DNA from: Parcubacteria group bacterium
Lineage (GTDB): Bacteria > Patescibacteriota > Minisyncoccia > Phycocordibacterales > Phycocordibacteraceae
Direction: 5' to 3'
NCBI GenBank assembly: GCA_028286615.1
Contig: JAQBRG010000003.1
Span: 83,330 to 147,329 of the forward strand
DNA length: 64,000 nucleotides
Shown: positions 1 to 64,000 of the stretch, one piece after another
Position numbering within the stretch: the first letter of the stretch is position 1
How the letters are laid out: every line of letters starts with the position of its first letter
Notes under the pieces: generated by a model
The model's database searches: none
What the model was told of the DNA's origin: nothing
What the model saw: the letters and a program-made list of their open reading frames with translations, nothing else
Program-made: the position numbers and the translations under genes

Positions 1-2242
1 TACCGCCTTCTGGATACTTAATCCGTGTAATGAGATCCGTAAGAGAGGTTGCGTTAGTATCGGCCGAGAATGTGTAGCTGCTGTCTTGGCGCATTGCCTT
101 CAGGAAGTCCATCACGCCATCTGAATCGATGTCCTCTATAAAGACTCCCTGGTCTGTTCCTCCGTTATTAAAAGCGTATGGAATCGTGTAGTCGGTTGTT
201 GTCGCAAAACCCGTACCTGTGTTCAACCAGACACCCGTACCGCCTGCCTCTCCAGTCCGTGACTGCACAAAGTCAACCATGCCGTCAGCGTTAATATCCA
301 TGAAGCGCACACCCAGATCGTCTCCATAAATGCGGGATATAGAGGCGGGTAGAACCCACGAAGTTTCTTCTGCCCAGCCCGTACCATCTCCCTTATTTAG
401 ATACACATGCCTATTGATGGTACCGTACTGGTCAGTGTAGGAAATAACTATATCAATAAGACCATCACTATTGATGTCTACGAGTCTCGTGGCATTTGTA
501 CCGTCAGCAAAGATTACTGGAATTGTATAATTTGTATCTTGAGTCCAGCCTGTTCCGTCTCCATTATTCAAATAGACCCTTTTAATAATTGTGCCGCCAT
601 CGTTATGAGACCGAAGCAGATCTGCATTGCCGTCTCCATTTACATCTCCGAAGCGCGTTCCCACATCACTTGAATTGCTGAATGGTTCAGGAATTGTAGA
701 GCTAGCCTGCAGGATCCATCCACCCATTTTATTATTTAAATATGTAGTGTTAGCAGACCCGGATGATGGATTCGAGTACGAGTGCAGCAGATCGGGATAC
801 TGATCTCCGTTTATATCGACAAACCGAACCCCCTCATCCGAACCATTGTTGCGTACAAAGATCTCAGGAATCGTCAGGGTACTGCTCGCAGTCCAACCAG
901 TTCCGTCGTGATTATTTAGATATACGGCTCTAGATTGGGTGCCGAAATCATCATAGGACTTCAGTAGGTCGACATACCCATCGTTATTAATATCTACAGG
1001 ACGCATACCTCGATCTCCTCCGTTCCAACTGAATATTTCAGGTATGGAGTAAGTACTACTTGCAACAAAAGCCCGAGTAGAAGTGGCGTATGTAAACTCG
1101 ATTGCCGGAAGTGTAGTGGTCGCACTAGACTCATCCGTTCCAGACTCAGTGACACTTTGAAGTAGTTTCTTTGCTCCATCATCGCCATTCGTGTAGCTCA
1201 GAGCATACGTGTGCACAGGAATGCCTCCCACTTTTGCTTGTATCTGACTTATATAGTATTTCGATGTGACGGGAAAACCGCTTGTGGTAGATGTGGCGAC
1301 ATCCGTGCGTGTAGAGCGTGTAAACTCAAGCGAGAGGTCACCGTCCGTGCTGCCGTTCCCTGTGTAACTAATACTTGCGGGGTAGATTTGGCCACTGTCT
1401 TTATAATAGGAATACTTAACGTAGTTGTCGTTTGCATCCCGAACCTCTTCAAGCATCCACTTATACACTTGAGCTGTGCTGGTCGCGTTATCCTGACGCG
1501 TTGAAGTCGCATACCCATACTTATAGGTCTTTCCTGCTTTATCCGTCGCTAACCACTGATTATTTGAGAACTCGTACTTTATAAAGTCACCGTTGTCTGC
1601 CTTCGCATAATAAGTTGTGCTCGCGGTTGATGTTGCAAGGTCTCCGGATAAAGAGGAGTAGAAATAATTACCTGAATACATATCCTCTACTCCTGTCTTG
1701 TTCGTGCGTTGAATGTACGGAATATCGATACTCCAACCCTGACCAAAGGTATTGGTTACCGAAGTATCTTGACTCGAGTATGTAAGAGTGTGCTTCGGCT
1801 CCATACCATTGCGTCCGGGAGGAGCAGTAATCTCATATCGGTAGACCAATGCCCCAGACGACCTGTCCGCTTCTGGGAGCTTTGCCTTCTCGATGGGTTC
1901 GTTCGCAATATACCCAGCCACTCCTGGAAGAAGAGCAGATTCCATCACTGGCGGATCAATTCCTTTTCCGTCTATAGTTTCTGGATTTACTTCTTTACCA
2001 GAATCCAGTGTCTCTGAGAAGTTGTTTTCCGTGCTACCTAAATCAGGGTTTGGCATTCCGAACACTTCTGTACCCGGGTTTATATCTGTGCCTTGCTCTG
2101 TAGGATCAGGAGTGTCAACCCTTTCCTCAGCTTGTACCACAGTACCAAAAGGAGAAAGAATAAAAGAAAAAAGAAGCGCCAAAGACACCGCTTTCTTAAG
2201 GAGTAGCATTCGTGCCGCCCATGTTGGGTGGTGTCTGTTCAT
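1..2242 (-). CDS. Partial N-terminal part of a large secreted SpvB/TcC-Rhs-like toxin. It has a signal peptide, an SpvB/TcaC N-terminal domain and at least six FG-GAP/VCBS repeats, and the C-terminus continues beyond the window start.
   Basis: My own reverse-strand translation from the ATG at 2240-2242: MNRHHPTWAARMLLLKKAVSLALLFSFILSPFGTVVQAEE, then ...YRYEITAPPGRNGMEPKHTLTYSS..GQGWSIDIPYIQR (SpvB-like), then repeated VDINNDGYVDLL / VDINGDQYPDLL / GDVNGDGNADLL / VDINSDGLIDIV / MDINADGMVDFV / EDIDSDGVMDFL (FG-GAP). Not in the ORF track because it has no in-window stop. Confidence 0.6.
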   Translation of the reverse strand, partial: MNRHHPTWAARMLLLKKAVSLALLFSFILSPFGTVVQAEERVDTPDPTEQGTDINPGTEVFGMPNPDLGSTENNFSETLDSGKEVNPETIDGKGIDPPVMESALLPGVAGYIANEPIEKAKLPEADRSSGALVYRYEITAPPGRNGMEPKHTLTYSSQDTSVTNTFGQGWSIDIPYIQRTNKTGVEDMYSGNYFYSSLSGDLATSTASTTYYAKADNGDFIKYEFSNNQWLATDKAGKTYKYGYATSTRQDNATSTAQVYKWMLEEVRDANDNYVKYSYYKDSGQIYPASISYTGNGSTDGDLSLEFTRSTRTDVATSTTSGFPVTSKYYISQIQAKVGGIPVHTYALSYTNGDDGAKKLLQSVTESGTDESSATTTLPAIEFTYATSTRAFVASSTYSIPEIFSWNGGDRGMRPVDINNDGYVDLLKSYDDFGTQSRAVYLNNHDGTGWTASSTLTIPEIFVRNNGSDEGVRFVDINGDQYPDLLHSYSNPSSGSANTTYLNNKMGGWILQASSTIPEPFSNSSDVGTRFGDVNGDGNADLLRSHNDGGTIIKRVYLNNGDGTGWTQDTNYTIPVIFADGTNATRLVDINSDGLIDIVISYTDQYGTINRHVYLNKGDGTGWAEETSWVLPASISRIYGDDLGVRFMDINADGMVDFVQSRTGEAGGTGVWLNTGTGFATTTDYTIPYAFNNGGTDQGVFIEDIDSDGVMDFLKAMRQDSSYTFSADTNATSLTDLITRIKYPEGG

Positions 2243-2441
2243 TGCCCGCGTACACGATCATGGTAACCCTATCTATAAAAGTAAGTAAAGGGCATTTACG
2301 AGAACAACTTTCGTATCGTTATTATTCGACCAGACTCATTTCTTAAGAACCGCGTGGGCAAGAATGAGGACTGTCGAACCTCAGAAACACCAACAGTCAC
2401 AAGGCTTTTTGAGGGCTTTGCGGCTGTTGGCTCTTCTTATG

Positions 2442-2514
2442 TGGACCCTAGCGGATTCGAACCGCTGACATCTTCATTGCAAATGAAGCGCTCTACCAAC
2501 TGAGCTAAGGGCCC
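2442..2514 (-). tRNA. tRNA-Ala (anticodon TGC)
   Basis: Reverse-strand cloverleaf GGGCCCTTAGCTCAGTTGGTAGAGCGCTTCATTTGCAATGAAG...GGTTCGAATCC...AGGGTCCA. G3:U70 Ala identity pair, anticodon loop TTTGCAA, CCA not encoded. Confidence 0.85.
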
Positions 2515-2583
2515 GTACGCTGTTCGTACGGAACTTATAGAATGTACCGTCTTTTAAAAAACGAGGCAAGTGGGAAAAGCGGA

Positions 2584-3576
2584 CTAGCGCTTCTTGCTAA
2601 TAGCGAGGTCTATAAGGTGCGAAAGGAACTCTGGGAAAGAAACTCCAACGGCAGCCAGAGACTTTGGAAGGAGAGATTCTCGAGTGAGGCCAGGAAGCGT
2701 ATTGGTTTCCAGATAGTACACACCCTTAGGAGAGATTATGAAATCTGAACGGGAATAATGCCTAAGACCTAGATGCTGGTGCATAGTCTTTGCAGCTTCC
2801 ATGAGGCTCTCAGACACATTCTTTGGAAAACGGCCTGGGCAGATCTCTTTAGTTGCTCCTGAATACTTAACATCGTACGAAAAGAATTCGGCATGTTCTG
2901 GAGGAACAATCTCAATAGGTGGAAGCATGTATATTGCTTCGTCTCGCATGTGTTCAACAACTCCAGCAGTTGCTTCAGTGCCTCGTATTAGTTCCTCAAC
3001 AAGGACACCTCCTGCACCTTCTTCTATAAGATTCGATATTGCTTGATACACGGGCAAGTATCCACCAACAATAGAAATACCCACAGACGATCCCCAACGT
3101 ATGGGCTTAACAACAACAGGTTGAGGAAAGGTGCGAATAATCTCTCGGGCAGCTATGTCCGCATCCATTCCTGGTTCAACCAAATAATACCTGGGGGTTA
3201 GAAGACCGGCTTCTCGTGCCTTCTCCTTAGCAAGCACTTTATGCATTGCGAGGTATGAACCAAAGGAATCTGAGCCCGTGAAAGGAACTCCATGACGCTC
3301 GAGAAGCTTCTGTACTTCCCCATCCTCTCCGTACTCTCCATGCAGTCCCACAACAACCACGTCAACAGAGCGAAGAATCGCCGATGGTTCTATCTTGCGT
3401 CCTCGTTCGTGCCAAGCTCCTTCCTTGTCTATGTAAATGTCACGAGTTGTATATCGTCCGTCTGGAAGATTGGAAAGAATGGCATGGCCGCTAGCGAGCG
3501 AGACTTCATGTTCGCGTGAAGGACCTCCTCGCAATACCCCAACAACAGTGCCGCGCATATGTTGAGAGTATAGCAA
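2584..3576 (-). CDS. ddl: D-alanine--D-alanine ligase (probable true start at the internal M7, MRGTVVGVLRGG, near 3558)
   Basis: ATP-grasp Ddl signature: N-terminal GVLRGGPSREHEVSL and end-to-end Ddl-like sequence in the 330-aa ORF. Confidence 0.85.
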   Translation of the reverse strand: MLYSQHMRGTVVGVLRGGPSREHEVSLASGHAILSNLPDGRYTTRDIYIDKEGAWHERGRKIEPSAILRSVDVVVVGLHGEYGEDGEVQKLLERHGVPFTGSDSFGSYLAMHKVLAKEKAREAGLLTPRYYLVEPGMDADIAAREIIRTFPQPVVVKPIRWGSSVGISIVGGYLPVYQAISNLIEEGAGGVLVEELIRGTEATAGVVEHMRDEAIYMLPPIEIVPPEHAEFFSYDVKYSGATKEICPGRFPKNVSESLMEAAKTMHQHLGLRHYSRSDFIISPKGVYYLETNTLPGLTRESLLPKSLAAVGVSFPEFLSHLIDLAISKKR

Positions 3577-3611
3577 AGGAAAAAGCTCGAAGCGTAGTAG
3601 TGCTTCGAGCT
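3575..3611 (-). terminator. Rho-independent terminator (minus strand) between the uvrC region and ddl
   Basis: Hairpin AGCTCGAAGC-GTAGTAGT-GCTTCGAGCT followed on the minus strand by a T-run. Confidence 0.5.
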
Positions 3612-3978
3612 TTGGTCCTGCATATGCAGGGATTGCCTTTGTGCGGGCAGGCTTGCCAGAGTTTGATCTGCGACTTCCCGTAATCAGTCGGTCTGGAGAT
3701 CTCTGTCAACTGAACTAGCGTGTTACCCAGTAGGCGTTTGCGAGCGGACATCCATCCGCTTGGGGCTGTGATGTAGAGTGTTGATTTTCGGCGCTTAGAG
3801 CGCGGGAATCATAACTTGAACTTGTACATGTGCGTTCCCTCTTTTGGCGAAGCGTGCGCTTTTTGTGAAGCCTGTCCCGTGAAAGCCGAATCCGTTAGAA
3901 ACGACTATGCCCATCTAAGTGAGCGCGACGGGCTGCAATGGCCATCACATCAATAGGATACATGTATATTTATATTTG

Positions 3979-5241
3979 TCAAGACGTGAGCCGCATGGCC
4001 TTAGTTCTGGCTTTTCTGTGATTCTTAAGAGAGAAGCGGTGTGCTTCAGAATTGGCGAGCACCGCATCTGCATCCGTTATGCCTGCACGAAGACTTCCGA
4101 GCACTTCTCTTGGTCTGTGCTTCTCGTCTTTAACAACGGCAACAACTGGTATGCCAACTCCCACATCCTTCAAGACATCTTCTGCCGCTTTCTTATGTGT
4201 CTTCCCTCCATCAACCACAAATGCCTTAGGAAGAGGCCATTCAGGGTGTCCCAGTCTGCGAGAAAGTATTTCTTTGAGAGAAGCGATGTCGTCATTCAGA
4301 GATTTGCCACCAGATCCTCGAATACGGAACGTGCGATACTCCTTCTTGTCTGCTAAGCCGTTCTCAACAACAACCATAACTCCAATAGCATTGGTGCCTG
4401 AGATGTGTGCAGTGTCATACGCTTCAATACGTGGTCCCAACTGATCGCTTCCCCTGTCTTCCTTTATAAGAGAGACGTCTTGTATGTGGTCTAGAGCAAA
4501 AAGCTGGCGTTTGATAAGATTTGCGTCTTCGAAGCGTTCTTCTTTGGCTGCCTGCTTCATGTCTTTTGTAAGGGTGGTGCGAAGTGCCTTAACGCGTCCA
4601 GAAAGGAACAGCGTTACGTTACGTATAGAACGCATGTAGTCGCTCTTTTCCATGTTGCGTGGGTACTGCCCAATCTGTTGGTTGAACTCAACCTTTGCTT
4701 GCGTATGCTTGTTCCCTTCGCCAACCGGCTTTGGTGTATCAAAGAAAGGAAAGATGCGTCGTATGAGACGAAGTCCTTCTCGGAGCTGGTACCCGCTTGG
4801 GAAAGGACCGTGTGTTGAACTGAGCTTTACTCCCGTTCTTGGGATTACGCACTCCTTAAAATCTATTTCTCCTCCACGAACAGCAAGTACTCGAGGAATA
4901 TATTCGTCTGTTACAACCGCATACAGGAATGTCTTATCGTCCTTGCCCATGGAGTTAGCATCTGGACGATGTTCACGTATAAGAGCCGCTTCACGCACGA
5001 GTGCCTCAAGCACGGTTGGCGTTGTCTCGTGCATAACACTGTCTGCTTTTGTAACCATATCCACAATACGAGGACCGCGAGTTGCGATGAGGTCGTCATC
5101 AAAATATGAGCGCACACGGTCACGCAAGGAAGTTGCCTTCCCAATATAAAGAATCTTCTTAGACTTCCCTTTGCCTTGGGTAAAGAGATACACCCCGGGA
5201 CAATCGGGGAGATCGAGTTTTGGTAAATCCGTGCGTTGCAT
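3979..5241 (-). CDS. uvrC: Excinuclease ABC subunit C, short form (GIY-YIG plus UvrB-interaction and endonuclease domains; no C-terminal HhH)
   Basis: N-terminal GIY-YIG block LPDCPGVYLF...ILYIGKATSLRDRVRSYF; 420 aa. Confidence 0.75.
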   Translation of the reverse strand: MQRTDLPKLDLPDCPGVYLFTQGKGKSKKILYIGKATSLRDRVRSYFDDDLIATRGPRIVDMVTKADSVMHETTPTVLEALVREAALIREHRPDANSMGKDDKTFLYAVVTDEYIPRVLAVRGGEIDFKECVIPRTGVKLSSTHGPFPSGYQLREGLRLIRRIFPFFDTPKPVGEGNKHTQAKVEFNQQIGQYPRNMEKSDYMRSIRNVTLFLSGRVKALRTTLTKDMKQAAKEERFEDANLIKRQLFALDHIQDVSLIKEDRGSDQLGPRIEAYDTAHISGTNAIGVMVVVENGLADKKEYRTFRIRGSGGKSLNDDIASLKEILSRRLGHPEWPLPKAFVVDGGKTHKKAAEDVLKDVGVGIPVVAVVKDEKHRPREVLGSLRAGITDADAVLANSEAHRFSLKNHRKARTKAMRLTS

Positions 5242-5309
5242 GTAAGAAGTGTGCAGTATTAGTACAAAAAAGAAAGTCCCGGTGCCAATTGGCCCCGGGA
5301 CTCGCCGTG

Positions 5310-6170
5310 TCAGGCAGATTCTGTAATAGGTATGAAAGATCTAAACCCGCTCACGTATTGTTGAAGATCGCTGCTCGACCACTTCTTGCGAGGAATGGTG
5401 TTCCATCCCAGGTTGGTTAGCGCGTCGTATGGGTTTTCTGGATTTACAAACCGCATTCGCACGAAACGTTCCGCACAAGTGCCGTCTCCCACCTCTCGCG
5501 TATATTCGATAATGCGGCAGTTGCGGATACGCGTCTGCTCGTTCTGGTTCAACATCGCTTCGCGCAGTTGTTGTGGCATCCAACGCTCAAGCACCGTGCG
5601 CCACACCCACATCGTTTCGCCATGAGTCACGGCGACGACATGATGCTGAGCACAGTCCCGATGAAGGGTTGAGTTCATGTCCCGCAGACGAGAGAAAACG
5701 TCCTGAAACGTTTCGCCGTTGGTTGGGCGCCAGAAGAAGGCGTGCTCTTTTCGAAGCTCCAACTGTTCTTTGAACTGGGCCACACGCTCGCCGTAGGGCA
5801 TTTGGTCAAACTCGCCCCAGTTACGTTCCATAAGGCGTGCGTCGATCTTCCAATCGTCACCGAAGCCAAGATTTGCAGCGGTTTCCATGGCTCGGATATA
5901 GGGAGAAACGTAAAAGCGTTGCAAGCCCGTAGTAAGGTGATTTGCTTGCAGCCACTCGCCAGCGGCTTTCGCTTGCCTGATACCGAGTGGTGTCAGCCGA
6001 CGCTCTGAAGTGTGCACCTTCATGAGCTCGTTTTCTGTAGCGAGCACCTCTCCGTGTTCGAACATGGATTTCGCGAGATTGCTCTCGGATTCACCGTGAC
6101 GCACCAGCGCCAATCTGATTGGCAGGGTCATTACAAGGTACTCCTTCTTTTTGCTGTAGGTTCTGCACAC
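5310..6170 (-). CDS. Histidine phosphatase superfamily protein (phosphoglycerate-mutase-like). Likely start at the internal MTLPIRLALVRHGES.
   Basis: RHG motif LVRHGESESN. Confidence 0.7.
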   Translation of the reverse strand: MCRTYSKKKEYLVMTLPIRLALVRHGESESNLAKSMFEHGEVLATENELMKVHTSERRLTPLGIRQAKAAGEWLQANHLTTGLQRFYVSPYIRAMETAANLGFGDDWKIDARLMERNWGEFDQMPYGERVAQFKEQLELRKEHAFFWRPTNGETFQDVFSRLRDMNSTLHRDCAQHHVVAVTHGETMWVWRTVLERWMPQQLREAMLNQNEQTRIRNCRIIEYTREVGDGTCAERFVRMRFVNPENPYDALTNLGWNTIPRKKWSSSDLQQYVSGFRSFIPITESA

Positions 6171-6297
6171 ACAGTACCCTCCTAGACATAAAAAGCAAAG
6201 TCTGTTCTATTCTGCAACACAACGTACTGTAATTTACATAATCTTGACTGACTGTCTAACAAAGGTACTGTAATCCTAGGTTAACTGGAGAGACGAC

Positions 6298-6633
6298 ATG
6301 GACCTTCCAATGGGATTGCTGCTCCTTCGGAAACTGATGCAGCGGGAACACGAATTAGACATCAAGACTATTGACGACCCTAAGATGCAAGAATTTCTTT
6401 CCGGCCTCGTGGCTCTAAAGAAAGTTCGATACGACTTCGTGTTTGAATACGGAATAGCTGAGTTGGTTAATCCTAATGATGAGTTGTTCGAGGAATGTGA
6501 ACTGGGCGGTTTGCCCTGCGATTACATCAGAATCAATGTGGGTCCGCCAGCAGGAGCTCGTGCGTTTACCCTCAAGATATTCTGCAACGATCTTGATTGG
6601 ACGAGTGAGCTGAAATGGCTAGACCCCGAGTAG
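6298..6633 (+). CDS. Hypothetical protein (111 aa)
   Basis: ORF with upstream AGGAG-like site (ctggagagacgacATG) and a downstream hairpin terminator. Confidence 0.45.
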   Translation: MDLPMGLLLLRKLMQREHELDIKTIDDPKMQEFLSGLVALKKVRYDFVFEYGIAELVNPNDELFEECELGGLPCDYIRINVGPPAGARAFTLKIFCNDLDWTSELKWLDPE

Positions 6634-6646
6634 CAGACCTTAGGTC

Positions 6647-6690
6647 AGTGCGGTATGAGAGAAATCTTGTACCGCACTAATTTTATTTAT
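6647..6690 (+). terminator. Rho-independent terminator
   Basis: AGTGCGGTA...TACCGCACT hairpin followed by AATTTTATTTAT. Confidence 0.55.
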
Positions 6691-6756
6691 AAATTTGACT
6701 ATCCAGACTGTTGTTATATGGTTGAACTAGTTTGAACATCAACGCTGGAGAGTGGT

Positions 6757-7188
6757 ATGGGAATTTTCAATCTGAGTGGGTCTACAAAGACCCAGAAGAT
6801 CGTTAAGGCAATGGAGCCGCTCTTTGTCGAAAGGAATGGCAGAAGAGTGTTAGGAAAAATTCGCGTCGAGACTCTATTGAAAGGAAAGAACGTCCAGTTC
6901 TCGATAACAGCCAATATGGGCAGCCATGATGGACCTGTGTTGGATCTGAAGAAAGGTGTAGACTACCCTGACGACGATCGTGCTCGAGAAACCCTGCTCG
7001 TGCTCGCGCCTTTCAGTGACGGAGCAATTGCTGAGGCTATATTTAATGGCTTCGCGTGGAATTATCTGACTTCTATGGGTCGAGGCACGGGGCCTGAAGG
7101 TGACTACTGCGAACATTCCATTGGCAATGAGAACTTCGCGAGAGAGTCGGTAGCATCAATTGCCAAGTTAGCAGATAAAATACGCTAA
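6757..7188 (+). CDS. Hypothetical protein (143 aa)
   Basis: ORF preceded by TTGACT-N16/17-TATGGT and GGAGAG, followed by a bidirectional terminator. Confidence 0.45.
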   Translation: MGIFNLSGSTKTQKIVKAMEPLFVERNGRRVLGKIRVETLLKGKNVQFSITANMGSHDGPVLDLKKGVDYPDDDRARETLLVLAPFSDGAIAEAIFNGFAWNYLTSMGRGTGPEGDYCEHSIGNENFARESVASIAKLADKIR

Positions 7189-7194
7189 AGTGTT

Positions 7195-7232
7195 TCATTA
7201 GGGACAGATTTAATCTGTCCCTAATCCTTTTT
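7195..7232. terminator. Bidirectional rho-independent terminator
   Basis: TAGGGACAGAT-TTAA-TCTGTCCCTA with an A-run before and a T-run after. Confidence 0.6.
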
Positions 7233-9896
7233 ATTCTTCTTCGCCTTCTTAAGCATCTTCAATAGGTACTCTCCTGTATGAGATCCTGGGGTATCTGCAA
7301 CTTCTTCAGGAGTACCTTTAGCTACAATCTTTCCTCCTCCGTTTCCTCCTTCAGGACCGAAGTCTATGAGATAGTCTGAGGACTTAACCACATCCAAGTT
7401 GTGCTCGATAACAACAACCGTGTTGCCACGACGAACAAGCTCCTGAAGTATTTCAATAAGCTTTCGAACGTCTTCGTAGTGAAGTCCAACCGTAGGCTCA
7501 TCGAGAAGATAAATGGTCTTCATCGTTGTGGGACGGTAAAGCTCCGAAGCAATCTTCACGCGCTGTGCCTCTCCTCCTGAAAGGGTTGTGGCGCTCTGTC
7601 CAAGCGTTAGGTATTCAAGACCAGTAGCATTAAGACTCTGAAGGCGTTCCTGTACTGAAGGAATGTCCTCAAAGAACTTCTCAGCTTCTTCAACTGTCAT
7701 CTGGAGTACTTCGTGGATGTTCTTGCCACGGAAAGTAACCTCAAGCGTCTCTTTCATGAACCTGGTTCCGTTACATACGTCACAGGTTACATACACAGTT
7801 GGAAGGAAATGCATCTCAACAGCAATAACGCCATTTCCCTGACACGCTTCGCAGCGGCCTCCAGCAACATTGAATGAAAAGCGTCCGGGCTTCCAGCCAC
7901 GTGCACGCGCTTCGCTAGCTGACGCAAAGAGATCGCGAATGTGTGTAAATGCTCCTGTGTAGGTAGCAGGGTTAGAACGAGGAGTTCGTCCAATAGCAGA
8001 CTGGTCTATGAGTACTACGCGTCCCACGTACTCCGTACCCGTCATGCTTGCTACATGCTCAAGCTTTGTTTCGCGCTTTGCAAAGCGGGCTGCAATATTC
8101 TTGTGGAGGATGTCGTAGAGGAAGGTAGATTTTCCTGAACCAGACACGCCTGTTATGCAGACAAGCTTTCCTAGAGGAATATCAACATTCTGGTTCTTAA
8201 GGTTGTGCAGTGTTGCTCCACGCACCTTAATACTTCCCTTTTCTGCGGTACGACGTTCTTCAGGTATCTCAATCTCAGTTTCTCCACGAAGATATGAAAG
8301 TGTTAAGGAACCAGTATCGTTCTTAGGAGCTGTGAGAAGTTCTTCGAGCCATCCTTCTGCAACAATCTTTCCTCCATGAGTTCCTGCACCGGGACCAATG
8401 TCGAGAATGTAGTCTGCCGCGTAGATAGTGTCTTCGTCATGCTCAACAACAAGAATGGTGTTGCCCAGCTCTTTAAGCGTTAGGAGCGTTTTGATAAGAC
8501 GATCGTTATCTCGTTGGTGGAGTCCGATGGTTGGCTCATCAAGTACATAGAGCGCTCCTACGAGTCCCGTACCAAGCTGGGACGCAAGACGAATACGCTG
8601 AGCCTCTCCTCCTGAGAGTGTTGCTGCAGAGCGATTGAGCGTTAGATAATCCAGACCCACGTTAAGCATGAAATCGAGACGCGAGGTAATCTCGCGAATG
8701 ATAGGACGTGCAATTTCCATGCGCATCTCAGAGAGCTCGAGCGTGTCCATGAACTCCTTCGCGTTTCGAATGGAGAAGTTAGTGAAGTCCACCACGTTCA
8801 TACCAAGTGGGTGGTCTTTAGGATTCTTTTTTTGAGGAATGTACACGCGGAGTGCTTCAGGACGAAGGCGCTTTCCTTCGCAAACTGGACATGGCTCGTC
8901 TGAGAACAAAGACTTGGTACCAAGTCCGTTACAGTGCGGGCAAGCTCCATACGGACTATTGAAAGAGAAGAGGCGGGGCTCAACCTCAGGGAAAGACATG
9001 CCATCGTCCGGACATATAAACTTCGAAGAGAGGGTCTCTGATGTTCCGTCTGCGTGCTTCAACTTCACCAGTCCATCGCTTTCCTTAAGAGCTAGTTCTA
9101 GAGCCTCTGAGAGGCGCTCCCGGGCTGTATCCGGGTTCTTTGTGAACTCTGAGACGTAGATACTATCTACGATTGCATCGATGTCATGGCGCTTGTTTCG
9201 GTCGAGGGTAACCTTCTCGCGAAGGGCGTGCATGTTGCCGTCTATAAGCACTCGCTCGTATCCCTTTCCGAGAAGATCGTAGAGAAGTTGGTAGTACTCC
9301 CCTTTGCGTCCAACCACTACTGGCGCGTAGATAGTTACAGCACTCTTGTCTACAGCAACACCCATAACCTGTTCCCCATTAGCTCCTGAGCGTGCGGAGA
9401 TCTTGTCGAACACAATACGAATCATCTCTTCCTTAGAGAGTTTAGAAATGGGCACATCATGCTCGGTACAGTATGGCTGTCCTGCGCGCGCGTAGAGAAC
9501 ACGGAGATAGTCATAGATCTCTGTAACGGTAGCAACCGTTGAGCGCGGGTTATTCGAACGACTCTTCTGGTCTATAGAAATAGCGGGAGAGAGACCGGTG
9601 ATCTCATCAACATCAGGCTTTTGCATCTGGTTAAGGAACTGGCGAGCATACGCTGAGAGAGACTCAACGTAGCGACGCTGCCCTTCGGCAAAGATAGTAT
9701 CGAAAGCGAACGAAGACTTACCAGAGCCTGAAAGACCTGTAACTACGGTCATAGCACCCCGAGGAAACTCAGTAGAAATGTTCTTAAGGTTATGTGTTCG
9801 TGCACCCTTTACACGTATCCATTCCCCGCCCGTATGCTGCTCATGGTGCACTTCTGCTTTTTTTGGTTTGGCCATTATGGAAAGGTCCCAGTCCAT
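7221..9896 (-). CDS. uvrA: Excinuclease ABC subunit A
   Basis: [10 protein letters not shown]...[38 protein letters not shown], two ABC modules and zinc-finger cysteines; 891 aa. Confidence 0.95.
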
Positions 9897-10054
9897 GGAG
9901 GGACTGGTACGTTATGAATATAGCACTTTACCCAAAGATTGTGTGAACTTGTGTGTTGTTCGATATTTAGTCTCCTGACAAGTTTAAATAAAATGAAAAG
10001 AGCCTCGCGATGTGGAAGTCGGGTGACTCTTTCCACTGCGAAGCTCAGGTAAGA

Positions 10055-10633
10055 CTATTGGCGGGTTGGCGCGTCGAGGAACAAAACGGTATTGAAGGGG
10101 ATGTTAGGGAACTCATCGAGATAAACGTCTGAGCTGGCGCCGCCGACCCTCATTCGATTAACAGTGTAGGTTTCGCCGAAGGTCAGATGGCGTAATGCAT
10201 GCTCTCTGTCGGATTCGCCTCCGTGACGCTCAAGGAGGGCAAAGACCACTCGGTCTCCCTTAGAGGCCTCGAGATTCATTGTTGGTGAACCTCGCACGTA
10301 ATGTTCAAGAAGTGCACGAATCACGTCGTTCTTTTCGTCAAAGCCCAGAAATGGACCGAAGAATTGACGCCACTGATCGATACTTGCTATAACACCGTTG
10401 ATTTCCAGAGTGTCGCTGTGCAGATTGCCAGTCTGCTCGTCGTCGAAATAGACTTCGAGTCTTTGGTCACAGCACCCGCAGCGAACCAAATGGCGCGGCA
10501 GCTGCTTACCTCTCTTGATAGGTCGCCCAGCCCGTGTGGTGACGCGAAGCGGCAACATCATGCTTCCAGGTCCACGATCCTCTATCTTCCTGACTTTGGG
10601 CATTGCTGCCTCCCTTGCTGAAATGTGCAACAA
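10055..10633 (-). CDS. Hypothetical protein in a GC-rich islet (192 aa)
   Basis: ORF with markedly elevated GC (about 55-60%) and GC3-rich codons compared with its neighbours. Confidence 0.45.
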   Translation of the reverse strand: MLHISAREAAMPKVRKIEDRGPGSMMLPLRVTTRAGRPIKRGKQLPRHLVRCGCCDQRLEVYFDDEQTGNLHSDTLEINGVIASIDQWRQFFGPFLGFDEKNDVIRALLEHYVRGSPTMNLEASKGDRVVFALLERHGGESDREHALRHLTFGETYTVNRMRVGGASSDVYLDEFPNIPFNTVLFLDAPTRQ

Positions 10634-10750
10634 CCATATTCAACTTTAGAATATGTGTTGTGTCAAATAGGGCGCCGAGATTTCAACTCGACCAATAAAA
10701 TATGCGCCCCGCCTCATTGGAGACAGGGCGCACAGTATTTCGCCTTGGCG

Positions 10751-11140
10751 TTAGTTGGAGGCCAGGGCGAGCTCCGTCGAGGGCTGCTTGCCGTCGACCC
10801 TGACCATCGTGATGCCGTTGGCGATCAGGATGATGGCGATCGCGATCAGGCCGAGGGTCGGGTTGCCGTCGGGGCTGCTTTCCGCGAAGGTCGCGTGATT
10901 CGCGACGAGCGTGAAAGCGATCGCGGTCTCGCAGACAGCCAGGATGCCGATCATCGGATTGTTCTGGCGCATGGCGACGAACAGCATATGGATAGCGCCG
11001 GCGAAGATCATGAAGGCGAACGCGGTCCGCCAGACATTCTCGAACGACGACATCATCTGCATATCCGCCGACATGACGACTGCGAAGACGCCGACAAATG
11101 CGAACGCGGAACCAGTGAACGAAAAGAACTTGCTAAACAT
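10751..11140 (-). CDS. Small integral membrane protein (about 4 TM helices) in a GC-rich islet
   Basis: Hydrophobic 129-aa ORF, about 62% GC, strongly GC3-biased codons. Confidence 0.5.
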   Translation of the reverse strand: MFSKFFSFTGSAFAFVGVFAVVMSADMQMMSSFENVWRTAFAFMIFAGAIHMLFVAMRQNNPMIGILAVCETAIAFTLVANHATFAESSPDGNPTLGLIAIAIILIANGITMVRVDGKQPSTELALASN

Positions 11141-11248
11141 CTGAAGTCTCCTGTTGAACCTATGGTTAGATTATACATGAATGCGTCATATTGTCAATAC
11201 GTACAGGACTTTAGCCTAACCAACGAGCTTTTAGGCTAGAATGGCAAC

Positions 11249-11875
11249 ATGGTCCGCAAGCCCGACGTTAAGCGAGAGAAACTTATACACGTAACTCTAA
11301 ACCCAGCCGCCAAGGTGTATTTGGAAGAATCGCTCGTTGTAGGAGCAAATCTCGGCAACGCAAAGTTAGAGAAGCTTTCGCTTGAAAAGTGCGTGGTTGA
11401 AAGCAGTAGTTTTAATACAACAAACGTAGCTGAGTCAGAGGTGTCAGACACCATCTTTGAGAAGTGCGATTTAACTGCCGCAGCCTTCTACGAAGCAAGG
11501 CTTGATAGGGTTCTTATAAAGTCCACGCGTTTCCAAGGGGCAACTCTTGCTGAATCCGAACTGCATGATGTGCACTTCTCTTCTTCAAAGCTCGACGGAG
11601 CTAACTTCAGATACAGCAAACTAACAGATGTGCTCTTTGAGAAATGCGAAATGGTTGAATGCGATTTCCTTGGGGCAGAGCTTGAGAATGTGGAGTTTCG
11701 TAACTGCAATTTAAAGGAATCCCAATTCCTTTCAGCAAAGCTCTATGAGGTGCAGTTCCCTGGCTCAAACATTGAGAATATCCAAATAGGTAAGACGAGC
11801 ATGGAGAATGTAACCGTCTCAACAGACCAGGCTCTATACCTCTCTGGTGCGCTTGGTCTAAAGATTAAAGACTAG
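11249..11875 (+). CDS. Pentapeptide-repeat protein
   Basis: Tandem A(D/N)LXX-type pentapeptide repeats (CDLTAAAFYEARLDRV..., ANFRYSKLTDVLFEKCEMVECDFLGAELENVEFRNCNLKESQF). Confidence 0.7.
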   Translation: MVRKPDVKREKLIHVTLNPAAKVYLEESLVVGANLGNAKLEKLSLEKCVVESSSFNTTNVAESEVSDTIFEKCDLTAAAFYEARLDRVLIKSTRFQGATLAESELHDVHFSSSKLDGANFRYSKLTDVLFEKCEMVECDFLGAELENVEFRNCNLKESQFLSAKLYEVQFPGSNIENIQIGKTSMENVTVSTDQALYLSGALGLKIKD

Positions 11876-11877
11876 CT

Positions 11878-12105
11878 ATGCGCAGAATATTTAGTGCTCT
11901 CGGCTGGTTTGTCCTAAAACTCCTCACCCGAAATCCCCTCCTGCACCCTCTCTGGGCTTGGATACGCACCTGTACACGAAAGGTTAAGCATAGAACTGAA
12001 GCAGAAGCCGTTGCCCAAGCAAGGCGTCTTGATCCCTCGCTACACGCATATAAGTGTCCGTACTGCAGAAAGTGGCACGTAGGACATAACAAAAGATCCC
12101 GCTAG
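11878..12105 (+). CDS. Small basic protein with a CxxC...H zinc-ribbon-like motif (KCPYCRKWHVGH)
   Basis: 75-aa ORF starting 3 nt after the pentapeptide gene stop, followed by a terminator. Confidence 0.35.
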   Translation: MRRIFSALGWFVLKLLTRNPLLHPLWAWIRTCTRKVKHRTEAEAVAQARRLDPSLHAYKCPYCRKWHVGHNKRSR

Positions 12106-12124
12106 ACGGGATCTTTTGTTTCTT
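12091..12124. terminator. Bidirectional rho-independent terminator
   Basis: AAAA-GATCCCGCTAGACGGGATC-TTTTGTTTCTTCTT. Confidence 0.65.
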
Positions 12125-12131
12125 CTTTGTA

Positions 12132-12545
12132 CTAAACGGCAGGAGCTGGAGTTGGTGCGGGAGCTGCTGCACTTCCAAGCAACCCTTCAATCTTTGCAAC
12201 AATTTCTTCAATAGCAACTTCGGCTTTGATGAGGTAGTCGTTTGCTCCAAGAGACTTTGCCCTATCAATATCCTTCTGCTGTCCTAGGTTTGAGACAACG
12301 ATAACGGGAGTGTCTTTAACCTCGTCAGTTCGCTTTCGGATGGTTTCAAGCACGGTAAAGCCATCCATGGTTGGAAGCATGAGATCGAGGAGAATAAGAG
12401 CCGGGTGGTTCTGCTCAATAAGAGTAAGTGCTTCAGCTCCATCACTTGCGTAGAGAGTCTGGTATTTGCCAGCAAACGTGTGCCCTAGGAGGTTTTTGAG
12501 AACTGGGTCGTCTTCAACCACGAGGATGAATTTGGTTTCGGTCAT
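12132..12545 (-). CDS. Stand-alone response-regulator receiver domain (CheY-like) with a Pro/Ala-rich tail
   Basis: VVEDDPVL...LILLDLMLPTMDGF...VIVVSNLG...K motifs. Confidence 0.8.
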   Translation of the reverse strand: MTETKFILVVEDDPVLKNLLGHTFAGKYQTLYASDGAEALTLIEQNHPALILLDLMLPTMDGFTVLETIRKRTDEVKDTPVIVVSNLGQQKDIDRAKSLGANDYLIKAEVAIEEIVAKIEGLLGSAAAPAPTPAPAV

Positions 12546-12559
12546 AGGCAGAGTATACC

Positions 12560-13660
12560 CTACGCAGCCGCAGCAGCTAGAGGGAGGGAAAGTGAGAAGG
12601 TAGTGCCCGGGCCGTCAGTATTTGTAGCAAAGTTAAGGTCCCCTCCGTGGTCTGTAGCAATGGTGCGGGCAATATAGAGCCCCAGCCCGTTACCAGCATT
12701 CTCCTTAGCAACCGCGTTCTGTGCCCTGTAGAAGCGTTCAAAGATGTTGGACTTGTCTCCAGACTGAATACCAATACCGGTGTCACGCACATGTACGTAT
12801 ACGCGAGATCCGCTCATCTCAAGTGAGACGCGCACACTTCCTCCTACAGGTGTGTAGCGAATAGCATTCTCAACAATATTGTTAAGTACCCATTTAATAC
12901 GTTCCTGGTCTGCGCGCACTGGAGCTATAGGAATTTGTGGCGGAACAAAGTTCAAAGAAACCTGACTGCGTCCTGCAAGCTCCATGAAGTCACGCACCAC
13001 GTCCTGTGTTGTGCGCATGAGATCGGTAGAGACAAACAGGTACTTGTACTTGCCCGACTCAATACTTGAGATATCAAGTAGCGTACCCACAATGTTAACC
13101 AGCTGATGGCTCTTTTCTGTAGCGCTCGTAACAAGAGCTTTCTGGTCTGGTGTAAGCGGTTCTTTCTCAAGTGCCTCAAGTGCCCAACGGATACCTGTGA
13201 GCGGCGTTCTGAACTGATGCGCCGCAGTTGATATGAAGTCGGACTTCACGCGTGACACTTCAAGGTCTCGCGCATGTGCTTGCTCAACTCCATTAGCGAA
13301 GTTCGTAAGGACGTCGGCAAGCTTACGAATCTCTGTAGGCGCATCCTGGAGAGCTGCGAAGTCGAGACGTTCGTTGTGTGACGTAAATGCCTCAAGACTA
13401 GCAACGATATTGCGAAGAGGCTTAACCACGTAATGGCTAAAGATCCATATAAGAAGAACGAGAAGCGCGAGAAGAGATATGAGAAGCAGTACTGATTGCC
13501 CTGCCAATACAGTCTCGAGTATCTGTACGTTTACACTGCTGCTGTCAGGAAACATGCCGAGCACATGCTGCTGTATGTACTGGCTTGTGAGGAAGATAAC
13601 GGCACCTCCCCAGAGGAGGAGGACAACTCCAAGCAATACCAGGAACTTCCTTAGACTCAT
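12560..13660 (-). CDS. Sensor histidine kinase (2 TM, HisKA plus HATPase_c)
   Basis: H-box AAHQFRTPLTGIRWALEAL; G-boxes VRDTGIGI...GNGLGLYIARTI. Confidence 0.85.
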   Translation of the reverse strand: MSLRKFLVLLGVVLLLWGGAVIFLTSQYIQQHVLGMFPDSSSVNVQILETVLAGQSVLLLISLLALLVLLIWIFSHYVVKPLRNIVASLEAFTSHNERLDFAALQDAPTEIRKLADVLTNFANGVEQAHARDLEVSRVKSDFISTAAHQFRTPLTGIRWALEALEKEPLTPDQKALVTSATEKSHQLVNIVGTLLDISSIESGKYKYLFVSTDLMRTTQDVVRDFMELAGRSQVSLNFVPPQIPIAPVRADQERIKWVLNNIVENAIRYTPVGGSVRVSLEMSGSRVYVHVRDTGIGIQSGDKSNIFERFYRAQNAVAKENAGNGLGLYIARTIATDHGGDLNFATNTDGPGTTFSLSLPLAAAAA

Positions 13661-13684
13661 TAGAAAAATACTAGCACGCTTCTG

Positions 13685-16600
13685 CTACCGCCTTTTTCGT
13701 GGTGTGCTTTTCTTCTTCGGTTCCCCGCCTTCAAGGGAGTAGATTTCGTCTCGTATAAGCGCTGCTGTTTCAAAATCCAGTGCCTCGACCGCTTCTTCCA
13801 TCTGTTTGCGCTTGTCTTTAATAAAGGCAACCGGGTCTTCCTTGTACAACTTCTCGTCTAGAGAGAGAAGCGAGTGGACGGTCTTCTGATGTTCGCTACG
13901 CATGGTTTCAGCAATGTCTCGAATTTCCTTCTTAATTGTTACGGGTGTTATGCCGTGCTTGTCGTTGTACGCCTTTTGTATAGTACGGCGGCGGTTAGTC
14001 TCTCCAATTGCGCGCTCCATTGAACCGGTCATAACATCGGCATAGAGAATAACCTTGCCTAGGATATTTCGGGCAGCGCGTCCGATAGTTTGAATGAGCG
14101 AGGTTTCAGAACGAAGGAACCCTTCCTTGTCAGCATCAAGAATTCCCACGAGTTCAACCTCAGGAAGATCGAGTCCTTCGCGAAGAAGGTTCACACCCAC
14201 AAGTACGTCAAAGTCCCCCTTACGGAACGCGGTGAGAATCTCAATACGTTCTATCGTCTTAATGTCGCTATGCAGGTATTCAGCTTTTATCTTCCTCTCG
14301 CGAAGGAATTCGGAAAGATCCTCTGCCATCTGTTTGGTTAGAGTTGTGGCAAGGGCACGGCCTCCACGCTTAATTACAATCTCAGCTTCGTGGATGAAGT
14401 CTGCCACCTGTCCCTTGTAGTCTCCGCTTTCAACAATTGGCTTAACCTCAAGCTCTGGGTCTATAAGTCCGGTAGGACGAATGATCTGCTCAACAACCTG
14501 TCCGTTGGGAGCAACGCTATGTTCGCGCTCGTAATTGCCTGGAGTAGCGGTGGTGTAGATAGTCTGGCCAATGCGTTTCTCAAACTCATCGAACTTGAGT
14601 GGACGGTTGTCGCGAGCTGATGGCAAACGGAATCCGTGCTCAACAAGCACGTCTTTGCGCGAGCGGTCTCCCGCATACATACCACCAACCTGAGACACCG
14701 TTACGTGCGACTCGTCGATAATAGTAAGGAAGTCAGGGGTGCCGTCCTTCTTGTGCGGGAAGTATGAAAGCAGGGTGTGTGGAGGGTCTCCAGGAGCTCG
14801 TCCATCAAAGTGTCGCGAGTAGTTCTCAATGCCGCTCGTATAGCCAATCTCACGAATAAGCGCGAGATCATGCAGGGTACGGCGTTTGATACGTTCTGCC
14901 TCAAGAAGCTTCTCTTCTCGCTTGAAGTGCGCAAGCTGCTCATCTAGCTCCCTTTTGATATCTTCGATTGCGCGGTTGCGATCGTCTTCGCTCGTAACGA
15001 AGTGTTTGGCTGGGAAAATAAACAGGGAATCTGGTTCTGCGGTCTTGGCGCGTGATACCGGATCCAAGCATTCAATGCGCCCTACCACATCCCCATCAAA
15101 GGTTATGCGGAATATGGAACGTTCGTTCGTTGGCATGAGTTCAACTGCGTTTCCAACTGCACGAAGCTTGCCGGGTTCAAGGTCTGCGTTCGTACGTTCG
15201 AAATAGATACCGACGAGTTTGCGAATAAGAGCTGCACGATTCTCTTCTGTACCCTTAATAACCTTTACGTGTCGCTTCTCGTATTCCTGGGGTGAACCAA
15301 GACCATAGATTGCAGAGACGGAGGCTACGATAATAACGTCGCTGCGTGTGAGGAGAGATTGTGTAGCTGCGTGGCGAAGACGGTCAATCTCAGCATTGAT
15401 CTGTGCCTCCTTTTCTATATAGGTATCAGAGTGAGCGATATATGCTTCCGGCTGGTAGTAGTCATAGTAGGAAACGAAGTAGTGCACTTCGTTCTCGGGA
15501 AAGAATTCACGATACTCTTGGGCTAGCTGAGCTGCCAAAGTCTTGTTATGCGCCATCACCAAAGTTGGCTTTCCGAAGTTGGCTATTACGTTAGCTGCAG
15601 TATATGTATTATGGACAAACATACCACCGCGTCCAGCAAGGAAAGTTTCATTGCCGTCAACGGCGAAGTCGTAGACCTTGCCAGTACCATGTATCTTTTC
15701 AATACTTTGCACAGGTGTCCAGAATAGATTCAGAAGTACTTCCCAGTTATCAACAATTTCTTTAACAGCTGAAATTGACTCATGTGTCTTAAAGAAAGCT
15801 ACAAGCTTCTTTGTCACTGAGTAGGAAGGCTTACGTATACCCGTTTCTAACATAGACATATACGAACGCTCGATACCGCAAGCTGCGGCTACGTCTCTTT
15901 GATGTAGAGACAGTAATGTCCTTAGCTCTTTAATCTGTAAGCCTTGTATAGGTATGAGATCTACGTTTGTATTAGCAGACGGAGGAATTATTTTTTCAAG
16001 TGCTTTTTGTTTACGCGGTAAGAAGAATCCAATTTCCTCCTGAAATCGTTCAAGGCTGTCTTTACCGGAAATACTAATCTTCCATACCTCGTTTCTAAAG
16101 GTTTTTCCGGGAACTTTAACCATTTTTCTCTTTAGGCGTGCAACGATACCAAACCGAAGAAGCGCGTATAACAATTCTGACGCAAGCTTTTTACTTACCG
16201 TAGAAGCAGATACGATATTTTTATCTACCCCGCCATCTGCAGAGAAATAGGCGCTTAGTAGCTGGGCAAGCTGTGCATTCGACAATTCATTCCAGAATGG
16301 TGGAAGCTGCTTGGTTTGGGAATGGCTACCGCACCATTCTGCTAGAACGTCATGCCATAACAGACTATTTATTTGATAGTCGTATGTGCCTGGTCGGTGA
16401 CTGAAGGTCATGCCACGCAGAGTTACCTCTTTGCGCACGTCCTCAACGATTTCCTCATCACCTGACGAAATCGTCAAATATTTTCCAGTAGCGTGTCCTT
16501 CACCTATATAGAAGCCGAGGAGTCGCAAAAATGAAGGAGTTATTACTTGGATGGGTGAGGTTGCAAGTTTTAAAGAACGGCTTCCAAGCATCATTAGATT

Positions 16601-17314
16601 AGGAGCGACTAACTGAACTGATGCTAATGATGCTCGTTCGCCCAATGCAACGCGGTGGCGTTTGTAGTAAGGGAGTGTTGAGAGAAATTCATTACCCCAT
16701 CCACTGATACCGACAGGGGCGGCATAAAAAGAGTGCGCTGATCTTAACAAGACAGGAGTTACATTTACCTCTTTTAATTCTTGTGTAGGTCCATCTATGA
16801 ATCTTGGTACTGGAAGAAAGTCTCCAGCCCTAACATCCTCTGTTTTCAAAAGTATTAGCGTGCCGTCTCGCAAGACGTAAAAGTTATGGTCGCCCGTCGC
16901 AGTCACTTTCCTCCCACAGCTGCTTTCTATATCCCAGAGTTCTTCTGGCGAATGATGTCTGGATACTTGCGTAATTTGCTTCCAGGAGGATTTTCCAGTC
17001 GTAGGGTTTACGCTATACGTTTCTATATCTAAGAACTCAGTCTCGAGTAGCTCAGTATCTCCAAGCAATAAAGCCTCGTCTTGGTAGCGTATAAACAAAT
17101 CGTCAACATAGTCTCCGATAGCCAAGCATTCTGAACGGCTTTTATCACGTACGAGTACTGCTGTATCAGGAGTGACGCTCTTTCCAGAACCCGTAACTCC
17201 GAGCAAGGTCTGGTGCCGCATGCCCTTTTTAAGACCTTCGGTTAGTTTGGCTATGGCAGCCGGCTGGTCGCCGGCAGCGGGAAATGGAATATGGAGCTTA
17301 AATTGACCGTTCAT
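13685..17314 (-). CDS. uvrB: Excinuclease ABC subunit B interrupted by a 524-aa intein. The mature extein is about 685 aa.
   Basis: N-extein ...QTLLGVTGSGK; C-extein TYTAANVIANFGKPTLVMAHNKTLAAQLAQEYREFFPENEVHYFVSYYDYYQPEAY..., and UvrB helicase motifs to the C-terminus. Confidence 0.9.
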   Translation of the reverse strand: MNGQFKLHIPFPAAGDQPAAIAKLTEGLKKGMRHQTLLGVTGSGKSVTPDTAVLVRDKSRSECLAIGDYVDDLFIRYQDEALLLGDTELLETEFLDIETYSVNPTTGKSSWKQITQVSRHHSPEELWDIESSCGRKVTATGDHNFYVLRDGTLILLKTEDVRAGDFLPVPRFIDGPTQELKEVNVTPVLLRSAHSFYAAPVGISGWGNEFLSTLPYYKRHRVALGERASLASVQLVAPNLMMLGSRSLKLATSPIQVITPSFLRLLGFYIGEGHATGKYLTISSGDEEIVEDVRKEVTLRGMTFSHRPGTYDYQINSLLWHDVLAEWCGSHSQTKQLPPFWNELSNAQLAQLLSAYFSADGGVDKNIVSASTVSKKLASELLYALLRFGIVARLKRKMVKVPGKTFRNEVWKISISGKDSLERFQEEIGFFLPRKQKALEKIIPPSANTNVDLIPIQGLQIKELRTLLSLHQRDVAAACGIERSYMSMLETGIRKPSYSVTKKLVAFFKTHESISAVKEIVDNWEVLLNLFWTPVQSIEKIHGTGKVYDFAVDGNETFLAGRGGMFVHNTYTAANVIANFGKPTLVMAHNKTLAAQLAQEYREFFPENEVHYFVSYYDYYQPEAYIAHSDTYIEKEAQINAEIDRLRHAATQSLLTRSDVIIVASVSAIYGLGSPQEYEKRHVKVIKGTEENRAALIRKLVGIYFERTNADLEPGKLRAVGNAVELMPTNERSIFRITFDGDVVGRIECLDPVSRAKTAEPDSLFIFPAKHFVTSEDDRNRAIEDIKRELDEQLAHFKREEKLLEAERIKRRTLHDLALIREIGYTSGIENYSRHFDGRAPGDPPHTLLSYFPHKKDGTPDFLTIIDESHVTVSQVGGMYAGDRSRKDVLVEHGFRLPSARDNRPLKFDEFEKRIGQTIYTTATPGNYEREHSVAPNGQVVEQIIRPTGLIDPELEVKPIVESGDYKGQVADFIHEAEIVIKRGGRALATTLTKQMAEDLSEFLRERKIKAEYLHSDIKTIERIEILTAFRKGDFDVLVGVNLLREGLDLPEVELVGILDADKEGFLRSETSLIQTIGRAARNILGKVILYADVMTGSMERAIGETNRRRTIQKAYNDKHGITPVTIKKEIRDIAETMRSEHQKTVHSLLSLDEKLYKEDPVAFIKDKRKQMEEAVEALDFETAALIRDEIYSLEGGEPKKKSTPRKRR
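15608..17179 (-). mobile_element. Intein (Hint domain, LAGLIDADG homing endonuclease and internal HTH) inserted in the UvrB Walker-A/P-loop (GSGK|T)
   Basis: Intein begins SVTPDTAVLV (block A, Ser1); TATGDHNFYV (block B, TxxH); LLGFYIGEGH and LLSAYFSADGGVD (two LAGLIDADG motifs); HTH-like RDVAAACGIERSYMSMLETGIRKPS; ends ...VYDFAVDGNETFLAGRGGMFVHN followed by extein Thr+1. Confidence 0.8.
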
Positions 17315-17371
17315 ACGCCTATTGTATAGTCGAATGTAGAAGATTGCATTAACTTCAGAAAGGCTTTCCTG

Positions 17372-17719
17372 ATGGTTAGTATTGAGCAGATAGATTTGGA
17401 CTTCTGTCCCAACCTCAACATATTACGAACTTTAATCCTCGCAACAGAAGCGGCGCAAAAACACCTGCATGGCAGCGAGCCATTCCTGATTGCAGAAAAT
17501 GGCAGTATTTCAGATATTGAGTCCTTTCAGATTACTTTGCTATTAAATCCAATCGAGCCGGGATTTGTGAGTTTCCGGTCTCAGCTTGAGGCAGTTTATT
17601 TAGCTCACGAGAAATGTACCTTGAGTGTCAGTGATATTGAGACACTTAACTCCCGTGCAGAATCCGCAGTACTTACGACAATGGATATGATTAGCAACCC
17701 TCTGAATCATACTCAATAA
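17372..17719 (+). CDS. Hypothetical protein (115 aa)
   Basis: ORF between divergent uvrB and tgt, followed by a terminator. Confidence 0.4.
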   Translation: MVSIEQIDLDFCPNLNILRTLILATEAAQKHLHGSEPFLIAENGSISDIESFQITLLLNPIEPGFVSFRSQLEAVYLAHEKCTLSVSDIETLNSRAESAVLTTMDMISNPLNHTQ

Positions 17720-17737
17720 CAAGTAACGCAGAAATAA

Positions 17738-17770
17738 AAGGCCGGTCCCAAGGGACCGGTTATTTTCTTA
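17738..17770. terminator. Bidirectional terminator
   Basis: AAAAGGCCGGTCCCAAGGGACCGGTTATTTTCTTA. Confidence 0.6.
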
Positions 17771-18988
17771 TGTGTAATAGTCTCGAACGAAGTCTTCTCT
17801 ATACTGCTCAAATGTTCCATTCAAAATAGCTTCTCGTGCATCGTCCACGAGTTTAATAATGAACCCAAGGTTGTGCATGGAGGCAATAATAGAACCGAGC
17901 ATTTCTCCGGAACGAAGGAGGTGCGACACGTAGGCACGTGTAAAAGTCTCGGTGCCGGGGATAACTGTCTCTGAGTCTAGAGGCGTTAAATCTTTCTGGT
18001 ATTTCTCTGCTTTAAGACTGATGGGACCTCGACGAGTATAGATAGTGCCATGTCGTCCGTGACGCGTTGCTGCAACACAATCAAAGGTATCCATACCTTC
18101 AGCGATTCCAAGCAATAGATCTCCTGGCTCTCCAATGCCAAGGAAGTGTCGCGGCTTCTCTTCTGGCAAGTGTTTAACTGCGGCTTGAAGTGCACCCATC
18201 ATATCTTCTTTGCTGAAGGACCCTCCAATACCAAATCCATCGAAATCCATAGATGCAATTTCTTTAGCACTTTCTTCTCGAAGATCTTCGTGGCGTCCTC
18301 CCTGCACAATGCCAAAGATTGCCTGCTTGCGGTTTGCCTCTAGATTCTGTCGATGTGCTTTAAGAGATCGTTCGGCCCAACGATGCGTACGCTCCATTGC
18401 TTCCTTCTGATATTCATAGCTTTCGGTTGGTGCCGTGCATTCGTCAAACGCAAAGAACATGTCTGCTCCAAGCGCATGCTGTATTTCAATAGAACGTTCG
18501 GGCGTAAAGCGATGGAGGGATCCGTCGAGATGCGAAGTGAAGGTAACGCCCTCGTCGTCAATAATAGCGAGCTGCCCGTGTTGGCTTTGTACGTCTTCGT
18601 CAAAGACAGCAACACCTTGTTCTCGAGGTTTCTCTTCTCCTTTAGCAATCTTGGTTATGGTTCTCCCAAACGCAGCTCCGAGCGAGAAGACTTGGAAGCC
18701 TCCTGAATCGGTCATGGTTGGTCCGTCCCACCCCATGAACATTCCAAGTCCTCCCGCATCCTTAACAAGTTGCTCTCCGGGCTGAAGATAGAGGTGGTAC
18801 GTGTTCGCAAGGACAACTTGTGCGCCAAGACCCTTGAGTTGTTCCGGAAGCACACCCTTAACTCCGGCCTTGGTACCGACAGGAACAAATACGGGGGTCT
18901 TAATATCTCCATGTGGGGTATGGATAATACCTGCCCGGGCGCGGCCATGTCGCTTTTGTATCTCAAAAGAGATGGGTCTCATACCCAA
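17768..18988 (-). CDS. tgt: Queuine tRNA-ribosyltransferase
   Basis: 406-aa ORF with Tgt-like sequence throughout (TIM barrel, zinc site). Confidence 0.85.
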   Translation of the reverse strand: MGMRPISFEIQKRHGRARAGIIHTPHGDIKTPVFVPVGTKAGVKGVLPEQLKGLGAQVVLANTYHLYLQPGEQLVKDAGGLGMFMGWDGPTMTDSGGFQVFSLGAAFGRTITKIAKGEEKPREQGVAVFDEDVQSQHGQLAIIDDEGVTFTSHLDGSLHRFTPERSIEIQHALGADMFFAFDECTAPTESYEYQKEAMERTHRWAERSLKAHRQNLEANRKQAIFGIVQGGRHEDLREESAKEIASMDFDGFGIGGSFSKEDMMGALQAAVKHLPEEKPRHFLGIGEPGDLLLGIAEGMDTFDCVAATRHGRHGTIYTRRGPISLKAEKYQKDLTPLDSETVIPGTETFTRAYVSHLLRSGEMLGSIIASMHNLGFIIKLVDDAREAILNGTFEQYREDFVRDYYT

Positions 18989-19121
18989 ACCCTAGCGGGA
19001 AGCCTGTATAAGAGCAAGGAATAAAGCCATGTTTGTTACTTGACAAAGTGTCAAGGTGTGCCTATAATAGTTCTCAGAGGGCACATGTTCTCGACAATTT
19101 TTTCCTAGAGGAGAGATCCAC

Positions 19122-19760
19122 GTGAGTGTTAAATCTTTTGGGGCTCTGGCCCTCGGTATCGTCGCTCTTGCGCTTGGCGCTTGCTCGACGACCCAGTACG
19201 CCGGCTACAGCAGGGATCCCCTGGCTGTGACGGCGATCTTCCAGAACGAAGACTGCGACCAAAGCGGCTGCGAATTCGGCTCCAACAAGAACCCGAAACG
19301 TCTGATCCCTGCTGAGGCCGCCGCCGGCATCACCCACTATGGGATGACGTGCGCCCAGGACACCGCCAAGCAAGTTGCCGGCCCAGTCCAAGCGACCGTC
19401 GACGGTATCGTTCCGAACGCGGCCGCAAGCGGCTTCGGCCTGCGCACCGGCATTCCCTACGTGAAGGGAAATCCTGCAAAATACGGCGCCTATGGGGCCG
19501 TGGTCGGAGCGTTCGGTGGCGCCAACTCTGGCGCCACCACCGGGGCGTTCTCCTCGGCCACCACGCGAGGCAAATGCGTCGACGACAAGTTCGCCGACGC
19601 CGGAGCCAAGGCCTTCCCTGGCACGCACACGGCAACCGTGACGGCCGGCAAGAAGATCGGCGCCAAGCTCGAACTCGACGAGACGCCGGTCCTGGACGCC
19701 TACTACAAGGAAAAAAACAGCACGCCCGATTCGGCCAAGAAGCCGCAAGAAGGCAGCTAA
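19122..19760 (+). CDS. Lipoprotein (signal peptide plus lipobox LGAC), about 63% GC, likely horizontally acquired; GTG start
   Basis: GGAGAG Shine-Dalgarno site then GTG; MSVKSFGALALGIVALALGAC; Gly/Ala-rich; GC far above the local background; strong terminator follows. Confidence 0.6.
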   Translation: MSVKSFGALALGIVALALGACSTTQYAGYSRDPLAVTAIFQNEDCDQSGCEFGSNKNPKRLIPAEAAAGITHYGMTCAQDTAKQVAGPVQATVDGIVPNAAASGFGLRTGIPYVKGNPAKYGAYGAVVGAFGGANSGATTGAFSSATTRGKCVDDKFADAGAKAFPGTHTATVTAGKKIGAKLELDETPVLDAYYKEKNSTPDSAKKPQEGS

Positions 19761-19782
19761 ACACCTACGGGTGCAAAGCGAA

Positions 19783-19823
19783 GACCCGGGTGTCATCACT
19801 GACACTCCGGGCCTTCTTTTTAT
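19783..19823 (+). terminator. Rho-independent terminator
   Basis: CCCGGGTGTCA-TCAC-TGACACTCCGGG followed by CCTTCTTTTTAT. Confidence 0.6.
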
Positions 19824-19829
19824 ACTTCT

Positions 19830-20351
19830 CTACTGAATACCTACGAGTTCAACGTCAAATATAAGCGTTGCGTTGGCGGGAATACCAGCTTCAGGATATC
19901 CATTAGGTCCGTATGCGAGATCGCCAGGGACGATGAGTTGGCGTTTGCCTCCTACTTTCATACCTACGATTCCTGCATCCCATCCCTTAATTACGCGTCC
20001 AACACCAATGGGGAAACTTGCAGCTCCTCCGTGTTTAGCTGACGCATCGAAGACCGTTCCGTCAGGAAGCATGCCTACGTAATTTACGGATACAGTGTCA
20101 CCTGCTTTAACTTCTGCACCAGTACCAACAACTTCATCAGTTATGGTTAGTTCAGTTGGTAGTGGCTGAGAAGGATCGTATTGCATAGCGGTTGAAGTTG
20201 CGTTAGTGCTTGAAGCGGTTATGTCCACCACTCCTGACTCTGCAGGAGTTGGCGAACTAAACGGTGTAAATACTGCTGGCCCAAAGAATAGAAATGCGAC
20301 TGCTATGACTAATGCGATAGCGACTGCGATTCCGGTACCCGTGACATTCAT
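19830..20351 (-). CDS. FKBP-type peptidyl-prolyl cis-trans isomerase with an N-terminal TM anchor
   Basis: C-terminal FKBP fold ...GWDAGIVGMKVGGKRQLIVPGDLAYGPNG...LIFDVELVGIQ. Confidence 0.8.
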   Translation of the reverse strand: MNVTGTGIAVAIALVIAVAFLFFGPAVFTPFSSPTPAESGVVDITASSTNATSTAMQYDPSQPLPTELTITDEVVGTGAEVKAGDTVSVNYVGMLPDGTVFDASAKHGGAASFPIGVGRVIKGWDAGIVGMKVGGKRQLIVPGDLAYGPNGYPEAGIPANATLIFDVELVGIQ

Positions 20352-20399
20352 AGTTCTTGTGGTTAATGCGAACTGTTCGCTAGTATAGCATCCGACTTC

Positions 20400-22622
20400 C
20401 TACTTGACTTGCTTAGTAAACAAATCTACTTTTGGTCTTCCGCTAAAGGTACTAATCTCCCTCAGCTTGGTATCAGGATTGTATACCTGCCCCTCTGTAA
20501 CGTAATACGAGACTCCATTTTCCTCCATCGTATTCTCAGATAGCGTATATACACCTATACCTGGGTTATCGAAGGAGTAGGTTTGTGCAAACAGGCTTCG
20601 CTCCTTATAAGTACCTCCATGCACAAACAAGTTGCCCTTGGTATCGCTATATACATGCGGCTCGTTAGGATTTACTTCAATTCCCTGCGCGTTACGAACT
20701 GTCTCTGAGCTTGCTTCAGGCTGCGCTTTTTCTTCAGTTACCGTGGCAGAGACAGCAGCTGGAGCAGCCTCTGGCTTGGCTTCTGTTACTTTTGCTTTCT
20801 GCTCAAGAGGAGGCTTATTTTTTATAAAGGCTTCATATGCTTTGGATTTGTACCCGACATCTCTTACCATCTTCTCTTGAGTCTGGTTGTACTGTTCACG
20901 TTCAAAACCTGGAGGTATTTCCTTAGTTGAGTGCCATATGTTGAAGGAGTTTGCAGGGTCTGGTGTTACATCCATCTTCGCTGACATCTTGTATTTCTTT
21001 GGTGCAGTTTTAACTTCTTTCTTTGCGGCTTCCTTGTTAACAACAACCTTTGGAGGAGCTTCTGCACTACTCTTTGCTACAGGAGCTTTAATGCCCGCAC
21101 TCGCAGCTGATTTAGCTGCTGCGGGCTTTGTTGTTTGCTTCTGTATTTCTTTCGTGTGGTCGTTTCCGGGGTGTGACAAACCAAAGAAAGCAGCCAAGCC
21201 AGCTATGCCTGCTGCGCCCAGACCAATGAGGCCAGCTTTTTTCTTGGAGTTCTTTTTCGCTTCTGAGGGCGGTTTCGTTCCTTTAGCATTCTGCTTTTCT
21301 AAGAACTTCTCATACTGCTTTAGCGACATGCCGTGAGACGCTGCGAGGAGGTGAGGATTAGTATCTCCACTTACTGGAGCTGGTGTACGGCCGGCTTTGG
21401 CGTCTCTTTTTGCCATAGCTTTTTCATATGCCTTAACATTTTTATATCCCATAGCAGCTGCCATAAGGTATGGATTGTGTGGCATTGGCTTCTCCTCTAG
21501 AACTGGCTCAGGTTCGACACCTGCAGCTGGTGTTTCTGTCTCAGCGAGTGCTTCTGGGGTACTTGCTGGAGCAGGTGCGGCGTCAATCTTTGTAAAGCCA
21601 CCCTCATTCACAGATCTGTAATCTACAGGCGAAGAGTTCAAAGGACTTACGCCTGGGAACTGTTGCGGGTAGTTGGGATCTTGCTGCACTGGAGAAGAAA
21701 GGCTGGCCTGTTGAAGCAATTCTGCAAGCTTTTTCTTGGCTTCATCTCTGCTATCAAACATCTTTGGCTGCGGGAGTTGCTCTCCAAGTGCTTTGTCCAT
21801 GGCCTGTTGGTACGCTTCGAACTGTCCAGGCAAGAATTCAGGGACTGTAAGAGATTCAGCTACAGGCTCAGCGTCTACAGCGAGTACTTCAGGTTCCGCT
21901 GGCTCAACTTCAACAGGCTGGTTCTCTGTGACAACTTCAGCAGGTGCTTCTGCCTTTTTTGCTTCTGCAACTTTTTGTGCTGCTTCTAAAACCTCAGGGA
22001 TTATCTTCTGATCAAACTCGTCAGAAAGAGCATCGTATTCGTCATTTATTTTTTCTATGATTCGTTTACTTGGCTCTTTTTCCATTTGAGTTACAAGGGA
22101 TGTGATCCTTTTATAGGCATCGTATGCTTTTCCCCACTCTACTGGCACATCATGTACTTGAATTCCCATCGCACGCACGTCCTCGCCTAGCCACATAAAT
22201 CTATCCTTGGCTATTTTACGAGCTCTATCATATTCGTTTTCTTCCGCTGCTTCAGCGTTCTTAGAATCTTGTGGTTGCTCAGCAGATTCTATCTTTCCTT
22301 CAGCTGCTGCAGATATTACCTGCACATCCTGAGATGCTTTATCTTCTTCGACTTTAGCAGCAGGTCCCCCCTCTACCTTATCAACAGCAAAGTCTTCATA
22401 CGCAGATTCGTATTTTTTCTGTAGCTCTGCTTTCTTTTTAGAATCTGTAGAGCCTTCATAGGCGTTTAGAGCATCAATTGCAGCATAGTATTTAGCTGCC
22501 GGCACACCTGCTTTCGTACGCTTTACATTCAAGCTAGCAAGAATGCCTCTCTCTTTATCAACATCCAGTGTCTTTTTTATTCCTGAATCAATCGGTGGGT
22601 TTGGAGGGCTATTAAGTGACAT
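20400..22622 (-). CDS. Large low-complexity (A/E/K/P-rich) membrane-anchored protein of 740 aa, with one central TM helix and a globular C-terminal domain
   Basis: Compositional bias, TM LIGLGAAGIAGLAAFFGL. Sits immediately downstream of the VirB4-like ATPase gene. Confidence 0.55.
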   Translation of the reverse strand: MSLNSPPNPPIDSGIKKTLDVDKERGILASLNVKRTKAGVPAAKYYAAIDALNAYEGSTDSKKKAELQKKYESAYEDFAVDKVEGGPAAKVEEDKASQDVQVISAAAEGKIESAEQPQDSKNAEAAEENEYDRARKIAKDRFMWLGEDVRAMGIQVHDVPVEWGKAYDAYKRITSLVTQMEKEPSKRIIEKINDEYDALSDEFDQKIIPEVLEAAQKVAEAKKAEAPAEVVTENQPVEVEPAEPEVLAVDAEPVAESLTVPEFLPGQFEAYQQAMDKALGEQLPQPKMFDSRDEAKKKLAELLQQASLSSPVQQDPNYPQQFPGVSPLNSSPVDYRSVNEGGFTKIDAAPAPASTPEALAETETPAAGVEPEPVLEEKPMPHNPYLMAAAMGYKNVKAYEKAMAKRDAKAGRTPAPVSGDTNPHLLAASHGMSLKQYEKFLEKQNAKGTKPPSEAKKNSKKKAGLIGLGAAGIAGLAAFFGLSHPGNDHTKEIQKQTTKPAAAKSAASAGIKAPVAKSSAEAPPKVVVNKEAAKKEVKTAPKKYKMSAKMDVTPDPANSFNIWHSTKEIPPGFEREQYNQTQEKMVRDVGYKSKAYEAFIKNKPPLEQKAKVTEAKPEAAPAAVSATVTEEKAQPEASSETVRNAQGIEVNPNEPHVYSDTKGNLFVHGGTYKERSLFAQTYSFDNPGIGVYTLSENTMEENGVSYYVTEGQVYNPDTKLREISTFSGRPKVDLFTKQVK

Positions 22623-22632
22623 AGATAAATAG

Positions 22633-25386
22633 TTAAGAAAGGTATCGAGCTCTAATGGTTGCTTCTATAGTGGAACGGTCTCGCCCGTAGGTCAAGTAGG
22701 AAAGCTGCCTAAGATCGTCTACCTGCGCCAAGTTCCCTTCGCTAAGTGGGAGTGTTTGCATATTGAACGGCTTCTGCGGTATGCCATGAGCAAGAAGACG
22801 GATATATGCGTTTCTGTTTTCAAGGTTTGTAAAGTCCGAAGAGGTAAATGCAGGTGCAAAAAGTTTCTCAAAGAATTCTCCGTCTTCCTGTCCAACGCGG
22901 AACGCTGCCATTGATCCAACGTTTCCGAACACCGCATCACGTATCTTCTGGTCAACCTGCGCCAGGAACTGGTGCGCAAGGGTTAGAGAGAGTTTGTACT
23001 TGCGAGCTTCTGAAAGAATACCTGGGATAGAGTCCGTAGTTATGTTCTGGAACTCGTCTATGTAGAGGTAGAACGGTGGGAAGTCTCCACGTGGATTGTC
23101 TGCACGAGATAGTGCAGCCATAAACAACTTTCCAACAAGAATAAGACCGAGCAGGTTGGCGTTTCGTTCTCCCAGTCTTCCCTTTGAAAGATTAACGAGA
23201 AGAATCTTCTTGTTGTCTATAACTTCACGGAACTTAAAGGAAGATTCCTGCTGGCCAATAATAGGACGCATGAAGTCGTTTGCCGTGAACTCGTCGAACT
23301 TGTTCGTGATATACGGCACAATGTTCTGAAGCGATGCCTCGCCTTCAGCTTTTGTAGCAATTTCCTGCCAGAACTGGTTAACGATTGGGTTGTTGCTCTT
23401 AGAAAGTTTGAGATTTCTAAACTCTGCGTTTGAAAGTACGCGTCCAATATCCATGAGTGTAGACCCTGATGCCGGATCTTCCATAACCAGCTGTGTTGCG
23501 TTACGGAAGTACTGTTCGAAGGCAGGTCCCATACTCTCGGGCACATCTCCATACAACTGCCTGAATATCATAAGCATCTCGTTCACAATGAAAGATTTCT
23601 GCTCGGGCTTAGACGGATCGTACTCAAGCATGTTGAGACCGAACGGACGGTCTAGGTATGCTGGATCAAAGTAGATAACGTCTTCGTATCGCTCCGGAGG
23701 AACGCTCGCTAGCACGTCGAGAATATCGTTGCCGTGCGGATCTATGAAGCAGACACCGTTTCCGGCTTTAATATCCTGTTCAATCATAGTCTTAAGGAAT
23801 CCAGTCTTTCCGGCTCCCGTCTGTCCAATAACATAGAGATGGCGAAGACGGTCCTCAGGTGCGAGGAATACGTCTGTAAGTGTTCCGCGGAAGTTGTTCG
23901 TACCCAGCTTCATACCTTCCTTCGGCATTTCCATAGGAGCGGCAGCTGCTGCCGTACGCGATTGTTTCAAGTGTGGCGAAGACTCAATACCCTTTGGAGG
24001 GAAGTGGTACATCGTGGTGAGTTCGCGAAGAGAAAGCGGAAGGAGAGACCCTTGTGAGAAGAGACGGAAAGAGAAGTTGCGGAAGAAGCGCTTGATATCT
24101 CCTCGCTTAGGTTCGACGAAAGCGAGTCTGTTGCCTGTTGTATTTTCAAACTGGTTAAAGGAAGATGCCAGTTCTTCAATTATTTGATGTGCACGCGAAG
24201 GATCTTGTGAGGACACGGCAAGACGAATATTTGCGGCAACAATCGGAGCAGCAATCTTCTTCTCAAGCATTTCAATACCCTTCTCATCTATTGGGCCTTT
24301 ATTCTCAGGCTTCTTAGAGTTGTTAGCGAAGATATTAAACGCTTCACGAGCCAAGTCTCCTACGAATGTTTCAGGGAGCGAGAAAGCTTCAGAACGAGTC
24401 TTTCCTTCGCGAAGTGCATGCAGCACTTTTCTATAATGTTCTACGTAATGGTTGCCAACAGGCTTGAAGATTATCTGAAGCGCAGCTCCCTCGCCCTCCG
24501 GAGCAATCTTCGCAAATGCATTTAAAAGAGAGTTGAGAGGATCGTAGTCAAAGTCTTGGTAGTCCTTAAGCGGCAACATGCCTACATCCTTAAACTTTCC
24601 AACAACTCCCACAGACGTACCTCCGTCCATGAAGATGTTGTAGTCGTTTGGTTGAGCGGTTATGTGTGCTCCCGGGAATATAGCGAGCAATTGCTTTTCA
24701 AAAAGGTCTTTGCGGGAGTTAGGGACCGCTGCGTAGAACATAAGGTGTGGATGGTCTACCGGTACCGCAAGCTCAAGCGTGAAGTATGGCGGCTCGCTTT
24801 TATGTGCTTCTCCAACTGAAAGCATGCCTGAGTAGAACTGTTCCATTGCGGACACCAGTTCCTTCAATGTCTTTTCTCTTCCTTCCTGAGTACTTGCAAC
24901 TTCAGGTAGCGCAATCTCGTAGAGGGTCATGTGCAGCGCCTTCCATTCAGGCTGTCCCTCCTTAATGCCTTGAATTGGCATTCCCTTTAAAACGTACTGC
25001 ACGAGGAAGCGATGGAAGTCGTCTTCAAGGTGCGGATTAGCTAGCTTTTCAAGTACCGCAAACGCATTTGCTACACCCTTCGTCTCCATAATGTTGCGAA
25101 GTTCTTCTATAGTTTCGTCGTCTGCCTTTGGATCAAGGTTTAGGGCAAGCTCATGCGCGGCTTCTGCAGGCATGCGGTATCCAGGAGCAAAATGTTCTTC
25201 TGCCGCATTCTCGCGATGATGCGTTATGCGTTCGTGCGCAACTTCAGCGCGCGGCATAACCGTGTTGAGCGCAGCAAGCTCTGCTTCTTTCGCAGCTACT
25301 TGCTCACGCAGATATGCAATCTCATCTTCAGGCGATGCGATCGGCCGTGTGGGTCCCTCCATTATGTAGAAGTATACGTTATTCAA
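22633..25386 (-). CDS. VirB4/TrbE-like (DUF87 / AAA_10-type) type IV secretion ATPase of 917 aa
   Basis: C-terminal-half P-loop HLYVIGQTGAGKTGFL...CFIDPHGND; Walker B FYLYIDEFQNI; KYKLSLTLAHQFLAQV resembles the VirB4/VirD4 family. A VirD4-like coupling protein cannot be excluded. Confidence 0.55.
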   Translation of the reverse strand: MNNVYFYIMEGPTRPIASPEDEIAYLREQVAAKEAELAALNTVMPRAEVAHERITHHRENAAEEHFAPGYRMPAEAAHELALNLDPKADDETIEELRNIMETKGVANAFAVLEKLANPHLEDDFHRFLVQYVLKGMPIQGIKEGQPEWKALHMTLYEIALPEVASTQEGREKTLKELVSAMEQFYSGMLSVGEAHKSEPPYFTLELAVPVDHPHLMFYAAVPNSRKDLFEKQLLAIFPGAHITAQPNDYNIFMDGGTSVGVVGKFKDVGMLPLKDYQDFDYDPLNSLLNAFAKIAPEGEGAALQIIFKPVGNHYVEHYRKVLHALREGKTRSEAFSLPETFVGDLAREAFNIFANNSKKPENKGPIDEKGIEMLEKKIAAPIVAANIRLAVSSQDPSRAHQIIEELASSFNQFENTTGNRLAFVEPKRGDIKRFFRNFSFRLFSQGSLLPLSLRELTTMYHFPPKGIESSPHLKQSRTAAAAAPMEMPKEGMKLGTNNFRGTLTDVFLAPEDRLRHLYVIGQTGAGKTGFLKTMIEQDIKAGNGVCFIDPHGNDILDVLASVPPERYEDVIYFDPAYLDRPFGLNMLEYDPSKPEQKSFIVNEMLMIFRQLYGDVPESMGPAFEQYFRNATQLVMEDPASGSTLMDIGRVLSNAEFRNLKLSKSNNPIVNQFWQEIATKAEGEASLQNIVPYITNKFDEFTANDFMRPIIGQQESSFKFREVIDNKKILLVNLSKGRLGERNANLLGLILVGKLFMAALSRADNPRGDFPPFYLYIDEFQNITTDSIPGILSEARKYKLSLTLAHQFLAQVDQKIRDAVFGNVGSMAAFRVGQEDGEFFEKLFAPAFTSSDFTNLENRNAYIRLLAHGIPQKPFNMQTLPLSEGNLAQVDDLRQLSYLTYGRDRSTIEATIRARYLS

Positions 25387-25479
25387 GCTTGCATATAGAG
25401 AGTTTTCAATGAATAACTTGCGCTTGAGAGCATACGCGCTAGTCTAACTCTAGACACATAACACAGGGAGAGACGTGCT

Positions 25480-25854
25480 ATGGAAATAACCGGTATTTTG
25501 TTGCTGACTATCGCCCTGCTCGTGATACTCGGCTGGCGCGGGTTTCGAATCTTTGGAGACGTGCTGCGTATCATGCTTGCACTTGTTGCGTGGCTGGTAT
25601 TCCTAGCAACATTTCTATGGATTCCAAAGGATCCATTCCATCCGTCGCTAAACGGCAGTTCTTTTGCAATGGAATGTCTTCCCGGCTTCGGCGCGATGCT
25701 TTACGATCACAACATCACGTGGCGTCGCGAAGTTTCGCTTGAAAGAGCTAGAGCCCGAAAAGAAGGGCGGCAACCTCAAACACTTCGGTTCTCATGGAGA
25801 CCGTTCTTTCGGCAACTTTTTACGCACCCTGCACTCCGAAGCAATCTGGACTAA
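25480..25854 (+). CDS. Hypothetical small membrane protein
   Basis: Two predicted TM helices in the N-terminal half. Weak. Confidence 0.3.
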   Translation: MEITGILLLTIALLVILGWRGFRIFGDVLRIMLALVAWLVFLATFLWIPKDPFHPSLNGSSFAMECLPGFGAMLYDHNITWRREVSLERARARKEGRQPQTLRFSWRPFFRQLFTHPALRSNLD

Positions 25855-25906
25855 CAAGACGGGCGCTGGCTTATAACCAGCGCCCGTTTAGACATTTCCC
25901 TACTAC

Positions 25907-26242
25907 TTATGTTTTCTTACCAATTGAACCAAACAATGCGTTGATAAGAGAAACAACAATTGAGAAGAAGAATGCTGCCCAGAATCCACTAACAACGAAG
26001 CCGGGCACAATCATGCCAGCAAGGAGAATAAGGAGTGCATTAACAACAAGTGAGAAGAGTCCAAGCGTAACAATGTTAATTGGAAGCGTTAGAAGTCCAA
26101 TAACAGGCTTGAAGAATACGTTTATGATACCGAGCACCACAGCAAGTACAATTGCTCCAACGAGCGTTACGTCAACTCCTGGAATAAGGTAGGCCGCTAG
26201 AAGAATCGCTATAGCGGAAATGAGCCAATGAAGAAGTGTCAT
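25907..26242 (-). CDS. Four-TM membrane protein of the phage-holin-4 / DUF360 type
   Basis: 111-aa, 4-TM hydrophobic protein with Gly-zipper-like helices. Confidence 0.45.
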   Translation of the reverse strand: MTLLHWLISAIAILLAAYLIPGVDVTLVGAIVLAVVLGIINVFFKPVIGLLTLPINIVTLGLFSLVVNALLILLAGMIVPGFVVSGFWAAFFFSIVVSLINALFGSIGKKT

Positions 26243-26260
26243 GAGGATTAGGTAAGAATA

Positions 26261-26944
26261 TTAGGGACGCGCAAAACGGAAACTTTGTACGATGGTATCA
26301 AGCTTGGCGTATTCTGCCTGTAGCTTCTCATCAGGAACATCCTTTACGCTATCTGGATCGTCCATATAGTTAGACCCGGTCTGAATCTTTTCAACTGCAA
26401 CACAAGCGCCTTCGTGTACAGCACGATAACTAACGCCACGAGAATATTGCATCATGGCTGCTTCTTGGAAACTAAATGCTTTGAACACAGTACCGTTAAG
26501 CGTTACATCCGGAAGCGCAGTCTCTCCACGATCTGGAGTTACCTTCTCACAAGATGCAACTTCCCCAGGATCCTTGCTTGCTCCAATACGAACCATTGCT
26601 ACGAAATAGCGTGGGTATGAATCCTCACTTGCTGTCTGGTATCCGATAACAGCCGCAATAGGGGTACCGGTAGCATCGATAGAAACTGGGTTGGCACGCC
26701 AGGTTGGCGGAAGATGGTAGAAGGCTGTAAATGTGTTTTCAACCTTGGCTCCTTGTGGGTACACGAGAGAGAACCCGTACTCGCCATTCGTATAGATGTT
26801 GCTTTGCTCAGTAGGCATTGGAATGGCCGCTGAAGGTATATCAGCTTCCCTGTCTGCCTGAGGAGTTCTAAGGAACCAGAAGCCCCACACAAGGCCAGCT
26901 AGCACCAGCACGACGACAATCCAGACTTGGTACTGTTGTTTCAT
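26261..26944 (-). CDS. Hypothetical secreted or anchored protein (N-terminal TM)
   Basis: ORF with a signal-anchor. Confidence 0.45.
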   Translation of the reverse strand: MKQQYQVWIVVVLVLAGLVWGFWFLRTPQADREADIPSAAIPMPTEQSNIYTNGEYGFSLVYPQGAKVENTFTAFYHLPPTWRANPVSIDATGTPIAAVIGYQTASEDSYPRYFVAMVRIGASKDPGEVASCEKVTPDRGETALPDVTLNGTVFKAFSFQEAAMMQYSRGVSYRAVHEGACVAVEKIQTGSNYMDDPDSVKDVPDEKLQAEYAKLDTIVQSFRFARP

Positions 26945-26981
26945 ATGTATGTAAGTATACGGTATTCAGAAAATGCTGCAG

Positions 26982-27407
26982 TTACAGAAGTGCGAGCTTT
27001 GACACCTCTACGGTATCGTCCTTAATTGTCCCTTCCACATGCACCGGCGTGTCAGCTCTAACCGGATTAGCTTCGTCTGGAGTTGCGCAAGGCAAGTTGC
27101 TTTGCTGGCATTCGGCCTGATCCAGGAATACTAATCTCTTTGTCTTAACCGAAGGCTTTCCTCCAGCATCATAGGTTGTGTAGAGAATGTACGGTACACC
27201 CGGACTTCCATTGGTCTCATCCAGAATAATAGTTCCATTCTCTGAGAAGTTACCCATATCCGCATTAGCTACACTTGCTGAGAGTGTCGAAGGAGTTGAA
27301 GATACGTCAGCAGTAATAAGCGCGGGCATGCCTGCGCCATACATGTATATGGACAGGCCAATGGCTGCCACAACCGCAAGTAAACCTCCTAACAGAATAG
27401 GCATCAT
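26982..27407 (-). CDS. Hypothetical secreted or anchored protein
   Basis: ORF with an N-terminal TM. Confidence 0.45.
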   Translation of the reverse strand: MMPILLGGLLAVVAAIGLSIYMYGAGMPALITADVSSTPSTLSASVANADMGNFSENGTIILDETNGSPGVPYILYTTYDAGGKPSVKTKRLVFLDQAECQQSNLPCATPDEANPVRADTPVHVEGTIKDDTVEVSKLALL

Positions 27408-27427
27408 ACAACCTTACAATATGGCAG

Positions 27428-29008
27428 TTAAAGCCTAGATGAAGCTTCTTTCAGCCTCTTTAGCACGAAGTCTCGAGGAAGCACCGACAAGAACCAGCCA
27501 ACTTGTGGACCTGAAGTTCGCGCAAGGAAGATATGGTAGAGCGCAGTAAAAAGTTCTTTTGCAGGAATCGGGACTGTTGTTTTTAATTCGTGCAGCTTGG
27601 TATGTATTTCAACTCCCGTACGCGGTTCTGCTTCTATGTATTCTGTAAGAGCAACGAGAGCTGCCTTTTGGGTATCCGAAAGTGTGCCTTCAGGAAGAGT
27701 TTCTTGGAGATTGAAACGGAACTGCTCTGTGGCATAGGTTGAAAGCCAGAACTTTGCATACTCAGCGCGCTCAGTCAGAGCTACTTTTTCTGTATCGGTA
27801 AGAGAGCTTCCTTTTACACGCTCGGCTTCTTCCTCAAGCGAGAGATGTGGCATCTGCACCACAAAAGCAACCTGTCCGAAGCGCAACTGCCAAGGTGCGG
27901 CAGCTTCCGCTTGGTTCGCAGGCAGCTGAGTCAACATGTAGAGACGGGTAAAGTCGTCAGCAACACCCTGTCGCACGAGTTCAGCGAGCTCGTCATACCA
28001 ATCAAACCAACGCGGAATACTATCTCCCTCAGGATCTACATCAATCTGCTGGTTGATGTCTTTGCCAATAAGCGCAAGACGCAGCACTTCTGATGGAAAC
28101 AGTTCAGCAATTTCTCGTGCTGAAGAACCTCGTCCTTTAGACGAAGACATTTTCTTTCCTCCAACCAGGAAGAACTCATAGGGAATATCGTATGGAGGCG
28201 TTATATCAAAAACTTCGCGTGCAATATGGTTTGCTACGTCTCGAGACCCACCTTTAGTTGAGTGGTCTTTGCCTCCTCCTTCAATATCAACGCCGAGCAC
28301 AGCCCACTTAACTGCCCAATCTGCTTTCCAAAACAGTTTCGCGGCTCCTTTAAATGGAGCAACGCGTCCTTTATGTCCGCAGGGAACGCATCCGTCCGGA
28401 CTCTTCTCGCAGCTGTATGCAACAGTCTCACCATCAAAATCACTTGCGTTTGTGGTCATCATCTTTCCGCACTCCTCACACACAACAGATATTGGAAGCC
28501 ATCCCTCAGGCTTGTCTGAGCCGGATGTTTCTTTCAAGATACGTCGAATATCTGAAGCACGCTCAAGAGCGATGCGGATATACGAATCCATCTTTCCTGC
28601 GCAATACAGATCTTTGTATGCGTGGTAATAGATTGGAGTGAATCCAGACTTCTTATGCACTTCTATAAATTCTGCAGCAAAGTACTCAGCAAAGTTTTCA
28701 AAGCCTTCTACAGGAGAAGGGACCGCGTACAATGGTTTTCCAAGATAGGGCGTGAAGCGCTCCTGGTCTAAATAACTTTGCACCGTATCAAAAGGATCAA
28801 AGTCATTTAACTCGTACTGGTACTCGTTTGGAATACCGTATTCAGAAAGCACTTCGCTAACGAGACCATGTATAGCAACACCACGCATTGACCCGATATG
28901 GATGCGGCCAGAAAGCGTCTTTTCATCACGAATGAGAAGCGGCTTTCCACCCGCTTTTGGAGCGCGTGTATCTTGAATTTCTTTAGCGATTCGGTCTACC
29001 CAGAACAT
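27428..29008 (-). CDS. lysK: Lysine--tRNA ligase, class I
   Basis: HIGH-type motif RIHIGSMRGV; KMSKS-type GKKMSSSKGRG; 526 aa. Confidence 0.85.
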   Translation of the reverse strand: MFWVDRIAKEIQDTRAPKAGGKPLLIRDEKTLSGRIHIGSMRGVAIHGLVSEVLSEYGIPNEYQYELNDFDPFDTVQSYLDQERFTPYLGKPLYAVPSPVEGFENFAEYFAAEFIEVHKKSGFTPIYYHAYKDLYCAGKMDSYIRIALERASDIRRILKETSGSDKPEGWLPISVVCEECGKMMTTNASDFDGETVAYSCEKSPDGCVPCGHKGRVAPFKGAAKLFWKADWAVKWAVLGVDIEGGGKDHSTKGGSRDVANHIAREVFDITPPYDIPYEFFLVGGKKMSSSKGRGSSAREIAELFPSEVLRLALIGKDINQQIDVDPEGDSIPRWFDWYDELAELVRQGVADDFTRLYMLTQLPANQAEAAAPWQLRFGQVAFVVQMPHLSLEEEAERVKGSSLTDTEKVALTERAEYAKFWLSTYATEQFRFNLQETLPEGTLSDTQKAALVALTEYIEAEPRTGVEIHTKLHELKTTVPIPAKELFTALYHIFLARTSGPQVGWFLSVLPRDFVLKRLKEASSRL

Positions 29009-29029
29009 GCCGGAATCCTACCACGAACT

Positions 29030-29926
29030 TTAGAATCCGTTGGCCTTGAAACTCCACCAAGACTGCTTAGGAGTTGCTGTGCTTTCGGTACTGGTTGCAG
29101 ATGCCTCAACTTCCATAGTTGAAGAAGCGGTACTCGTTGCTACAGGAGTATCGATACCAATGACACCTGTCTGAATCAGGACTTTTGCATCAGCTTGGTC
29201 GTGACCTAGAGATTCGCGAAGTGTTGCAACAGCAGCACTCGTAACGTCAGGCACAACCCCAGCCTCAACACGATCAAGTGCGGCGGAAGCAAGTGTTGCT
29301 TTCTCTTCCACCTGCTTTGTAAGGTCGTCAGTTGCTGTGTTGGCTTCGTCAGACTGTACAACAGCTAATGCATGTAGATCCTCTGCACGAGCTAGCAGGT
29401 GCTGCTCTAGTTCGGCGCGCACAGCAATAGAAGCACCGTCTCCTCCTGTTTCCTCTGCTTTGTTTGCTTCAGTGACAGAGGCGTCAACATGCTCAGAGAA
29501 TTGTGCTGCAAGGTATGTCGCCTTTTCTTCGTCTAGCTTCCCTTCCTCGGCTAGGGCAAGTGCTTCTTCTATGCGGCGGTCTGCGCGCTTGGCGAGTGCG
29601 TGGGCACGCTCCTCGGGAGTATTAGCAAGGGCGAGTGTAAAAGGCTCGTTAACGCCAACCTTAAGAGAGTAGAGTGCGTCTCCAGGCACGGCTTTTTCTG
29701 CAGCAAAAGTTGCGCTGCTTCCTACGAGCAACACCACCAGTAATGTAGAGACTCCCGCACGGAACTGCCAGGAAGAGAAGATTGGTATAAAAGTACTTAC
29801 AGGCTTCGCAAACATAGGGTGCATGTCTGCATACGCCGCAAGTTTGCTTCGTATAGATTCACGTGTGGAAACAGAGAGACGAATCTCCTGAAGATGTGCG
29901 AACGTTTTTTGTATAAGGTGGTTCAT
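29030..29926 (-). CDS. Membrane protein with an extracytoplasmic coiled-coil domain (DUF5667-like); putative anti-sigma factor
   Basis: Overlaps the sigma-factor stop by 4 nt; single TM; helical A/E-rich ectodomain. Confidence 0.45.
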   Translation of the reverse strand: MNHLIQKTFAHLQEIRLSVSTRESIRSKLAAYADMHPMFAKPVSTFIPIFSSWQFRAGVSTLLVVLLVGSSATFAAEKAVPGDALYSLKVGVNEPFTLALANTPEERAHALAKRADRRIEEALALAEEGKLDEEKATYLAAQFSEHVDASVTEANKAEETGGDGASIAVRAELEQHLLARAEDLHALAVVQSDEANTATDDLTKQVEEKATLASAALDRVEAGVVPDVTSAAVATLRESLGHDQADAKVLIQTGVIGIDTPVATSTASSTMEVEASATSTESTATPKQSWWSFKANGF

Positions 29927-30483
29927 ATTGCGTGTATAAGGTCCTGCACTTTCTTGATGGCGCGATTGATGCGAACAGAAATGACATTGGCGGTCTCTTC
30001 GGTTATCTCAGCAATCTCCTGAGGCGAGAGTCCTTCCACGTAGCGCATAAGAAGCGCATCGCGCGAAGGCTCGTCGAGCTGGTTTATAACCTTAAGCACT
30101 TCCTGCATTTCAGCATCGCGCACTATGCCTTTGTGATCTTCGGAACCGAAGTCGATTCCCATATCCGTAAGCACATCAAGTGAGGATTCCTTCTTCTTTC
30201 GATACCAATCGATAACAAGGTTGCGGGCAATGGTGTAGAGGAGTGCGCGAGGGTTGCGTAATTCAGTCCCGTCGCGAAGTGCCTGCCAGAGCCGCATGAA
30301 CACCTCCTGGGTGATGTCTTCAGCTACTTCCCGATTACTTATCTTCATCGAGCAGAACCTGAAGATGTCGCCAGCATACTGGTCATAGGTTTCCAGGAAT
30401 GTGGCCTTCATTTCGTCTTGGTTCATAGTATAGGACGCTGGGCAGAGCTCAGTCTTACTGCCAATTATAAGGCATAACGCCAA
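29923..30483 (-). CDS. RNA polymerase ECF-type sigma-70 family factor (likely start at MNQDEMKATF near 30426)
   Basis: Region 2 ...DITQEVFMRLWQAL...; region 4 LSPQEIAEITEETANVISVRINRAIKKV. Confidence 0.8.
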   Translation of the reverse strand: MALCLIIGSKTELCPASYTMNQDEMKATFLETYDQYAGDIFRFCSMKISNREVAEDITQEVFMRLWQALRDGTELRNPRALLYTIARNLVIDWYRKKKESSLDVLTDMGIDFGSEDHKGIVRDAEMQEVLKVINQLDEPSRDALLMRYVEGLSPQEIAEITEETANVISVRINRAIKKVQDLIHAI

Positions 30484-30519
30484 AGATGCAGGGTTTTAAG
30501 ACCCTGCATCTTTATTCTT
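30481..30519. terminator. Bidirectional terminator
   Basis: AAAGATGCAGGGT-TTTA-AGACCCTGCATCTTTATTCTT. Confidence 0.6.
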
Positions 30520-30528
30520 AAATACCTA

Positions 30529-31251
30529 TTATTTAGCGGCCGTAGAAGCTCTCATAGCGAATGCCTCTCGAATAGAATCAAAGAGACTAGCTTGAGCACT
30601 TGCTGAGACTGTTGTGGAAGCCATCTGGTCTTTCCATGCCGCTACACGTGCCTCAATATCTGCACGGAGCTCGTCATCGTTGCTCATAGATACCAAGAAG
30701 CGGTACCAAGGATATGAGATTGAAACTGTACCGTCAGCGTTCACGTGTGTCTTTGCGTGCATCAACATTGGAATAAATCCAAGGAATCGTCCCTCTGTTT
30801 TGTAATCCATGTCTACAGAATTGTCTTCGCCAACACCAACTGAATTTATGTGATCGTCGTCATGCATAACGGAACGGAAGTATAGATCAAGATCATCACT
30901 GGTCTTAATGCTGTCGCGAGATTGGCTTTGGCTGGAATCCTCATCTGAAAGATCTGCTCGAAGAACGCTGAATGAGTGGTGTCCTGAATCATCCGTGCTT
31001 CCTGGAGTGCTTGAAGCTGAGCCCGTGTGATGCGAAGAATCATCGTTTCCAGTGCGCGAGTCATCATTCACATCGTGATCACTGCCATCATCTGAGCCAT
31101 CTCTTCCGCTATTAGCTGAGACCTGCGCTGAGGCATTCAATGTCTGTCCATTCCCGCTTCCCGTGGTATCAGCGGCGATGGCCGGAACTCCTGCGCTCAC
31201 AGCGAGTGCAAGCATCGTGAAAGTCGAGAAAAGATATTTGATCATAGGCAT
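30529..31251 (-). CDS. Secreted acidic Ser/Asp/His-rich protein
   Basis: Signal peptide MIKYLFSTFTMLALAVSAGVPAIAA; low-complexity D/S/H-rich middle. Confidence 0.5.
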   Translation of the reverse strand: MPMIKYLFSTFTMLALAVSAGVPAIAADTTGSGNGQTLNASAQVSANSGRDGSDDGSDHDVNDDSRTGNDDSSHHTGSASSTPGSTDDSGHHSFSVLRADLSDEDSSQSQSRDSIKTSDDLDLYFRSVMHDDDHINSVGVGEDNSVDMDYKTEGRFLGFIPMLMHAKTHVNADGTVSISYPWYRFLVSMSNDDELRADIEARVAAWKDQMASTTVSASAQASLFDSIREAFAMRASTAAK

Positions 31252-31352
31252 ATAGGTTATGTGCCCGTAACCGTAACCTAGGCTCTATGAACTCTCGCTG
31301 AAGAAAAACACCGCCTTGTGAGCGGTGTTTTTCTTCGAAAGATTTCTCTTTA

Positions 31353-31817
31353 TTACTTTCTTTTCTTTGCTGCCTTCTTAACTGCTTTCTTTGCAGTCTT
31401 AGCTCCGCCCGTTACTTTCTTTACGGTCTTCTTAACAGCTGCTGAGGGCTGGAGCTCACGCTTTACCTGCTCCCAGTTCTGTTTAAGCTCTTTAACCGCT
31501 CCTTTAAGATCACCGTCTGCTACACCACGAGCTCCTGCATATGCAGCAGCTGCTTCGTCTACGATCTTTCCAACAGCACGTGCATCGATGTTCTTAAGGG
31601 CCTTGGCTCGCTTAACCACATCCTTCTTAAGGCCCTTTGCCCAGGTGCTAGCTGCTGCCCGATGCTTCTTAGCGTTCTTAGTGCCGTAGAAGTAGTATCC
31701 TGCAGCGCCTGCTGCAGCCGCTGCTACAAGTACGCCTGCACCGATCTCAGCTGCTTGTACGCCTGACATCTTCTTCTTTGCGGGTGTCTTCTTAGCTGCT
31801 TGCTTTTTCGTTGCCAT
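31353..31817 (-). CDS. Lys/Ala-rich protein with a Gly-zipper TM (YtxH-like). Start at the internal MATKKQAAKK.
   Basis: The track ORF is 31353..31958, but the N-terminal extension looks non-coding; K-rich. Confidence 0.4.
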   Translation of the reverse strand: MATKKQAAKKTPAKKKMSGVQAAEIGAGVLVAAAAAGAAGYYFYGTKNAKKHRAAASTWAKGLKKDVVKRAKALKNIDARAVGKIVDEAAAAYAGARGVADGDLKGAVKELKQNWEQVKRELQPSAAVKKTVKKVTGGAKTAKKAVKKAAKKRK

Positions 31818-31839
31818 ACCAATGAGTCTATGAATAGAA

Positions 31840-32118
31840 TTAAGATTTTGTAGAACGACGGCGTTTGGGCTTATCGAGTACCTTGAAGAAACTAAACATA
31901 TGTTTGAGGCGAAGACCTTCACTGCGAACCTTTGCGCGTACATCAGCGATGTCGTCACGCAAATGCTCGCCTTCTTCCTCCACCAATTCAGACACGTGCT
32001 CCACTCGTTTCAAGATACGGATAAGCCAGACGAGAACGATTACAAGAAGGACAGTTACAACAATCACTGCGACTGTTGTCACGCCAAAGAAAATATCCAT
32101 CTTGAGAAAATCATTCAT
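31840..32118 (-). CDS. Small membrane protein (DUF948-like: N-terminal TM plus coiled coil)
   Basis: 92 aa; TM then charged helix. Confidence 0.45.
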   Translation of the reverse strand: MNDFLKMDIFFGVTTVAVIVVTVLLVIVLVWLIRILKRVEHVSELVEEEGEHLRDDIADVRAKVRSEGLRLKHMFSFFKVLDKPKRRRSTKS

Positions 32119-32248
32119 CCGTAAGGGTATGTTAGCCCGCCAGAATAGGAGTGCAAGGGCAAGTGTGTATTACTTTATTCACTTAAAATTAATACTTTGT
32201 AGCCTGTGGTATAGTCCTGACTAGAACTGGAAAGCAAAGGAGCTTTGC

Positions 32249-32722
32249 ATGACATCGTTCTCTCCGCCCGTGGCCCTTTCGTTGTTTGGAAGTCAAAGTG
32301 CGCTTTTCCGAAGATATGAGAGCTATTACGATCGAATCTCAGAAGAGACAGGGGAGCCTGTGCCTGAGCCAATCTCTGAGTTCCCTGAAGCGCTGGTATA
32401 TCTGTTCGAGAGAATGAACGACCGTACAAGGCGTTCCCTAGTCTTGAATGCAAATTTCAAAGATGGTTCTTCCGGTCCCGCCATCAAGATAGGCATCTAC
32501 AACGGAGGGTACGGAAGCGATCAACTAACCAAGGAGCACTACTTTCCCGTCACGCCGGAAGTTGTCCAAGAGCTCCAGCGCTCAGGCGTTCTTTCGGGCA
32601 TACCCTACCTGGGTTATACCGACAACAATGAGCTGCGTTTAAACGAGAATGCAGTTACGAGAATCCTCGCTGAAATCGGCAAGTATGGAGCAAGTCTGTT
32701 AAAGCAATCCACAGCGCATTGA
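32249..32722 (+). CDS. Hypothetical protein (157 aa)
   Basis: ORF with AAGGAG-like site (gcaaaggagctttgcATG). Confidence 0.45.
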   Translation: MTSFSPPVALSLFGSQSALFRRYESYYDRISEETGEPVPEPISEFPEALVYLFERMNDRTRRSLVLNANFKDGSSGPAIKIGIYNGGYGSDQLTKEHYFPVTPEVVQELQRSGVLSGIPYLGYTDNNELRLNENAVTRILAEIGKYGASLLKQSTAH

Positions 32723-32770
32723 AGTTTTGTCGCCTAGCAAGGTCGCCTGGCTTGCTAGGCGACTTTTGTT

Positions 32771-33025
32771 TTATTCCTTTTCTATGCGTACAAACCTTGG
32801 ACCCTTATACCCGAACTCCGGCTTATCAACCTCCTCAAGAAACATTGATACGGGACGAGCGTACAACTTTCCTTCAGCATAGAGTGCCTTATATATAACT
32901 AACTCCTCTTCTGTTTCTGTATGCATGGCGGTTCCAAGAACCTCGTAGTGCTGCTCTGGATGCTTGAAGTGATAGTAGAGGCCAGGAGTAATTTCCATAC
33001 AGGAAGTATACCAAGCTGCCTGCAT
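32771..33025 (-). CDS. DUF1653-family protein
   Basis: GLYYHFKHPEQHYEVLGTAMHTETEEELVIYKALY...ARPVSMF. Confidence 0.6.
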   Translation of the reverse strand: MQAAWYTSCMEITPGLYYHFKHPEQHYEVLGTAMHTETEEELVIYKALYAEGKLYARPVSMFLEEVDKPEFGYKGPRFVRIEKE

Positions 33026-33041
33026 GCGCTATGGTTAGTAT

Positions 33042-33782
33042 ATGAAGAGAGAACCGGCTCCAGAAACCAAGCCTACATACCCCATGCGCATCAACAAATA
33101 CCTCGCTATGAAGGGGTATTCAACACGTCGAGATGCTGATGCGCTTGTGGAGCGAAAGCAGGTATATATCAACGGAAGCATCGCTCAACTTGGAGACAAG
33201 GTACTCGAAACCGACGAGGTTGATGTAAAACGACGTACCAATCCTCAGACCCATGTCTACATCGCCTTCAACAAACCAGAGGGCATGGACACGCATCGGG
33301 AAGACACAGGAACCAAGAACGTACTTGATTCCCTTCCAGCTGATTTGAAGCACATGAATTTGTTCCCTGTTGGCAGACTGGACCAAGCATCTCGCGGTCT
33401 TATTCTCCTCACGAACGACGGACGTATAACAGACCGTCTCTTGAATCCAAAGCACGCGCACGAAAAGACCTATGAGGTCCGCACTAAGAAGCCTCTCCGA
33501 GCAACAGCTAAAGAAAGACTTGAGGAAGGAGTTGATATTGAAGGCTACGTAACTAAACCAGCAAAGGTTACTATTCTCGACGCGCAGCGTTTTCGCATAA
33601 CGCTAACTGAAGGAAAGACGCATCAAGTGCGTCGCATGGTTGTTGCACTCTTTAACGAAGTTGCGGACCTTAAGCGCACCAGCATTATGAACATCAAACT
33701 TGGTCCTATGAAAGAAGGCGGATACCGTCTTATTGAAGGAGCGGAGCTTACCGAGCTTCTCAAATCGCTTGGTCTTGCTTAA
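33042..33782 (+). CDS. rRNA pseudouridine synthase of the RsuA/RluB family (S4 domain plus PseudoU_synth_2). Alternative start MRINKYLA near 33084.
   Basis: GRLDQASRGLILLTNDG motif. Confidence 0.8.
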   Translation: MKREPAPETKPTYPMRINKYLAMKGYSTRRDADALVERKQVYINGSIAQLGDKVLETDEVDVKRRTNPQTHVYIAFNKPEGMDTHREDTGTKNVLDSLPADLKHMNLFPVGRLDQASRGLILLTNDGRITDRLLNPKHAHEKTYEVRTKKPLRATAKERLEEGVDIEGYVTKPAKVTILDAQRFRITLTEGKTHQVRRMVVALFNEVADLKRTSIMNIKLGPMKEGGYRLIEGAELTELLKSLGLA

Positions 33783-34096
33783 GACTTTGGCTTCCAACCA
33801 GAAACGGAGAGGTCTACTTTCTCTCCTTTAAATACAACTCCTTCTTTCGAAAGAATGCTTTTCTTGGTGCTCGTACCTTTCCCGAAAGCATATCCAGTTA
33901 GAGATCCGTTAGATCCAACAACGCGATGGCATGGGACTGCTTTTCTATCCTTGTTCGTGCGCATAACAGCGCCAACAGCCCGTGCAGCTCCTGGAGAACC
34001 GGCTAGAGTTGCTAGCTGTCCGTACGTAGCAACTTTTCCTGGAGGAATCTTGCCAGAGATAGTGCGTACTTTGTCCGCAAAAGTGTCCGTTTTCAT
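33779..34096 (-). CDS. Methylated-DNA-protein-cysteine methyltransferase (MGMT/Ogt DNA-binding and active-site domain only)
   Basis: PCHRVV active-site motif; 105 aa. Confidence 0.75.
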   Translation of the reverse strand: MKTDTFADKVRTISGKIPPGKVATYGQLATLAGSPGAARAVGAVMRTNKDRKAVPCHRVVGSNGSLTGYAFGKGTSTKKSILSKEGVVFKGEKVDLSVSGWKPKS

Positions 34097-34123
34097 ACCT
34101 CTATATTATCGCATTTTGCATAT

Positions 34124-34160
34124 GTATAAAAATAGCCCGCTCTGGCTTAGCCAGGCGGGC
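34124..34160 (-). terminator. Terminator (minus strand)
   Basis: GCCCGCCTGGCTAAGCCAGAGCGGGC hairpin then TATTTTTAT on the minus strand. Confidence 0.5.
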
Positions 34161-34175
34161 GTAGTTGGTTGAGGA

Positions 34176-34331
34176 CTATTCCTCTTCGGAAGCTTCGTCT
34201 TCGGAGACCTGTTCGTCGAGCGCTTCCTGCTCCTTGCGGTCTTCCTTCAGGTTTTCGGCGACCTGAGCCTGATCGGCAGAAGCGTTCTCAGCTTTTTCGA
34301 TCTTCTGATCCAAATCCTTCACTTCGGCCAT
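34176..34331 (-). CDS. Candidate 51-aa acidic coiled-coil micro-protein (MAEVKDLDQKIEKAENASADQAQVAENLKEDRKEQEALDEQVSEDEASEEE)
   Basis: GGAGGA Shine-Dalgarno site 5-9 nt upstream of the ATG; GC-rich; flanked by two similar terminator hairpins; below the ORF-track length cutoff. Confidence 0.3.
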   Translation of the reverse strand: MAEVKDLDQKIEKAENASADQAQVAENLKEDRKEQEALDEQVSEDEASEEE

Positions 34332-34444
34332 TTCGTCCTCCTGGACACTAACGTTACCTGCACTTCGCAGGAAATATGAATGTATCTCAAGTTATAAATA
34401 TGTCAAAGATAGATATTGCTAATTTCCATTAAACTTGAGCTGGC

Positions 34445-34479
34445 ATAAAAAATAGCCCGCTTGCGGTTGCAAGACGGGC
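34445..34479 (-). terminator. Terminator (minus strand), paralogous to the 34124-34160 hairpin
   Basis: GCCCGTCTTGC-AACC-GCAAGCGGGC then TATTTTTTATG on the minus strand. Confidence 0.45.
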
Positions 34480-34678
34480 AATGAACCAAGAACAGAGATA
34501 CTTATCTCACGCTCCTTGGTTAAGAGCTTGTGTTCTTCCCCAGAAGGGACAGCGTCTCACGTTAACCGCAGGTTTGAACACCTACCGGACCTCCCTTAGT
34601 TCCGGGAGAACTGCTGCAGTCCGTACATAACGTACTCTTCTGAGCCTGAATATGAGGTGAAAAACGTAGGGAAGTAAT

Positions 34679-34933
34679 CTAGTTCGGTGAGACCTTAACC
34701 AAATGCTTAACGGATATTGGCTTTCCGTTGTCTAACGTATGAAGTGGACGAATGTATGCAACATCATTGCCTTGGCTGTGCTTCTCTGTTCTTACAACTT
34801 CATACCGTTCGTTAGGATCTATAACTCCTGAAAGAGCCTTTCTAACCTCGTCTGGGATAGAGTCGCTAAGTCTAACAGTGTCTCCAGCTTCAAGACTAGG
34901 TTTCTCTGGTTTGCCGGGTGCTGCTTCTGTCAT
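34679..34933 (-). CDS. Hypothetical protein (84 aa)
   Basis: ORF 13 nt downstream of the GIY-YIG gene, same strand. Confidence 0.4.
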   Translation of the reverse strand: MTEAAPGKPEKPSLEAGDTVRLSDSIPDEVRKALSGVIDPNERYEVVRTEKHSQGNDVAYIRPLHTLDNGKPISVKHLVKVSPN

Positions 34934-34945
34934 AGGTGAAGTATA

Positions 34946-35194
34946 TCAAATACCGAGGAGTACAAGCTTCTGTTCTCTTGGGAGATTCTTTATCTCAGCC
35001 TCTCTCTTCTGAGCTTGGCTACGTGTAGCCCACTCCTCACTGTATCTAAGTGCAACTGGCCTACGCACTCTCGTATACTTCGCACCTTTATTTGAACCAT
35101 TGTGCTCCTCTACCCGTCTTTCAAGATTTGTTGTTACGCCCGTATACAAAGTCCCATCTGCGCACTCCAGGATATATACCTGCCACTTATTCAT
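34946..35194 (-). CDS. GIY-YIG nuclease family protein (YhbQ-like, single domain)
   Basis: WQVYILECADGTLYTGVTTNLERRVEEHN... Confidence 0.75.
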   Translation of the reverse strand: MNKWQVYILECADGTLYTGVTTNLERRVEEHNGSNKGAKYTRVRRPVALRYSEEWATRSQAQKREAEIKNLPREQKLVLLGI

Positions 35195-35209
35195 TCGTTT
35201 TAGTATGAC

Positions 35210-36703
35210 CTACTTTTCAAGGTCTAGTGTGTCGTCTATACGAATTTGTGCCACGAACTCAGGCACGTGACTAACGAGCACCATAGCGCCTTCGTACTGG
35301 TCTAGAGCCTTAGCAATAACAGGAAGATGGCGGAAGTTAATGTGGTTGGTTGGCTCGTCAAGAATAAGGAGTCCGGGGCGTTGAAGCACGAGACTTGCAA
35401 ATGCAACAAGTCCTTTCTGTCCTTCAGAAAGTACCCCGATTTTCTTTTGCATAACCTCGCCTGAAAGAATGAAGCCAGCTGCGGTTGCACGCATAACCTG
35501 CTCGTCCGGCTTATCCATAGAACGCATGAGAGCATCGTATACCGTGTGCTCAAAGTTAAGCGTTGAGAAGTCTTGTCGGTAGTAGCCGACACGTACTTCT
35601 TTTCCGATAGTTGCACCCTCTGCTTTTCCGCTTGCGAGCGCTTCAAGGAGTGTGGACTTTCCGATACCGTTTGGTCCCTTAAGGAGAAGATGGTTTGTTT
35701 TCTTAAGAGAAATGCTTGCCTTGTGTGCTTTGGGCTTATGCGTCTTAGGGTCCATCGTGCTGAACGAGGTTATAGAAAGGTATTCGCCGTTAAGGTCTGG
35801 CTGAGCTGGGATAGTGAAATTGCGGATGGTCTTATCTTCTTTACGCACATCAACCTTCTCTTCTTCCATTTCTTCAGCCTCTTCACGCATCTTTTTAGCA
35901 ACAAGACGCATCTTACCTCCCTTCTGTGCGAAGAAGTTGGCTTTATCCTTGTTGTCTTGAATCTTCTTGGCGAGCTGTGCGTTCTTTCGGTTCTCACGCT
36001 CAATACGAGCTGAGATCTCTTTGAGGAGATCGTAGTAGTTGCCGATGTACTGTTCAACCTTTCGGGTATGCACATCAAGATAGAGCACGCCGTCTGAGAA
36101 GGAGTTAAGGAATTCTGCATCATGGGAAATAACCATGCAGGTCTTTTCGTATTCTTGGAGGAACTTCGTGAGATGCTCGATGCCTGCGTGATCCAGGTTG
36201 TTTGTAGGCTCGTCCAGAAGAAGGAGGTCTGGGTCTTGGATAACCGCTGAAGCAAGAAGGAGACGTGCTTGCTGTCCTCCTGAGAAAGATTTAACAATGC
36301 GATCGTGGTCTGCGATATGCAGGTTAACAACTTCAAGTGCTGCATCAATCTTAGGATCGATGTCGTATACCTTCTGGTCGAAGCACTTCTCAAAGAATGC
36401 CCGGATGGTTAGCTCGCGTTCAGCGGGTGCTATAACCTGGCGCGCCATTGCAACCGTAAGTCCTGGAGCGCTCCAGATCTTTCCATCTTCAGGGTGCAGC
36501 TCCTCGGTTATGAGTTTGAAGATAGTACTTTTGCCAGCTCCGTTCTGTCCCATAACCGTAACCTTCATGCCACGACGCAGAGAAAAATCTACCGTATCGA
36601 GAATAGGGTAGTTATGCCCGTAGTTAAACGAGAGTTCTTCAAAACGAAGAACGGCTCCTTGTGAGCCGCCAGCGCCGCCTTCTTTAGTACCTTTTGCTAC
36701 CAT
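35210..36703 (-). CDS. ABC-F family ATPase (two tandem ABC domains, no TMD)
   Basis: Two Walker A sites (GQNGAGKST / GPNGIGKST), signature and Walker B in each half, charged inter-domain linker. Confidence 0.85.
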   Translation of the reverse strand: MVAKGTKEGGAGGSQGAVLRFEELSFNYGHNYPILDTVDFSLRRGMKVTVMGQNGAGKSTIFKLITEELHPEDGKIWSAPGLTVAMARQVIAPAERELTIRAFFEKCFDQKVYDIDPKIDAALEVVNLHIADHDRIVKSFSGGQQARLLLASAVIQDPDLLLLDEPTNNLDHAGIEHLTKFLQEYEKTCMVISHDAEFLNSFSDGVLYLDVHTRKVEQYIGNYYDLLKEISARIERENRKNAQLAKKIQDNKDKANFFAQKGGKMRLVAKKMREEAEEMEEEKVDVRKEDKTIRNFTIPAQPDLNGEYLSITSFSTMDPKTHKPKAHKASISLKKTNHLLLKGPNGIGKSTLLEALASGKAEGATIGKEVRVGYYRQDFSTLNFEHTVYDALMRSMDKPDEQVMRATAAGFILSGEVMQKKIGVLSEGQKGLVAFASLVLQRPGLLILDEPTNHINFRHLPVIAKALDQYEGAMVLVSHVPEFVAQIRIDDTLDLEK

Positions 36704-36747
36704 TACAGATACCCTACCGTATTTTCTTAAAAAACTAAACTATATTC

Positions 36748-37992
36748 TTATGCATTCCCTCCGGCGACATAACCAGTAGTCCAGCAAAGTTGAAGCGAAT
36801 ACCCTCCTGAAGGACGCGTAATGTGAAGCAGGTCTCCTGTTATAAAAAGATTCTCAATCTTAAGAGAGCGCATGGTTTTGGTATCAATTTCTGAAAGCGG
36901 CACGCCTCCGTCTGCTACAACTGCTTTCTCAAAACCAAGAAGACCTGTAACAGTAATGGAGAGAGCTTTGAGAAGATCAATTAAGATTCTGCGTTCTTCT
37001 TTGGTTACGCTATGTACTTTCTTCTCTGGATCGATGGTTGAGAGAGCAAGCAAAAGGTCGTTCATGCCAGCAGGCGCAAAACCTTTAAATACATTCTTGA
37101 GGAGCTTGTTCTTATTCTCGTCTAAGAGTGCCATGAGCTGCTTATCGAGAATACCCAGGTCGATAGTTGGGAACATATCAATTGTGGCAGTAACGGCTCC
37201 TTCGTGTAGCAGGTCGTCCACCTTTCCAGCTGCGTTGAGAATAGTTGGTCCCGAGATACCAAAGTGTGTAAAGAGAAGCGGCCCTTTTGTAGAAAACTTT
37301 CGTACTCCTTCTACAAAGAAAGATATTTTCATCTCGGGAAGCGCTACGCCACTTACCTCTTTAACCCAGACCTCTTTAACTTTAAGAGGAACAATAGTTG
37401 GTGTTGGCTTGTGTACGGTATGTCCAAGTTTCGTTAACCACTCAAATCCATCTCCTGTTGAGCCGGTTTCTGGATGTGAGACACCCCCTGTTGCAAGAAT
37501 GTACGAGTTAGCTCGATACTCTTTCCCGTCTGCAACAATGAAATCTATCTGTCCCTTCTTCATAACCACGTTCTCAACCGCAGACCGAAGTTTGATATCA
37601 ACTTTTCCTTCTTTTAAATACTCAAGAAAGAACCGCACAACATCAACCGCTTTCTCGCTTTGAGGAAACGCCCGCTTGCGAGCCTCAACCTTTAAAGGGA
37701 GTCCTCGAGATTCAAAGAAGGCGTACGCTTCAGACATGCCGAATTCCGAGAAAGGAGAGAAAAGAAAATTCTTAGCGTCTCCGTATTGAGCCAGAAGTAC
37801 ATTCTCGTCCTCTTCTGCATTCAATATGTTGCAACGGCCTCCACCGGATATAGCCAGTTTCTCTCCGAGCTTTGCATTCTTCTCAAGCAAAAGTACCCGT
37901 TTGCCTTGTGCAGCGGCTACACCAGCAGCCATAAGGCCTGCAGCGCCACCTCCTATTACGAGCACGTCGTGAGACACCTCTCCTTTTCGCAT
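36748..37992 (-). CDS. FAD-dependent oxidoreductase, HI0933/YhiN (aminoacetone-oxidase-like) family
   Basis: DVLVIGGGAAGLMAA...GGGRCN. Confidence 0.75.
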   Translation of the reverse strand: MRKGEVSHDVLVIGGGAAGLMAAGVAAAQGKRVLLLEKNAKLGEKLAISGGGRCNILNAEEDENVLLAQYGDAKNFLFSPFSEFGMSEAYAFFESRGLPLKVEARKRAFPQSEKAVDVVRFFLEYLKEGKVDIKLRSAVENVVMKKGQIDFIVADGKEYRANSYILATGGVSHPETGSTGDGFEWLTKLGHTVHKPTPTIVPLKVKEVWVKEVSGVALPEMKISFFVEGVRKFSTKGPLLFTHFGISGPTILNAAGKVDDLLHEGAVTATIDMFPTIDLGILDKQLMALLDENKNKLLKNVFKGFAPAGMNDLLLALSTIDPEKKVHSVTKEERRILIDLLKALSITVTGLLGFEKAVVADGGVPLSEIDTKTMRSLKIENLFITGDLLHITRPSGGYSLQLCWTTGYVAGGNA

Positions 37993-38093
37993 AATATGCC
38001 AACCATACTACAAACTTGCGAAAGAGTTAGCTTTAGCCATAATGCTGGCAGAGTGCAATATCCTGCATTAGTCATGAATTCAAGGAGGCAGTT

Positions 38094-38441
38094 ATGCCGA
38101 AGGACACGTCTCTACTAACTCGAGTAAGGCCGCAAACATACTATCAACGTAAAAGGGAGATCAGATGGGGCGCTGATATCGATGCAGAATTTCCTTCTCC
38201 ATCAGCTATTGCAAAGTTGCTGCCAAGTCTTTCTAAAGCGGAAAGGGATGTCGTTAAACTTATGGCGGAAGGCAAACCCTTCTTCAGGATTGGAGTTCTG
38301 CTTGATCGGGGAGAAGCTTACGTAGTGTCTGTTTCGAGTTCTGCACTCGAAAAACTTGGACTCCCCAGGACTTTCAACGAACTTAAGCGTGAAAGACGAG
38401 CTTGCCGTGCCTACATAATCGCTGAAGCACTGAAGATATAG
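38094..38441 (+). CDS. Hypothetical protein (115 aa)
   Basis: ORF with AGGAGG site (caaggaggcagttATG) and its own terminator. Confidence 0.45.
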   Translation: MPKDTSLLTRVRPQTYYQRKREIRWGADIDAEFPSPSAIAKLLPSLSKAERDVVKLMAEGKPFFRIGVLLDRGEAYVVSVSSSALEKLGLPRTFNELKRERRACRAYIIAEALKI

Positions 38442-38467
38442 AACATGTGCTCGTGCAAAACCTTAGA

Positions 38468-38545
38468 GGGGACGAATCTGAATACAGTTCGTCCTTTTCT
38501 CTTAAATAAAAAGGCCCCGCTCTATAGAGCGGGGCCTTTTTATAA
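38468..38545. terminator. Two adjacent terminators, one for the plus gene and one bidirectional for the minus gene
   Basis: GGACGAATCTGAATACAGTTCGTCCTTTTCT and AAAAAGGCCCCGCTCTATAGAGCGGGGCCTTTTTAT. Confidence 0.6.
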
Positions 38546-38550
38546 GAAAC

Positions 38551-38805
38551 TTATGCAGCGCGACGAACCATCTTTACGATTGCAATAAGTACAACCGCTC
38601 CGAGAAGTGCCACGAGGAAGCTGTAGAGATTGAAACCGCTTATGTCACCTTGACCAAGCATGCTCATAATCCAGCCTCCAAGCACCGCACCTACGATACC
38701 AACAATGATATCCATGAAGAGTCCCTGCTGGCCGTTTGTCTTCATAATAATAGAAGCGAGCCAACCTACGATTGCACCAAATACGATCCAAAGAAGAATA
38801 CCCAT
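38551..38805 (-). CDS. GlsB/YeaQ/YmgE-family (transglycosylase-associated) membrane protein
   Basis: MGILLWIVFGAIVGWLASIIM...; 84 aa; 3 TM. Confidence 0.75.
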   Translation of the reverse strand: MGILLWIVFGAIVGWLASIIMKTNGQQGLFMDIIVGIVGAVLGGWIMSMLGQGDISGFNLYSFLVALLGAVVLIAIVKMVRRAA

Positions 38806-38844
38806 AGTGAAGTAAATTAATTTTGTAAGCTATCCTCGATACAC

Positions 38845-39183
38845 TTATCGTGCTGTACCGGTTGCGGTGGTGGTTCCGCCATTCATAAGCACGGTGGTGG
38901 TGCTATTAACCGTAGTTGTTGTGAATGCGGGAGCCTGTCCAGATCCATTATTGTTAGTACTGCCAGTTTGCCCCTGCTGTGCACCCTCTAAGTTTGCGTT
39001 GGGGTTCATAAGCTTTGGCAGAAGGAACATTGCGAGCAGTACCAGTACTATGATCGCGATTAGGGCCACGATCCAGCCGCCGGCACCTGCACTTTCTGGA
39101 GTACCGTCCGGTCCTGGGTTATTAATTATTGTTGCCATATATTTGCGATATAACGTATCCGTTAGACTGGTACGCTGAAACAA
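38845..39183 (-). CDS. Small membrane protein with a Gly/Thr/Asn-rich tail
   Basis: One TM, low-complexity C-terminus. Confidence 0.4.
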   Translation of the reverse strand: MFQRTSLTDTLYRKYMATIINNPGPDGTPESAGAGGWIVALIAIIVLVLLAMFLLPKLMNPNANLEGAQQGQTGSTNNNGSGQAPAFTTTTVNSTTTVLMNGGTTTATGTAR

Positions 39184-39241
39184 TAAAATACTTATGATGA
39201 AGACCTCATTAAGCCACTGGTCTTCGTCTAACGACCTATTG

Positions 39242-40150
39242 TTATCCCTCGCTGGCTTCTTTTAGGGCAGCGATGTCAAACTTCTTCATCTTAAGAAATG
39301 CCTGTGTCATACGGGCAATCTTCTCCTTATCTCCGCTTTGCATAACTTCGTTCATTAGCGTAGGTACGATCTGCCAGGACACTCCGTACTTGTCCTTAAG
39401 CCATCCACATTGCTCTGATTCAGGAACTGCTGAGAGCTCTTTCCAGTAGTAATCAATTTCCTCTTGGGTCTCACAATTAACTATCAAGGAGACTGCTTCG
39501 TTAAAGGAGAAGTTGTGCGGACCTGCGCTGTCCATAGCGGTAAACCAGAGATCGGCAAGCTTGAAGTCGGTAAACATAATCGTGCCCTCTTTGCTTGGCT
39601 CCATGCCTGCGGGATACCTTGCAAGCGTACCGCGCTTTGCGTCCTTAAAAACAGAAAGATAGAAGTCAGAAGCTTCCTCGGCCTTCCCACACATCTCCTT
39701 TGTGAACATCAGGGAAGGAATGATGGGTGGTCGTTCCTCACCTTCAGGATTTGTGAAAATTAACTGCCAAGTAAGTCCATATTTATCCTCTACCCAACCG
39801 TATCGCTCGCTAAATGGGTACTTATCGAGAGGCATGAGTGCCTTCCCACCTTCTAAGAGTCTTTCCCATGTCTCGTCGATTCGTTTCCGTGCATCAGCAT
39901 CCTTCGAGGGGTCAAAGTTAACCATGAACGATATTGCGGGATTGAACTTGAAGAAAGGTCCCGCGCTTATAGCCTGGAACGAGGTTCCCATGATGTCGAA
40001 AGATACGATATCGCAATCTCCCGATGGAGTGTCCGTGATTACGGTAGTATTCGTTACTTTCGAGTTGGGAAAGATAGAAGTATAGAAACCGGCTGCTTCT
40101 ACGGCCTCCTTATCAAACCAGAGGTGTGGGACTATCTTTTGCATATACAA
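39242..40150 (-). CDS. VOC/glyoxalase-superfamily protein (tandem PhnB-like domains)
   Basis: [11 protein letters not shown]...AGFY and a repeated half; 302 aa. Confidence 0.6.
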
Positions 40151-40197
40151 ATTATATTAAATTAATTTGAAACAACAAACACTTCAATTCGGTTCTT

Positions 40198-40222
40198 ATG
40201 GGGCAATGCTGGAATTTTACCA
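40198..40222 (+). repeat. Degenerate copy of the cassette repeat (R1)
   Basis: GGCAATGCTGGAATTTT compared with GACGATGTTGGAACCTTT. Confidence 0.3.
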
Positions 40223-40435
40223 AGGCCACACAAGAGATATCTTTGGTTGCGGAAGCTTGAACAATATCGCCAAAACGACGTAGACAAGACTGACCACAAA
40301 GTACGTAATAATAAACGAGATTATAAGACCTCCGATACGCATATCCGGATACATGCCCTTAATTACCACTTGAGCGAGGAGCGAAAGAGTAATTAAGACA
40401 ACATCAAGAACGATATTTCCTTTCTTGTTTTTCAT
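40217..40435 (-). CDS. Small 2-TM membrane protein (72 aa); cassette gene
   Basis: ORF between repeats R1 and R2, with TATACT about 6 nt upstream of the ATG. Confidence 0.45.
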   Translation of the reverse strand: MKNKKGNIVLDVVLITLSLLAQVVIKGMYPDMRIGGLIISFIITYFVVSLVYVVLAILFKLPQPKISLVWPW

Positions 40436-40453
40436 AGCTTGAGTATAGCTCAG

Positions 40454-40483
40454 TTACTGGCTGCTTGGGACAATGCTGGAACC
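40454..40483 (+). repeat. Cassette repeat R2 (TTACTGGCTGCTTGGGACAATGCTGGAACC)
   Basis: 26/30 identity to the consensus. Confidence 0.7.
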
Positions 40484-40491
40484 TTGTTTGG

Positions 40492-40836
40492 CTAATTCCG
40501 CAGAATTACAAAGACAAGGCACACGAGACCGAATGTTGCTGCCCACACCACTGCCGCGGCTGCCAGATCCTTACTACGTCCAATTGCCTCGTCGTACTCA
40601 GGATGAATCTTGCTAAGTGCTATTTCAATAGATGAATTTTGAAGTTCGGTAACCATTACAAAAAACCAACAGAATACAAGTAACAACAACTCGTCCTTAG
40701 AAATATCGAACAGGAAATAAACAGTTGGCAGGCCGATCGCAGCAAGAAGTATTTCGATACGAACAGCGCTATCGTGATTAACCGCATAATGCAATCCACG
40801 AAACGGGTGCGACAATCGCTTAATCCAGTACTTCAT
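40492..40836 (-). CDS. Diacylglycerol / undecaprenol kinase (DgkA family); cassette gene
   Basis: ...ELQNSSIEIALSKI....DLAAAAVVWA...; 3-TM DAGK_prok pattern. Confidence 0.65.
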   Translation of the reverse strand: MKYWIKRLSHPFRGLHYAVNHDSAVRIEILLAAIGLPTVYFLFDISKDELLLLVFCWFFVMVTELQNSSIEIALSKIHPEYDEAIGRSKDLAAAAVVWAATFGLVCLVFVILRN

Positions 40837-40853
40837 ACTAATCAGTATATCCC

Positions 40854-40883
40854 TAGATGGGAGCCTGAAATGATCTTGGAACC
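40854..40883 (+). repeat. Cassette repeat R3 (diverged)
   Basis: TAGATGGGAGCCTGAAATGATCTTGGAACC. Confidence 0.5.
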
Positions 40884-40890
40884 GTTATAC

Positions 40891-40919
40891 TTGACACTAA
40901 GCTTTAATAGTGTTATCTT
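40891..40919 (+). promoter_or_regulatory. Sigma-70 promoter TTGACA-N17-TATCTT
   Basis: Directly after R3, about 28 nt before the 33-aa ORF's Shine-Dalgarno site. Confidence 0.5.
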
Positions 40920-40946
40920 TCTATTAGGAACAGAAGGGAGACCGGT

Positions 40947-41048
40947 ATGAAAACGCCAACCATCGTGCGCCATCGGAACAATGGTCGTGGCGGCTGGGAA
41001 ACCTGGCACAGCTACGACAACGGCAAGACCTGGACTATGGTGACCTGA
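40947..41048 (+). CDS. 33-aa Trp-rich micro-protein (MKTPTIVRHRNNGRGGWETWHSYDNGKTWTMVT)
   Basis: Own promoter, GAAGGGAG Shine-Dalgarno site, and a perfect 10-bp-stem terminator immediately downstream. Confidence 0.45.
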   Translation: MKTPTIVRHRNNGRGGWETWHSYDNGKTWTMVT

Positions 41049-41068
41049 TATCACCGCTCCAGCCCCCA

Positions 41069-41104
41069 CGCGACCCTCGAGAATTCGAGGGTCGCTTCTT
41101 TATT
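41069..41104 (+). terminator. Rho-independent terminator
   Basis: GCGACCCTCG-AGAATT-CGAGGGTCGC then TTCTTTATT. Confidence 0.65.
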
Positions 41105-41109
41105 ACTAA

Positions 41110-41139
41110 ATGCTGGCAGACAGGGGCAGTATCGGGACT
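41110..41139 (+). repeat. Cassette repeat R3b (partial: TGCTGGCAGACAGGGGCAGTATCGGGAC)
   Basis: 5' half matches the consensus TGCTGGCAGTCTGGG. Confidence 0.4.
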
Positions 41140-41143
41140 TTTA

Positions 41144-41635
41144 TTACCATGGGCACAGGGGTGTTTCAGTGCCCGGAATAACTTCCTGACTCCCCCATAC
41201 GAGAGCGTGGGTCGACCAGAACTCCTTGCTCTGCTCGGATAAGTGGTCCCCTCCTGGAAATGAAGGTGTGTCCCGTCCAACAAATGCCGTATATAAATCA
41301 TACCCGCCCTCAGACTTTCGGAGTGCGATGGTAATCCAGCTTGTGGGGGTTGATTCTTTGCCTTTTACAAAGCGTGAGTAGATGCTGCGACGAGGACGCA
41401 AGGCATAAACAATCTCATCTCCTTCTACGGTCTCCACCAAGTCTGTTGTACCAATTATCTCTCCCAGGTCCTTCTCCACACGTATCCACTCCCCACCACC
41501 CTCAAGTGTGGGAATAATGTGCTCAACAACATCCAGCAGCTTTGGATGGTGTTTAAAATGCGTCATTGAGTGGGAAGTGTCTGTATCCAAATATACGTCC
41601 TCGCCATTTTTTGTCTTACTAATTAGCTTCCTCAT
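41144..41635 (-). CDS. Hypothetical protein (163 aa); cassette gene
   Basis: ORF between R3b and R4. Confidence 0.5.
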   Translation of the reverse strand: MRKLISKTKNGEDVYLDTDTSHSMTHFKHHPKLLDVVEHIIPTLEGGGEWIRVEKDLGEIIGTTDLVETVEGDEIVYALRPRRSIYSRFVKGKESTPTSWITIALRKSEGGYDLYTAFVGRDTPSFPGGDHLSEQSKEFWSTHALVWGSQEVIPGTETPLCPW

Positions 41636-41655
41636 TGGGTGAAGTGTACCAAATA

Positions 41656-41685
41656 TTGCCGGATGGCTGGGACGGTGTTGGAACC
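41656..41685 (+). repeat. Cassette repeat R4
   Basis: TTGCCGGATGGCTGGGACGGTGTTGGAACC. Confidence 0.7.
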
Positions 41686-41688
41686 TTT

Positions 41689-42354
41689 CTACGTATTCTC
41701 CGAGTTTCCAGATAGCGAAGCAAGGAGCACTGGCAATTCGTTTAATGACTGAATGTGATACTCCGCCTTTGTTATGTCTAATGTATTGAAATCAGGATTC
41801 AGAATACTCACCACCCTGATGCCGGCTCTTTGCGCTGCTTCGATACCACGCGGAGCATCCTCGACGACAATAGCTTGACCTGCAGATGCATTCATTCTTT
41901 TGAGAGCCGTTATGTAGCTATCAGGAGATGGCTTCGGCTCTTTATAATCTTCGCGGAAAATAATTGTCTTGAGCAGGTCTCTAATAGGACTATCCTTGTA
42001 TGACAGCTCAAACATTTCCTTCCGTGTATTTGTAACTACACATAAGTCATAGGTCTTTGCGAGTTCTGAAAGAACCTTTGGAGCAGAAGGCTCTGTCATG
42101 TTGCCAAGCTCCGCCTGCTTCCATTTCCTGTCCCGTTCTGCAGTAAACTTTTCTGCAATATTGCTGTCATATCCCTTACTCTTAAGCCAGCCGGATGAAC
42201 CCAAGCCTGTTAGGAACGTATGCTGAATAAAATCCTCACGCGTATATGTAATTCCTAACGATTCGAATACCTCCTGGTTTAATTCAAAGATAAAGCGTTC
42301 GGTATGCACTAACACGCCATCATTATCAAAAAGAATTGTTGTTATCTTGGCCAT
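41689..42354 (-). CDS. HAD-superfamily hydrolase (cassette gene)
   Basis: N-terminal DxD motif ILFDNDGVL; HAD motifs II-IV. Confidence 0.7.
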   Translation of the reverse strand: MAKITTILFDNDGVLVHTERFIFELNQEVFESLGITYTREDFIQHTFLTGLGSSGWLKSKGYDSNIAEKFTAERDRKWKQAELGNMTEPSAPKVLSELAKTYDLCVVTNTRKEMFELSYKDSPIRDLLKTIIFREDYKEPKPSPDSYITALKRMNASAGQAIVVEDAPRGIEAAQRAGIRVVSILNPDFNTLDITKAEYHIQSLNELPVLLASLSGNSENT

Positions 42355-42377
42355 ATAAAAACTATAGCAGCTCTAAG

Positions 42378-42408
42378 TGTGGCTGGCAGTCTGGGACCAT
42401 GTTGGAAC
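42378..42408 (+). repeat. Cassette repeat R5
   Basis: GTGGCTGGCAGTCTGGGACCATGTTGGAACT. Confidence 0.7.
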
Positions 42409-42412
42409 TTAT

Positions 42413-43069
42413 TTAAATATCGAGATAGGTAATATCAGGAATAATCGTCTCAGCTCCTAAATCTTTCGCCTCCTCCTCTGTTAGCTGCCCCGTAAGGACA
42501 ACGATAGGCTGTACCTTTGCCGCTTGAGCCATGAGAACGTCGCCCTTGGCATCACCTACCATAACTGCCTCTTCAGGAAGGATAGTAAGTTCTTTCAGGA
42601 TTTTAAGAAGCAGGTCAGGATATGGCTTTCCACGTGAGGGATCAGGTAGCTCTGAACTTGAAGCTATAGTCGAAAAAATCCCCTCCATGTTAAAGCGCGG
42701 CAATATCTGTTCCCTAAGCAGCGTTCCGTTCATTCCCGTAGCGATGGCAAGTTGATACGTCTCTTTCAATTCTCTCAGCTTCTCGTCTGCGCCAGGGATG
42801 AGTTCTAATGCTGCAGAGAAGGTATTAGTGAAAATACATTGCTCATAGTATTCAGAGATACTATTTAGTAACGGATTCTTATCTCCTACAATGCTCGCGA
42901 TAACATCGCGGTGCGGCCTTCCCCAAAGTTCGCGCACCTTTGTGCGTATCTCATCAGGATCTTTCTCTACTCCCAAATGCTTTATGGCAGCGGTATAACA
43001 TGCGTAGTATCCCTCGGATGAGCCGCGCGTAATACAGTCGTCCCAATCGAGGACTACGAGTTTGATCAT
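42413..43069 (-). CDS. HAD-superfamily hydrolase (second, divergent paralogue; cassette gene)
   Basis: LVVLDWDDCI DxD motif; ...VGDAKGD... motif IV. Confidence 0.7.
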   Translation of the reverse strand: MIKLVVLDWDDCITRGSSEGYYACYTAAIKHLGVEKDPDEIRTKVRELWGRPHRDVIASIVGDKNPLLNSISEYYEQCIFTNTFSAALELIPGADEKLRELKETYQLAIATGMNGTLLREQILPRFNMEGIFSTIASSSELPDPSRGKPYPDLLLKILKELTILPEEAVMVGDAKGDVLMAQAAKVQPIVVLTGQLTEEEAKDLGAETIIPDITYLDI

Positions 43070-43093
43070 GTGCGAAGTATATCAGCCGGAATA

Positions 43094-43123
43094 TTGCTGG
43101 CAGTCTGGGACGATGTTGGAACC
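43094..43123 (+). repeat. Cassette repeat R6 (perfect consensus TTGCTGGCAGTCTGGGACGATGTTGGAACC)
   Basis: Identical to R7. The following roughly 30 nt (..TGCAAC..GGTTCTGTCTAG) are also shared with R7. Confidence 0.8.
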
Positions 43124-43171
43124 TTTCTGCAACGTATGGTAGGTTCTGTCTAGGATAGAAGGAACCTGAAC

Positions 43172-43375
43172 ATGTGCAATGAAGTTGACTGCGTCATCCT
43201 TTGGCACTATTACGACGCCAACCATCAGCTCGTAAACTCGTCCAGCACCCATTTGACGGGTTCGATGGAGAATCTCAACGAACGCATACGGGAGGCTCAT
43301 GGGGAGACTACGGCTAACCAGCTCGCGGGAAAACCGTATTCGGTAGTCGCGCAGATCATTCCAAGTAGAGTTTAA
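43172..43375 (+). CDS. Small hypothetical protein (67 aa); cassette gene
   Basis: Shine-Dalgarno site GAAGGA, followed by a hairpin terminator (GCACCCAGCGG...CCGTTGGGTGC, TTCTGTTTTT). Confidence 0.45.
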   Translation: MCNEVDCVILWHYYDANHQLVNSSSTHLTGSMENLNERIREAHGETTANQLAGKPYSVVAQIIPSRV

Positions 43376-43430
43376 ATTTGGGTATGCACCCAGCGGGAGT
43401 CATTCATCCGTTGGGTGCTTCTGTTTTTCG

Positions 43431-43460
43431 TTGCTGGCAGTCTGGGACGATGTTGGAACC
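43431..43460 (+). repeat. Cassette repeat R7 (perfect consensus)
   Basis: TTGCTGGCAGTCTGGGACGATGTTGGAACC. Confidence 0.8.
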
Positions 43461-43508
43461 TCCCTGCAATTTATGCTAGGTTCTGTCTAGACAACAAAGG
43501 AGGTCATC

Positions 43509-43718
43509 GTGTCCAAGACACCAGCTACCAAGCCCATCAATCCAGCTGAAGTGCGAGCTGCCATCAAGAAACTGGCTGCCCATGGATTTCATGAACGTAT
43601 GCGCCAAGTGACTGGCGATCAAGCACATCGCATCTTGCCGGAAATCTGGCCTGTCATCGAGGAGATCTGTCTCATAGCTGACGCGTGCGAGGCCGAAATC
43701 ATCGAGGTGCAGGGTTAA
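43509..43718 (+). CDS. Small hypothetical protein (69 aa, GTG start); cassette gene
   Basis: AAAGGAGG Shine-Dalgarno site 5 nt upstream of GTG; terminator downstream. Confidence 0.5.
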   Translation: MSKTPATKPINPAEVRAAIKKLAAHGFHERMRQVTGDQAHRILPEIWPVIEEICLIADACEAEIIEVQG

Positions 43719-43752
43719 GGTATCTGACACTCGCCCCAGTTTATAGATTCGC

Positions 43753-43797
43753 GACCGAACAAGGAAAGACCGTTCCTGTGTTCGGTCTTTTCTTTTG
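43753..43797 (+). terminator. Rho-independent terminator
   Basis: GACCGAACA...TGTTCGGTC then TTTTCTTTT. Confidence 0.6.
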
Positions 43798-43827
43798 TTG
43801 CTGGCTGTGTGGGACGATGTTGGAACT
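43798..43827 (+). repeat. Cassette repeat R8
   Basis: TTGCTGGCTGTGTGGGACGATGTTGGAACT. Confidence 0.75.
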
Positions 43828-43834
43828 TTTATAC

Positions 43835-43863
43835 TTGACAATTACTATCAATAGTAGTAAGAT
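43835..43863 (+). promoter_or_regulatory. Sigma-70 promoter TTGACA-N17-TAAGAT
   Basis: Immediately after R8. Confidence 0.5.
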
Positions 43864-43962
43864 GCAGTTAATTCTAGTTCGTATGAGCTAGTCGTTCCGT
43901 TCGCGGGATAAGGAGGTTCGGTTCCTGCCTCATTCAAGGAACCATGTACTTTGGAGGGTCGT

Positions 43963-44271
43963 ATGACCACCATTTCCGCAACTATAACTGGTGGGCCGTC
44001 GAAGTTCGATTTGATGCTCGCGCTGTTTGACCGCAAGTCAATCAACACGCGAGATGTCGAGTTCAAGCTTGGTGGCCCCGGCAAGATTTCGGCGCTCGTC
44101 GTCATTGATGCCGTCGAAGCCCAAAATGCCTCCGGCGACTACTGGAGCTACAAGGGCCATGTGCGGAGAATGCTTCCGCACCAGAAAGATGGTGTTCCTC
44201 CCCCACCTCTAAAGGTTGAGGGCTCGTATCACACCACCGACCGGCAAGGTTCGATGCGAACCGTCGACTGA
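43963..44271 (+). CDS. Hypothetical protein of about 102 aa, GC-rich (cassette gene). The track ORF starts at 43951.
   Basis: GGAGGG then ATG; about 57% GC. The antisense ORFs 43848..44105 and 44102..44347 are judged spurious. Confidence 0.45.
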   Translation: MTTISATITGGPSKFDLMLALFDRKSINTRDVEFKLGGPGKISALVVIDAVEAQNASGDYWSYKGHVRRMLPHQKDGVPPPPLKVEGSYHTTDRQGSMRTVD

Positions 44272-44347
44272 CGAACATGGGCCCGGACGAGATTAACTTC
44301 TCGCTCCGGGCTCTAACTATTTCCCGTTTGCACACTTTTGATAGCAC

Positions 44348-44377
44348 TTGCTGGCAGTCTGGGACGATATTGGAACC
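44348..44377 (+). repeat. Cassette repeat R9
   Basis: TTGCTGGCAGTCTGGGACGATATTGGAACC. Confidence 0.8.
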
Positions 44378-44387
44378 CTGTTTGCAT

Positions 44388-44825
44388 CTAATCTATAAGG
44401 TCTTTGGCCTTAAGGTCATCAAAAATGATTTGATCGACTGGAGAAGTAATATCTTTCTTTGAGTAATCAAACCAATCCATCAGCTCTACTTCGGCACTAG
44501 GTGTCAGATTGCCCGAATACTGTGCTTGATAACATGTCATGCGTACGACTGTTCCTTCAGGCTTTCCATGTGCCTGAGCCTCAAAAATGCCGTAGAGGAC
44601 AATAGTTGACGGGTCGATATCTACGTCCAGCTCCTCTTTCACTTCTCGAATTAGCGCTTGCTCATCAGTTTCTTGACCATCACGCTTTCCGCCTGGTATA
44701 TACCACGTATCTTTGCCCAGACTCTTAGTTTCAAGAACCTTTCTGTCTCGCAGCTCAATAAAGGCTAGCTTGTCGATGTATGTTTTCTCCATGTCTTTAG
44801 ATTCTAACTTAAGTGCTGCGGGCAT
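44388..44825 (-). CDS. NUDIX hydrolase (cassette gene)
   Basis: Nudix box GGKRDGQETDEQALIREVKEELDVD. Confidence 0.75.
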   Translation of the reverse strand: MPAALKLESKDMEKTYIDKLAFIELRDRKVLETKSLGKDTWYIPGGKRDGQETDEQALIREVKEELDVDIDPSTIVLYGIFEAQAHGKPEGTVVRMTCYQAQYSGNLTPSAEVELMDWFDYSKKDITSPVDQIIFDDLKAKDLID

Positions 44826-44842
44826 TGAGCGGGGTTAGAACT
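44802..44842 (+). repeat. Cassette repeat R10, second variant, with terminal inverted repeats TTCTAAC...GTTAGAA
   Basis: ATTCTAACTTAAGTGCTGCGGGCATTGAGCGGGGTTAGAAC. Confidence 0.65.
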
Positions 44843-44860
44843 AACTTACTCTCCGTACAT

Positions 44861-44889
44861 TGACATATTCACTAAAAGTAAGTATCATG
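44861..44889 (+). promoter_or_regulatory. Sigma-70 promoter TTGACA-N17-TATCAT
   Basis: Right after R10, upstream of the 45009 gene. Confidence 0.55.
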
Positions 44890-45008
44890 ATGTCGGCTGT
44901 ATATTGAAACGCTAGTTGCGTTCACCGCAGCAGAAAGGGGCTTATGGCCCTTCCCTGCTGTGGTGAACCCATACCGGGAAGACTGCGGTATATGAGAAGG
45001 AGATTGTC

Positions 45009-45638
45009 ATGGCGGGAACCCCTGTCGACGGCGATCTGTTCTATGCAATAGACGGCAAACTGCACGAGCTTAAGGGGCAGACACGCCTCAAGAGTGGCTA
45101 TCCGTTCAATCCACGTCGATTGAACTGGATGCTCCAGCAGCTCATTGAGGGCAACTTCTGCTCCGAGCTGCTCGACTTCAAAATGGATCTGCTGCTCAAG
45201 GGTGCAGAACGCTTCCACGTCGCTGAACACTTCAAGCAAGCTGCATCGAAGGATGCAGAAGTCCAAATGGAGCAGACGCACATCTGCGACATCGAGACCG
45301 GCATGAGTGTGGACCCTGAGTGGCTTAACTACTTCGAGGAACATGTCCCAGACGTGGCCGCGAAACTCTTCCGGATCAAATCCATGGGTGCTCAGGCCGC
45401 TGTCACGTGGCGGGAACTCGAGGAATGCTACGGCGCAAGGCCGGTCCGGTTCGTTCACATCTACGACTTCCTGAGGCAGAAGATTCCCCTTTCAGGAGGT
45501 TATCTCACCTTCTTCGCAGAGAAGGACGGCAAGATGTGCACGGTTGTCGCCCAAAAGCTTTCTCGGGGGTGGCACATAATGGTCTATCCGGTCTATCTGG
45601 AACTTCTGAGTGAAACGTACATCATCGTAGCCGTCTAG
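45009..45638 (+). CDS. Hypothetical protein (209 aa), GC-rich; cassette gene
   Basis: AAGGAG Shine-Dalgarno site; promoter upstream; structured leader. The antisense ORF 44922..45458 is judged spurious. Confidence 0.55.
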   Translation: MAGTPVDGDLFYAIDGKLHELKGQTRLKSGYPFNPRRLNWMLQQLIEGNFCSELLDFKMDLLLKGAERFHVAEHFKQAASKDAEVQMEQTHICDIETGMSVDPEWLNYFEEHVPDVAAKLFRIKSMGAQAAVTWRELEECYGARPVRFVHIYDFLRQKIPLSGGYLTFFAEKDGKMCTVVAQKLSRGWHIMVYPVYLELLSETYIIVAV

Positions 45639-45754
45639 ACCGCAACTAGCGATCGCCCGCCATGTCCTCGGACCTTTGGCGGGTTTTCGTTTATATAAAA
45701 GTTCTAACTTCAATAATCCTTCGTCACAGAACCTCTTACTTAAGACGTTATTTG

Positions 45755-45784
45755 AGTGCTGCGGGAACTGAACGAGGTTAGAAC
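45755..45784 (+). repeat. Cassette repeat R11 (second variant)
   Basis: AGTGCTGCGGGAACTGAACGAGGTTAGAAC; abuts the stop of the YbaK-like gene. Confidence 0.65.
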
Positions 45785-46341
45785 TATACTGCAGGGTTCG
45801 CCAGCCCTTCTACTACCTCGACATTCGACTGTGTCTTAAGAAAAGCAGTCGGGACAAGCAGTTTAGAAACTTGCTTCCCACCTCCGACAATAATCTTCTC
45901 TTTCTGCATTAACCGACTATCGATAAGCACTTTCCACGATTCTGGAAGGCCTACGGGGGTAATGCTTCCGTATTCCATGCCAGTTTCCTGTATGACCTCT
46001 TCCAAAGGGGCCATGGATACTTTCTTTGCGTTCAGTTTCTCGCAGACAAGACCGTTAAGGTCAGCGCGGTAGCCAACCGGAACAAGCACGGCAGCCATCA
46101 TTCTTTCTTCTCCCCTCTTTCCTTTCACAACTATGCAGTTTGCTCCGTCTTCAAGATTCACGTCATAGTGATCTGAAAGAGCACTTCCATTCATATACTG
46201 AGGGTCGATCTTCCCCACTAGCACCTCAGAATCCTTTACAACCGCATACACAGATTTGCTGACCAGTTCTGCGTGGTCTTTTACTGGCTGAAAATCGAGA
46301 TGTTCTTTCATATAGAAAGTGTACCAAGTTCTAATGTCCAA
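45784..46341 (-). CDS. YbaK/ProX/EbsC-family aminoacyl-tRNA deacylase-like protein
   Basis: 185 aa with a YbaK-like editing-domain pattern (..KGKRG....AAVL..). Confidence 0.55.
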   Translation of the reverse strand: MDIRTWYTFYMKEHLDFQPVKDHAELVSKSVYAVVKDSEVLVGKIDPQYMNGSALSDHYDVNLEDGANCIVVKGKRGEERMMAAVLVPVGYRADLNGLVCEKLNAKKVSMAPLEEVIQETGMEYGSITPVGLPESWKVLIDSRLMQKEKIIVGGGKQVSKLLVPTAFLKTQSNVEVVEGLANPAV

Positions 46342-46388
46342 AACACCTGCGTCAGAAAACCCAATATTTAATACCTTTCCAAGCGAGC

Positions 46389-46457
46389 TGGGAGACTAGG
46401 GATCGAACCTAGATTCACGGCTTCAAAGGCCGCTGTCCTACCATTAGACGATCTCCC
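46389..46457 (-). tRNA. tRNA-Gln (anticodon TTG), compact 69-nt form
   Basis: Reverse strand GGGAGAT...GCGGC-CTTTGAA-GCCGT...CTAGG-TTCGATC-CCTAG-TCTCCC-A. Clear T-arm and anticodon arm; short D-arm. Confidence 0.7.
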
Positions 46458-46496
46458 AATATCTGTATCCTGCCTGAGAATTAGGGCGCGAGCAAG

Positions 46497-47417
46497 CTAC
46501 TCAATCGCACAAACCTCCCTTAGTGCAGCAATATCCTCAGTTGTTAATTTGAATTCGTTGCCAAGATCGTAGGAATACATAATTGAATCGGGATTTTCTA
46601 CATGGTCTAGACCAAGAGCGTGCCCGAATTCGTGCGCCAAAACACGCTTTAGTTCCGTTCGAGTTGAGAACTCGTAAATATTAATGCGCTCTCCTTCTGC
46701 GTCAGATACGTAGTTGCCTTGATCAAAGTCGTCTCCAACCGCCTTGTTGTATACGCTAACTTTGCTGTTAGTCCTCTGGGCAAGATTATTTAGTTCGTCA
46801 ACTATTACATTCAAGCGGTTGGCCATGGAATTAACTTGCGCAACCTGCCTATTCAACTGGTTTTGACGTGTCTCAAGGCGAGATCGCTGTTGCGCAAGCT
46901 CTTCGTACTTTCCTGGGGGTGCACCTCCCTGTTTGTTCCAGTACTCAACTTCTTTTTCATATGCTTTGTTGTCTGCATCAAACTTTGCAGCGGCTGCTTC
47001 GTACTGTGTTTTAAGCGCTGAGTATTCCTTTCTCAGAGACTCAACTTCAGCTTTCTTTGCATCATATGCAGACTGCTCGGTGCTAATGGCTTTGCCTAGC
47101 TCAACGGCCTGTTGATGCTCTCCGTAGATTAAGTTAACAGGCACCGTTCCCGTAGCAGCGTAGGTGACAACCGTTTTTCCAGCTGCGGTATTCCAAAGGT
47201 CCGCCGCTTCTTTGAGTGCGCTCTCATATTCAGTTTGGGAAATACCAAAGCGCTCGTCATACGCGCCTATCGAATACACCACAGGCTTGTCGCAAGGCTT
47301 GTTAAAGTACGCGAGTGAAGGAAAGAGATTGTAGTGTATGCCGGTATACGCAACCGCTCCGAGTATGGCTACCGGAAGCAAATACTGCGTAACTGGTTTA
47401 AATTTCTCTAATTTCAT
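46497..47417 (-). CDS. Matrixin-like zinc metalloprotease with an N-terminal anchor and a coiled-coil region
   Basis: HEFGHALGLDH zinc-binding motif and a Met-turn (SIMYSY). Confidence 0.75.
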   Translation of the reverse strand: MKLEKFKPVTQYLLPVAILGAVAYTGIHYNLFPSLAYFNKPCDKPVVYSIGAYDERFGISQTEYESALKEAADLWNTAAGKTVVTYAATGTVPVNLIYGEHQQAVELGKAISTEQSAYDAKKAEVESLRKEYSALKTQYEAAAAKFDADNKAYEKEVEYWNKQGGAPPGKYEELAQQRSRLETRQNQLNRQVAQVNSMANRLNVIVDELNNLAQRTNSKVSVYNKAVGDDFDQGNYVSDAEGERINIYEFSTRTELKRVLAHEFGHALGLDHVENPDSIMYSYDLGNEFKLTTEDIAALREVCAIE

Positions 47418-48466
47418 TCTGGAAATAGTTCGAGTGTTGCCAGTTCAAGAGGAAGAGCTGGAATAGGTGCGAAACGGATACGTGCAGCGGCATCAAGGAA
47501 GGCCGCGAGTGTCTTGTGCGTTAGAAGAGAATCTTTTGCACTTGCGAGTTCCTCAATCTCTTTAAAAGCATCCTCTCCCGCTTCCTCGGCAAGCTCCATC
47601 CTAAGCTCGGGAGCAAAGCGCACAAGAAGAACTACACGTAGGTATTCAAGAAGAAGTGAGAGGAAGAGCGTCATGTCTATGTTCTCTTCTGAGACATTGC
47701 GTATAGCAGTGAGTGCTTTTGCTTTGTCTCCTTCAGAAAGAGCTTTAGCGAGTGCGTACACTAGCTCGTGCTTTGGCGCACCCGTTGCAACCTCAGCTTC
47801 AGCACGCGTTAGCTTCTTGTTGTTAGAGGACGCTAGAGCTTTCTCAAGTACTGAGAGCGCATCTCTGTACGAGCCGTCTGCAAGGAGGGCAATGAGATCA
47901 GTTGCTGCGGGCTCAACGGAATACCCCTCTTTCTTTGCAGTCTCTGCTACGAGCTTTGCAAGACCTGCGCGGGTTGGCTTCTTGAGTTGAAAGACTTGGC
48001 AACGAGAGCGTACGGTCTCGGGCACCTTTTCTAATTCTGTCGTAGCGAGAATGAAGATGGCATGTGCAGGAGGTTCCTCAAGTGTCTTAAGAAACGCATT
48101 CCATGCGCCCTTAGAAAGCATGTGGGCCTCGTCCAGGATATAGACCTTGTACTTGGAAGAGAATGGAAGCGTGTATACCTGCTCGGTTAAATCCCGAATA
48201 GCATCAACACCGTTGTTAGACGCAGCGTCTATTTCAAAGAGATCGTTCTCTCCCGTTCCGAGCTCCCGAGCAAAGATACGGGCAATGGAGGTTTTTCCTA
48301 GACCTCGAGAACCTGCAAACAAGTACGCATGTCCAACCTTTCCTGTTGCTATCTGCTCTGCAAGCGGCTTTGTTACCTGCTCTTGCCCCATAACCTCAGC
48401 AAAGGTCTGGGGACGGTATGCACGATACAAAGACTGGTGCGCCATATGGCTAGGAGTATACCGCAA
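47414..48466 (-). CDS. dnaX: DNA polymerase III subunit gamma/tau (short)
   Basis: AYLFAGSRGLGKTSIARIFA Walker A; SRC motif ETVRSRCQVFQLKKP. Confidence 0.85.
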   Translation of the reverse strand: MRYTPSHMAHQSLYRAYRPQTFAEVMGQEQVTKPLAEQIATGKVGHAYLFAGSRGLGKTSIARIFARELGTGENDLFEIDAASNNGVDAIRDLTEQVYTLPFSSKYKVYILDEAHMLSKGAWNAFLKTLEEPPAHAIFILATTELEKVPETVRSRCQVFQLKKPTRAGLAKLVAETAKKEGYSVEPAATDLIALLADGSYRDALSVLEKALASSNNKKLTRAEAEVATGAPKHELVYALAKALSEGDKAKALTAIRNVSEENIDMTLFLSLLLEYLRVVLLVRFAPELRMELAEEAGEDAFKEIEELASAKDSLLTHKTLAAFLDAAARIRFAPIPALPLELATLELFPE

Positions 48467-49433
48467 TCTGCTTCAGTTCTTCTACTGAATTAGTCTCCAT
48501 AAGTTTTGCTCGAAGTTCAGCGGCGCCCGGCCATCCGTGTATAAACGCTTTAAAGTGCTTCTTAAGCAGGTGGAAAGATTTGGTTGGTTTCAGTTCCATA
48601 AAATACTCTGCAAGCGTGATGAGTGCCGCTATGCGTTCTTGCGGAGACACGTCCTCAATGGGACGTCCGGTAAAGAGCCAGGGGTTCCCAAAGATTGCAC
48701 GGCCAAGCATGATGCCGTCTGCACCAGTGTCCTCTACTTTCTTCTTTGCATTAGCAAGACTCTCCACGTCTCCATTGCCTAAGATTAATGTCTCGGGACT
48801 AATCTTGTCTCGAAGCTCAACGGCGTACGGCATAAGATCCCAATGTGCAGGAACACTCGACATCTCTTTGCGTGTACGAAGATGCACTGTTAGAGCGGCA
48901 AGATTCTCTTCAAGCAATGCTGGAAGCCAGGTGTCCATTTCGTTCCTGTTGTATCCGATACGTGTCTTAACAGAAATAGGCAGACCTCCTTCCTTTCCTT
49001 TTGCTGCACCCTCTCTCGCAGCTTGTATAACTGCTTTAGCAATCTCAGGTGTTTTAATCATGCCGGCCCCACATCCTTGTTTCTCAATAGACTTGTCTGG
49101 GCAACCCATATTTATATCGATGCCATCAAAACCTAGACGTGCACAGAGCTCTGACGCATATTCCATCATTTCAGGCTTGCTTGAAAATAACTGAGCAACT
49201 ATTGGGCGCTCTGCTTCTGTGTAGAGAAGATCACGCATAAGCGGATTCTCGCTATCTGGCAGACCCTTCTTCTCACGTGTGTGATACAAGCCGTCGCAAG
49301 AAACGAACTCAGTCCAGGTTACGTCTGGCTTTCCGTATTCAGCTATAAGCTTGCGGTAGGCAGCATCAGTTACGTCCGCCATAGGCGCGAGTACGAAAAA
49401 AGGCTTGGGTAGCTTCTGCCAGAACGATTGCAT
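48450..49433 (-). CDS. dus: tRNA-dihydrouridine synthase
   Basis: LAPMADVTDAAYR...INMGCP... motifs. Confidence 0.85.
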   Translation of the reverse strand: MQSFWQKLPKPFFVLAPMADVTDAAYRKLIAEYGKPDVTWTEFVSCDGLYHTREKKGLPDSENPLMRDLLYTEAERPIVAQLFSSKPEMMEYASELCARLGFDGIDINMGCPDKSIEKQGCGAGMIKTPEIAKAVIQAAREGAAKGKEGGLPISVKTRIGYNRNEMDTWLPALLEENLAALTVHLRTRKEMSSVPAHWDLMPYAVELRDKISPETLILGNGDVESLANAKKKVEDTGADGIMLGRAIFGNPWLFTGRPIEDVSPQERIAALITLAEYFMELKPTKSFHLLKKHFKAFIHGWPGAAELRAKLMETNSVEELKQIAVYS

Positions 49434-49494
49434 AGCCTATATCCTACGCGGTAGCGCATTTCTTGACAATCATGGGGAATAATACAAAATCAGC

Positions 49495-49947
49495 GTGTAC
49501 CTTAAATCAATTAGGAGAAGTGATATGTGTAAGGTCGTACGAATTGTCGTGCGAACCTCGCACGGCATTATTTGCACACAAGAAGACCCGGATGGGGATT
49601 ATGCGTTGATTACCATCCCAATACGTGAAAACGAGACTTGGGAACAAGCCGCAGTACGCGGCCTGAAAGAAAGTACTGGTCTTGATATTCGAGGATACAA
49701 GCTCAAGATAATCTTTCCTCGGAATAAGCCTCGGGAACATGACAAGATTATCTGTTGCGAAGCAGTTTTCGAAGGCGCGGACTTTATCGCAAACATTAAC
49801 TCCACCGGAACCAACGGCAAGGTGGACGAGATCGAATACGGAGCGTTCGACTCAGTGATGAACTTCGATAAAGCGGACAGACAGTTCCTTGCGAGATACA
49901 GATTACTTAAGCCTCGTCGACAAGAGACGAGGAGAAGGCGTAGATAG
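49495..49947 (+). CDS. NUDIX hydrolase (likely start at MCKVV, 49528)
   Basis: Nudix-box-like RENETWEQAAVRGLKESTGL. Confidence 0.6.
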   Translation: MYLKSIRRSDMCKVVRIVVRTSHGIICTQEDPDGDYALITIPIRENETWEQAAVRGLKESTGLDIRGYKLKIIFPRNKPREHDKIICCEAVFEGADFIANINSTGTNGKVDEIEYGAFDSVMNFDKADRQFLARYRLLKPRRQETRRRRR

Positions 49948-49949
49948 AT

Positions 49950-50996
49950 TTATTCTTCTGCGCCTTTTACTATGTCCTTCCGTTTCAGATACGCCTTCCC
50001 TTCAAAACGGAGATCTACATATTCAACCGAACCGTCGTTTAGGTTAAGTGTTGGGAATGCTGAGGCTGCAAGAGATCCTGCCACATCTTCCCTTCCTCCT
50101 ACGTACGTTATACGTGTCCCTCCAACCGTATACAGATCTATCTCGTCGTCTCTGAATGCAACTGAGGTAACGTTCGCATTTAATGATTTAACTAACTTAA
50201 CGAAACGAAGAATGTCAGGGAGTTCTGTTGCTTTAGACACTCTCGCTCCAAGCGGATACTGGAGTCCTTCGTTCGTAGCTTCGGCTGTAGCGTAGACCAT
50301 AAGATCTGCCGGACCCGCGGTATCAACGGGCGCAAAGATCAGACCTTCAGTATCTGCCTGCCAACACGGCTCCACTTTCGTATCAAAGGAGGTGCCGCAC
50401 CACACAAACGCACGGGTGCGAGATACGGTTTCGATAACAAGCGTATTCAACCCATCTGCAGAGGTTGAGACCGTCTGTATAGCTGGTATCTCTCGCACAA
50501 TACTCTCTCGTATGTCGGTTTCAGGAAGAAGGAAAATAGAATTGCGTGGAAGTATATACAAGTATGAACCGTACGTTTGTACGCGGGCAATTGATGCAGC
50601 TTCGTCTCCATAAGCCCCTTCTCCGCGAACTTGTTGAATACGAAAAGCAGGAAGCCAGAGTGCGTAGAAAATACCTCCAATTACTAGAAGAGCGAGTACT
50701 ACAAGAAGTATGAGCCACACCTTTCGTCTCTTCTGGCGACGCTTCTTAAGAGGCTGAGCAGTTTCCTTCGTAGCGCGTTCGACTTTTGCAGAACCCTTTG
50801 GACGAGGCATGCGTGTATCGCTATACGCTTCTTTACGTACAGGAACTCGTGGAGCAGCTTTAGCTTTCTCAGGAGCGGCACGCCTTTTCATATCCATAGG
50901 ACCAGTACTCCGTGCTGACGAAGTTTGTGCAGGCTGTGGAGCAGCCTTTGGTTTCGGCCGATTAGGCGCTATGTCCCAGGATTTCTTTACCGACAT
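49950..50996 (-). CDS. FtsQ/DivIB-like cell-division protein (basic N-tail, TM, POTRA-like)
   Basis: Architecture only; low sequence certainty. Confidence 0.45.
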   Translation of the reverse strand: MSVKKSWDIAPNRPKPKAAPQPAQTSSARSTGPMDMKRRAAPEKAKAAPRVPVRKEAYSDTRMPRPKGSAKVERATKETAQPLKKRRQKRRKVWLILLVVLALLVIGGIFYALWLPAFRIQQVRGEGAYGDEAASIARVQTYGSYLYILPRNSIFLLPETDIRESIVREIPAIQTVSTSADGLNTLVIETVSRTRAFVWCGTSFDTKVEPCWQADTEGLIFAPVDTAGPADLMVYATAEATNEGLQYPLGARVSKATELPDILRFVKLVKSLNANVTSVAFRDDEIDLYTVGGTRITYVGGREDVAGSLAASAFPTLNLNDGSVEYVDLRFEGKAYLKRKDIVKGAEE

Positions 50997-52233
50997 ACGG
51001 GACGAGTGCTTCTGGCACCTTTATAGTGCCGTCTTCTTGCTGGCAGTTCTCAACGAGCACCGCAAGGAAACGAGGCGTTGCAAGCGCAGTGTTGTTGAGC
51101 GAGTGTGCGAACTTCATGGAACCGTCTTCTGCGCGGTATCGAATATTAAGGCGACGTGTCTGAAAATCATGGAAGTACGAGGAGGAATGTGTCTCTCGGT
51201 ATTTCTGCTCAGAAGGCATCCAGCATTCAATGTCGTATTTCTTCACCTGTCCGAGTCCGAGATCTCCTCCGCAGTTAACAACAATATGGTACGGGATATT
51301 GAGAAGCTGGAGCATTTCTTCTGCATTAGTTGTAAGGGCCTCGTGGTGTGTTACGGACTCTTCATGTGAGGCTTCGCAAAGTACTACCTGCTCGAACTTG
51401 TAAAACTCATGCACGCGCACCATGCCTTTAGTGTCCTTGCCGTGGCTTCCCGCTTCACGACGGAAACAAGGAGAGAAGGACAAATACTTTAGAGGTAGCT
51501 CGCTACGTTCTATAACCTCATCCATGTGGTATGCCATGGTTGCAACTTCAGCAGTGCCTGCAAGATACTCTCCGTCTTGGGTTCTGTAGAGATCTTCTTC
51601 GCTTTGAGGAAGATAGCCGGTACCCATAAATCCTTCGCGCCGCACGAGTGAAGGAACGATCATAGGAACGAAACCTCCCTTCTGTGTGAAGTGGTCCGTA
51701 AGGAAACGCCAAAGAGCAAAGGATAGAAGTGCCCCGTCTCCCTTGAGGAAGTAGCCGCGGAATCCCGCAACCTTAGTACCGCGCTCAAAGTCCGCCATGC
51801 CGTTCTTGGTCATGAGCTCTACATGGTCTTTTGGCGTAAATGCGAATTGCGGCATCGTGCCCCACGTCTTAATCTCTACATTCTCCGCGTCGCTCTTTCC
51901 TTCAGGCACTGACATGTCTGGAAGGTTTGGCACCGCAAGCATAAGCTTCTGCCATTCCTCCATAGCCTTGGTGTACTGCTCCTCGAGTTCTGCCATCCCT
52001 TCTTTAACATGACGCATAGCTTCGAGAAGTCTCTCGCGTTCGTCTCCCTTAGCAAGCGCTATGGTCTGGCTAGCGCGGTTCTGTTCTGCACGACGCTCGT
52101 CGAGCTGCTGGCGTATAGATTTACGCAGATCATCCACCTCTATAAGGCGGTCTATATCTACCTCTATGAGTTTCTTGGCAGCACCTGCCTTTATAAGGTC
52201 GGCGTTTTCCCTGATGAAATGAATATCAAGCAT
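50962..52233 (-). CDS. serS: Serine--tRNA ligase
   Basis: Class II motifs; N-terminal coiled coil MLDIHFIRENADLI... Confidence 0.9.
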   Translation of the reverse strand: MLDIHFIRENADLIKAGAAKKLIEVDIDRLIEVDDLRKSIRQQLDERRAEQNRASQTIALAKGDERERLLEAMRHVKEGMAELEEQYTKAMEEWQKLMLAVPNLPDMSVPEGKSDAENVEIKTWGTMPQFAFTPKDHVELMTKNGMADFERGTKVAGFRGYFLKGDGALLSFALWRFLTDHFTQKGGFVPMIVPSLVRREGFMGTGYLPQSEEDLYRTQDGEYLAGTAEVATMAYHMDEVIERSELPLKYLSFSPCFRREAGSHGKDTKGMVRVHEFYKFEQVVLCEASHEESVTHHEALTTNAEEMLQLLNIPYHIVVNCGGDLGLGQVKKYDIECWMPSEQKYRETHSSSYFHDFQTRRLNIRYRAEDGSMKFAHSLNNTALATPRFLAVLVENCQQEDGTIKVPEALVPYVGKEILGHSA

Positions 52234-52377
52234 GTGAACTTCACTATACGCCAGGATAGGAAGGCAGAAAAGCTCTTAATATTTAAGTGCGGGTAAAAGA
52301 AGTGTATAAGTGGCTTGCACTTTAAGAAATGATATGCTATACATGTCAATAGCATCGGTTCTTGTAGAGGAGAGATC

Positions 52378-52524
52378 ATGCGTAAGCTATTCGAGTTCCT
52401 GGAAACGAGGGACGGTCCCTGGCTGGCATTGTGCGCATCTGTGTTGATTCTGATTGCAGGGGCTGTGATCCTTGTCGGCACACTAAGCGTCTTTCATCAG
52501 GCAGTAGTCTCTGTCGTCGGCTAA
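52378..52524 (+). CDS. 48-aa small membrane protein (MRKLFEFLETRDGPWLALCASVLILIAGAVILVGTLSVFHQAVVSVVG)
   Basis: GAGGAGAG Shine-Dalgarno site 5 nt before the ATG; strong terminator right after; below the track cutoff. Confidence 0.4.
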   Translation: MRKLFEFLETRDGPWLALCASVLILIAGAVILVGTLSVFHQAVVSVVG

Positions 52525-52544
52525 GAAGTCGGGGTCTAAAAAGT

Positions 52545-52580
52545 GACTCGCAATCCCCGTGGTTGCGAGTCTTTTTATAT
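52545..52580 (+). terminator. Rho-independent terminator
   Basis: GACTCGCAATCCCCGTGGTTGCGAGTC then TTTTTATAT. Confidence 0.6.
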
Positions 52581-52662
52581 AAAGTTTAAAAGTATTTCAT
52601 ACTCGGTGTTCTATACTCACCGCTTGACCATATATAGGTATGCGCGGTATGAGTTAGCACAC

Positions 52663-55074
52663 ATGGCAAAGAGACTATTAATTGTTGAGTCGCCTGCAAA
52701 GGCGCGCACTATCCAGCAGTACCTCGGAAAAGACTACGAGGTGCTTGCTTCTGTGGGCCACGTGCGGGACCTCCCTAAGAGCAACAAAGATGCGGTTAAC
52801 ATCGAAGACGGCTTCATTCCCCGCTACATAATCTCTCCTGATAAGCGGGAGGTTATTGAGAAGATCAAGCGTGCTGCAGACAAGGCAGACGAGGTATTTC
52901 TTGCAACTGACCCGGACCGCGAGGGAGAGGCTATTGCGTGGCATATAAAGGAGGCGGTTGGCCTTAAGAAGCCAAAGCGCGTTGTATTCCATGAGATTAC
53001 CAAAGCCGCCGTTGAGGAAGCTATCGCGCATCCTCGCGCTATAGACGAAGACCTGCGCCAGGCACAGGAAGCTCGTCGCGTGCTCGATCGCATTGTTGGA
53101 TACGATCTTTCCGGTCTTATCTGGAAGAAAGTTCGCTACGGGCTTTCAGCAGGACGCGTGCAGTCTCCCGCTCTTCGTATTCTTGCTGAACGTGAACGTG
53201 AAATTAAAGCGTTCATTCCTGAAACCTATTACACGCTCGACGCATCTTTCAAAGCAAAAGCAGGAGGTACGCTTCCTGCAACCTGTGTCGAGGAACCAAA
53301 GACAGCCGCTGAGTCTGAACGCATCGTTACGCTTGGACGTGCTGCTTCTTGGAAGATTGCAGAAATAAAAGAACGAGCTGAGGAGCGCCAGCCACGTCCT
53401 CCGTTTACAACCTCAACACTTCAGCAGGTTGCTTCAACCCGTCTTGGTTTCTCTCCAAGCCGTACCATGCGTGCTGCACAGAAGTTATACGAAGCAGGAC
53501 ATATAACCTACATGCGTACGGACTCCGTTAACTTGGGAGAGTCTGCTGTAGATAACATTTTGAATACTGTTACAGAAACGTTTGGCAAGGAATATGCAGA
53601 ACGTCGTGTATACAAAACCAAGAGCAAGAATGCGCAGGAAGCCCATGAAGCGGTTCGCCCTACAGACTCTTCTCGAATTAAGGCTGGTACGGTGCCAGAC
53701 GAAACATCTTTGTACGAACTTATTCGTACCCGCACACTTGCTTCTCAAATGGTTGCAGCAAAGGTACTACGAACCAGTGTTAAGGCCGAAGCCGATGCAG
53801 ACATTCCTCTATTCTCTTCTAACGGTTCTCGCGTGATGTTTCCAGGATGGCTTGCGTGCGACACCAAAGCACGAGGCGAAGATGTTGAGCTTCCAGAACT
53901 AACCGAGGGAAATCCGCTCACGCTTCTTTCTCTTGGCTCAATTGAAAAACAGACCGAACCACCGAACCGCTACACCGAAGCTGGTCTCATTAAAGAACTT
54001 GAGAAGCGAGGTATTGGACGCCCGTCTACATACGCTTCAACCATGAAGACTATTCAAGATCGCGGCTACGTGGAAAAGACAGGACGTACTCTAACCCCAA
54101 CCGCTACCGGCATGGTTGTATCGGGATGGCTTGAGGAACACTTCGCCGAATATATTTCAGATTCTTTTACAGCAGAGATGGAAGACAACCTCGACGAGAT
54201 AGCACGAGGCGAACGCGGATACGAACCAACCCTCAAAGAATTCTACGGACCTTTCGAGAAGGCAGTTCTTGCTAAGGACAAGCTTCCAAAAGCAACTTCT
54301 CTAGGAAAAGTACCGGACGGATTCCCTTGTCCTATTTGTGGCGCTGATATGGAATTCAAACTTGGACGTGGCGGTATATTCATGAGCTGTACCCGCTATC
54401 CAGATTGTGACGGAGCTCGCCAAGAAGACGGTACCGAACTTAAGAGCGACGAGCCAATTGGCATACACCCCGAAACTGGCTCTCCTATATTTATAAAGAC
54501 CGGAAGATACGGACCGTATGTAGAAATGGCACTGCCTGAAGCAGTTGAGCCCGAGGCTACACCTGTTGAGGAACCTAAAAAGAAAGGGGCAAAGAAAAAG
54601 GTTGCGAAAAAGAAGAAAGCGAAGGGACGTCCAAAGCTCGCGGCCAAGCGTGCAAGTATTCCTCCAGGCACAGACCTCTCTGCAATAACTCTTGCGCAGG
54701 CTGTGCACTATCTTTCTCTTCCTCGAGAACTTGGCAACCACCCAAGTAGCGGAAAGCCTGTTGTTGCAAACATCGGACGCTTCGGTCCATACCTCGCACA
54801 TGACGGAGAGTTCCGTTCTCTCAAGGGTGCCGACGATCCCTACACCGTTACGCTAGACCGGGCACTTGAAATATTAGCAATGCCAAAGCAACCTCCTAAG
54901 GGAGTTGAGATTGTGCGTGAGATTGGCAAGCACCCGAAGACTGGCAAATCTATAACGCTCTACAAATCCAAACAAGGACTCTTCCTTAAGAAAGGTCTCC
55001 GCCGCATCTACTTGCCTGAGAGCCAGAACGCAGACGAGCTAACACCGCTTGAAGCTGGAGAGTATCTGAAATAG
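52663..55074 (+). CDS. topA: DNA topoisomerase I. The track ORF starts at 52543; the likely start is MAKRLLIVESPAKA.
   Basis: TOPRIM plus topo IA core, C-terminal zinc ribbon CPICGADM...C..C and a Lys-rich tail. Confidence 0.9.
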   Translation: MAKRLLIVESPAKARTIQQYLGKDYEVLASVGHVRDLPKSNKDAVNIEDGFIPRYIISPDKREVIEKIKRAADKADEVFLATDPDREGEAIAWHIKEAVGLKKPKRVVFHEITKAAVEEAIAHPRAIDEDLRQAQEARRVLDRIVGYDLSGLIWKKVRYGLSAGRVQSPALRILAEREREIKAFIPETYYTLDASFKAKAGGTLPATCVEEPKTAAESERIVTLGRAASWKIAEIKERAEERQPRPPFTTSTLQQVASTRLGFSPSRTMRAAQKLYEAGHITYMRTDSVNLGESAVDNILNTVTETFGKEYAERRVYKTKSKNAQEAHEAVRPTDSSRIKAGTVPDETSLYELIRTRTLASQMVAAKVLRTSVKAEADADIPLFSSNGSRVMFPGWLACDTKARGEDVELPELTEGNPLTLLSLGSIEKQTEPPNRYTEAGLIKELEKRGIGRPSTYASTMKTIQDRGYVEKTGRTLTPTATGMVVSGWLEEHFAEYISDSFTAEMEDNLDEIARGERGYEPTLKEFYGPFEKAVLAKDKLPKATSLGKVPDGFPCPICGADMEFKLGRGGIFMSCTRYPDCDGARQEDGTELKSDEPIGIHPETGSPIFIKTGRYGPYVEMALPEAVEPEATPVEEPKKKGAKKKVAKKKKAKGRPKLAAKRASIPPGTDLSAITLAQAVHYLSLPRELGNHPSSGKPVVANIGRFGPYLAHDGEFRSLKGADDPYTVTLDRALEILAMPKQPPKGVEIVREIGKHPKTGKSITLYKSKQGLFLKKGLRRIYLPESQNADELTPLEAGEYLK

Positions 55075-55117
55075 GAAGCGCCGGAACCAATAGGTCCCGG
55101 CGTTCTTTCGACGTTGG

Positions 55118-55351
55118 CTATCCGCAGCATTCTGCTGGATCGTGCGGTTGCCCGCACTTTGCGCATGGATCGTAATCCAGCATTCCCGGTTCTTCTGGAA
55201 TGCTGGGACGTCCTCCGTCGAGACTGATGAGATTTTCTTGAGCCTGCCTTAAGTACAAGCCTTGTTCGTATGCCCTGCTGTTCATGGTTTCCTCCCAGAA
55301 GCCGTGTTGGTGCCAAATGCTATACTGGCCCTTACGCATGACTACTGTCAA
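55118..55351 (-). CDS. Possible small Cys-rich protein (CAKCGQPHDPAECCG)
   Basis: ORF in the topA-rel intergenic region; weak. Confidence 0.25.
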   Translation of the reverse strand: MTVVMRKGQYSIWHQHGFWEETMNSRAYEQGLYLRQAQENLISLDGGRPSIPEEPGMLDYDPCAKCGQPHDPAECCG

Positions 55352-56972
55352 GGAAATTCTTGCTCAGATGAAAAGCCCTACGCCTGCAGACGTAGCGTTA
55401 GTTGAGAAAGCGTACGAATTCGCGAAGAAAGCGCACGAAGGCCATACCCGCTACTCGGGCGAACCCTATTTCATACACCCCTCTGCTGTAGCAAAGCATC
55501 TTGCAGAACTTGGCATGGATGCGCCAACCATTGCCGCAGCTCTCATGCACGACGCAATCGAAGACGCCAAAGCAACTCCCGAAGAAGTGCTCGAGCAATT
55601 TGGCCCTGAGGTGCTCTTCTTAGTTGAAGGTGTTACCAAGCTCGGAAAGCACAAGTACCAGGGCGGAGAACGCCACGCAGAGTCTCTGAGACGCCTTCTC
55701 GTTGCGACCGCGTCCGATGTACGCGTGCTAATCATCAAACTTGCGGACCGGTATCACAACATGACAACTATAGAGCATGTTCCGGAACACAAACGAAAAC
55801 GAATTGCTCTTGAGACTCTTGAAATCTATGCACCAATTGCAGACCGTCTTGGTATGGGACGTATTAAGAGCGAGCTTGAAGACTTCGCGTTTCCCGCCAT
55901 AGACCCGGATGCGTACCAGCATGCGCTTGAGGTGCGCAAGTTAAAGAGAAAGGAAACAGAAGTTGGTCTTGCACGAGTGCAAAAGGATCTGCAGCACGCA
56001 TTCGTTCGTAAAGAGATCAAAGACTTCTCAACCTCTATTCGTATGAAAGGTTTGTGGAGCTTGCACCAGAAGCTTATTCGCAAGAAGGATGACATAACTA
56101 AAATCCACGATATCGCGGCTCTCCGCGTTATTGTCCCAACCATAGACGATTGCTATACCGCACTCGGAGTTATCCATGCCCTCTGGAAGCCGCTTCCGGG
56201 CGAGTTCAAGGACTACATCTCCTTCCCGAAGCCTAACGGATACCAATCTCTCCACACAACGGTTATAACCGCAGACGCGGGCATCGTTGAAATGCAGGTA
56301 CGTACAAAGGAAATGCATCAAGCAGCGCAATTCGGTATTGCGTCACACATGTCATACAAAGTACTAGGCAAAGAGGCAGGCAAGAATGCTTTCCAGAGAC
56401 TTTCCTTTCCTTGGGTGCGAGACCTGGTGCCTACACTCCTTAATTTCCGTAGACGCGCACCTATCGCACCTCCTGAAGGGAAGAAAGACACGCATGACAC
56501 ACAGGCGCCACGTTGGCTAACAGAACTTGCAGACGCACATGGCACCGAAGCGAGCGAGACAGGAGAATTCGTAGAAGGATTGAAGTCTGATTTCTTCTCG
56601 CACCGTATCTTCGTCTTCACACCAAGAGGCGATGTTATAGACCTTCCGAACGAATCAACACCCGTAGACTTTGCCTATGCCATACATAGCGACCTTGGAA
56701 ATCACATGCAGGGTGTAAAGATTAATGGAAAGCTTGTCTCCTTTGATACCAAACTTGGCAACGGGGATATTATCGAAATAACGAAGAGCAAAACTGCACG
56801 CCCAACTGCGAAATGGCTCGAGTATGCAAAGACTTCCCTTGCACGCAGACATGTGCGAAGCGCGCTTGAAGAACATGATCCTGTTAATGCGCGCAGACCT
56901 ATAGCGGAGCCTAAGGTTGAGAAGAAGAAACGGAAAATATTCAAAGCTCCAAAGAAAGGAGGAAAAGCATAA
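55341..56972 (+). CDS. rel: RelA/SpoT-family (p)ppGpp synthetase/hydrolase (HD, synthetase, TGS). The track ORF starts at 55284.
   Basis: HD motif HEGHTRYSGEPYFIHP...MHDAIED; RelA_SpoT region ...YQSLHTTV... Confidence 0.85.
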   Translation, partial: TTVKEILAQMKSPTPADVALVEKAYEFAKKAHEGHTRYSGEPYFIHPSAVAKHLAELGMDAPTIAAALMHDAIEDAKATPEEVLEQFGPEVLFLVEGVTKLGKHKYQGGERHAESLRRLLVATASDVRVLIIKLADRYHNMTTIEHVPEHKRKRIALETLEIYAPIADRLGMGRIKSELEDFAFPAIDPDAYQHALEVRKLKRKETEVGLARVQKDLQHAFVRKEIKDFSTSIRMKGLWSLHQKLIRKKDDITKIHDIAALRVIVPTIDDCYTALGVIHALWKPLPGEFKDYISFPKPNGYQSLHTTVITADAGIVEMQVRTKEMHQAAQFGIASHMSYKVLGKEAGKNAFQRLSFPWVRDLVPTLLNFRRRAPIAPPEGKKDTHDTQAPRWLTELADAHGTEASETGEFVEGLKSDFFSHRIFVFTPRGDVIDLPNESTPVDFAYAIHSDLGNHMQGVKINGKLVSFDTKLGNGDIIEITKSKTARPTAKWLEYAKTSLARRHVRSALEEHDPVNARRPIAEPKVEKKKRKIFKAPKKGGKA

Positions 56973-57003
56973 CCGCGAATCTTTCAATTCGCGGTTATCG
57001 ATG

Positions 57004-57369
57004 TTAGCAGCAGCTGTTGAGATAAGCTGCCAGTATAAGAACATTGCTAACGGAAGACAGACCTGCTCTGGCAGCACTCGCGCTTAAAGACATGGAGCTA
57101 TTTCTACTTTCCTCATAGAATAGCTTCTGGATAGCTTCGGCGAGTCTGCTTTGTTGGTCAGGCGCCATATGTGCTGAAGCATTAACTAGGTCGGCAAGCG
57201 TCTGAAATACAGTGACTGAAAAATGAGACTCGCCAGTGATGTCTGCATTATTCTGAATTTTCTCTTTGTGAACCTGAACCTGTTCTCTGAGCCAGTCTTT
57301 TGCACGGCGGTGATTAGAAATATCTGCTTCGCTCACGTCTCTCTCCCACTTGAATGAACCTAGACACAC
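57004..57369 (-). CDS. Hypothetical protein (121 aa)
   Basis: ORF downstream of parB. Confidence 0.4.
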   Translation of the reverse strand: MCLGSFKWERDVSEADISNHRRAKDWLREQVQVHKEKIQNNADITGESHFSVTVFQTLADLVNASAHMAPDQQSRLAEAIQKLFYEESRNSSMSLSASAARAGLSSVSNVLILAAYLNSCC

Positions 57370-57392
57370 CTTAGGCTAGCGAATTAGGAGTG

Positions 57393-58457
57393 TCAAACAA
57401 CGAAGTTTCGTATTGAATAGAGTTCGTCGTCTTCGGGCGTAGGCTGTACTTCTGCAACTGGAGCTGCAGGTGCTTCTACAGGAAGCTGTGTGGTATTCGG
57501 GTATTCCTCAACAAGACTTTCAGGAGGAGTCTCAATATTTGCCTCAGGAGCAAAGGCTTCTTCGCTTGCCATACGTGCCTCTTCGCGAGCAGCAAGAATG
57601 TCTGCAATGTGTGCCAGATCTTCTGGAGAGAAGAACTCGATAAGAACACGGCCTCCGTTGGGACGGTTCTCAATTAATACACGGGTACCAAGTGTTTCTG
57701 TAAGACTCTTCTCGAGTTCCATCATCTCAGGAGTCTTGTCATGCTTGCGAATCTTGTCTTGCGCTATACGTCGAGCAAGTTGTTCAACAACACGCACTGA
57801 AGTCTTCTTGAGAACAATTTCCTTAAAGAGAGTATCTCGTTCTAGAGGCCTATCTGTAAGCATGAGAAGAGCTCGCGCATGTCCCTCGGTTATTTCCTTA
57901 TCAACAACTGCCTGCTGAATTGACTCAGGGAGCATGAGGAGACGGATGGAGTTAGAGACGTACTCACGACTTCGTCCAACTTTAGCTCCAATCTCTGAGT
58001 GCGAGAGGCCGAATGCTTCCATAAGCTGCGCGAGTGCTTTGGCGCGATCTATAGCATTAAGATCTTCTCGCTGAAGGTTCTCGATTATAGCGAGCTCAAG
58101 CTTCATTTTGTCAGACTGCTCACCTGCACGAATAACAACCGGCACTTCCTTAAGACCAATAAGGCGAGAAGCACGAAGACGTCGCTCTCCTGCTATAAGC
58201 TCATAGACGCTTTGGAGACCACCGTCAGGCTTCTGTACATCTGTACGCGTAACAACGAGTGGCTGGAGCACACCGTACTGTCGAATAGATTCAGCGAGTG
58301 CTTTGAGACGCTCTTCGTCGAACTCGCGGCGAGGTTGGTACGGGTTTGGTTCAATACGGTTAACCTCAACCCAGAAAATAGAATCGTACCGCGTTGGTTC
58401 GTGGTAGTTGCTCATGCCCTTCGTTTCGCTCATTGAAGGTATTGTAGCATCGAGCAT
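57393..58457 (-). CDS. parB: ParB/Spo0J partition protein
   Basis: ParB box ...GERRLRASRLIGL..; HTH; 354 aa. Confidence 0.85.
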   Translation of the reverse strand: MLDATIPSMSETKGMSNYHEPTRYDSIFWVEVNRIEPNPYQPRREFDEERLKALAESIRQYGVLQPLVVTRTDVQKPDGGLQSVYELIAGERRLRASRLIGLKEVPVVIRAGEQSDKMKLELAIIENLQREDLNAIDRAKALAQLMEAFGLSHSEIGAKVGRSREYVSNSIRLLMLPESIQQAVVDKEITEGHARALLMLTDRPLERDTLFKEIVLKKTSVRVVEQLARRIAQDKIRKHDKTPEMMELEKSLTETLGTRVLIENRPNGGRVLIEFFSPEDLAHIADILAAREEARMASEEAFAPEANIETPPESLVEEYPNTTQLPVEAPAAPVAEVQPTPEDDELYSIRNFVV

Positions 58458-58500
58458 TTACTTTGCGAGAGACTCAGGTGTGAAGTAGGATACTTCTATT

Positions 58501-58582
58501 GCCGGAGTGGCGGAGTTGGTATACGCGGAGGATTCAAAACCCTCTTCTTCACGGATCGTGGGTTCGAGTCCCACCTCCGGCA
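58501..58582 (+). tRNA. tRNA-Leu (anticodon CAA), long variable arm
   Basis: GCCGGAG...loop TTCAAAA...GTGGG-TTCGAGT-CCCAC-CTCCGGC-A; 82 nt. Confidence 0.8.
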
Positions 58583-58647
58583 CTTGCATTTTATAGATAA
58601 GGTGCTATAGTATATTTGTTCGTAACCACTGACAAAAGGGGAGCTAC

Positions 58648-58812
58648 ATGGATCTCGCTGGTAACATCGGGATTTCGGTTTTGGGCTTGTGCGCTTGCGC
58701 ACTGCTCGCCATGGGATACGTGCATACGGGCGTCCTGACGCACTTGAGCTGCGTCGGACCTCCCATCCGTCCTCATCGCCGAGGGCGGCCAAGAAAATAC
58801 AATTACGCCTAA
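58648..58812 (+). CDS. Candidate 54-aa GC-rich micro-protein (MDLAGNIGISVLGLCACALLAMGYVHTGVLTHLSCVGPPIRPHRRGRPRKYNYA)
   Basis: AAAGGGGAG then ATG; about 60% GC; terminator-like hairpin after. Confidence 0.3.
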   Translation: MDLAGNIGISVLGLCACALLAMGYVHTGVLTHLSCVGPPIRPHRRGRPRKYNYA

Positions 58813-58927
58813 AAAGGGCGATTCCTCGCAGTATGCGAGAAGAGCCGATCGGAGAAATCTGGTCGGCTTTTTATTTTGCACACACTTAACATCTTTGCTA
58901 CTGTCCTTTCAGAGCGGAGAACGAACA

Positions 58928-59641
58928 ATGGCATTTTCAAGAAGCGAGATGATGGCCGACGGGCCAATCAAAGATATTCTGCCCAAACTATCAAAAGCAG
59001 GTGTGGCGCAATGGAAAAATACACCTGTCCTACTCAAGTCACGAGTGGAGTCACATGTCTATGTATCTGGACGTGAGGAACTAACTGAGGAAGTGGAGGT
59101 GCTGCTTGAGTTGTGCGAGTTAATTGGCAAGCAAACTCAAGCTTATACGAAAGAGTTGCCTGTTAGCCGTGGAGGTCGGAAAATATGTTACATAGGTCTT
59201 CCAACTGCCGGCACTGCACTAGCCATGGGTGCTGCCGTATATAACATCAATACTCCTTTCATGATGAACTCGTGCTTTCGTATCATGCGAGAGGTACGTA
59301 AGGGGCATGGGGCACATAATTTCTGGGTCAATGGCAAACCCGATAATGGAGACTATGTGTATGTAACCGTGGACAATGTGATAACAACGGGTACGTCTAT
59401 CCTTGAAGGAATCGAAAGACTGCGCGAAGACGGGTACGCTGTAGAGGATGTGCTGCACATAGTTGTCATAGATCGACAACAAGGGGGATTGGAAAGCCTT
59501 GTAGCACGCGGAATTAAAGTTGAGGCGTTATTCAATCTACTCGACCTGGTATGGGCTTTCGGAGAACTGAACCTTTGGCCTAAAGATCGCGTTAAAGCGG
59601 TTGAAATAGAAATTGAAGCCCACAAGTCGCGTGATCTTTAA
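58928..59641 (+). CDS. Type I phosphoribosyltransferase (orotate-PRTase-like). The track ORF starts at 58895.
   Basis: PRPP-binding motif VYVTVDNVITTGTS. Confidence 0.65.
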   Translation: MAFSRSEMMADGPIKDILPKLSKAGVAQWKNTPVLLKSRVESHVYVSGREELTEEVEVLLELCELIGKQTQAYTKELPVSRGGRKICYIGLPTAGTALAMGAAVYNINTPFMMNSCFRIMREVRKGHGAHNFWVNGKPDNGDYVYVTVDNVITTGTSILEGIERLREDGYAVEDVLHIVVIDRQQGGLESLVARGIKVEALFNLLDLVWAFGELNLWPKDRVKAVEIEIEAHKSRDL

Positions 59642-59689
59642 GCAAAGCCGGCGCCCCTCACGGAGCGCCGGCCTTTCTTTTACACAAAC

Positions 59690-60364
59690 TTAAATCTTCC
59701 CAACCAAATCCATTCCCGGCTCTAGCGTATCGTCTCCTGGCTCCCAAGAAGCAGGACATACTTTGCCTTGGTTCTTCTCAACAAACTGTGCTGCCTGAAG
59801 CTTTCGGAACGTCTCTTTCGCTGAGCGTCCGATGTTGTTGTCATGTATCTCCATAGTGCGAAGTACGCCATTTGGATCAACAAGGAAGGTACCACGAAGA
59901 GCAAGACCTTCGTCAGCTGCGAGAGTTAGATCTCCTCCTTCTATAAGCACGCCGAATGCATCGGATACTTTGCCTGAAGGATCTGCACCCATGGGGTATT
60001 CAATCTTCTTAATGGCTTCAGAGGTGTCGTGCCATGCCTTGTGTACGAACACCGTATCGGTTGAGAACGAGAGTACCTCAGCTCCTGCCTCTTTGATTTT
60101 TGGATAGAGCTTTGCCATGTCCTCAAGTTCGGTTGGGCACACGAATGTGAAGTCTGCCGGATAGAACATAACGATAAGCCATTTGCCACGGAAGTCAGAG
60201 AACTTCATGGTCTTAACCTCGTCGTTCTGGAAGGCTTCGAACTCGTAGTCTGGGATAGTCTCTCCCACACGTACAGAGCTCATATATTCCCCGTATGGAT
60301 CATGGAAATCTCCACAGTACTCACAATAGTTGCTTTTTTGTTCCTTATGCATAAGTTCGCTCAA
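59690..60364 (-). CDS. Peroxiredoxin (AhpC/Prx1-type 2-Cys)
   Basis: FTFVCPTEL peroxidatic-Cys motif. Confidence 0.85.
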   Translation of the reverse strand: MSELMHKEQKSNYCEYCGDFHDPYGEYMSSVRVGETIPDYEFEAFQNDEVKTMKFSDFRGKWLIVMFYPADFTFVCPTELEDMAKLYPKIKEAGAEVLSFSTDTVFVHKAWHDTSEAIKKIEYPMGADPSGKVSDAFGVLIEGGDLTLAADEGLALRGTFLVDPNGVLRTMEIHDNNIGRSAKETFRKLQAAQFVEKNQGKVCPASWEPGDDTLEPGMDLVGKI

Positions 60365-60419
60365 TTAGTCTTTACAGTTACCTTTAAAAGTATGATAGCA
60401 TTCTGGCCACTAGGCAGCC

Positions 60420-61265
60420 ATGTCCGACGACCCCTCCCCCAAACCTCACATAATTGCTGTTGTAGGCCCTACGGCTTCCGGCAAGTCAGCTCGAGCAATT
60501 CAGTTAGCACAGGAACGTAACGGCGAAGTTATATCCGTAGACTCTCGTCAGGTGTACCGCATGCTCGACATCGGTACCGAGAAAACAACCCCGGAAGAAA
60601 TGCAGGGTATTCCCCATTACCTCATAGACATACGCGACCCGAAAGAAACGTATGGAGCTGGAGACTTTGTAGAGGATGCTACAAAACTAATTGAAGACAT
60701 CACTGCTCGCGGAAAGACTCCCATACTCGCGGGCGGCACGCATTTCTATTTCGAAGCGCTCCTGTACGGACTTCCAGCTGAGATGCCCGCCAATCCAGAG
60801 CTCCGCAAGACATTAGAAGCTAGGAGTACTGAAGAACTAATGAGCGAGATACGTACGCGAGATCCACGACGCGCTGCTCGCATAGATCCTCAAAACAAGC
60901 GCCGCTTGGTTCGTGCGCTTGAGATTATTGAAACCAAAGGGTTCGTACCTGAGCGCGATACCCTAACACCTCTATACGATGTTGAATGGGTGATTATTAA
61001 TCCAGAACGAGACGAGCTTCGTTCACGTATACATACCCGTCTAGAACAGGCTCTTTCTCGAGGACTTATAGAAGAAGTGCGAAAGGTTAGAGAATACGTA
61101 GGAGACGACAGACTCAACGAGCTTGGTCTTGAGTATCGAATTGTTGGAGAATTCCTCCGGGGAGAACGCTCTGAAGAATCATTACTACCTTCCCTCTCCT
61201 CACGTGTATGGCATTACGCACGGCATCAGAAGGCGTGGCTTCGCAAACTCGGACAGACTACTTAG
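60420..61265 (+). CDS. miaA: tRNA dimethylallyltransferase
   Basis: P-loop VGPTASGKS...; ...DSRQVYR.LDIGT.K... motifs. Confidence 0.85.
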   Translation: MSDDPSPKPHIIAVVGPTASGKSARAIQLAQERNGEVISVDSRQVYRMLDIGTEKTTPEEMQGIPHYLIDIRDPKETYGAGDFVEDATKLIEDITARGKTPILAGGTHFYFEALLYGLPAEMPANPELRKTLEARSTEELMSEIRTRDPRRAARIDPQNKRRLVRALEIIETKGFVPERDTLTPLYDVEWVIINPERDELRSRIHTRLEQALSRGLIEEVRKVREYVGDDRLNELGLEYRIVGEFLRGERSEESLLPSLSSRVWHYARHQKAWLRKLGQTT

Positions 61266-62206
61266 TTACAGCCACAGGAAGCACCAATACTTACATGGAG
61301 ATGGGTTCCTTCGAATCCCGTGTATGTTGCGCCACATGCTTTTGCTGCAGCTGCTAGAACATTGCTATTCTGGTCATCACCAAAGTCTGCTGCGTAAGAA
61401 CTTCCCACACAGGTCTTTCCTCCATAGTGACAAGAGTTAGCGGTATGGGCGCAACCTGCACCCTGTCCCCCTGCGGCGCACTGTGCAAAGGTCTTGGAAC
61501 CACTAACGATCTTACTATCTGATATTGATGAAATCTGTCCTACGTTTGCGGGTACACGGTTTGCTATACATGAAAGAAGTGCATTGAGTTTTGCTGATGC
61601 CTGGCCCTTTTGAGCTTCAATACCTTTTTGGTAGGTAAACACGCCGTCTGCGCCAGCTGCAGGTGCTGTAGTTGGTGTTGGTGTTGTCGGAGTGCCGCCG
61701 CTAGCAGGATTTGCTACGGGATTTAATGTTGGGTTTTGGAAGTTTCCTGCGAGTCCTCCACTAAAGAGTGCTGTATTTGTGGATGCTTTCACGCACGCGT
61801 CTCCACCCGTGAGGATACTGTTCCAGGGACCAAACTCTGCACTCGTTCCATCCTCTCCTACGTACAGTTTCTTCATAACGAAATCAACAACAAGCCATGC
61901 AGACAAGAAGACAAGGAGTCCAACCATTGTATTCATAAGAATCTTGTTCGCCTTTCCCCTGCTTTCAGGATTCGCACCAGATGTCATGTAAAGCGCACCT
62001 GCCCACACCAACATAAGTGTTGCTATAACTCCTATGATCCCCATGAAGAAGTTAATCAGGTTTTGCAGCAATTTAAGAACACTTCCCATGCCTAGAGGTG
62101 CTCCGTCTGCACAAACAGGCACCAGCCCTGTTGCTTCCTGCGCATACGCAAGTACAGGTAGCGTAAAGAGTGCAAGTAAAGCAAGAGTAATTAGAAATCG
62201 TCTCAT
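61262..62206 (-). CDS. Secreted protein with a TrbC/VirB2-pilin-like N-terminal domain fused to a zinc D-Ala-D-Ala-carboxypeptidase (M15)-like domain
   Basis: Signal peptide; 2-TM pilin-like block ...MGIIGVIATLMLVWAGALYMTSG...LLVFLSAWLVVDFV; C-terminal SCHYGG...AADFG and THLHVS (H...D...HxH zinc triad). Confidence 0.55.
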   Translation of the reverse strand: MRRFLITLALLALFTLPVLAYAQEATGLVPVCADGAPLGMGSVLKLLQNLINFFMGIIGVIATLMLVWAGALYMTSGANPESRGKANKILMNTMVGLLVFLSAWLVVDFVMKKLYVGEDGTSAEFGPWNSILTGGDACVKASTNTALFSGGLAGNFQNPTLNPVANPASGGTPTTPTPTTAPAAGADGVFTYQKGIEAQKGQASAKLNALLSCIANRVPANVGQISSISDSKIVSGSKTFAQCAAGGQGAGCAHTANSCHYGGKTCVGSSYAADFGDDQNSNVLAAAAKACGATYTGFEGTHLHVSIGASCGCN

Positions 62207-62210
62207 GGGG

Positions 62211-62753
62211 TTATGGAAGATTTACGCTTCCTTCGCAGAACGAGAGTCCTAAGTTGTCATACTCCGAATACAATTCGTTCACATCTGCCTGCACCACAAC
62301 CGAGGTATTAAGCGCACACAATTGCGCATCAGTTAGCTTAAGTAGAGTACGCATGTAAGTTTCAGCATCGCTTCTAGCGTCACGAAGCGGCTCTGAGATT
62401 AGTGTTATGAGAAATTCTGAATCGTTCTCTCCGTACTGCACTGAGAAGGTAAATCCTTGTGTGCTGTATTCAGGACCATACAACTGGTAGTAGACCCCAT
62501 TGGGAGTTTGAAGAGGTTCTTTAGACTCGGTGAAGTCAGGCACAGAAACAACTTGCCCTGAACGGTCGTGAATCGCCTTCTGCTTTGTTGTCCCGCCCGT
62601 ACCTGATGTAACCAAGCCGCCAAAAGGATCGTTGTTTGTAACAACTGGAGCTACGGACTCCTTCTTGAAGAGGGTTATGCCTACCCATATCAAAATACCT
62701 ATAGCAAGGACGACGAGCACTACTGCAGCGAGAATAATTAGGTGACGCTTCAT
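62211..62753 (-). CDS. Hypothetical secreted or anchored protein (start at the internal MKRHLIILAAVV)
   Basis: N-terminal TM then soluble domain; the track ORF extends to 62840. Confidence 0.4.
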   Translation of the reverse strand: MKRHLIILAAVVLVVLAIGILIWVGITLFKKESVAPVVTNNDPFGGLVTSGTGGTTKQKAIHDRSGQVVSVPDFTESKEPLQTPNGVYYQLYGPEYSTQGFTFSVQYGENDSEFLITLISEPLRDARSDAETYMRTLLKLTDAQLCALNTSVVVQADVNELYSEYDNLGLSFCEGSVNLP

Positions 62754-63811
62754 AGGAATGATGATACCGCACCCATAAGTCGGGATCGTAGGTTTTCCGA
62801 AGCAAGTCCGCAATCTTTCGCCGTAGACCATTCCCTCCATCCTGTTCGTTTATACGTAGCGACGGCCTCAGCAATGTTCTTTTCTGCATCTTTAGCTGCA
62901 GAGACGCATTGTGCATACAGTGCTTCGTTCTTCACACGAGCTGTATAGTTCTTACCTGAAAATGCTGCAGGGCAATTCAATCCCGCAACCTCGTGATAGG
63001 TAAGATTTATTTGAAAGAGTCCAAATGAGAAGGCTCGCTTCTGGGGGTCGTTACGCATGTAATCTGACGTGCTGACATTTATAATATTGCCTTTGCTTTC
63101 TTTGTAACAAATTTGCGAGGCTTGATTTGCTGCTGTACCGAAGTATGGAGCAAGCGCGGATGCTGAGCAGTTACCGGTATTCTTAACCGTACACGATCCT
63201 CCGGCACTTGAACTGCTCGTGGTACTTCCTCCCCTTGGTTTGGCTCCTCCGCCTGTTACAGCAATGCCTCCCTGTCCTGGTGCGCTGACTCCATTGTAAA
63301 GCGGTTGATTTGTACTTGCCACGATACAGTAGTCTCCTCCTGTAAGAACGGCGTTCCATGGACCAAAGGTTTTGCTCTCTCCGTCCTGTCCTACATAGAG
63401 CGTAGTCATAACGAAGTCCACGATAAGCCACGCAGCGAGCACTATGATGAATCCAATAATTGCATTTGAGATCATGCTCTTGGCCTTGCTCTTGTTCTCA
63501 GGATTTGTTGGCGAGAGCATGAGAATTGCTCCTGCATAGGCAATGGTGAGCGTAATAACAAGGAGCCCTACGGACACACTTGCGTTCATGAGGTTCTGGA
63601 CGAGTTGTAAGAAGCCAGCGAATCCAAGTGGCGCGTTTGCAAGACAGTCTGGATCCAGAGCATTAGCATCCGGCACAATCTGGAAGTCTGGGTTAAGTAT
63701 GGGGAGATTTAAATCTGCTGCATGTGCAGACACAGGAAGTGTGGCTACGAAAGCCACAAGTAGTAAAAGAAGGAGCGCCCGAAACCGGTACATGGCTGTA
63801 TTGTAACGCAC
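62750..63811 (-). CDS. Secreted protein with a TrbC/VirB2-pilin-like N-terminal domain fused to a lysozyme-like (SLT lytic transglycosylase) domain
   Basis: Signal peptide; pilin-like 2-TM block ...VSVGLLVITLTIAYAGAILMLSP...IIGFIIVLAAWLIVDFV; C-terminal YKESKGN...SFGLFQIN (E-S...GLxQ motif). Confidence 0.55.
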   Translation of the reverse strand: MRYNTAMYRFRALLLLLLVAFVATLPVSAHAADLNLPILNPDFQIVPDANALDPDCLANAPLGFAGFLQLVQNLMNASVSVGLLVITLTIAYAGAILMLSPTNPENKSKAKSMISNAIIGFIIVLAAWLIVDFVMTTLYVGQDGESKTFGPWNAVLTGGDYCIVASTNQPLYNGVSAPGQGGIAVTGGGAKPRGGSTTSSSSAGGSCTVKNTGNCSASALAPYFGTAANQASQICYKESKGNIINVSTSDYMRNDPQKRAFSFGLFQINLTYHEVAGLNCPAAFSGKNYTARVKNEALYAQCVSAAKDAEKNIAEAVATYKRTGWREWSTAKDCGLASENLRSRLMGAVSSFL

Positions 63812-63871
63812 CTAGTTAGTCTATATACGCTCTTTGCCCACACTCTAAGGTTCTGTTATCGTAGCGCTATA

Positions 63872-63942
63872 GGGCCTGTAGTTAAATGGTATAACTTCGG
63901 ATTCCAAACCCGACGTCCTAGGTTCGATTCCTAGTGGGCCCG
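63872..63942 (+). tRNA. tRNA-Trp (anticodon CCA)
   Basis: GGGCCTG-TA-GTTA-AATGGTA-TAAC...loop TTCCAAA...CTAGG-TTCGATT-CCTAG-TGGGCCC-G. Confidence 0.8.
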
Positions 63943-64000
63943 CATCTACATAAAGCAGAAGGCGCTGGAATTTCCAACGCCTTAAGCACTACGCCACAGA

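Follow-up and report, generated by a model that had tools for sequence, protein, structure and literature searches.

An array of single-gene cassettes at the 3′ end of tRNA-Gln in a Patescibacteria genome, possibly built by site-specific recombination

Integrons and CALINs are polar arrays of one-gene cassettes with uniformly oriented sites and hypervariable accessory cargo. The cassette-borne site directly follows the ORF, and a distinct primary site stands at one end of the array, with the newest units apparently beside it. In integrons this primary site is attI, beside intI, and the cassettes are promoterless and served by a common Pc. CALINs without a nearby intI are common, and very small genomes reportedly have no integrons (PMC4889954). 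Xer modules (IMEX at dif and the pdif modules of Acinetobacter) are small gene modules between conserved sites of roughly 28 nt, moved by a housekeeping recombinase encoded elsewhere; the dif sites have an 11-6-11 dyad, IMEX occupy the terminus dif site, and pdif modules have inverted bounding sites. tRNA genes are classic integration sites, and islands that integrate there are flanked by partial tRNA repeats. In tRNA-targeted islands, such as the tycheposons of Prochlorococcus (preprint 10.1101/2020.12.28.424599), flexible genes lie 3′ of a tRNA that stays intact in a streamlined genome.

The array analysed here lies in a 64-kb stretch of Patescibacteria DNA (the window) and resembles integrons and CALINs in its polarity, one-gene cassettes, site orientation, cargo, terminal primary site and site placement after the ORF, and also in that one of its repeat types (V2) has R''/L''...L'/R'-like boxes with a bulged base. 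Unlike them, arrays of this kind come without intI, a tRNA-Gln 3′ end serves as their primary site in place of an attI beside intI, most of their sites (the V1 type) are ~30 nt long and neither fold nor have an inverted half, the junction maps to the end opposite the GTT "core", the cassettes seem to bear their own promoters, and several arrays occur per roughly 1-Mb genome. The position 3′ of an intact tRNA in a streamlined genome and the boundaries marked by direct repeats resembling a tRNA 3′ end are shared with tycheposons. In contrast to those islands, the units here are single genes of ~0.5 kb that bring no integrase or replication module, the internal repeats do not copy the tRNA end but derive from it in a conserved form (with a 5-nt insertion), and stand-alone tRNA-Gln ends also occur behind ordinary core genes. 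Like Xer modules, the units are small and separated by short conserved sites, and a conserved single XerA-type gene exists; however, neither V1 nor the tRNA-Gln end has the dif dyad, the arrays are located at tRNA-Gln and gene 3′ ends rather than at the terminus dif site, and the repeats are direct rather than inverted. We lean, by a modest degree, towards reading the element R10 described below as a single junction in an array of gene cassettes that site-specific recombination has assembled at the tRNA-Gln 3′ end.

The window array extends on the plus strand from 40187 to 45784 and comprises 12 same-orientation repeats (10 V1-type and 2 V2-type) spaced 337–1202 bp apart, with one gene in each interval. 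It is terminated by the 3′-terminal 23 nt (46387–46409, hereafter the T-site) of a tRNA-Gln(UUG) gene on the minus strand (46387–46458); this T-site reads GCTGGGAGACTAGGGATCGAACC on the plus strand. Moving off from the tRNA, the plus-strand V1 copies at 44348–44376, 43798–43826, 43431–43459, 43094–43122, 42380–42408, 41656–41684, 41110–41138, 40854–40882 and 40454–40482 have 1, 2, 0, 0, 2, 5, 9, 8 and 6 mismatches, respectively, to the V1 consensus TTGCTGGCAGTCTGGGACGATGTTGGAAC, those at 41110 and 40854 being classed as decayed. The most distal copy (40187–40215, plus strand) is strongly decayed, with the core TGGGGCAATGCTGGAAT and, at 40199–40215, 2 mismatches in the 17-nt core pattern. Across 22 arrays, V1 copies were more decayed the further they ranked from the T-site (rho 0.30, p 0.0017), a gradient also seen in the window. 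The V1 core pattern matched the window 11 times, all within 40–45 kb, versus 1.28 matches expected, and the V2 pattern twice versus 0 expected. The original prediction had every main repeat ending in GTTGGAAC(C); this holds for most copies, the exceptions being 44348–44376, which ends in ATTGGAAC, and 40454–40482, which ends in GCTGGAAC.

Most of the cassette genes in the window are on the minus strand: a membrane-like ORF of 72 aa without a Pfam family (40217–40435), a prokaryotic diacylglycerol kinase family gene (40492–40836), a 163-aa ORF of no family (41144–41635), two HAD hydrolase genes (41689–42354, with its stop codon 4 nt after the V1 copy and a 79%-identical counterpart in locus L001, and 42413–43069), a NUDIX hydrolase gene (44388–44792) and, nearest the tRNA, a gene with a YbaK/aminoacyl-tRNA editing domain (45784–46341, likely ATG at 46311). 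Reverse-oriented, on the plus strand, are small ORFs of 67 aa (43172–43375, with its own terminator) and 69 aa (43509–43718), a 106-aa ORF behind a promoter-like TTGACA-17-TAAGAT (43951–44271) and a 209-aa ORF of no family with a promoter-like TTGACA-17-TATCAT (45009–45638). Across related loci, 204 cassettes had a median length of 523 bp and carried accessory cargo (NUDIX 8, His_Phos_1 4, HAD, methyltransferases and GNAT), with no family assigned to most ORFs. In 187 of 286 cases a stop codon is followed at 0–8 nt by the start of the repeat's complement, and in 99 of 286 the gene is reversed while the repeat orientation is unchanged. Intrinsic terminators accompany the reversed cassette genes and are lacking from the minus-strand ones. 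Promoter-like TTGACA-17-TAnnnT sequences precede reversed genes, and TGn-TAtAcT lies ~7 nt before the ATG of others; these consensus scans, whose total was not above shuffle expectation, together with inspection by eye, suggest that each cassette may have a promoter of its own.

The V2-type repeat R10 occupies 44801–44841 on the plus strand. Its ends read ATTCTAAC at 44801–44808 and GGTTAGAAC at 44833–44841, which places the coordinates of the original prediction within 1 nt, and the inner 7-mers TTCTAAC (44802–44808) and GTTAGAA (44834–44840) are exact reverse complements, as had been proposed. Because the window contains 5 occurrences of TTCTAAC and 7 of GTTAGAA, a single such pair 25 nt apart could, on its own, be a chance occurrence. 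We nevertheless do not attribute the R10 pair to chance, because R11 has a pair too, the inverse core is present in 8 of 8 aligned full-length V2 copies, and R10 is the ~85-nt V2 junction element with an internal deletion. R11 represents the full-length form (45701–45784, plus strand): its left part, designated ext (45701–45755), starts with GTTCTAAC at 45701–45708, and its body (45756–45784) ends in GTTAGAAC at 45777–45784, the last C overlapping the stop codon of the ybaK-like gene. In R10, a truncated ext, ATTCTAACTTAAG (44801–44812/13), is fused directly to the V2 body GTGCTGCGGGCATTGAGCGGGGTTAGAAC (44813–44841).

The inverted core was retained beyond the window. A scan of metagenomes with the V2 body matched 5 contigs, and among the full-length copies that could be aligned (R11 included) an invariant inverse core stood ~57 nt upstream of the 29-nt body in 8 of 8; it read GTTCTAAC in seven and GTTCTGAC in one, and the 8-bp inverted pair was present in every one. 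The junction element is 81–87 nt long (~85) with a variable middle, and its inverted 8-mers match RYYYAAC/GTTRRRY at 6 of 7 positions. When the R''-L''...L'-R' organisation was looked for, an attC-like layout emerged: an R''/R' pair of 8 bp (100% of cells paired) encloses an L''/L' pair of 8 bp with a bulged base on the '' side (92% of cells paired), and 91% of all cells in the box alignment pair, versus 31–49% when the boxes are slid. Single-strand folding was weak, with a DNA minimum free energy between −4.5 and −14 kcal/mol and z between −0.5 and −2.5, and the element contained 0 compensatory pairs, with no covariation. The 57-nt left half, which bears the inverse core, is separable from the body: ext was also found upstream of tRNA-Gln ends and of a V1/T-like body, and one V2 body had no ext. 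In the window itself, an ext-like segment (GTTCTAATGTCCAAAAC...; 46328–46386, plus strand) abuts the 3′ end of tRNA-Gln, which takes the place of a V2 body, and likewise in loci L112 and L114.

Among the GTDB species representatives V1 was confined to Patescibacteria, where 65 assemblies contain it in 111 genome blocks. All 318 copies lie in arrays, of which a genome can hold up to 6 or more. The conserved block is ~33 nt long, and the 100 nt to its left and right contain no other sequence conserved at a set distance from it. The earlier observation that main repeats lack a 5′ inverse core was borne out: the reverse complement of the terminal 7-mer occurred within 150 nt upstream in only 2 of 280 copies, and in 3 of them it occurred downstream. 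About 10 of the 12 window repeats likewise have neither an inverse core nor a complementary partner. Duplex energies compared with shuffled flanks gave no signal of a complementary partner, V1 formed no hairpin or stable fold (z +0.4 to +1.0), the repeats had no match in Rfam, and inspection of the consensus by eye revealed no dyad symmetry. Among 2.9 million viral contigs V1 had 0 matches, and the T-site had 1, which is simply a tRNA-Gln gene. Several familiar explanations for such repeats were ruled out: a CRISPR-like array by the 337–1202 bp spacing with a whole gene per interval, a promoter or terminator element by the lack of a hairpin and the variable distance to the next start codon, a dif-like site by the absent dyad symmetry, and a DNA uptake sequence by the restriction of all copies to arrays. 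The complement CTGCCA does lie at −35 distance from a TGn-extended −10 in two cassettes; this is not general.

The anchoring at tRNA-Gln recurs across these arrays. In 53 of 56 cases the 23-mer of the tRNA-Gln 3′ end was found in plus orientation 143–1052 nt beyond the last V1, 19 times within an intact tRNA-Gln gene and 34 times as a stand-alone fragment; stand-alone T-fragments also lie behind stop codons of core genes. V2 arrays terminate instead at tRNA-Gln(CUG), whose end, TGCTGCGGGACTAGG, has 9–10 nt in common with the V2 body. The V1 and T-fragment sequences aligned with a score of 13.5, compared with 3.3 ± 1.4 for shuffled sequences, 0 of 5000 being as good. V1 and V2 are diverged copies of tRNA-Gln 3′ ends, in which the first 9–10 nt (the acceptor-stem side) and GAAC are kept and ~5 extra nt are present in the "T-loop". 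True tRNA-Gln(UUG) has GCTGGGAG where V1 has GCTGGCAG, so the shared core is imperfect in tRNA-anchored arrays.

Comparisons between loci point to rapid change of content between stable flanks. Locus L011 and loci L047/L057 have flanks that are 92–94% identical and contain one 138-nt mini-cassette and 6 cassettes, respectively, and genomes that share the dnaX/dus/tRNA-Gln flank have array contents that are almost all unique. Some cassettes appear in different hotspots: c63 adjoins xer in L010 and lies in the dnaX array in L102 (84% identity), and c24 occurs in both L004 and L052 (88%). These comparisons also bear on the junction. The GTT end had been put forward as the crossover position; instead, cassettes abut the opposite, TGCTGG end, corresponding to the tRNA-Gln 3′ end. 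Homology between related genomes begins exactly at tt|GCTGG of the T-site, with variable DNA abutting the TGCTGG end. Cassette c85 has a T-site after it in L034 and V1 after it in L063; the two copies are homologous as far as ...cctttTGCTGG, beyond which one continues as T-type and the other as V1-type sequence. A GAAC-end crossover is further disfavoured by the 19 intact tRNA-Gln genes that flank arrays, because it would destroy the tRNA. Alignment of these boundaries evidently places the joining of units at the shared TGCTGG end; alternatively, V2 might cross over at the far G|TTAGAAC end. The copy of c24 in L085 retains only TGGAACC of its left repeat and fits a TGCTGG junction poorly; the crossover at TGGAAC that it first suggested was outweighed by the T-site boundaries. 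To see which flanking V1 moves with a cassette, 16 homologous cassette pairs were compared; the V1 copies on the left and right differed by 7.8 and 8.9 mismatches, respectively, against a background of 10.3. No circular intermediate and no insertion or deletion variant within a population was seen, and exact look-ups of two window cassette proteins returned only fragments in the same order, from one sample.

No tyrosine recombinase was found in the 64-kb window. Six-frame ORFs of the window and 116 loci (~0.92 Mb) were searched by phmmer with IntI1, XerD, gamma-delta resolvase, IS608 TnpA and lambda Int, and the sole recombinase match was one XerA-type gene, in L010, whose product scored 126.7 bits against the integron-integrase model TIGR02249 (cut-off 265). 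In Pfam searches, the 25 most frequent families listed for 143 large ORFs likewise included no recombinase, and 150 cassette ORFs yielded no linked recombinase. A single XerA-type gene is conserved in these genomes. It adjoins V1 in L010, where the array begins at its stop codon, and not in 5 other contexts; four Xer homologues share a common locus, rpsO-xer-(variable genes)-Exo_endo_phos, with V1 absent after xer.

The primary site, from which an array extends outward, is fixed and consists of the terminal 23 nt of tRNA-Gln; a unit comprises one gene, probably with its own promoter, and a cassette-borne site of ~30 nt. Under the reading we favour, a circular cassette would recombine with the T-site through the shared core, so that the newest cassette would come to lie beside the tRNA and the tRNA would stay intact, and recombination between two cassette sites would excise units. 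The recombinase would act in trans, unlinked to the arrays; the conserved single XerA-type recombinase is a candidate for this enzyme. Cassettes of the V2 type would carry the 57-nt segment at their other end and, on abutting the next body, would generate the attC-like imperfect palindrome of 85 nt. Counting against this reading, the ~0.92 Mb of loci yielded no recombinase beyond the XerA-type gene in L010, no cassette circle or within-population variant was seen, the core is imperfectly shared with tRNA-Gln(UUG), V1 has no hairpin, and neither V1 nor the T-site shows the dyad symmetry that a double-stranded tyrosine-recombinase core should have.

The same observations can be read in other ways. 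The original prediction took the system to be integron-like, in which case the arrays would be a divergent integron or CALIN with attC sites folded as single strands, an IntI-type integrase elsewhere and crossover at G|TT. This view is supported in part: the inverted 8-mers, bulged L-box pair, variable middle and length of V2 agree with it, the cassettes resemble those of chromosomal integrons in size and cargo (NUDIX, GNAT, HAD and many orphan ORFs), and in gene orientation each ORF is followed by a site and the next ORF, with the primary site at one end. However, no integron integrase came to light in the window or the ~0.92 Mb of related loci, the only tyrosine recombinase being the XerA-type protein below the integron-integrase cut-off; V1, which makes up the great majority of sites, has neither the inverse core nor a partner; folding is weak and unaccompanied by compensatory changes; junctions fall at the TGCTGG end, not at GTT; and ext and body are separable. 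In addition, very small genomes are reported to be without integrons, and most cassettes here appear self-promoted, which integron cassettes rarely are (PMC4889954). We regard an integron proper as quite unlikely. A reading that dispenses with a dedicated recombinase is likewise unlikely: the repeats would serve as portable homology, and RecA would swap cassettes after natural DNA uptake, with selection for the commonest repeat. Arrays without a linked recombinase, repeats without dyad symmetry, a repeat nearly identical across 65 assemblies, and the presence of ComEC (the "Competence" Pfam family) and RecA in neighbouring loci all fit, but thirty nucleotides, the size of these repeats, lies at the lower limit for RecA exchange. 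Nor would homology account for the strict polarity (53 of 56 arrays have the T-site at one end only), the 5 nt by which V1 consistently differs from T, the increasing decay of copies further from T, or the persistence of deletion-prone direct repeats in arrays of up to 8–12 units.

The arrays could also be eroded islands, prophages or tycheposon-like elements at tRNA-Gln, their repeats being leftover att fragments and their cassettes the survivors of deletion. The role of tRNA genes as integration sites, the partial tRNA repeats that flank such islands, the location of arrays at tRNA-Gln 3′ ends and the existence of stand-alone 3′ fragments speak for this origin. The units, however, are uniformly one gene with a median of 523 bp, no integrase, phage or replication genes were found, V1 is absent from the viral contigs, and the internal repeats are a sequence distinct from the resident tRNA end, with a 5-nt insertion, and conserved in 65 assemblies; we find such an origin very doubtful. 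Highly improbable, in our judgement, is a function at the RNA level, in which the repeat would be a tRNA-like 3′ tag, a processing signal or a terminator after each gene. The close spacing of its complement to the stop codon in 187 of 286 cases, its resemblance to a tRNA 3′ end, the T-fragments that follow core-gene stop codons and the absence of intrinsic terminators from minus-strand cassette genes, as against reversed ones, would be expected of such an element. Against it, gene reversal leaves the orientation of the repeat unchanged in 99 of 286 cases, the repeat forms no stable fold (z above zero) and has no Rfam match, and hypervariable content between conserved flanks would be left unexplained, as would the same cassette in different hotspots.

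The reading as a site-specific cassette array at tRNA-Gln might extend to the phylum as a whole. With a little less than even confidence, we propose that Patescibacteria (class Paceibacteria and relatives) capture genes at sites that mimic tRNA-Gln ends through an unlinked XerA-type or new recombinase, as an independent integron analogue whose sites are matched to isoacceptors (V1 to UUG and V2 to CUG). Cassettes would be inserted and removed at tRNA-Gln ends and at copies of the T-site behind core genes. We found no description of these arrays in the open-access literature on CPR/Patescibacteria.

Patescibacteria have genomes of ~1 Mb with few recognised mobile elements, and the route by which they gain accessory genes is an open question. 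The searchable signature described here, a V1 or V2 repeat together with a tRNA-Gln-end T-site, present in 65 species-level assemblies with several arrays per genome, would offer direct access to their flexible gene pool. Short-read assemblies break at the repeats, which may be why accessory genes are missing from such MAGs. An integron analogue in the smallest bacterial genomes would be unexpected, because integrons have been reported absent from very small genomes (PMC4889954). If the proposal is true, these arrays would represent a second, independently evolved answer to the integron problem, based on tRNA ends and operating without a linked integrase.

The 12 repeats of the window stand in the same orientation at spacings of 337-1202 bp (40187-45784); 10 are of the main type (V1, TTGCTGGCAGTCTGGGACGATGTTGGAAC) and 2 of the second variant (V2, copies R10 and R11). 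Each interval between repeats holds one gene, and the products include a diacylglycerol kinase, two HAD hydrolases, a NUDIX protein, a YbaK-like editing domain and several orphan ORFs. On the minus strand, which carries two thirds of the array genes, a few nucleotides separate the stop codon from the repeat's GGAAC end; canonical TTGACA-17-TAnnnT promoter-like sites and terminators accompany the plus-strand genes. A tRNA-Gln(UUG) gene (46387-46458, minus strand) follows one cassette past the last repeat.

The reversed, plus-strand cassettes (40891-41095, 43135-43420, 43835-44300 and 44860-45700) contain small orphan ORFs with G+C-richer codons (by eye), strong Shine-Dalgarno sequences and intrinsic terminators, features in which their minus-strand neighbours differ; two of them share an 80%-identical leader of 86 nt (43094-43179 and 43431-43516). 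In minus-strand cassettes, a TGn-extended -10 element (TATAGT, TATACT or TACACT) is located about 7 nt before the ATG (42355-42379, 43070-43093, 41636-41655 and 46312-46327), and the genes have no Shine-Dalgarno sequence, an arrangement that suggests leaderless transcripts from per-cassette promoters. The complement of the repeat, CTGCCA, occupies the -35 distance in two of these cassettes. Elsewhere in the window, a UvrB gene (13685-17314, minus strand; product of 1209 aa) is split by an intein with LAGLIDADG homing-endonuclease and HTH domains (Pfam matches Intein_splicing, LAGLIDADG_3 and HTH_3, between the UvrB helicase parts). G+C content peaks at 19001-20000 and 10001-11000 (0.575 and 0.551, versus about 0.48 elsewhere), where long ORFs lacking Pfam matches have odd Arg/Gly-rich translations (19074-19805, 10055-10633 and 10625-11239); neither peak matched an Rfam family.

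A scan of one genome per GTDB species, using a degenerate pattern with exact matching, found V1 in 111 blocks from 65 assemblies, labelled Patescibacteria, Parcubacteria, Paceibacterota or similar, or unclassified. These blocks contain 318 copies at a cut-off of at most 6 mismatches, and the arrays comprise 204 cassettes (median 523 bp), with at least 6 arrays in some genomes; no V1 was detected among 2.9 million viral contigs. One Paceibacterota MAG carries at least 6 separate V1 arrays (JALHOO010000001.1, loci L009, L018, L060, L097 and L104; JALHOO010000003.1, L070 and L073). Other assemblies of the window organism are limited to L123 and L124 (from SRR13312974), contigs of 2.4-3.5 kb with one end inside the array; short-read assembly seems to be broken here by the repeats or by population heterogeneity. 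In 187 of 286 cases, the gene on the right of the repeat runs on the opposite strand and its stop codon falls 0-8 nt from the repeat (mode 4); in the remaining 99 of 286 the gene is flipped and the repeat is not. Conservation is confined to a block of about 33 nt; the 100 nt to its left and to its right contain nothing conserved at a fixed distance. V1 lacks a complementary partner, and duplex energies with its real flanks equal those with shuffled flanks. The original prediction that the main repeats lack an obvious 5′ inverse core is borne out, as the inverse of the terminal 7-mer occurs upstream of 2 and downstream of 3 of 280 V1 copies.

In 53 of 56 cases, a 23-mer, GCTGG[G/C]AGACTAGGGATCGAACC, lies in plus orientation 143-1052 nt past the last V1, a distance of one cassette, and no V1 is found beyond it. 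This T-site (46387-46409 in the window) forms the 3′ terminus of an intact tRNA-Gln gene in 19 cases; in the other 34 it is a stand-alone fragment, usually placed immediately behind a core gene's stop codon. The stand-alone fragments consistently read GCTGGCAG, like V1, and true tRNA-Gln(UUG) genes read GCTGGGAG. The tRNA-Gln gene of L002 has two additional copies of its 3′ end and anticodon arm next to it (6284-6593), adjoining a run of N; they may stem from a gap in the assembly or from a duplication local to the anchor of the array. V1 and the T-site have their first 10 nt (TTGCTGGCAG) and the final GAACC in common, with about 5 nt added between; their alignment score is 13.5, versus 3.3 ± 1.4 for shuffles, none of 5000 of which scored as well. 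Judged from this alignment, V1 is a derivative of the T-site. V2 arrays close at tRNA-Gln(CUG) in two loci (L112 and L114), and the first 9-10 nt of that tRNA's end (TGCTGCGGGACTAGG...) are the same as in the V2 body (TGCTGCGGGCATTG...), the 29-nt right part of the element. Each repeat type thus mirrors a tRNA-Gln isoacceptor at the acceptor-stem end.

The original prediction placed the crossover at the GTT end of the repeat, but the junctions map to TGCTGG. Between related genomes with different cassettes, homology starts exactly at tt|GCTGG of the T-site and the left side is unrelated; because the tRNA stays intact, the join cannot be at the GAAC/GTT end. The clearest case is cassette c85, which has a T-site after it in L034 and V1 after it in L063; its copies are homologous through ...cctttTGCTGG before splitting into T-type and V1-type sequence. 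It follows that the right-hand site belongs to the next unit and that the crossover lies within the TGCTGG core common to both. Read along the gene, a unit would consist of promoter, ORF, stop codon, about 4 nt and site. If insertion takes place at the T-site, V1 copies farther from it should be older, and the increase of V1 mismatches with rank from the T-site agrees with this (rho 0.30, p 0.0017, 22 arrays); in the window the mismatches outward from the tRNA are 1, 2, 0, 0, 2, 5, 9, 8 and 6.

V2 differs from V1 in its inverted cores, which had prompted the integron-like reading. R10 (44801-44841, plus strand) reads ATTCTAAC-TTAAG-TGCTGCGGGCATTGAGCGGG-GTTAGAAC, and its inner 7-mers form the inverse pair originally described, TTCTAAC (44802-44808) being the exact reverse complement of GTTAGAA (44834-44840). 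Neither 7-mer is rare in the window (5 and 7 occurrences, respectively). The pairing in R10 is nevertheless not a chance one, because R11, the only other V2 copy in the window (45701-45784, plus strand), has GTTCTAAC at 45701-45708 and GTTAGAAC at 45777-45784, five contigs match the V2 body in a metagenome scan, and the inverse core is conserved about 57 nt upstream of the body in all eight aligned full-length copies (GTTCTAAC in seven, GTTCTGAC in one). The body is almost invariant over these eight copies. The full element, of which R10 is an internally deleted form, is about 85 nt long: GTTCTAAC-GTCCAATAC...CCTCTTACCTAAGAG...TTTCA-GTGCTGCGGGCATTGAGCGGG-GTTAGAAC. An attC-like pairing scheme fits 91% of cells, versus 31-49% when the partners are slid; it comprises an 8-bp R box, an 8-bp L box whose left arm has a bulged C, and a small hairpin in the centre. 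As single-stranded DNA the element folds weakly (-4.5 to -14 kcal/mol, z -0.5 to -2.5), and no pair shows a compensatory change; an attC-like structure of V2 is therefore possible, with conservation as its only backing.

The 57-nt left half of V2 with the inverse core ('ext') can be separated from the body. The sequences that follow it are V2 bodies, the tRNA-Gln(CUG) end (L112 and L114), a V1/T-like body (L114) and, in the window, where 'ext' spans 46328-46386 (GTTCTAATGTCCAAAAC...), directly the tRNA-Gln(UUG) end; L113 has one V2 body without 'ext', after a V1-type cassette. In the simplest reading, 'ext' would be the opposite end of V2-type cassettes, so that the 85-nt imperfect palindrome would arise only where two units, or a unit and a tRNA, abut, and also in a circular cassette, with the crossover between 'ext' and body. 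Alternatively, the whole palindrome would follow the ORF and the crossover would fall at the far G|TTAGAAC in gene orientation, which is the integron rule. This alternative better fits R10, which is truncated yet still complementary, whereas the shared TGCTG core, the V1 arrays and L113 are better fitted by a crossover between 'ext' and body.

The genes flanking the window array (dnaX, dus, M10 peptidase, SerRS and HI0933-type flavoprotein) recur as array neighbours elsewhere, and nearly all cassettes between shared flanks differ from genome to genome, which marks the arrays as rapidly changing hotspots. Between L011 and L047/L057, whose flanks are 92-94% identical, the content differs from one 138-nt mini-cassette to six cassettes. 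Among the few cassettes that turn up at more than one place are c24, in two different hotspots of two related genomes (88% identity), and the window HAD cassette, with a counterpart in L001 (79% identity). The cargo is accessory: most of 150 cassette ORFs belong to no family, and the others include NUDIX (8), His_Phos_1 (4) and HAD, methyltransferase, GNAT and S51 peptidase (3 each).

The arrays have no recombinase linked to them. No tyrosine recombinase was found in the window, by eye or with phmmer. The array-bearing loci, about 0.92 Mb in all, yielded a single one, a protein of 302 aa in L010 with its stop codon directly against the first V1; no serine recombinase, Y1 transposase or lambda-type integrase was found in the same loci, and Pfam scans placed no recombinase family among the 25 most frequent. 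The L010 protein is of XerA type (243.6 bits, cut-off 220, versus 126.7 bits for the integron-integrase model, cut-off 265) and very conserved, with many homologues at 78-100% identity. Its locus, rpsO-xer-(0-3 variable genes)-Exo_endo_phos-CCA-enzyme, is conserved yet itself a variable spot (L010 2858-3832; L118-L122). Cassette c63 adjoins xer in L010 and recurs in the dnaX array of L102 (84% identity). V1 is absent after xer in five contexts other than L010, and neither V1 nor the T-site shows the dyad symmetry typical of Xer sites. A tRNA_bind gene lies between rpsO and xer in L119, with a decayed V1 (3553) on one side of it and a decayed T-site (3943) on the other. The XerA-type protein is a candidate trans-acting enzyme for the arrays.

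By published integron definitions (PMC4889954), the arrays resemble integrons in their polar arrays of single-gene cassettes, primary site, cassette-borne site after the ORF and accessory cargo, with the tRNA end playing the part of attI. The layout works in the manner of an integron, but the arrays differ from integrons in other respects: no IntI was found in the window or the array-bearing loci, the majority of sites do not resemble attC, units do not join at GTT, and the cassettes seem to carry their own promoters. There is also a resemblance to tycheposons and other tRNA-targeted islands. The present units, though, consist of one gene each and carry no integrase, and their internal repeats are not copies of the tRNA end but a conserved derivative. 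A search of open-access text found no account of similar arrays. We conclude with confidence that this region is a cassette array anchored at tRNA-Gln and, with moderate confidence, that it was built by site-specific recombination at the TGCTGG core.

What the first reader, a model, noticed from the sequence alone, without database searches (positions are those of the whole stretch)
61262..63811. Two paralogous VirB2/TrbC-pilin-like proteins fused to peptidoglycan hydrolase domains (M15 peptidase-like; SLT lysozyme-like)
Both ORFs begin with a signal peptide plus a two-helix hydrophobic block typical of conjugative pilins. They continue into a Gly/Thr/Pro linker and a C-terminal catalytic-looking domain: SxHxxG...D...HxH in one, and E-S...GLFQIN in the other. 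A pilin-anchored cell-wall hydrolase could serve to breach a host or neighbour cell wall, or to insert a secretion machine through the organism's own wall.
Basis: partly seen in the sequence, partly recalled or inferred. Interest (0 to 1): 0.55.

Follow-up and report, generated by a model that had tools for sequence, protein, structure and literature searches.

The report
Pilin-tethered cell-wall-cutting enzyme operon
A tiny uncultured (Patescibacteria) bacterium encodes two secretion-pilus subunit look-alikes that each carry a different cell-wall-cutting enzyme on a flexible tether, plus a conserved partner protein, which may explain how these cell-surface parasites open bacterial walls for their type IV secretion apparatus.

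Summary
Three co-directional, tightly packed minus-strand genes form one cassette.

- **C (62750-63793):** signal peptide, VirB2-type pilin hairpin, disordered linker, then a lysozyme-like domain.
- **B (62211-62753):**
- **A (61262-62206):** the same pilin module (46% identical to C's), a linker, then a zinc-peptidase-like domain.

A's enzyme domain hits no Pfam model. Its family has at least 499 clusters at 50% identity, and the putative metal-site residues are invariant. The AlphaFold model (pLDDT 95.6) matches Hedgehog N-domains and phage murein endopeptidases.

C's enzyme domain keeps the catalytic Glu-Ser and GLFQIN motifs. Its profile hits only C-type lysozymes in the PDB.

In metagenomes, 37 of 37 complete lysozyme-like genes carry the pilin module. 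B follows directly in 20 of 35 loci, and another pilin gene comes next wherever sequence continues. Other pilins in such arrays carry VanY peptidase domains.

Southlakia's essential T4SS locus encodes the same enzyme pair unfused, next to VirB4.

Most likely these are tethered wall hydrolases serving the Patescibacterial T4SS or pilus. Housekeeping autolysis is the main rival. I found no paper describing the fusion.

The parts
62750..63793 (-). Gene C: pilin-module + lysozyme-like fusion protein (347 aa; first gene of the cassette)
   Evidence: ORF. ATG start at 63793. The same gene call appears on an identical Logan contig.
63719..63793 (-). C signal peptide, residues 1-25, ending AHA|AD
   Evidence: Hydropathy and helix 2-25 in the AF2 model. 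The cleavage site is inferred from the Ala-x-Ala rule.
63398..63622 (-). C VirB2-type pilin hairpin (helices 58-93 and 98-132). A Lys-rich loop (NPENKSKAKS) joins them, and Cys50/Cys156 flank the hairpin.
   Evidence: PF18895 at 44.9 bits, above the 26.6 cut-off. AF2 pLDDT 84-93. Cysteine positions.
63203..63358 (-). C flexible Gly/Ser/Thr/Pro linker (residues 146-197)
   Evidence: pLDDT below 50. Composition.
62804..63202 (-). C lysozyme-like catalytic domain (residues 198-330). Catalytic Glu232-Ser233 lie at 63095-63100, and SFGLFQIN at 63005-63028.
   Evidence: SLT_3 PF18896 at 16.7-19.3 bits, below the cut-off of 27, but it hits 4 of 4 homologues. The profile hits only C-type lysozymes in the PDB, best E 0.0028. 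Invariant residues.
62211..62753 (-). Gene B: single-pass membrane-anchored protein (180 aa) with a ~140-residue outside domain. It has 2 invariant Cys, invariant Arg127 and Glu131, and a GLSFCPGxVxLP-type C-terminus. Fold unknown.
   Evidence: ORF and ATGA overlap with C's stop codon. Alignment A8. No Pfam, NCBIfam, PHROG or PDB hit. It lies directly downstream of the lysozyme-like gene in all 8 first-set loci that hold a B homologue (window and L001 are one locus), one of them unfused (divergent lysozyme-like motifs read), and in 20 of 35 metagenome loci.
61262..62206 (-). Gene A: pilin-module + Hedgehog/DD-peptidase-fold fusion protein (314 aa; last gene). Its 3' end overlaps the stop of the convergent miaA.
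62141..62206 (-). A signal peptide, residues 1-22, ending AYA|QE
   Evidence: Hydropathy. Ala at -1 is conserved in 85% of 130 family N-termini.
61877..62074 (-). A VirB2-type pilin hairpin (Pfam match residues 45-110). The loop is NPESRGKANK, and Cys32/Cys138 flank the hairpin.
   Evidence: PF18895 at 53.4 bits and PF04956 at 29.6 bits, both above cut-off. NCBIfam Mbov_0395 pilin-like at 33.2 bits, below its cut-off of 40. The Cys pair is conserved in 63% and 81% of 130 representatives.
61655..61756 (-). A flexible Gly/Thr/Pro/Asn/Ala linker (residues 151-184)
   Evidence: Composition. In the family, the median distance from helix 2 to the enzyme domain is 60 residues.
61265..61654 (-). A zinc-peptidase-like domain (residues 185-314). 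The putative metal-site block H254, H260, D274, E299 and H302-x-H304 lies at 61295-61447. The domain contains eight Cys.
   Evidence: 499 family representatives. Residue conservation. PDB profile hits only Hedgehog N-domains. AF2 pLDDT 95.6. Foldseek results.

Best explanation
The window comes from a Paceibacteria/Parcubacteria-type Patescibacterium. The three genes form one operon of exported envelope proteins.

**Topology (inferred).**
- A and C are made with a cleavable signal peptide.
- A VirB2-like helical hairpin then sits in the membrane, with its positively charged loop facing the cytoplasm.
- Both ends of the hairpin lie outside and are probably stapled by a conserved cysteine pair.
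- A disordered 35-50-residue linker holds an enzyme head outside the cell.

**Enzymes (inferred from fold and conserved residues).**
- C carries a lysozyme-like glycan-strand cleaver. It has a single catalytic Glu and no Asp partner, so its chemistry is probably like a lytic transglycosylase or goose-type lysozyme.
- A carries a zinc metallopeptidase of the Hedgehog/DD-peptidase (LAS, M15-like) fold, which would cut peptide stems or cross-links.
- Together they would cleave both bond types of peptidoglycan.

**B (inferred).** B is anchored outside by one helix and is genetically locked to the lysozyme-like gene. It most likely regulates or inhibits that enzyme.

**Role (inferred).** I think the cassette supplies the wall-opening, VirB1-equivalent function of the Patescibacterial type IV secretion or pilus apparatus. 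The heads would act either from the membrane pilin pool or as minor subunits built into the pilus. The target would be the cell's own wall and possibly the host's wall.

**What is shown:** domain architecture, residue conservation, export signals and gene linkage.
**What is inferred:** enzymatic activity, topology, B's role, incorporation into a pilus, and the target wall.

**On the confidence figure.** It applies to the whole statement, including the T4SS/pilus role. I would put the narrower claim, that these are exported pilin-anchored peptidoglycan hydrolases, at about 0.8.
For: **Architecture**
- Pilin module.
- Peptidase-like domain.
- Lysozyme-like domain.

**Extracytoplasmic location**
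- Signal peptides and a Lys/Arg-rich loop between the helices.
- 8 and 6 cysteines in the two enzyme heads, plus a conserved Cys pair flanking the hairpin.

**Operon structure**
- ATGA overlap between C and B, and a 4-nt gap between B and A.

**Conserved module**
- The order C-B-A, or a permutation, occurs in L010, L017, L011, L008 and L007.
- It also occurs in metagenome loci L026, L027, L037, L042 and L063.
- 37 of 37 5'-complete lysozyme-like genes carry the pilin module.
- B lies directly downstream in 20 of 35 loci. Another pilin gene followed B in all 16 loci where sequence continued. These include arrays of short pilins in L034 and L039.
- Other pilins in such arrays carry VanY D-Ala-D-Ala carboxypeptidase domains above the Pfam cut-off.

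**Link to T4SS**
[quoted passage not shown] - In Southlakia epibionticum, the essential T4SS locus encodes a lysozyme-like protein (SEML1_0006) and a protein with a C-terminal Hedgehog/DD-peptidase domain (SEML1_0007).
- Both lie directly downstream of VirB4 and both are essential (PMC10633639 tables).
- The window itself encodes a T4SS-type ATPase at 22633-25386.
Against: - No T4SS gene lies next to the cassette. The only T4SS-type ATPase in the window is 36 kb away.
- None was found within 8 kb in the 10 syntenic species-representative loci.
- In those loci the pilin-peptidase gene sits in a stable housekeeping neighbourhood: miaA, peroxiredoxin, parB, relA/spoT and topA.
- No canonical M15 or SLT Pfam model reaches its cut-off on the window proteins.
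- The His-Asp spacing is non-canonical (H-x13-D).
- hhalign finds no relation between the peptidase-like domain and the pilin-fused VanY domains.
- The fold of the lysozyme-like head could not be confirmed. Foldseek on the full-length model returned only helical-hairpin noise.
- A mature subunit of about 290-320 residues is far larger than any known VirB2 pilin. It is unknown whether such a subunit can enter a pilus.
- No enzymatic or localisation data exist.
Confidence: 0.5

Rival explanations
1. Housekeeping autolysins. The pilin-like hairpin has been co-opted purely as a membrane anchor. The two enzymes remodel the organism's own wall during growth and division, and B acts as their regulator. 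There is no connection to a T4SS or pilus.
For: - The locus is conserved in a core-genome neighbourhood: miaA, Prx, parB, relA and topA in 10 species-representative loci.
- No VirB4-like gene lies within 8 kb.
- Only two pilin genes occur in 64 kb.
- A membrane tether with a linker suits controlled action on the cell's own wall.
- Many loci have the pilin-peptidase gene alone.
Against: - The anchor is specifically a VirB2-type module that passes Pfam cut-offs.
- In metagenomes the same fused genes sit at the head of arrays of short, ordinary-size pilins.
- The same enzyme pair lies within the essential T4SS locus of Southlakia.
- 37 of 37 lysozyme-like genes use this anchor and no simpler one.
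Confidence: 0.28
2. Anti-host or anti-competitor weapon with immunity. The enzyme heads are delivered to the wall of the host or a neighbouring cell, for example displayed on a pilus. There they breach the wall for attachment or nutrient uptake. B is the immunity protein that protects the producer's own wall from the lysozyme-like head.
For: - B lies directly downstream of the lysozyme-like gene in every first-set locus that holds a B homologue (8 distinct loci, one of them without a recognisable pilin module) and in 20 of 35 metagenome loci.
- This holds even where the lysozyme-like protein has no recognisable pilin module (L004/L005).
- B is anchored on the outside and has a conserved Cys pair.
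- This layout is typical of effector-immunity pairs (my own knowledge).
- Patescibacteria are obligate epibionts whose T4SS is essential for growth on the host (PMC10633639).
Against: - B has no detectable similarity to any known inhibitor or immunity family.
- The more divergent lysozyme-like pilins lack B (15 of 35 loci).
- The peptidase-fused pilin has no dedicated partner.
- The locus shows none of the polymorphism or mobility expected of toxin cassettes. Its synteny is stable.
Confidence: 0.2
3. Non-catalytic binding heads. The two C-terminal domains are degenerate enzyme folds used as peptidoglycan- or glycan-binding adhesins on a pilin scaffold. Animal Hedgehog and alpha-lactalbumin are comparable non-hydrolytic relatives.
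For: - The closest solved relatives of the peptidase-like head are Hedgehog ligands, not enzymes.
- The second catalytic Asp of C-type lysozyme is replaced by Ser.
- The His-Asp spacing is atypical.
Against: - The putative metal and catalytic residues H254, H260, D274, H302 and H304 are 99-100% conserved, and E299 is 85% conserved, over 151 representatives.
- The catalytic Glu-Ser of the lysozyme-like head is invariant.
- Lytic transglycosylases and goose-type lysozymes work without the second Asp (my own knowledge).
- Phage wall hydrolases are among the best fold matches.
Confidence: 0.07

Closest known systems
VirB2/TrbC-type T4SS pilins, especially the tandem 'VirB2 arrays' of Patescibacteria (PF18895/PF04956; Quinonero-Coronel 2025, PMC12102498; Wang 2023, PMC10633639)
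   Same: - Signal peptide, two hydrophobic helices and a short basic loop.
- Pfam hits above cut-off.
[quoted passage not shown]
- In metagenomes the fused genes head arrays of short pilins.
   Different: - The mature proteins are about 290-320 residues, not about 70-130.
- They carry a linker and an enzyme domain at the C-terminus.
- The window locus is not next to virB4.
- A Cys pair flanks the hairpin.
T4SS-associated wall hydrolases: VirB1, PrgK (pCF10), TraG (pIP501), and SEML1_0006/SEML1_0007 of Southlakia epibionticum
   Same: - A glycan-cleaving lysozyme/SLT-type activity is combined with a peptidase activity.
- In Southlakia the pair is lysozyme-like plus Hedgehog/DD-peptidase, encoded directly downstream of VirB4, and both are essential.
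   Different: - Here the two activities sit on two separate small proteins, each fused to a pilin module.
- In the known examples they are soluble or single-anchor multidomain proteins.
- The peptidase partner in PrgK and TraG is CHAP/NlpC-type, not LAS-type.
Hedgehog N-terminal domain and bacterial Hh/DD-peptidases (M15A-like; Roelink 2018, PMC6027127)
   Same: - Best sequence-profile and fold matches.
- H254, H260, D274 and H302-x-H304 align with Shh H135, H141, D148 and H181-x-H183.
[quoted passage not shown]
   Different: - Only 12-20% identity.
- A 7-residue insert gives H-x13-D instead of H-x6-D.
- The conserved Glu (E299) aligns one position away from Shh E177.
- The domain has eight cysteines.
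- Bacterial Hh proteins were described as more than 50% identical to Shh and rare, about a dozen species. This family is remote from Shh and large, with at least 499 clusters.
Lysozyme-like superfamily: Pfam SLT_3 (PF18896), C-type lysozyme (GH22) and lytic transglycosylases (GH23)
   Same: - Catalytic Glu-Ser at the end of a helix.
- G-[LIM]-[FW]-Q-I-N strand motif and a W-x-x-W-S C-terminal motif.
- The profile hits only C-type lysozymes in the PDB.
- SLT_3 hits all close homologues.
   Different: - The window protein scores below the SLT_3 cut-off.
- The Asp52/53 nucleophile of C-type lysozyme is Ser.
- Structure-based confirmation is missing.
Pilin-VanY fusions found here in related arrays (L042, L043)
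   Same: The same pilin module carries a peptidoglycan peptidase of the M15 clan, with PF02557 above its cut-off.
   Different: There is no detectable profile similarity between VanY and the peptidase-like head of A beyond the A-V-D motif.

Membership tests
VirB2/TrbC T4SS pilin | Family HMM match above the curated cut-off | tested here: met
   PF18895 scores 53.4 bits (A) and 44.9 bits (C) against a cut-off of 26.6. PF04956 scores 29.6 bits against 27.9 for A, but only 12.7 bits for C.
VirB2/TrbC T4SS pilin | Signal peptide followed by two hydrophobic helices joined by a short basic loop | tested here: met
   Hydropathy. AF2 hairpin at pLDDT 84-93. Loop sequences NPESRGKANK and NPENKSKAKS.
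VirB2/TrbC T4SS pilin | Small mature subunit, roughly 70-130 residues, without extra domains | tested here: not met
   The mature proteins are about 292 and 322 residues, each with a linker and an enzyme head.
VirB2/TrbC T4SS pilin | Encoded within a T4SS gene cluster (virB4, virB3, virB6 neighbours) | tested here: not met
   The nearest T4SS-type ATPase is 36 kb away. None was found within 8 kb in the 10 syntenic loci.
VirB2/TrbC T4SS pilin | Polymerises into a T4SS-dependent pilus | not testable with these tools
   Requires pilus purification or cryo-ET.
LAS / Hedgehog-DD-peptidase fold (MEROPS M15-like) | Hedgehog/DD-peptidase fold | tested here: met
   The AF2 model has pLDDT 95.6. The top 33 PDB matches are all Hedgehog N-domains, probability up to 1.0 and TM 0.5-0.56, though E is only 0.017 or weaker. 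Phage wall hydrolases and murein endopeptidase match at probability 1.0.
LAS / Hedgehog-DD-peptidase fold (MEROPS M15-like) | H-x(6)-D zinc-ligand motif | tested here: not met
   The spacing is H260-x13-D274 because of a 7-residue insert. Both residues are 100% conserved and align with Shh H141 and D148.
LAS / Hedgehog-DD-peptidase fold (MEROPS M15-like) | H-x-H motif | tested here: met
   H302 is 99% and H304 100% conserved. They align with Shh H181 and H183.
LAS / Hedgehog-DD-peptidase fold (MEROPS M15-like) | Catalytic Glu (Shh E177 / VanX E181 equivalent) | tested here: inconclusive
   E299 is 85% conserved, but in the HMM alignment it sits one column away from Shh E177.
LAS / Hedgehog-DD-peptidase fold (MEROPS M15-like) | Match to a curated M15 or HH_signal family model | tested here: not met
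   No Pfam, NCBIfam or PHROG hit on the domain, including 41 members scanned at E up to 10. hhalign against pilin-fused VanY domains gives probability 0.7%.
LAS / Hedgehog-DD-peptidase fold (MEROPS M15-like) | Zinc binding and peptidoglycan peptidase activity | not testable with these tools
   Requires biochemistry.
Lysozyme-like superfamily (SLT_3 / GH22 / GH23) | Family HMM match above the curated cut-off | tested here: inconclusive
   SLT_3 scores 16.7-19.3 bits against a cut-off of 27 in the window protein. All 4 close homologues hit it, best E 7e-8. The L008 orthologue scores 25 bits.
Lysozyme-like superfamily (SLT_3 / GH22 / GH23) | Catalytic Glu (E-S motif) conserved | tested here: met
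   E232-S233 are invariant in 9 of 9 homologues and align with E35 of C-type lysozyme.
Lysozyme-like superfamily (SLT_3 / GH22 / GH23) | Second catalytic Asp of C-type lysozymes (D52/D53) | tested here: not met
   The aligned position is Ser256. This argues against GH22-type chemistry but is compatible with lytic transglycosylase or goose-type chemistry.
Lysozyme-like superfamily (SLT_3 / GH22 / GH23) | Lysozyme fold | tested here: inconclusive
   The domain is modelled at pLDDT of about 58-91, with a helix ending at E232 followed by a beta region and helices.
Effector-immunity pair (for B) | A small exported protein encoded directly downstream of the hydrolase that binds and inhibits it | tested here: inconclusive
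   Adjacency is strong: every first-set locus holding a B homologue (8 distinct loci) and 20 of 35 metagenome loci. Binding and inhibition were not tested, and B resembles no known inhibitor.

The most novel reading that the evidence does not exclude
Patescibacteria build an 'armed' conjugative-type pilus. VirB2-like subunits carrying lysozyme-like, Hedgehog-fold or VanY peptidase heads on flexible tethers would be incorporated among ordinary short pilins. The filament itself would then digest both bond types of peptidoglycan, drill through the host bacterium's wall, and open the conduit on which the epibiont lives. B would keep the lysozyme head silent on the producer. On this reading VirB1 looks 'missing' from most Patescibacterial T4SSs because its function is fused to the pilin.
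Probability: 0.15. Interest if true: 0.85.

Novelty: new variant of a known kind. Interest (0 to 1): 0.62.

Why it matters
**The open question.** Patescibacteria make up a large share of bacterial diversity and live attached to other bacteria. In the one tractable species, a T4SS with a pilin array is essential for growth on the host, and nobody knows what it does. Recent surveys note that most of these genomes have VirB2-like pilins but no VirB1 wall hydrolase (PMC12102498).

**What this adds.**
- A large, unannotated protein family places the wall-cutting activities directly on the pilin module. The peptidase-like head alone has at least 499 clusters at 50% identity, and every named source calls its members 'hypothetical protein'.
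- The enzyme pair is the same as in the essential Southlakia T4SS locus.
- This gives a concrete, testable explanation for the 'missing VirB1'.

**Further consequences.**
- It offers a candidate mechanism for opening the epibiont's own wall or the host's wall.
- It identifies a new conserved partner protein, B.
- It defines a new bacterial branch of the Hedgehog/DD-peptidase fold that no Pfam model covers.
- If the heads turn out to be ordinary autolysins on a borrowed anchor, the result still documents an unusual reuse of a pilin fold.

Tried and rejected
**Searches that returned nothing useful**
- Single-sequence PDB searches with either enzyme head gave no meaningful hit.
- A 4-sequence lysozyme-like profile against the PDB gave nothing. 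A broader 9-sequence profile was needed.
- Word-indexed homology searches with the single heads returned only 1 and 3 relatives. The exhaustive HMMER search was needed to reveal the family.
- tblastn of either head against phage genomes gave no match.
- PHROGs returned nothing useful.
- The promoter and terminator scan of 61000-64000 gave counts equal to shuffled controls.

**Structure work that failed or was unavailable**
- Foldseek of the full-length C model returned only non-significant helical-hairpin matches, so it did not test the lysozyme fold.

**Hypotheses tested and dropped**
- The peptidase-like head is not detectably related to the Pfam-validated VanY domains fused to neighbouring pilins (probability 0.7%). 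I therefore do not file it as M15B/VanY.
- I suspected a '3D domain' in the L019 protein by eye, but Pfam gave no hit, so I dropped the idea.
- I considered a mobile-element or conjugative-plasmid origin. I rejected it because the flanks are housekeeping genes with conserved synteny in 10 genomes.

**Other**
- Literature searches for PF18896, or for pilin-hydrolase fusions in Patescibacteria, found no description.

Full report
**1. What is in the sequence**

The interval 61262-63811 holds three co-directional minus-strand ORFs, not two.
- Gene C is listed from a GTG at 63811. The ATG at 63793 gives 347 aa and is the start called on an identical public contig.
- Gene B (62211-62753, 180 aa) starts with an ATG that overlaps C's stop codon (CTATGA).
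- Gene A (61262-62206, 314 aa) starts 4 nt after B's stop. Its 3' end overlaps the stop of the convergent miaA.
- This packing indicates one operon. A consensus promoter and terminator scan added nothing beyond shuffled controls.
- A tRNA-Trp gene lies divergently upstream.

**2. The shared N-terminal module**

- A and C are 46% identical over 134 residues (E=7e-42) and unrelated after that.
- Both pass the Pfam T4SS_pilin cut-off. A also passes TrbC/VirB2.
- Both give a sub-threshold hit to the Mycoplasma ICE pilin-like family Mbov_0395.
- Hydropathy shows a signal peptide and two transmembrane helices.
- The AlphaFold model of C places helices at 58-93 and 98-132 with pLDDT 84-93. A segment with pLDDT below 50 follows, at residues 146-198.
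- The inter-helix loops are basic (NPESRGKANK and NPENKSKAKS). The linkers are 78-83% Gly, Thr, Pro, Ser, Ala or Asn.
- A cysteine before helix 1 and another after helix 2 (A: C32 and C138; C: C50 and C156) are conserved in 63% and 81% of 130 family N-termini.

From these signals I infer a topology. The signal peptide is cleaved, the loop faces the cytoplasm, and both hairpin ends lie outside and are possibly disulfide-stapled. The enzyme head is then extracytoplasmic. The 8 and 6 cysteines in the two heads fit an outside location.

**3. The head of A**

- No Pfam, NCBIfam or PHROG model hits it, even when 41 members are scanned at E up to 10.
- The word-indexed search found a single relative.
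- The exhaustive profile search found 499 representatives at 50% identity with E up to 1e-3, and 296 with E up to 1e-10. The domain is almost always at the C-terminus.
- 130 of the 150 best representatives also contain an A-like pilin region.
- Across 151 sequences, C213, C252, H260, G262, D274, C291 and H304 are 100% conserved. H254, S258, Y261 and H302 are 99% conserved, and E299 is 85% conserved. A Ser-Ile-Ser-Asp motif at 227-230 is 93-97% conserved.
- Named sources are Falkowbacteria, Komeilibacteria, Moranbacteria, Pacebacteria and Minisyncoccia. All entries are 'hypothetical protein'.
- A profile against all PDB sequences returns only Hedgehog N-terminal domains. The E-values are weak (0.1-0.9), but the alignment puts H254, H260, D274 and H302-x-H304 on Shh H135, H141, D148 and H181-x-H183. 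A 7-residue insert lies between the His and the Asp.
- The domain model built from a 41-sequence alignment has pLDDT 95.6.
- Its top 33 Foldseek matches in the PDB are all Hedgehog N-domains (probability up to 1.0, TM 0.5-0.56, about 130 columns, E 0.017 or weaker).
- Among viral models, the best matches are a phage 'cell wall hydrolyse', an LT_GEWL protein, 'murein endopeptidase K', endolysins and M15A peptidases.

The sequence and structure searches therefore converge on the Hedgehog/DD-peptidase (LAS) fold, whose bacterial members cut peptidoglycan peptides (PMC6027127).

Two caveats apply.
- The canonical H-x6-D is H-x13-D here.
- E299 aligns one column away from Shh E177.

I could not inspect model coordinates. 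hhalign found no relation to pilin-fused VanY domains. I therefore place the head at fold level, not in any curated M15 family.

**4. The head of C**

- SLT_3 (PF18896) scores below its cut-off in the window protein (16.7-19.3 bits against 27).
- It hits all four close homologues, best E 7e-8.
- A 9-sequence profile of this head hits 165 PDB sequences. All of the best 60 listed are C-type lysozymes, the best being an insect lysozyme at E=0.0028 and human lysozyme at about 0.03.
- In those alignments E232 sits on catalytic E35, SFGLFQIN sits on (D)YGIFQIN, and GWREWST sits on the lysozyme W-x-x-W region.
- The Asp52/53 position is Ser. I therefore infer single-carboxylate chemistry of the lytic-transglycosylase or goose type. 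This last step rests on general knowledge of these families.
- E, S, G, Q and I of the two motifs are invariant in 9 homologues.
- In the full-length model, the helix at 211-233 ends at the Glu and is followed by a beta region and helices. This layout is lysozyme-like.
- The whole-chain Foldseek search was swamped by hairpin matches and did not test the fold.

**5. Gene B and the wider module**

- B has one N-terminal transmembrane helix and an outside domain of about 140 residues.
- Arg127, Glu131, Cys146 and Cys173 are invariant, and the C-terminus follows a GLSFCPGxVxLP pattern.
- B has no Pfam, NCBIfam, PHROG or PDB relative.
- The species-representative scan returned 17 genome loci. I analysed them together with five earlier contigs and the window.
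  - The order lysozyme-pilin, B, peptidase-pilin recurs in L010, L017 and L011.
  - The permuted order peptidase-pilin, lysozyme-pilin, B occurs in L008 and L007.
  - B was always directly downstream of the lysozyme-like gene.
  - This held even in L004/L005, where that gene lacks a recognisable pilin module.
- A metagenome scan seeded on the lysozyme head gave 47 distinct loci.
  - 37 of 37 5'-complete genes carry the pilin module.
  - B is directly downstream in 20 of 35 loci with room for it.
  - The gene after B was another pilin in all 16 loci where sequence continued.
  - That pilin was fused to the peptidase-like head, fused to another head, or the first of an array of short pilins (L034, L039).
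- Two neighbouring pilins carry VanY D-Ala-D-Ala carboxypeptidase domains above the Pfam cut-off (L042 at 49 bits, L043 at 26.3 bits).

The VirB2-like module is thus a general carrier of wall-hydrolase heads in this phylum. The fused genes are members of the 'VirB2 arrays' already reported (PMC12102498).

**6. Genomic setting**

- The window is a chromosome segment with housekeeping genes: miaA, peroxiredoxin, parB, relA/spoT, topA, serS, uvrABC, tgt and lysS.
- The order pilin-peptidase, miaA, (Prx), parB, relA, topA is conserved in 10 GTDB species representatives labelled Paceibacterota or Parcubacteria, and in one further metagenome contig, L002.
- The closest is L010, with 72-84% amino-acid identity in housekeeping proteins.
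- No VirB4-like gene lies within 8 kb in those loci.
- The window's only T4SS-type ATPase is at 22633-25386 (DUF87 above cut-off, weak TraD/VirD4/VirB4 hits), 36 kb away.
- Only two pilin genes occur in the 64 kb.

**7. Interpretation**

*Shown.*
- There are two paralogous VirB2-type modules, each joined by a disordered linker to a conserved head.
- One head is of the Hedgehog/DD-peptidase fold and one is lysozyme-like. Both keep their catalytic-type residues.
- Export signals are present, the three genes are tightly packed as an operon, and the lysozyme head is linked to B.

*Inferred.*
- The two heads cleave peptide and glycan bonds of peptidoglycan outside the membrane.
- B modulates the lysozyme head.

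*Role.* I favour a T4SS or pilus-associated wall-opening function for four reasons.
- The anchor is specifically a pilin module.
- The fused genes head arrays of ordinary pilins.
- Surveys report that most Patescibacterial genomes with VirB2 lack VirB1.
- In Southlakia epibionticum, a lysozyme-like protein (SEML1_0006) and a protein with a C-terminal ECOD Hedgehog/DD-peptidase domain (SEML1_0007, matched to Shh chain 6n7g_C) lie directly downstream of VirB4. Both are essential.

*Main rival.* The heads could be housekeeping autolysins on a borrowed anchor. The stable core-genome location away from any T4SS gene supports this. An anti-host weapon with B as immunity is a variant of the favoured reading. 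Non-catalytic adhesin heads are unlikely given the residue conservation.

**8. Novelty**

- The components are known kinds: VirB2 pilin, LAS peptidase fold, lysozyme-like fold and T4SS-associated hydrolases.
- Pfam's adjacent accessions PF18895 and PF18896 suggest, to me, that the pilin-lysozyme architecture was seen by curators. This is my inference and not a tool result.
- I found no paper that describes pilin-hydrolase fusions, the Hedgehog-fold family, or protein B.
- I therefore rate it a new variant of a known kind. It is of moderate-to-good interest because it bears directly on an explicit open question about the Patescibacterial T4SS.

Noticed in passing
window 22633-25386 (-) and 20400-22622 (-): A 917-aa T4SS-type ATPase, with DUF87 above its cut-off and weak TraG-D_C, TraD, VirD4 and VirB4 hits. 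A 740-aa low-complexity protein with one transmembrane segment and no family hit follows it. This is probably the genome's VirB4-like gene, and no other T4SS parts were recognised nearby.
   Followed up: partly
window 13685-17314 (-): UvrB interrupted by an intein. It has an intein splicing domain, a LAGLIDADG_3 endonuclease and an HTH domain.
   Followed up: no
window 19074-19864: A local GC peak (0.538 against about 0.48) with three long overlapping ORFs on both strands. The + strand ORF 19122-19760 begins with a lipoprotein-like signal (LALGAC).
   Followed up: no
L009 5580-8384: The open frame upstream of the pilin-peptidase gene runs through a recombinase-like sequence and what looks like a translated tRNA gene. 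This replaces the position where relatives carry the lysozyme-pilin and B. It may be an integrative element inserted at the tRNA.
   Followed up: no
L042 4980-5906; L043 799-2097: Pilin modules fused to bona fide VanY (PF02557) D-Ala-D-Ala carboxypeptidase domains, next to lysozyme-pilin genes.
   Followed up: partly
L018 5381-6319; L019 4930-5916; L020 8384-9337; L047 502-1461; L057 852-2003: Pilin modules fused to Cys-rich C-terminal domains of about 150-200 residues with no family hit. L024 3998-4978 carries a divergent S-x-H-x-x-G...D head.
   Followed up: partly
L020 8384-10586; L034 1095-2447; L039 2891-4282: Arrays of three to four short pilin genes (103-217 aa) immediately follow the fused pilin or B genes.
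   Followed up: partly
window A residues 32/138 and C residues 50/156 (about 62109-62111, 61791-61793, 63644-63646, 63326-63328): A conserved cysteine pair brackets the pilin hairpin, in 63% and 81% of 130 relatives. It may staple the two ends in place of the head-to-tail cyclisation known for some VirB2/TrbC pilins, leaving the C-terminus free to carry a domain. The comparison with cyclisation is from my own knowledge.
   Followed up: partly
window 57393-58457 (-): parB lies 3 kb from the cassette, and this neighbourhood is conserved in 10 species-representative genomes and the L002 metagenome contig. The published observation that Patescibacterial T4SS genes tend to lie near the replication origin may be relevant.
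   Followed up: no
window 49950-50996 (-): A 348-aa protein whose only hit is a weak, sub-threshold SNARE-domain match, probably a coiled coil.
   Followed up: no
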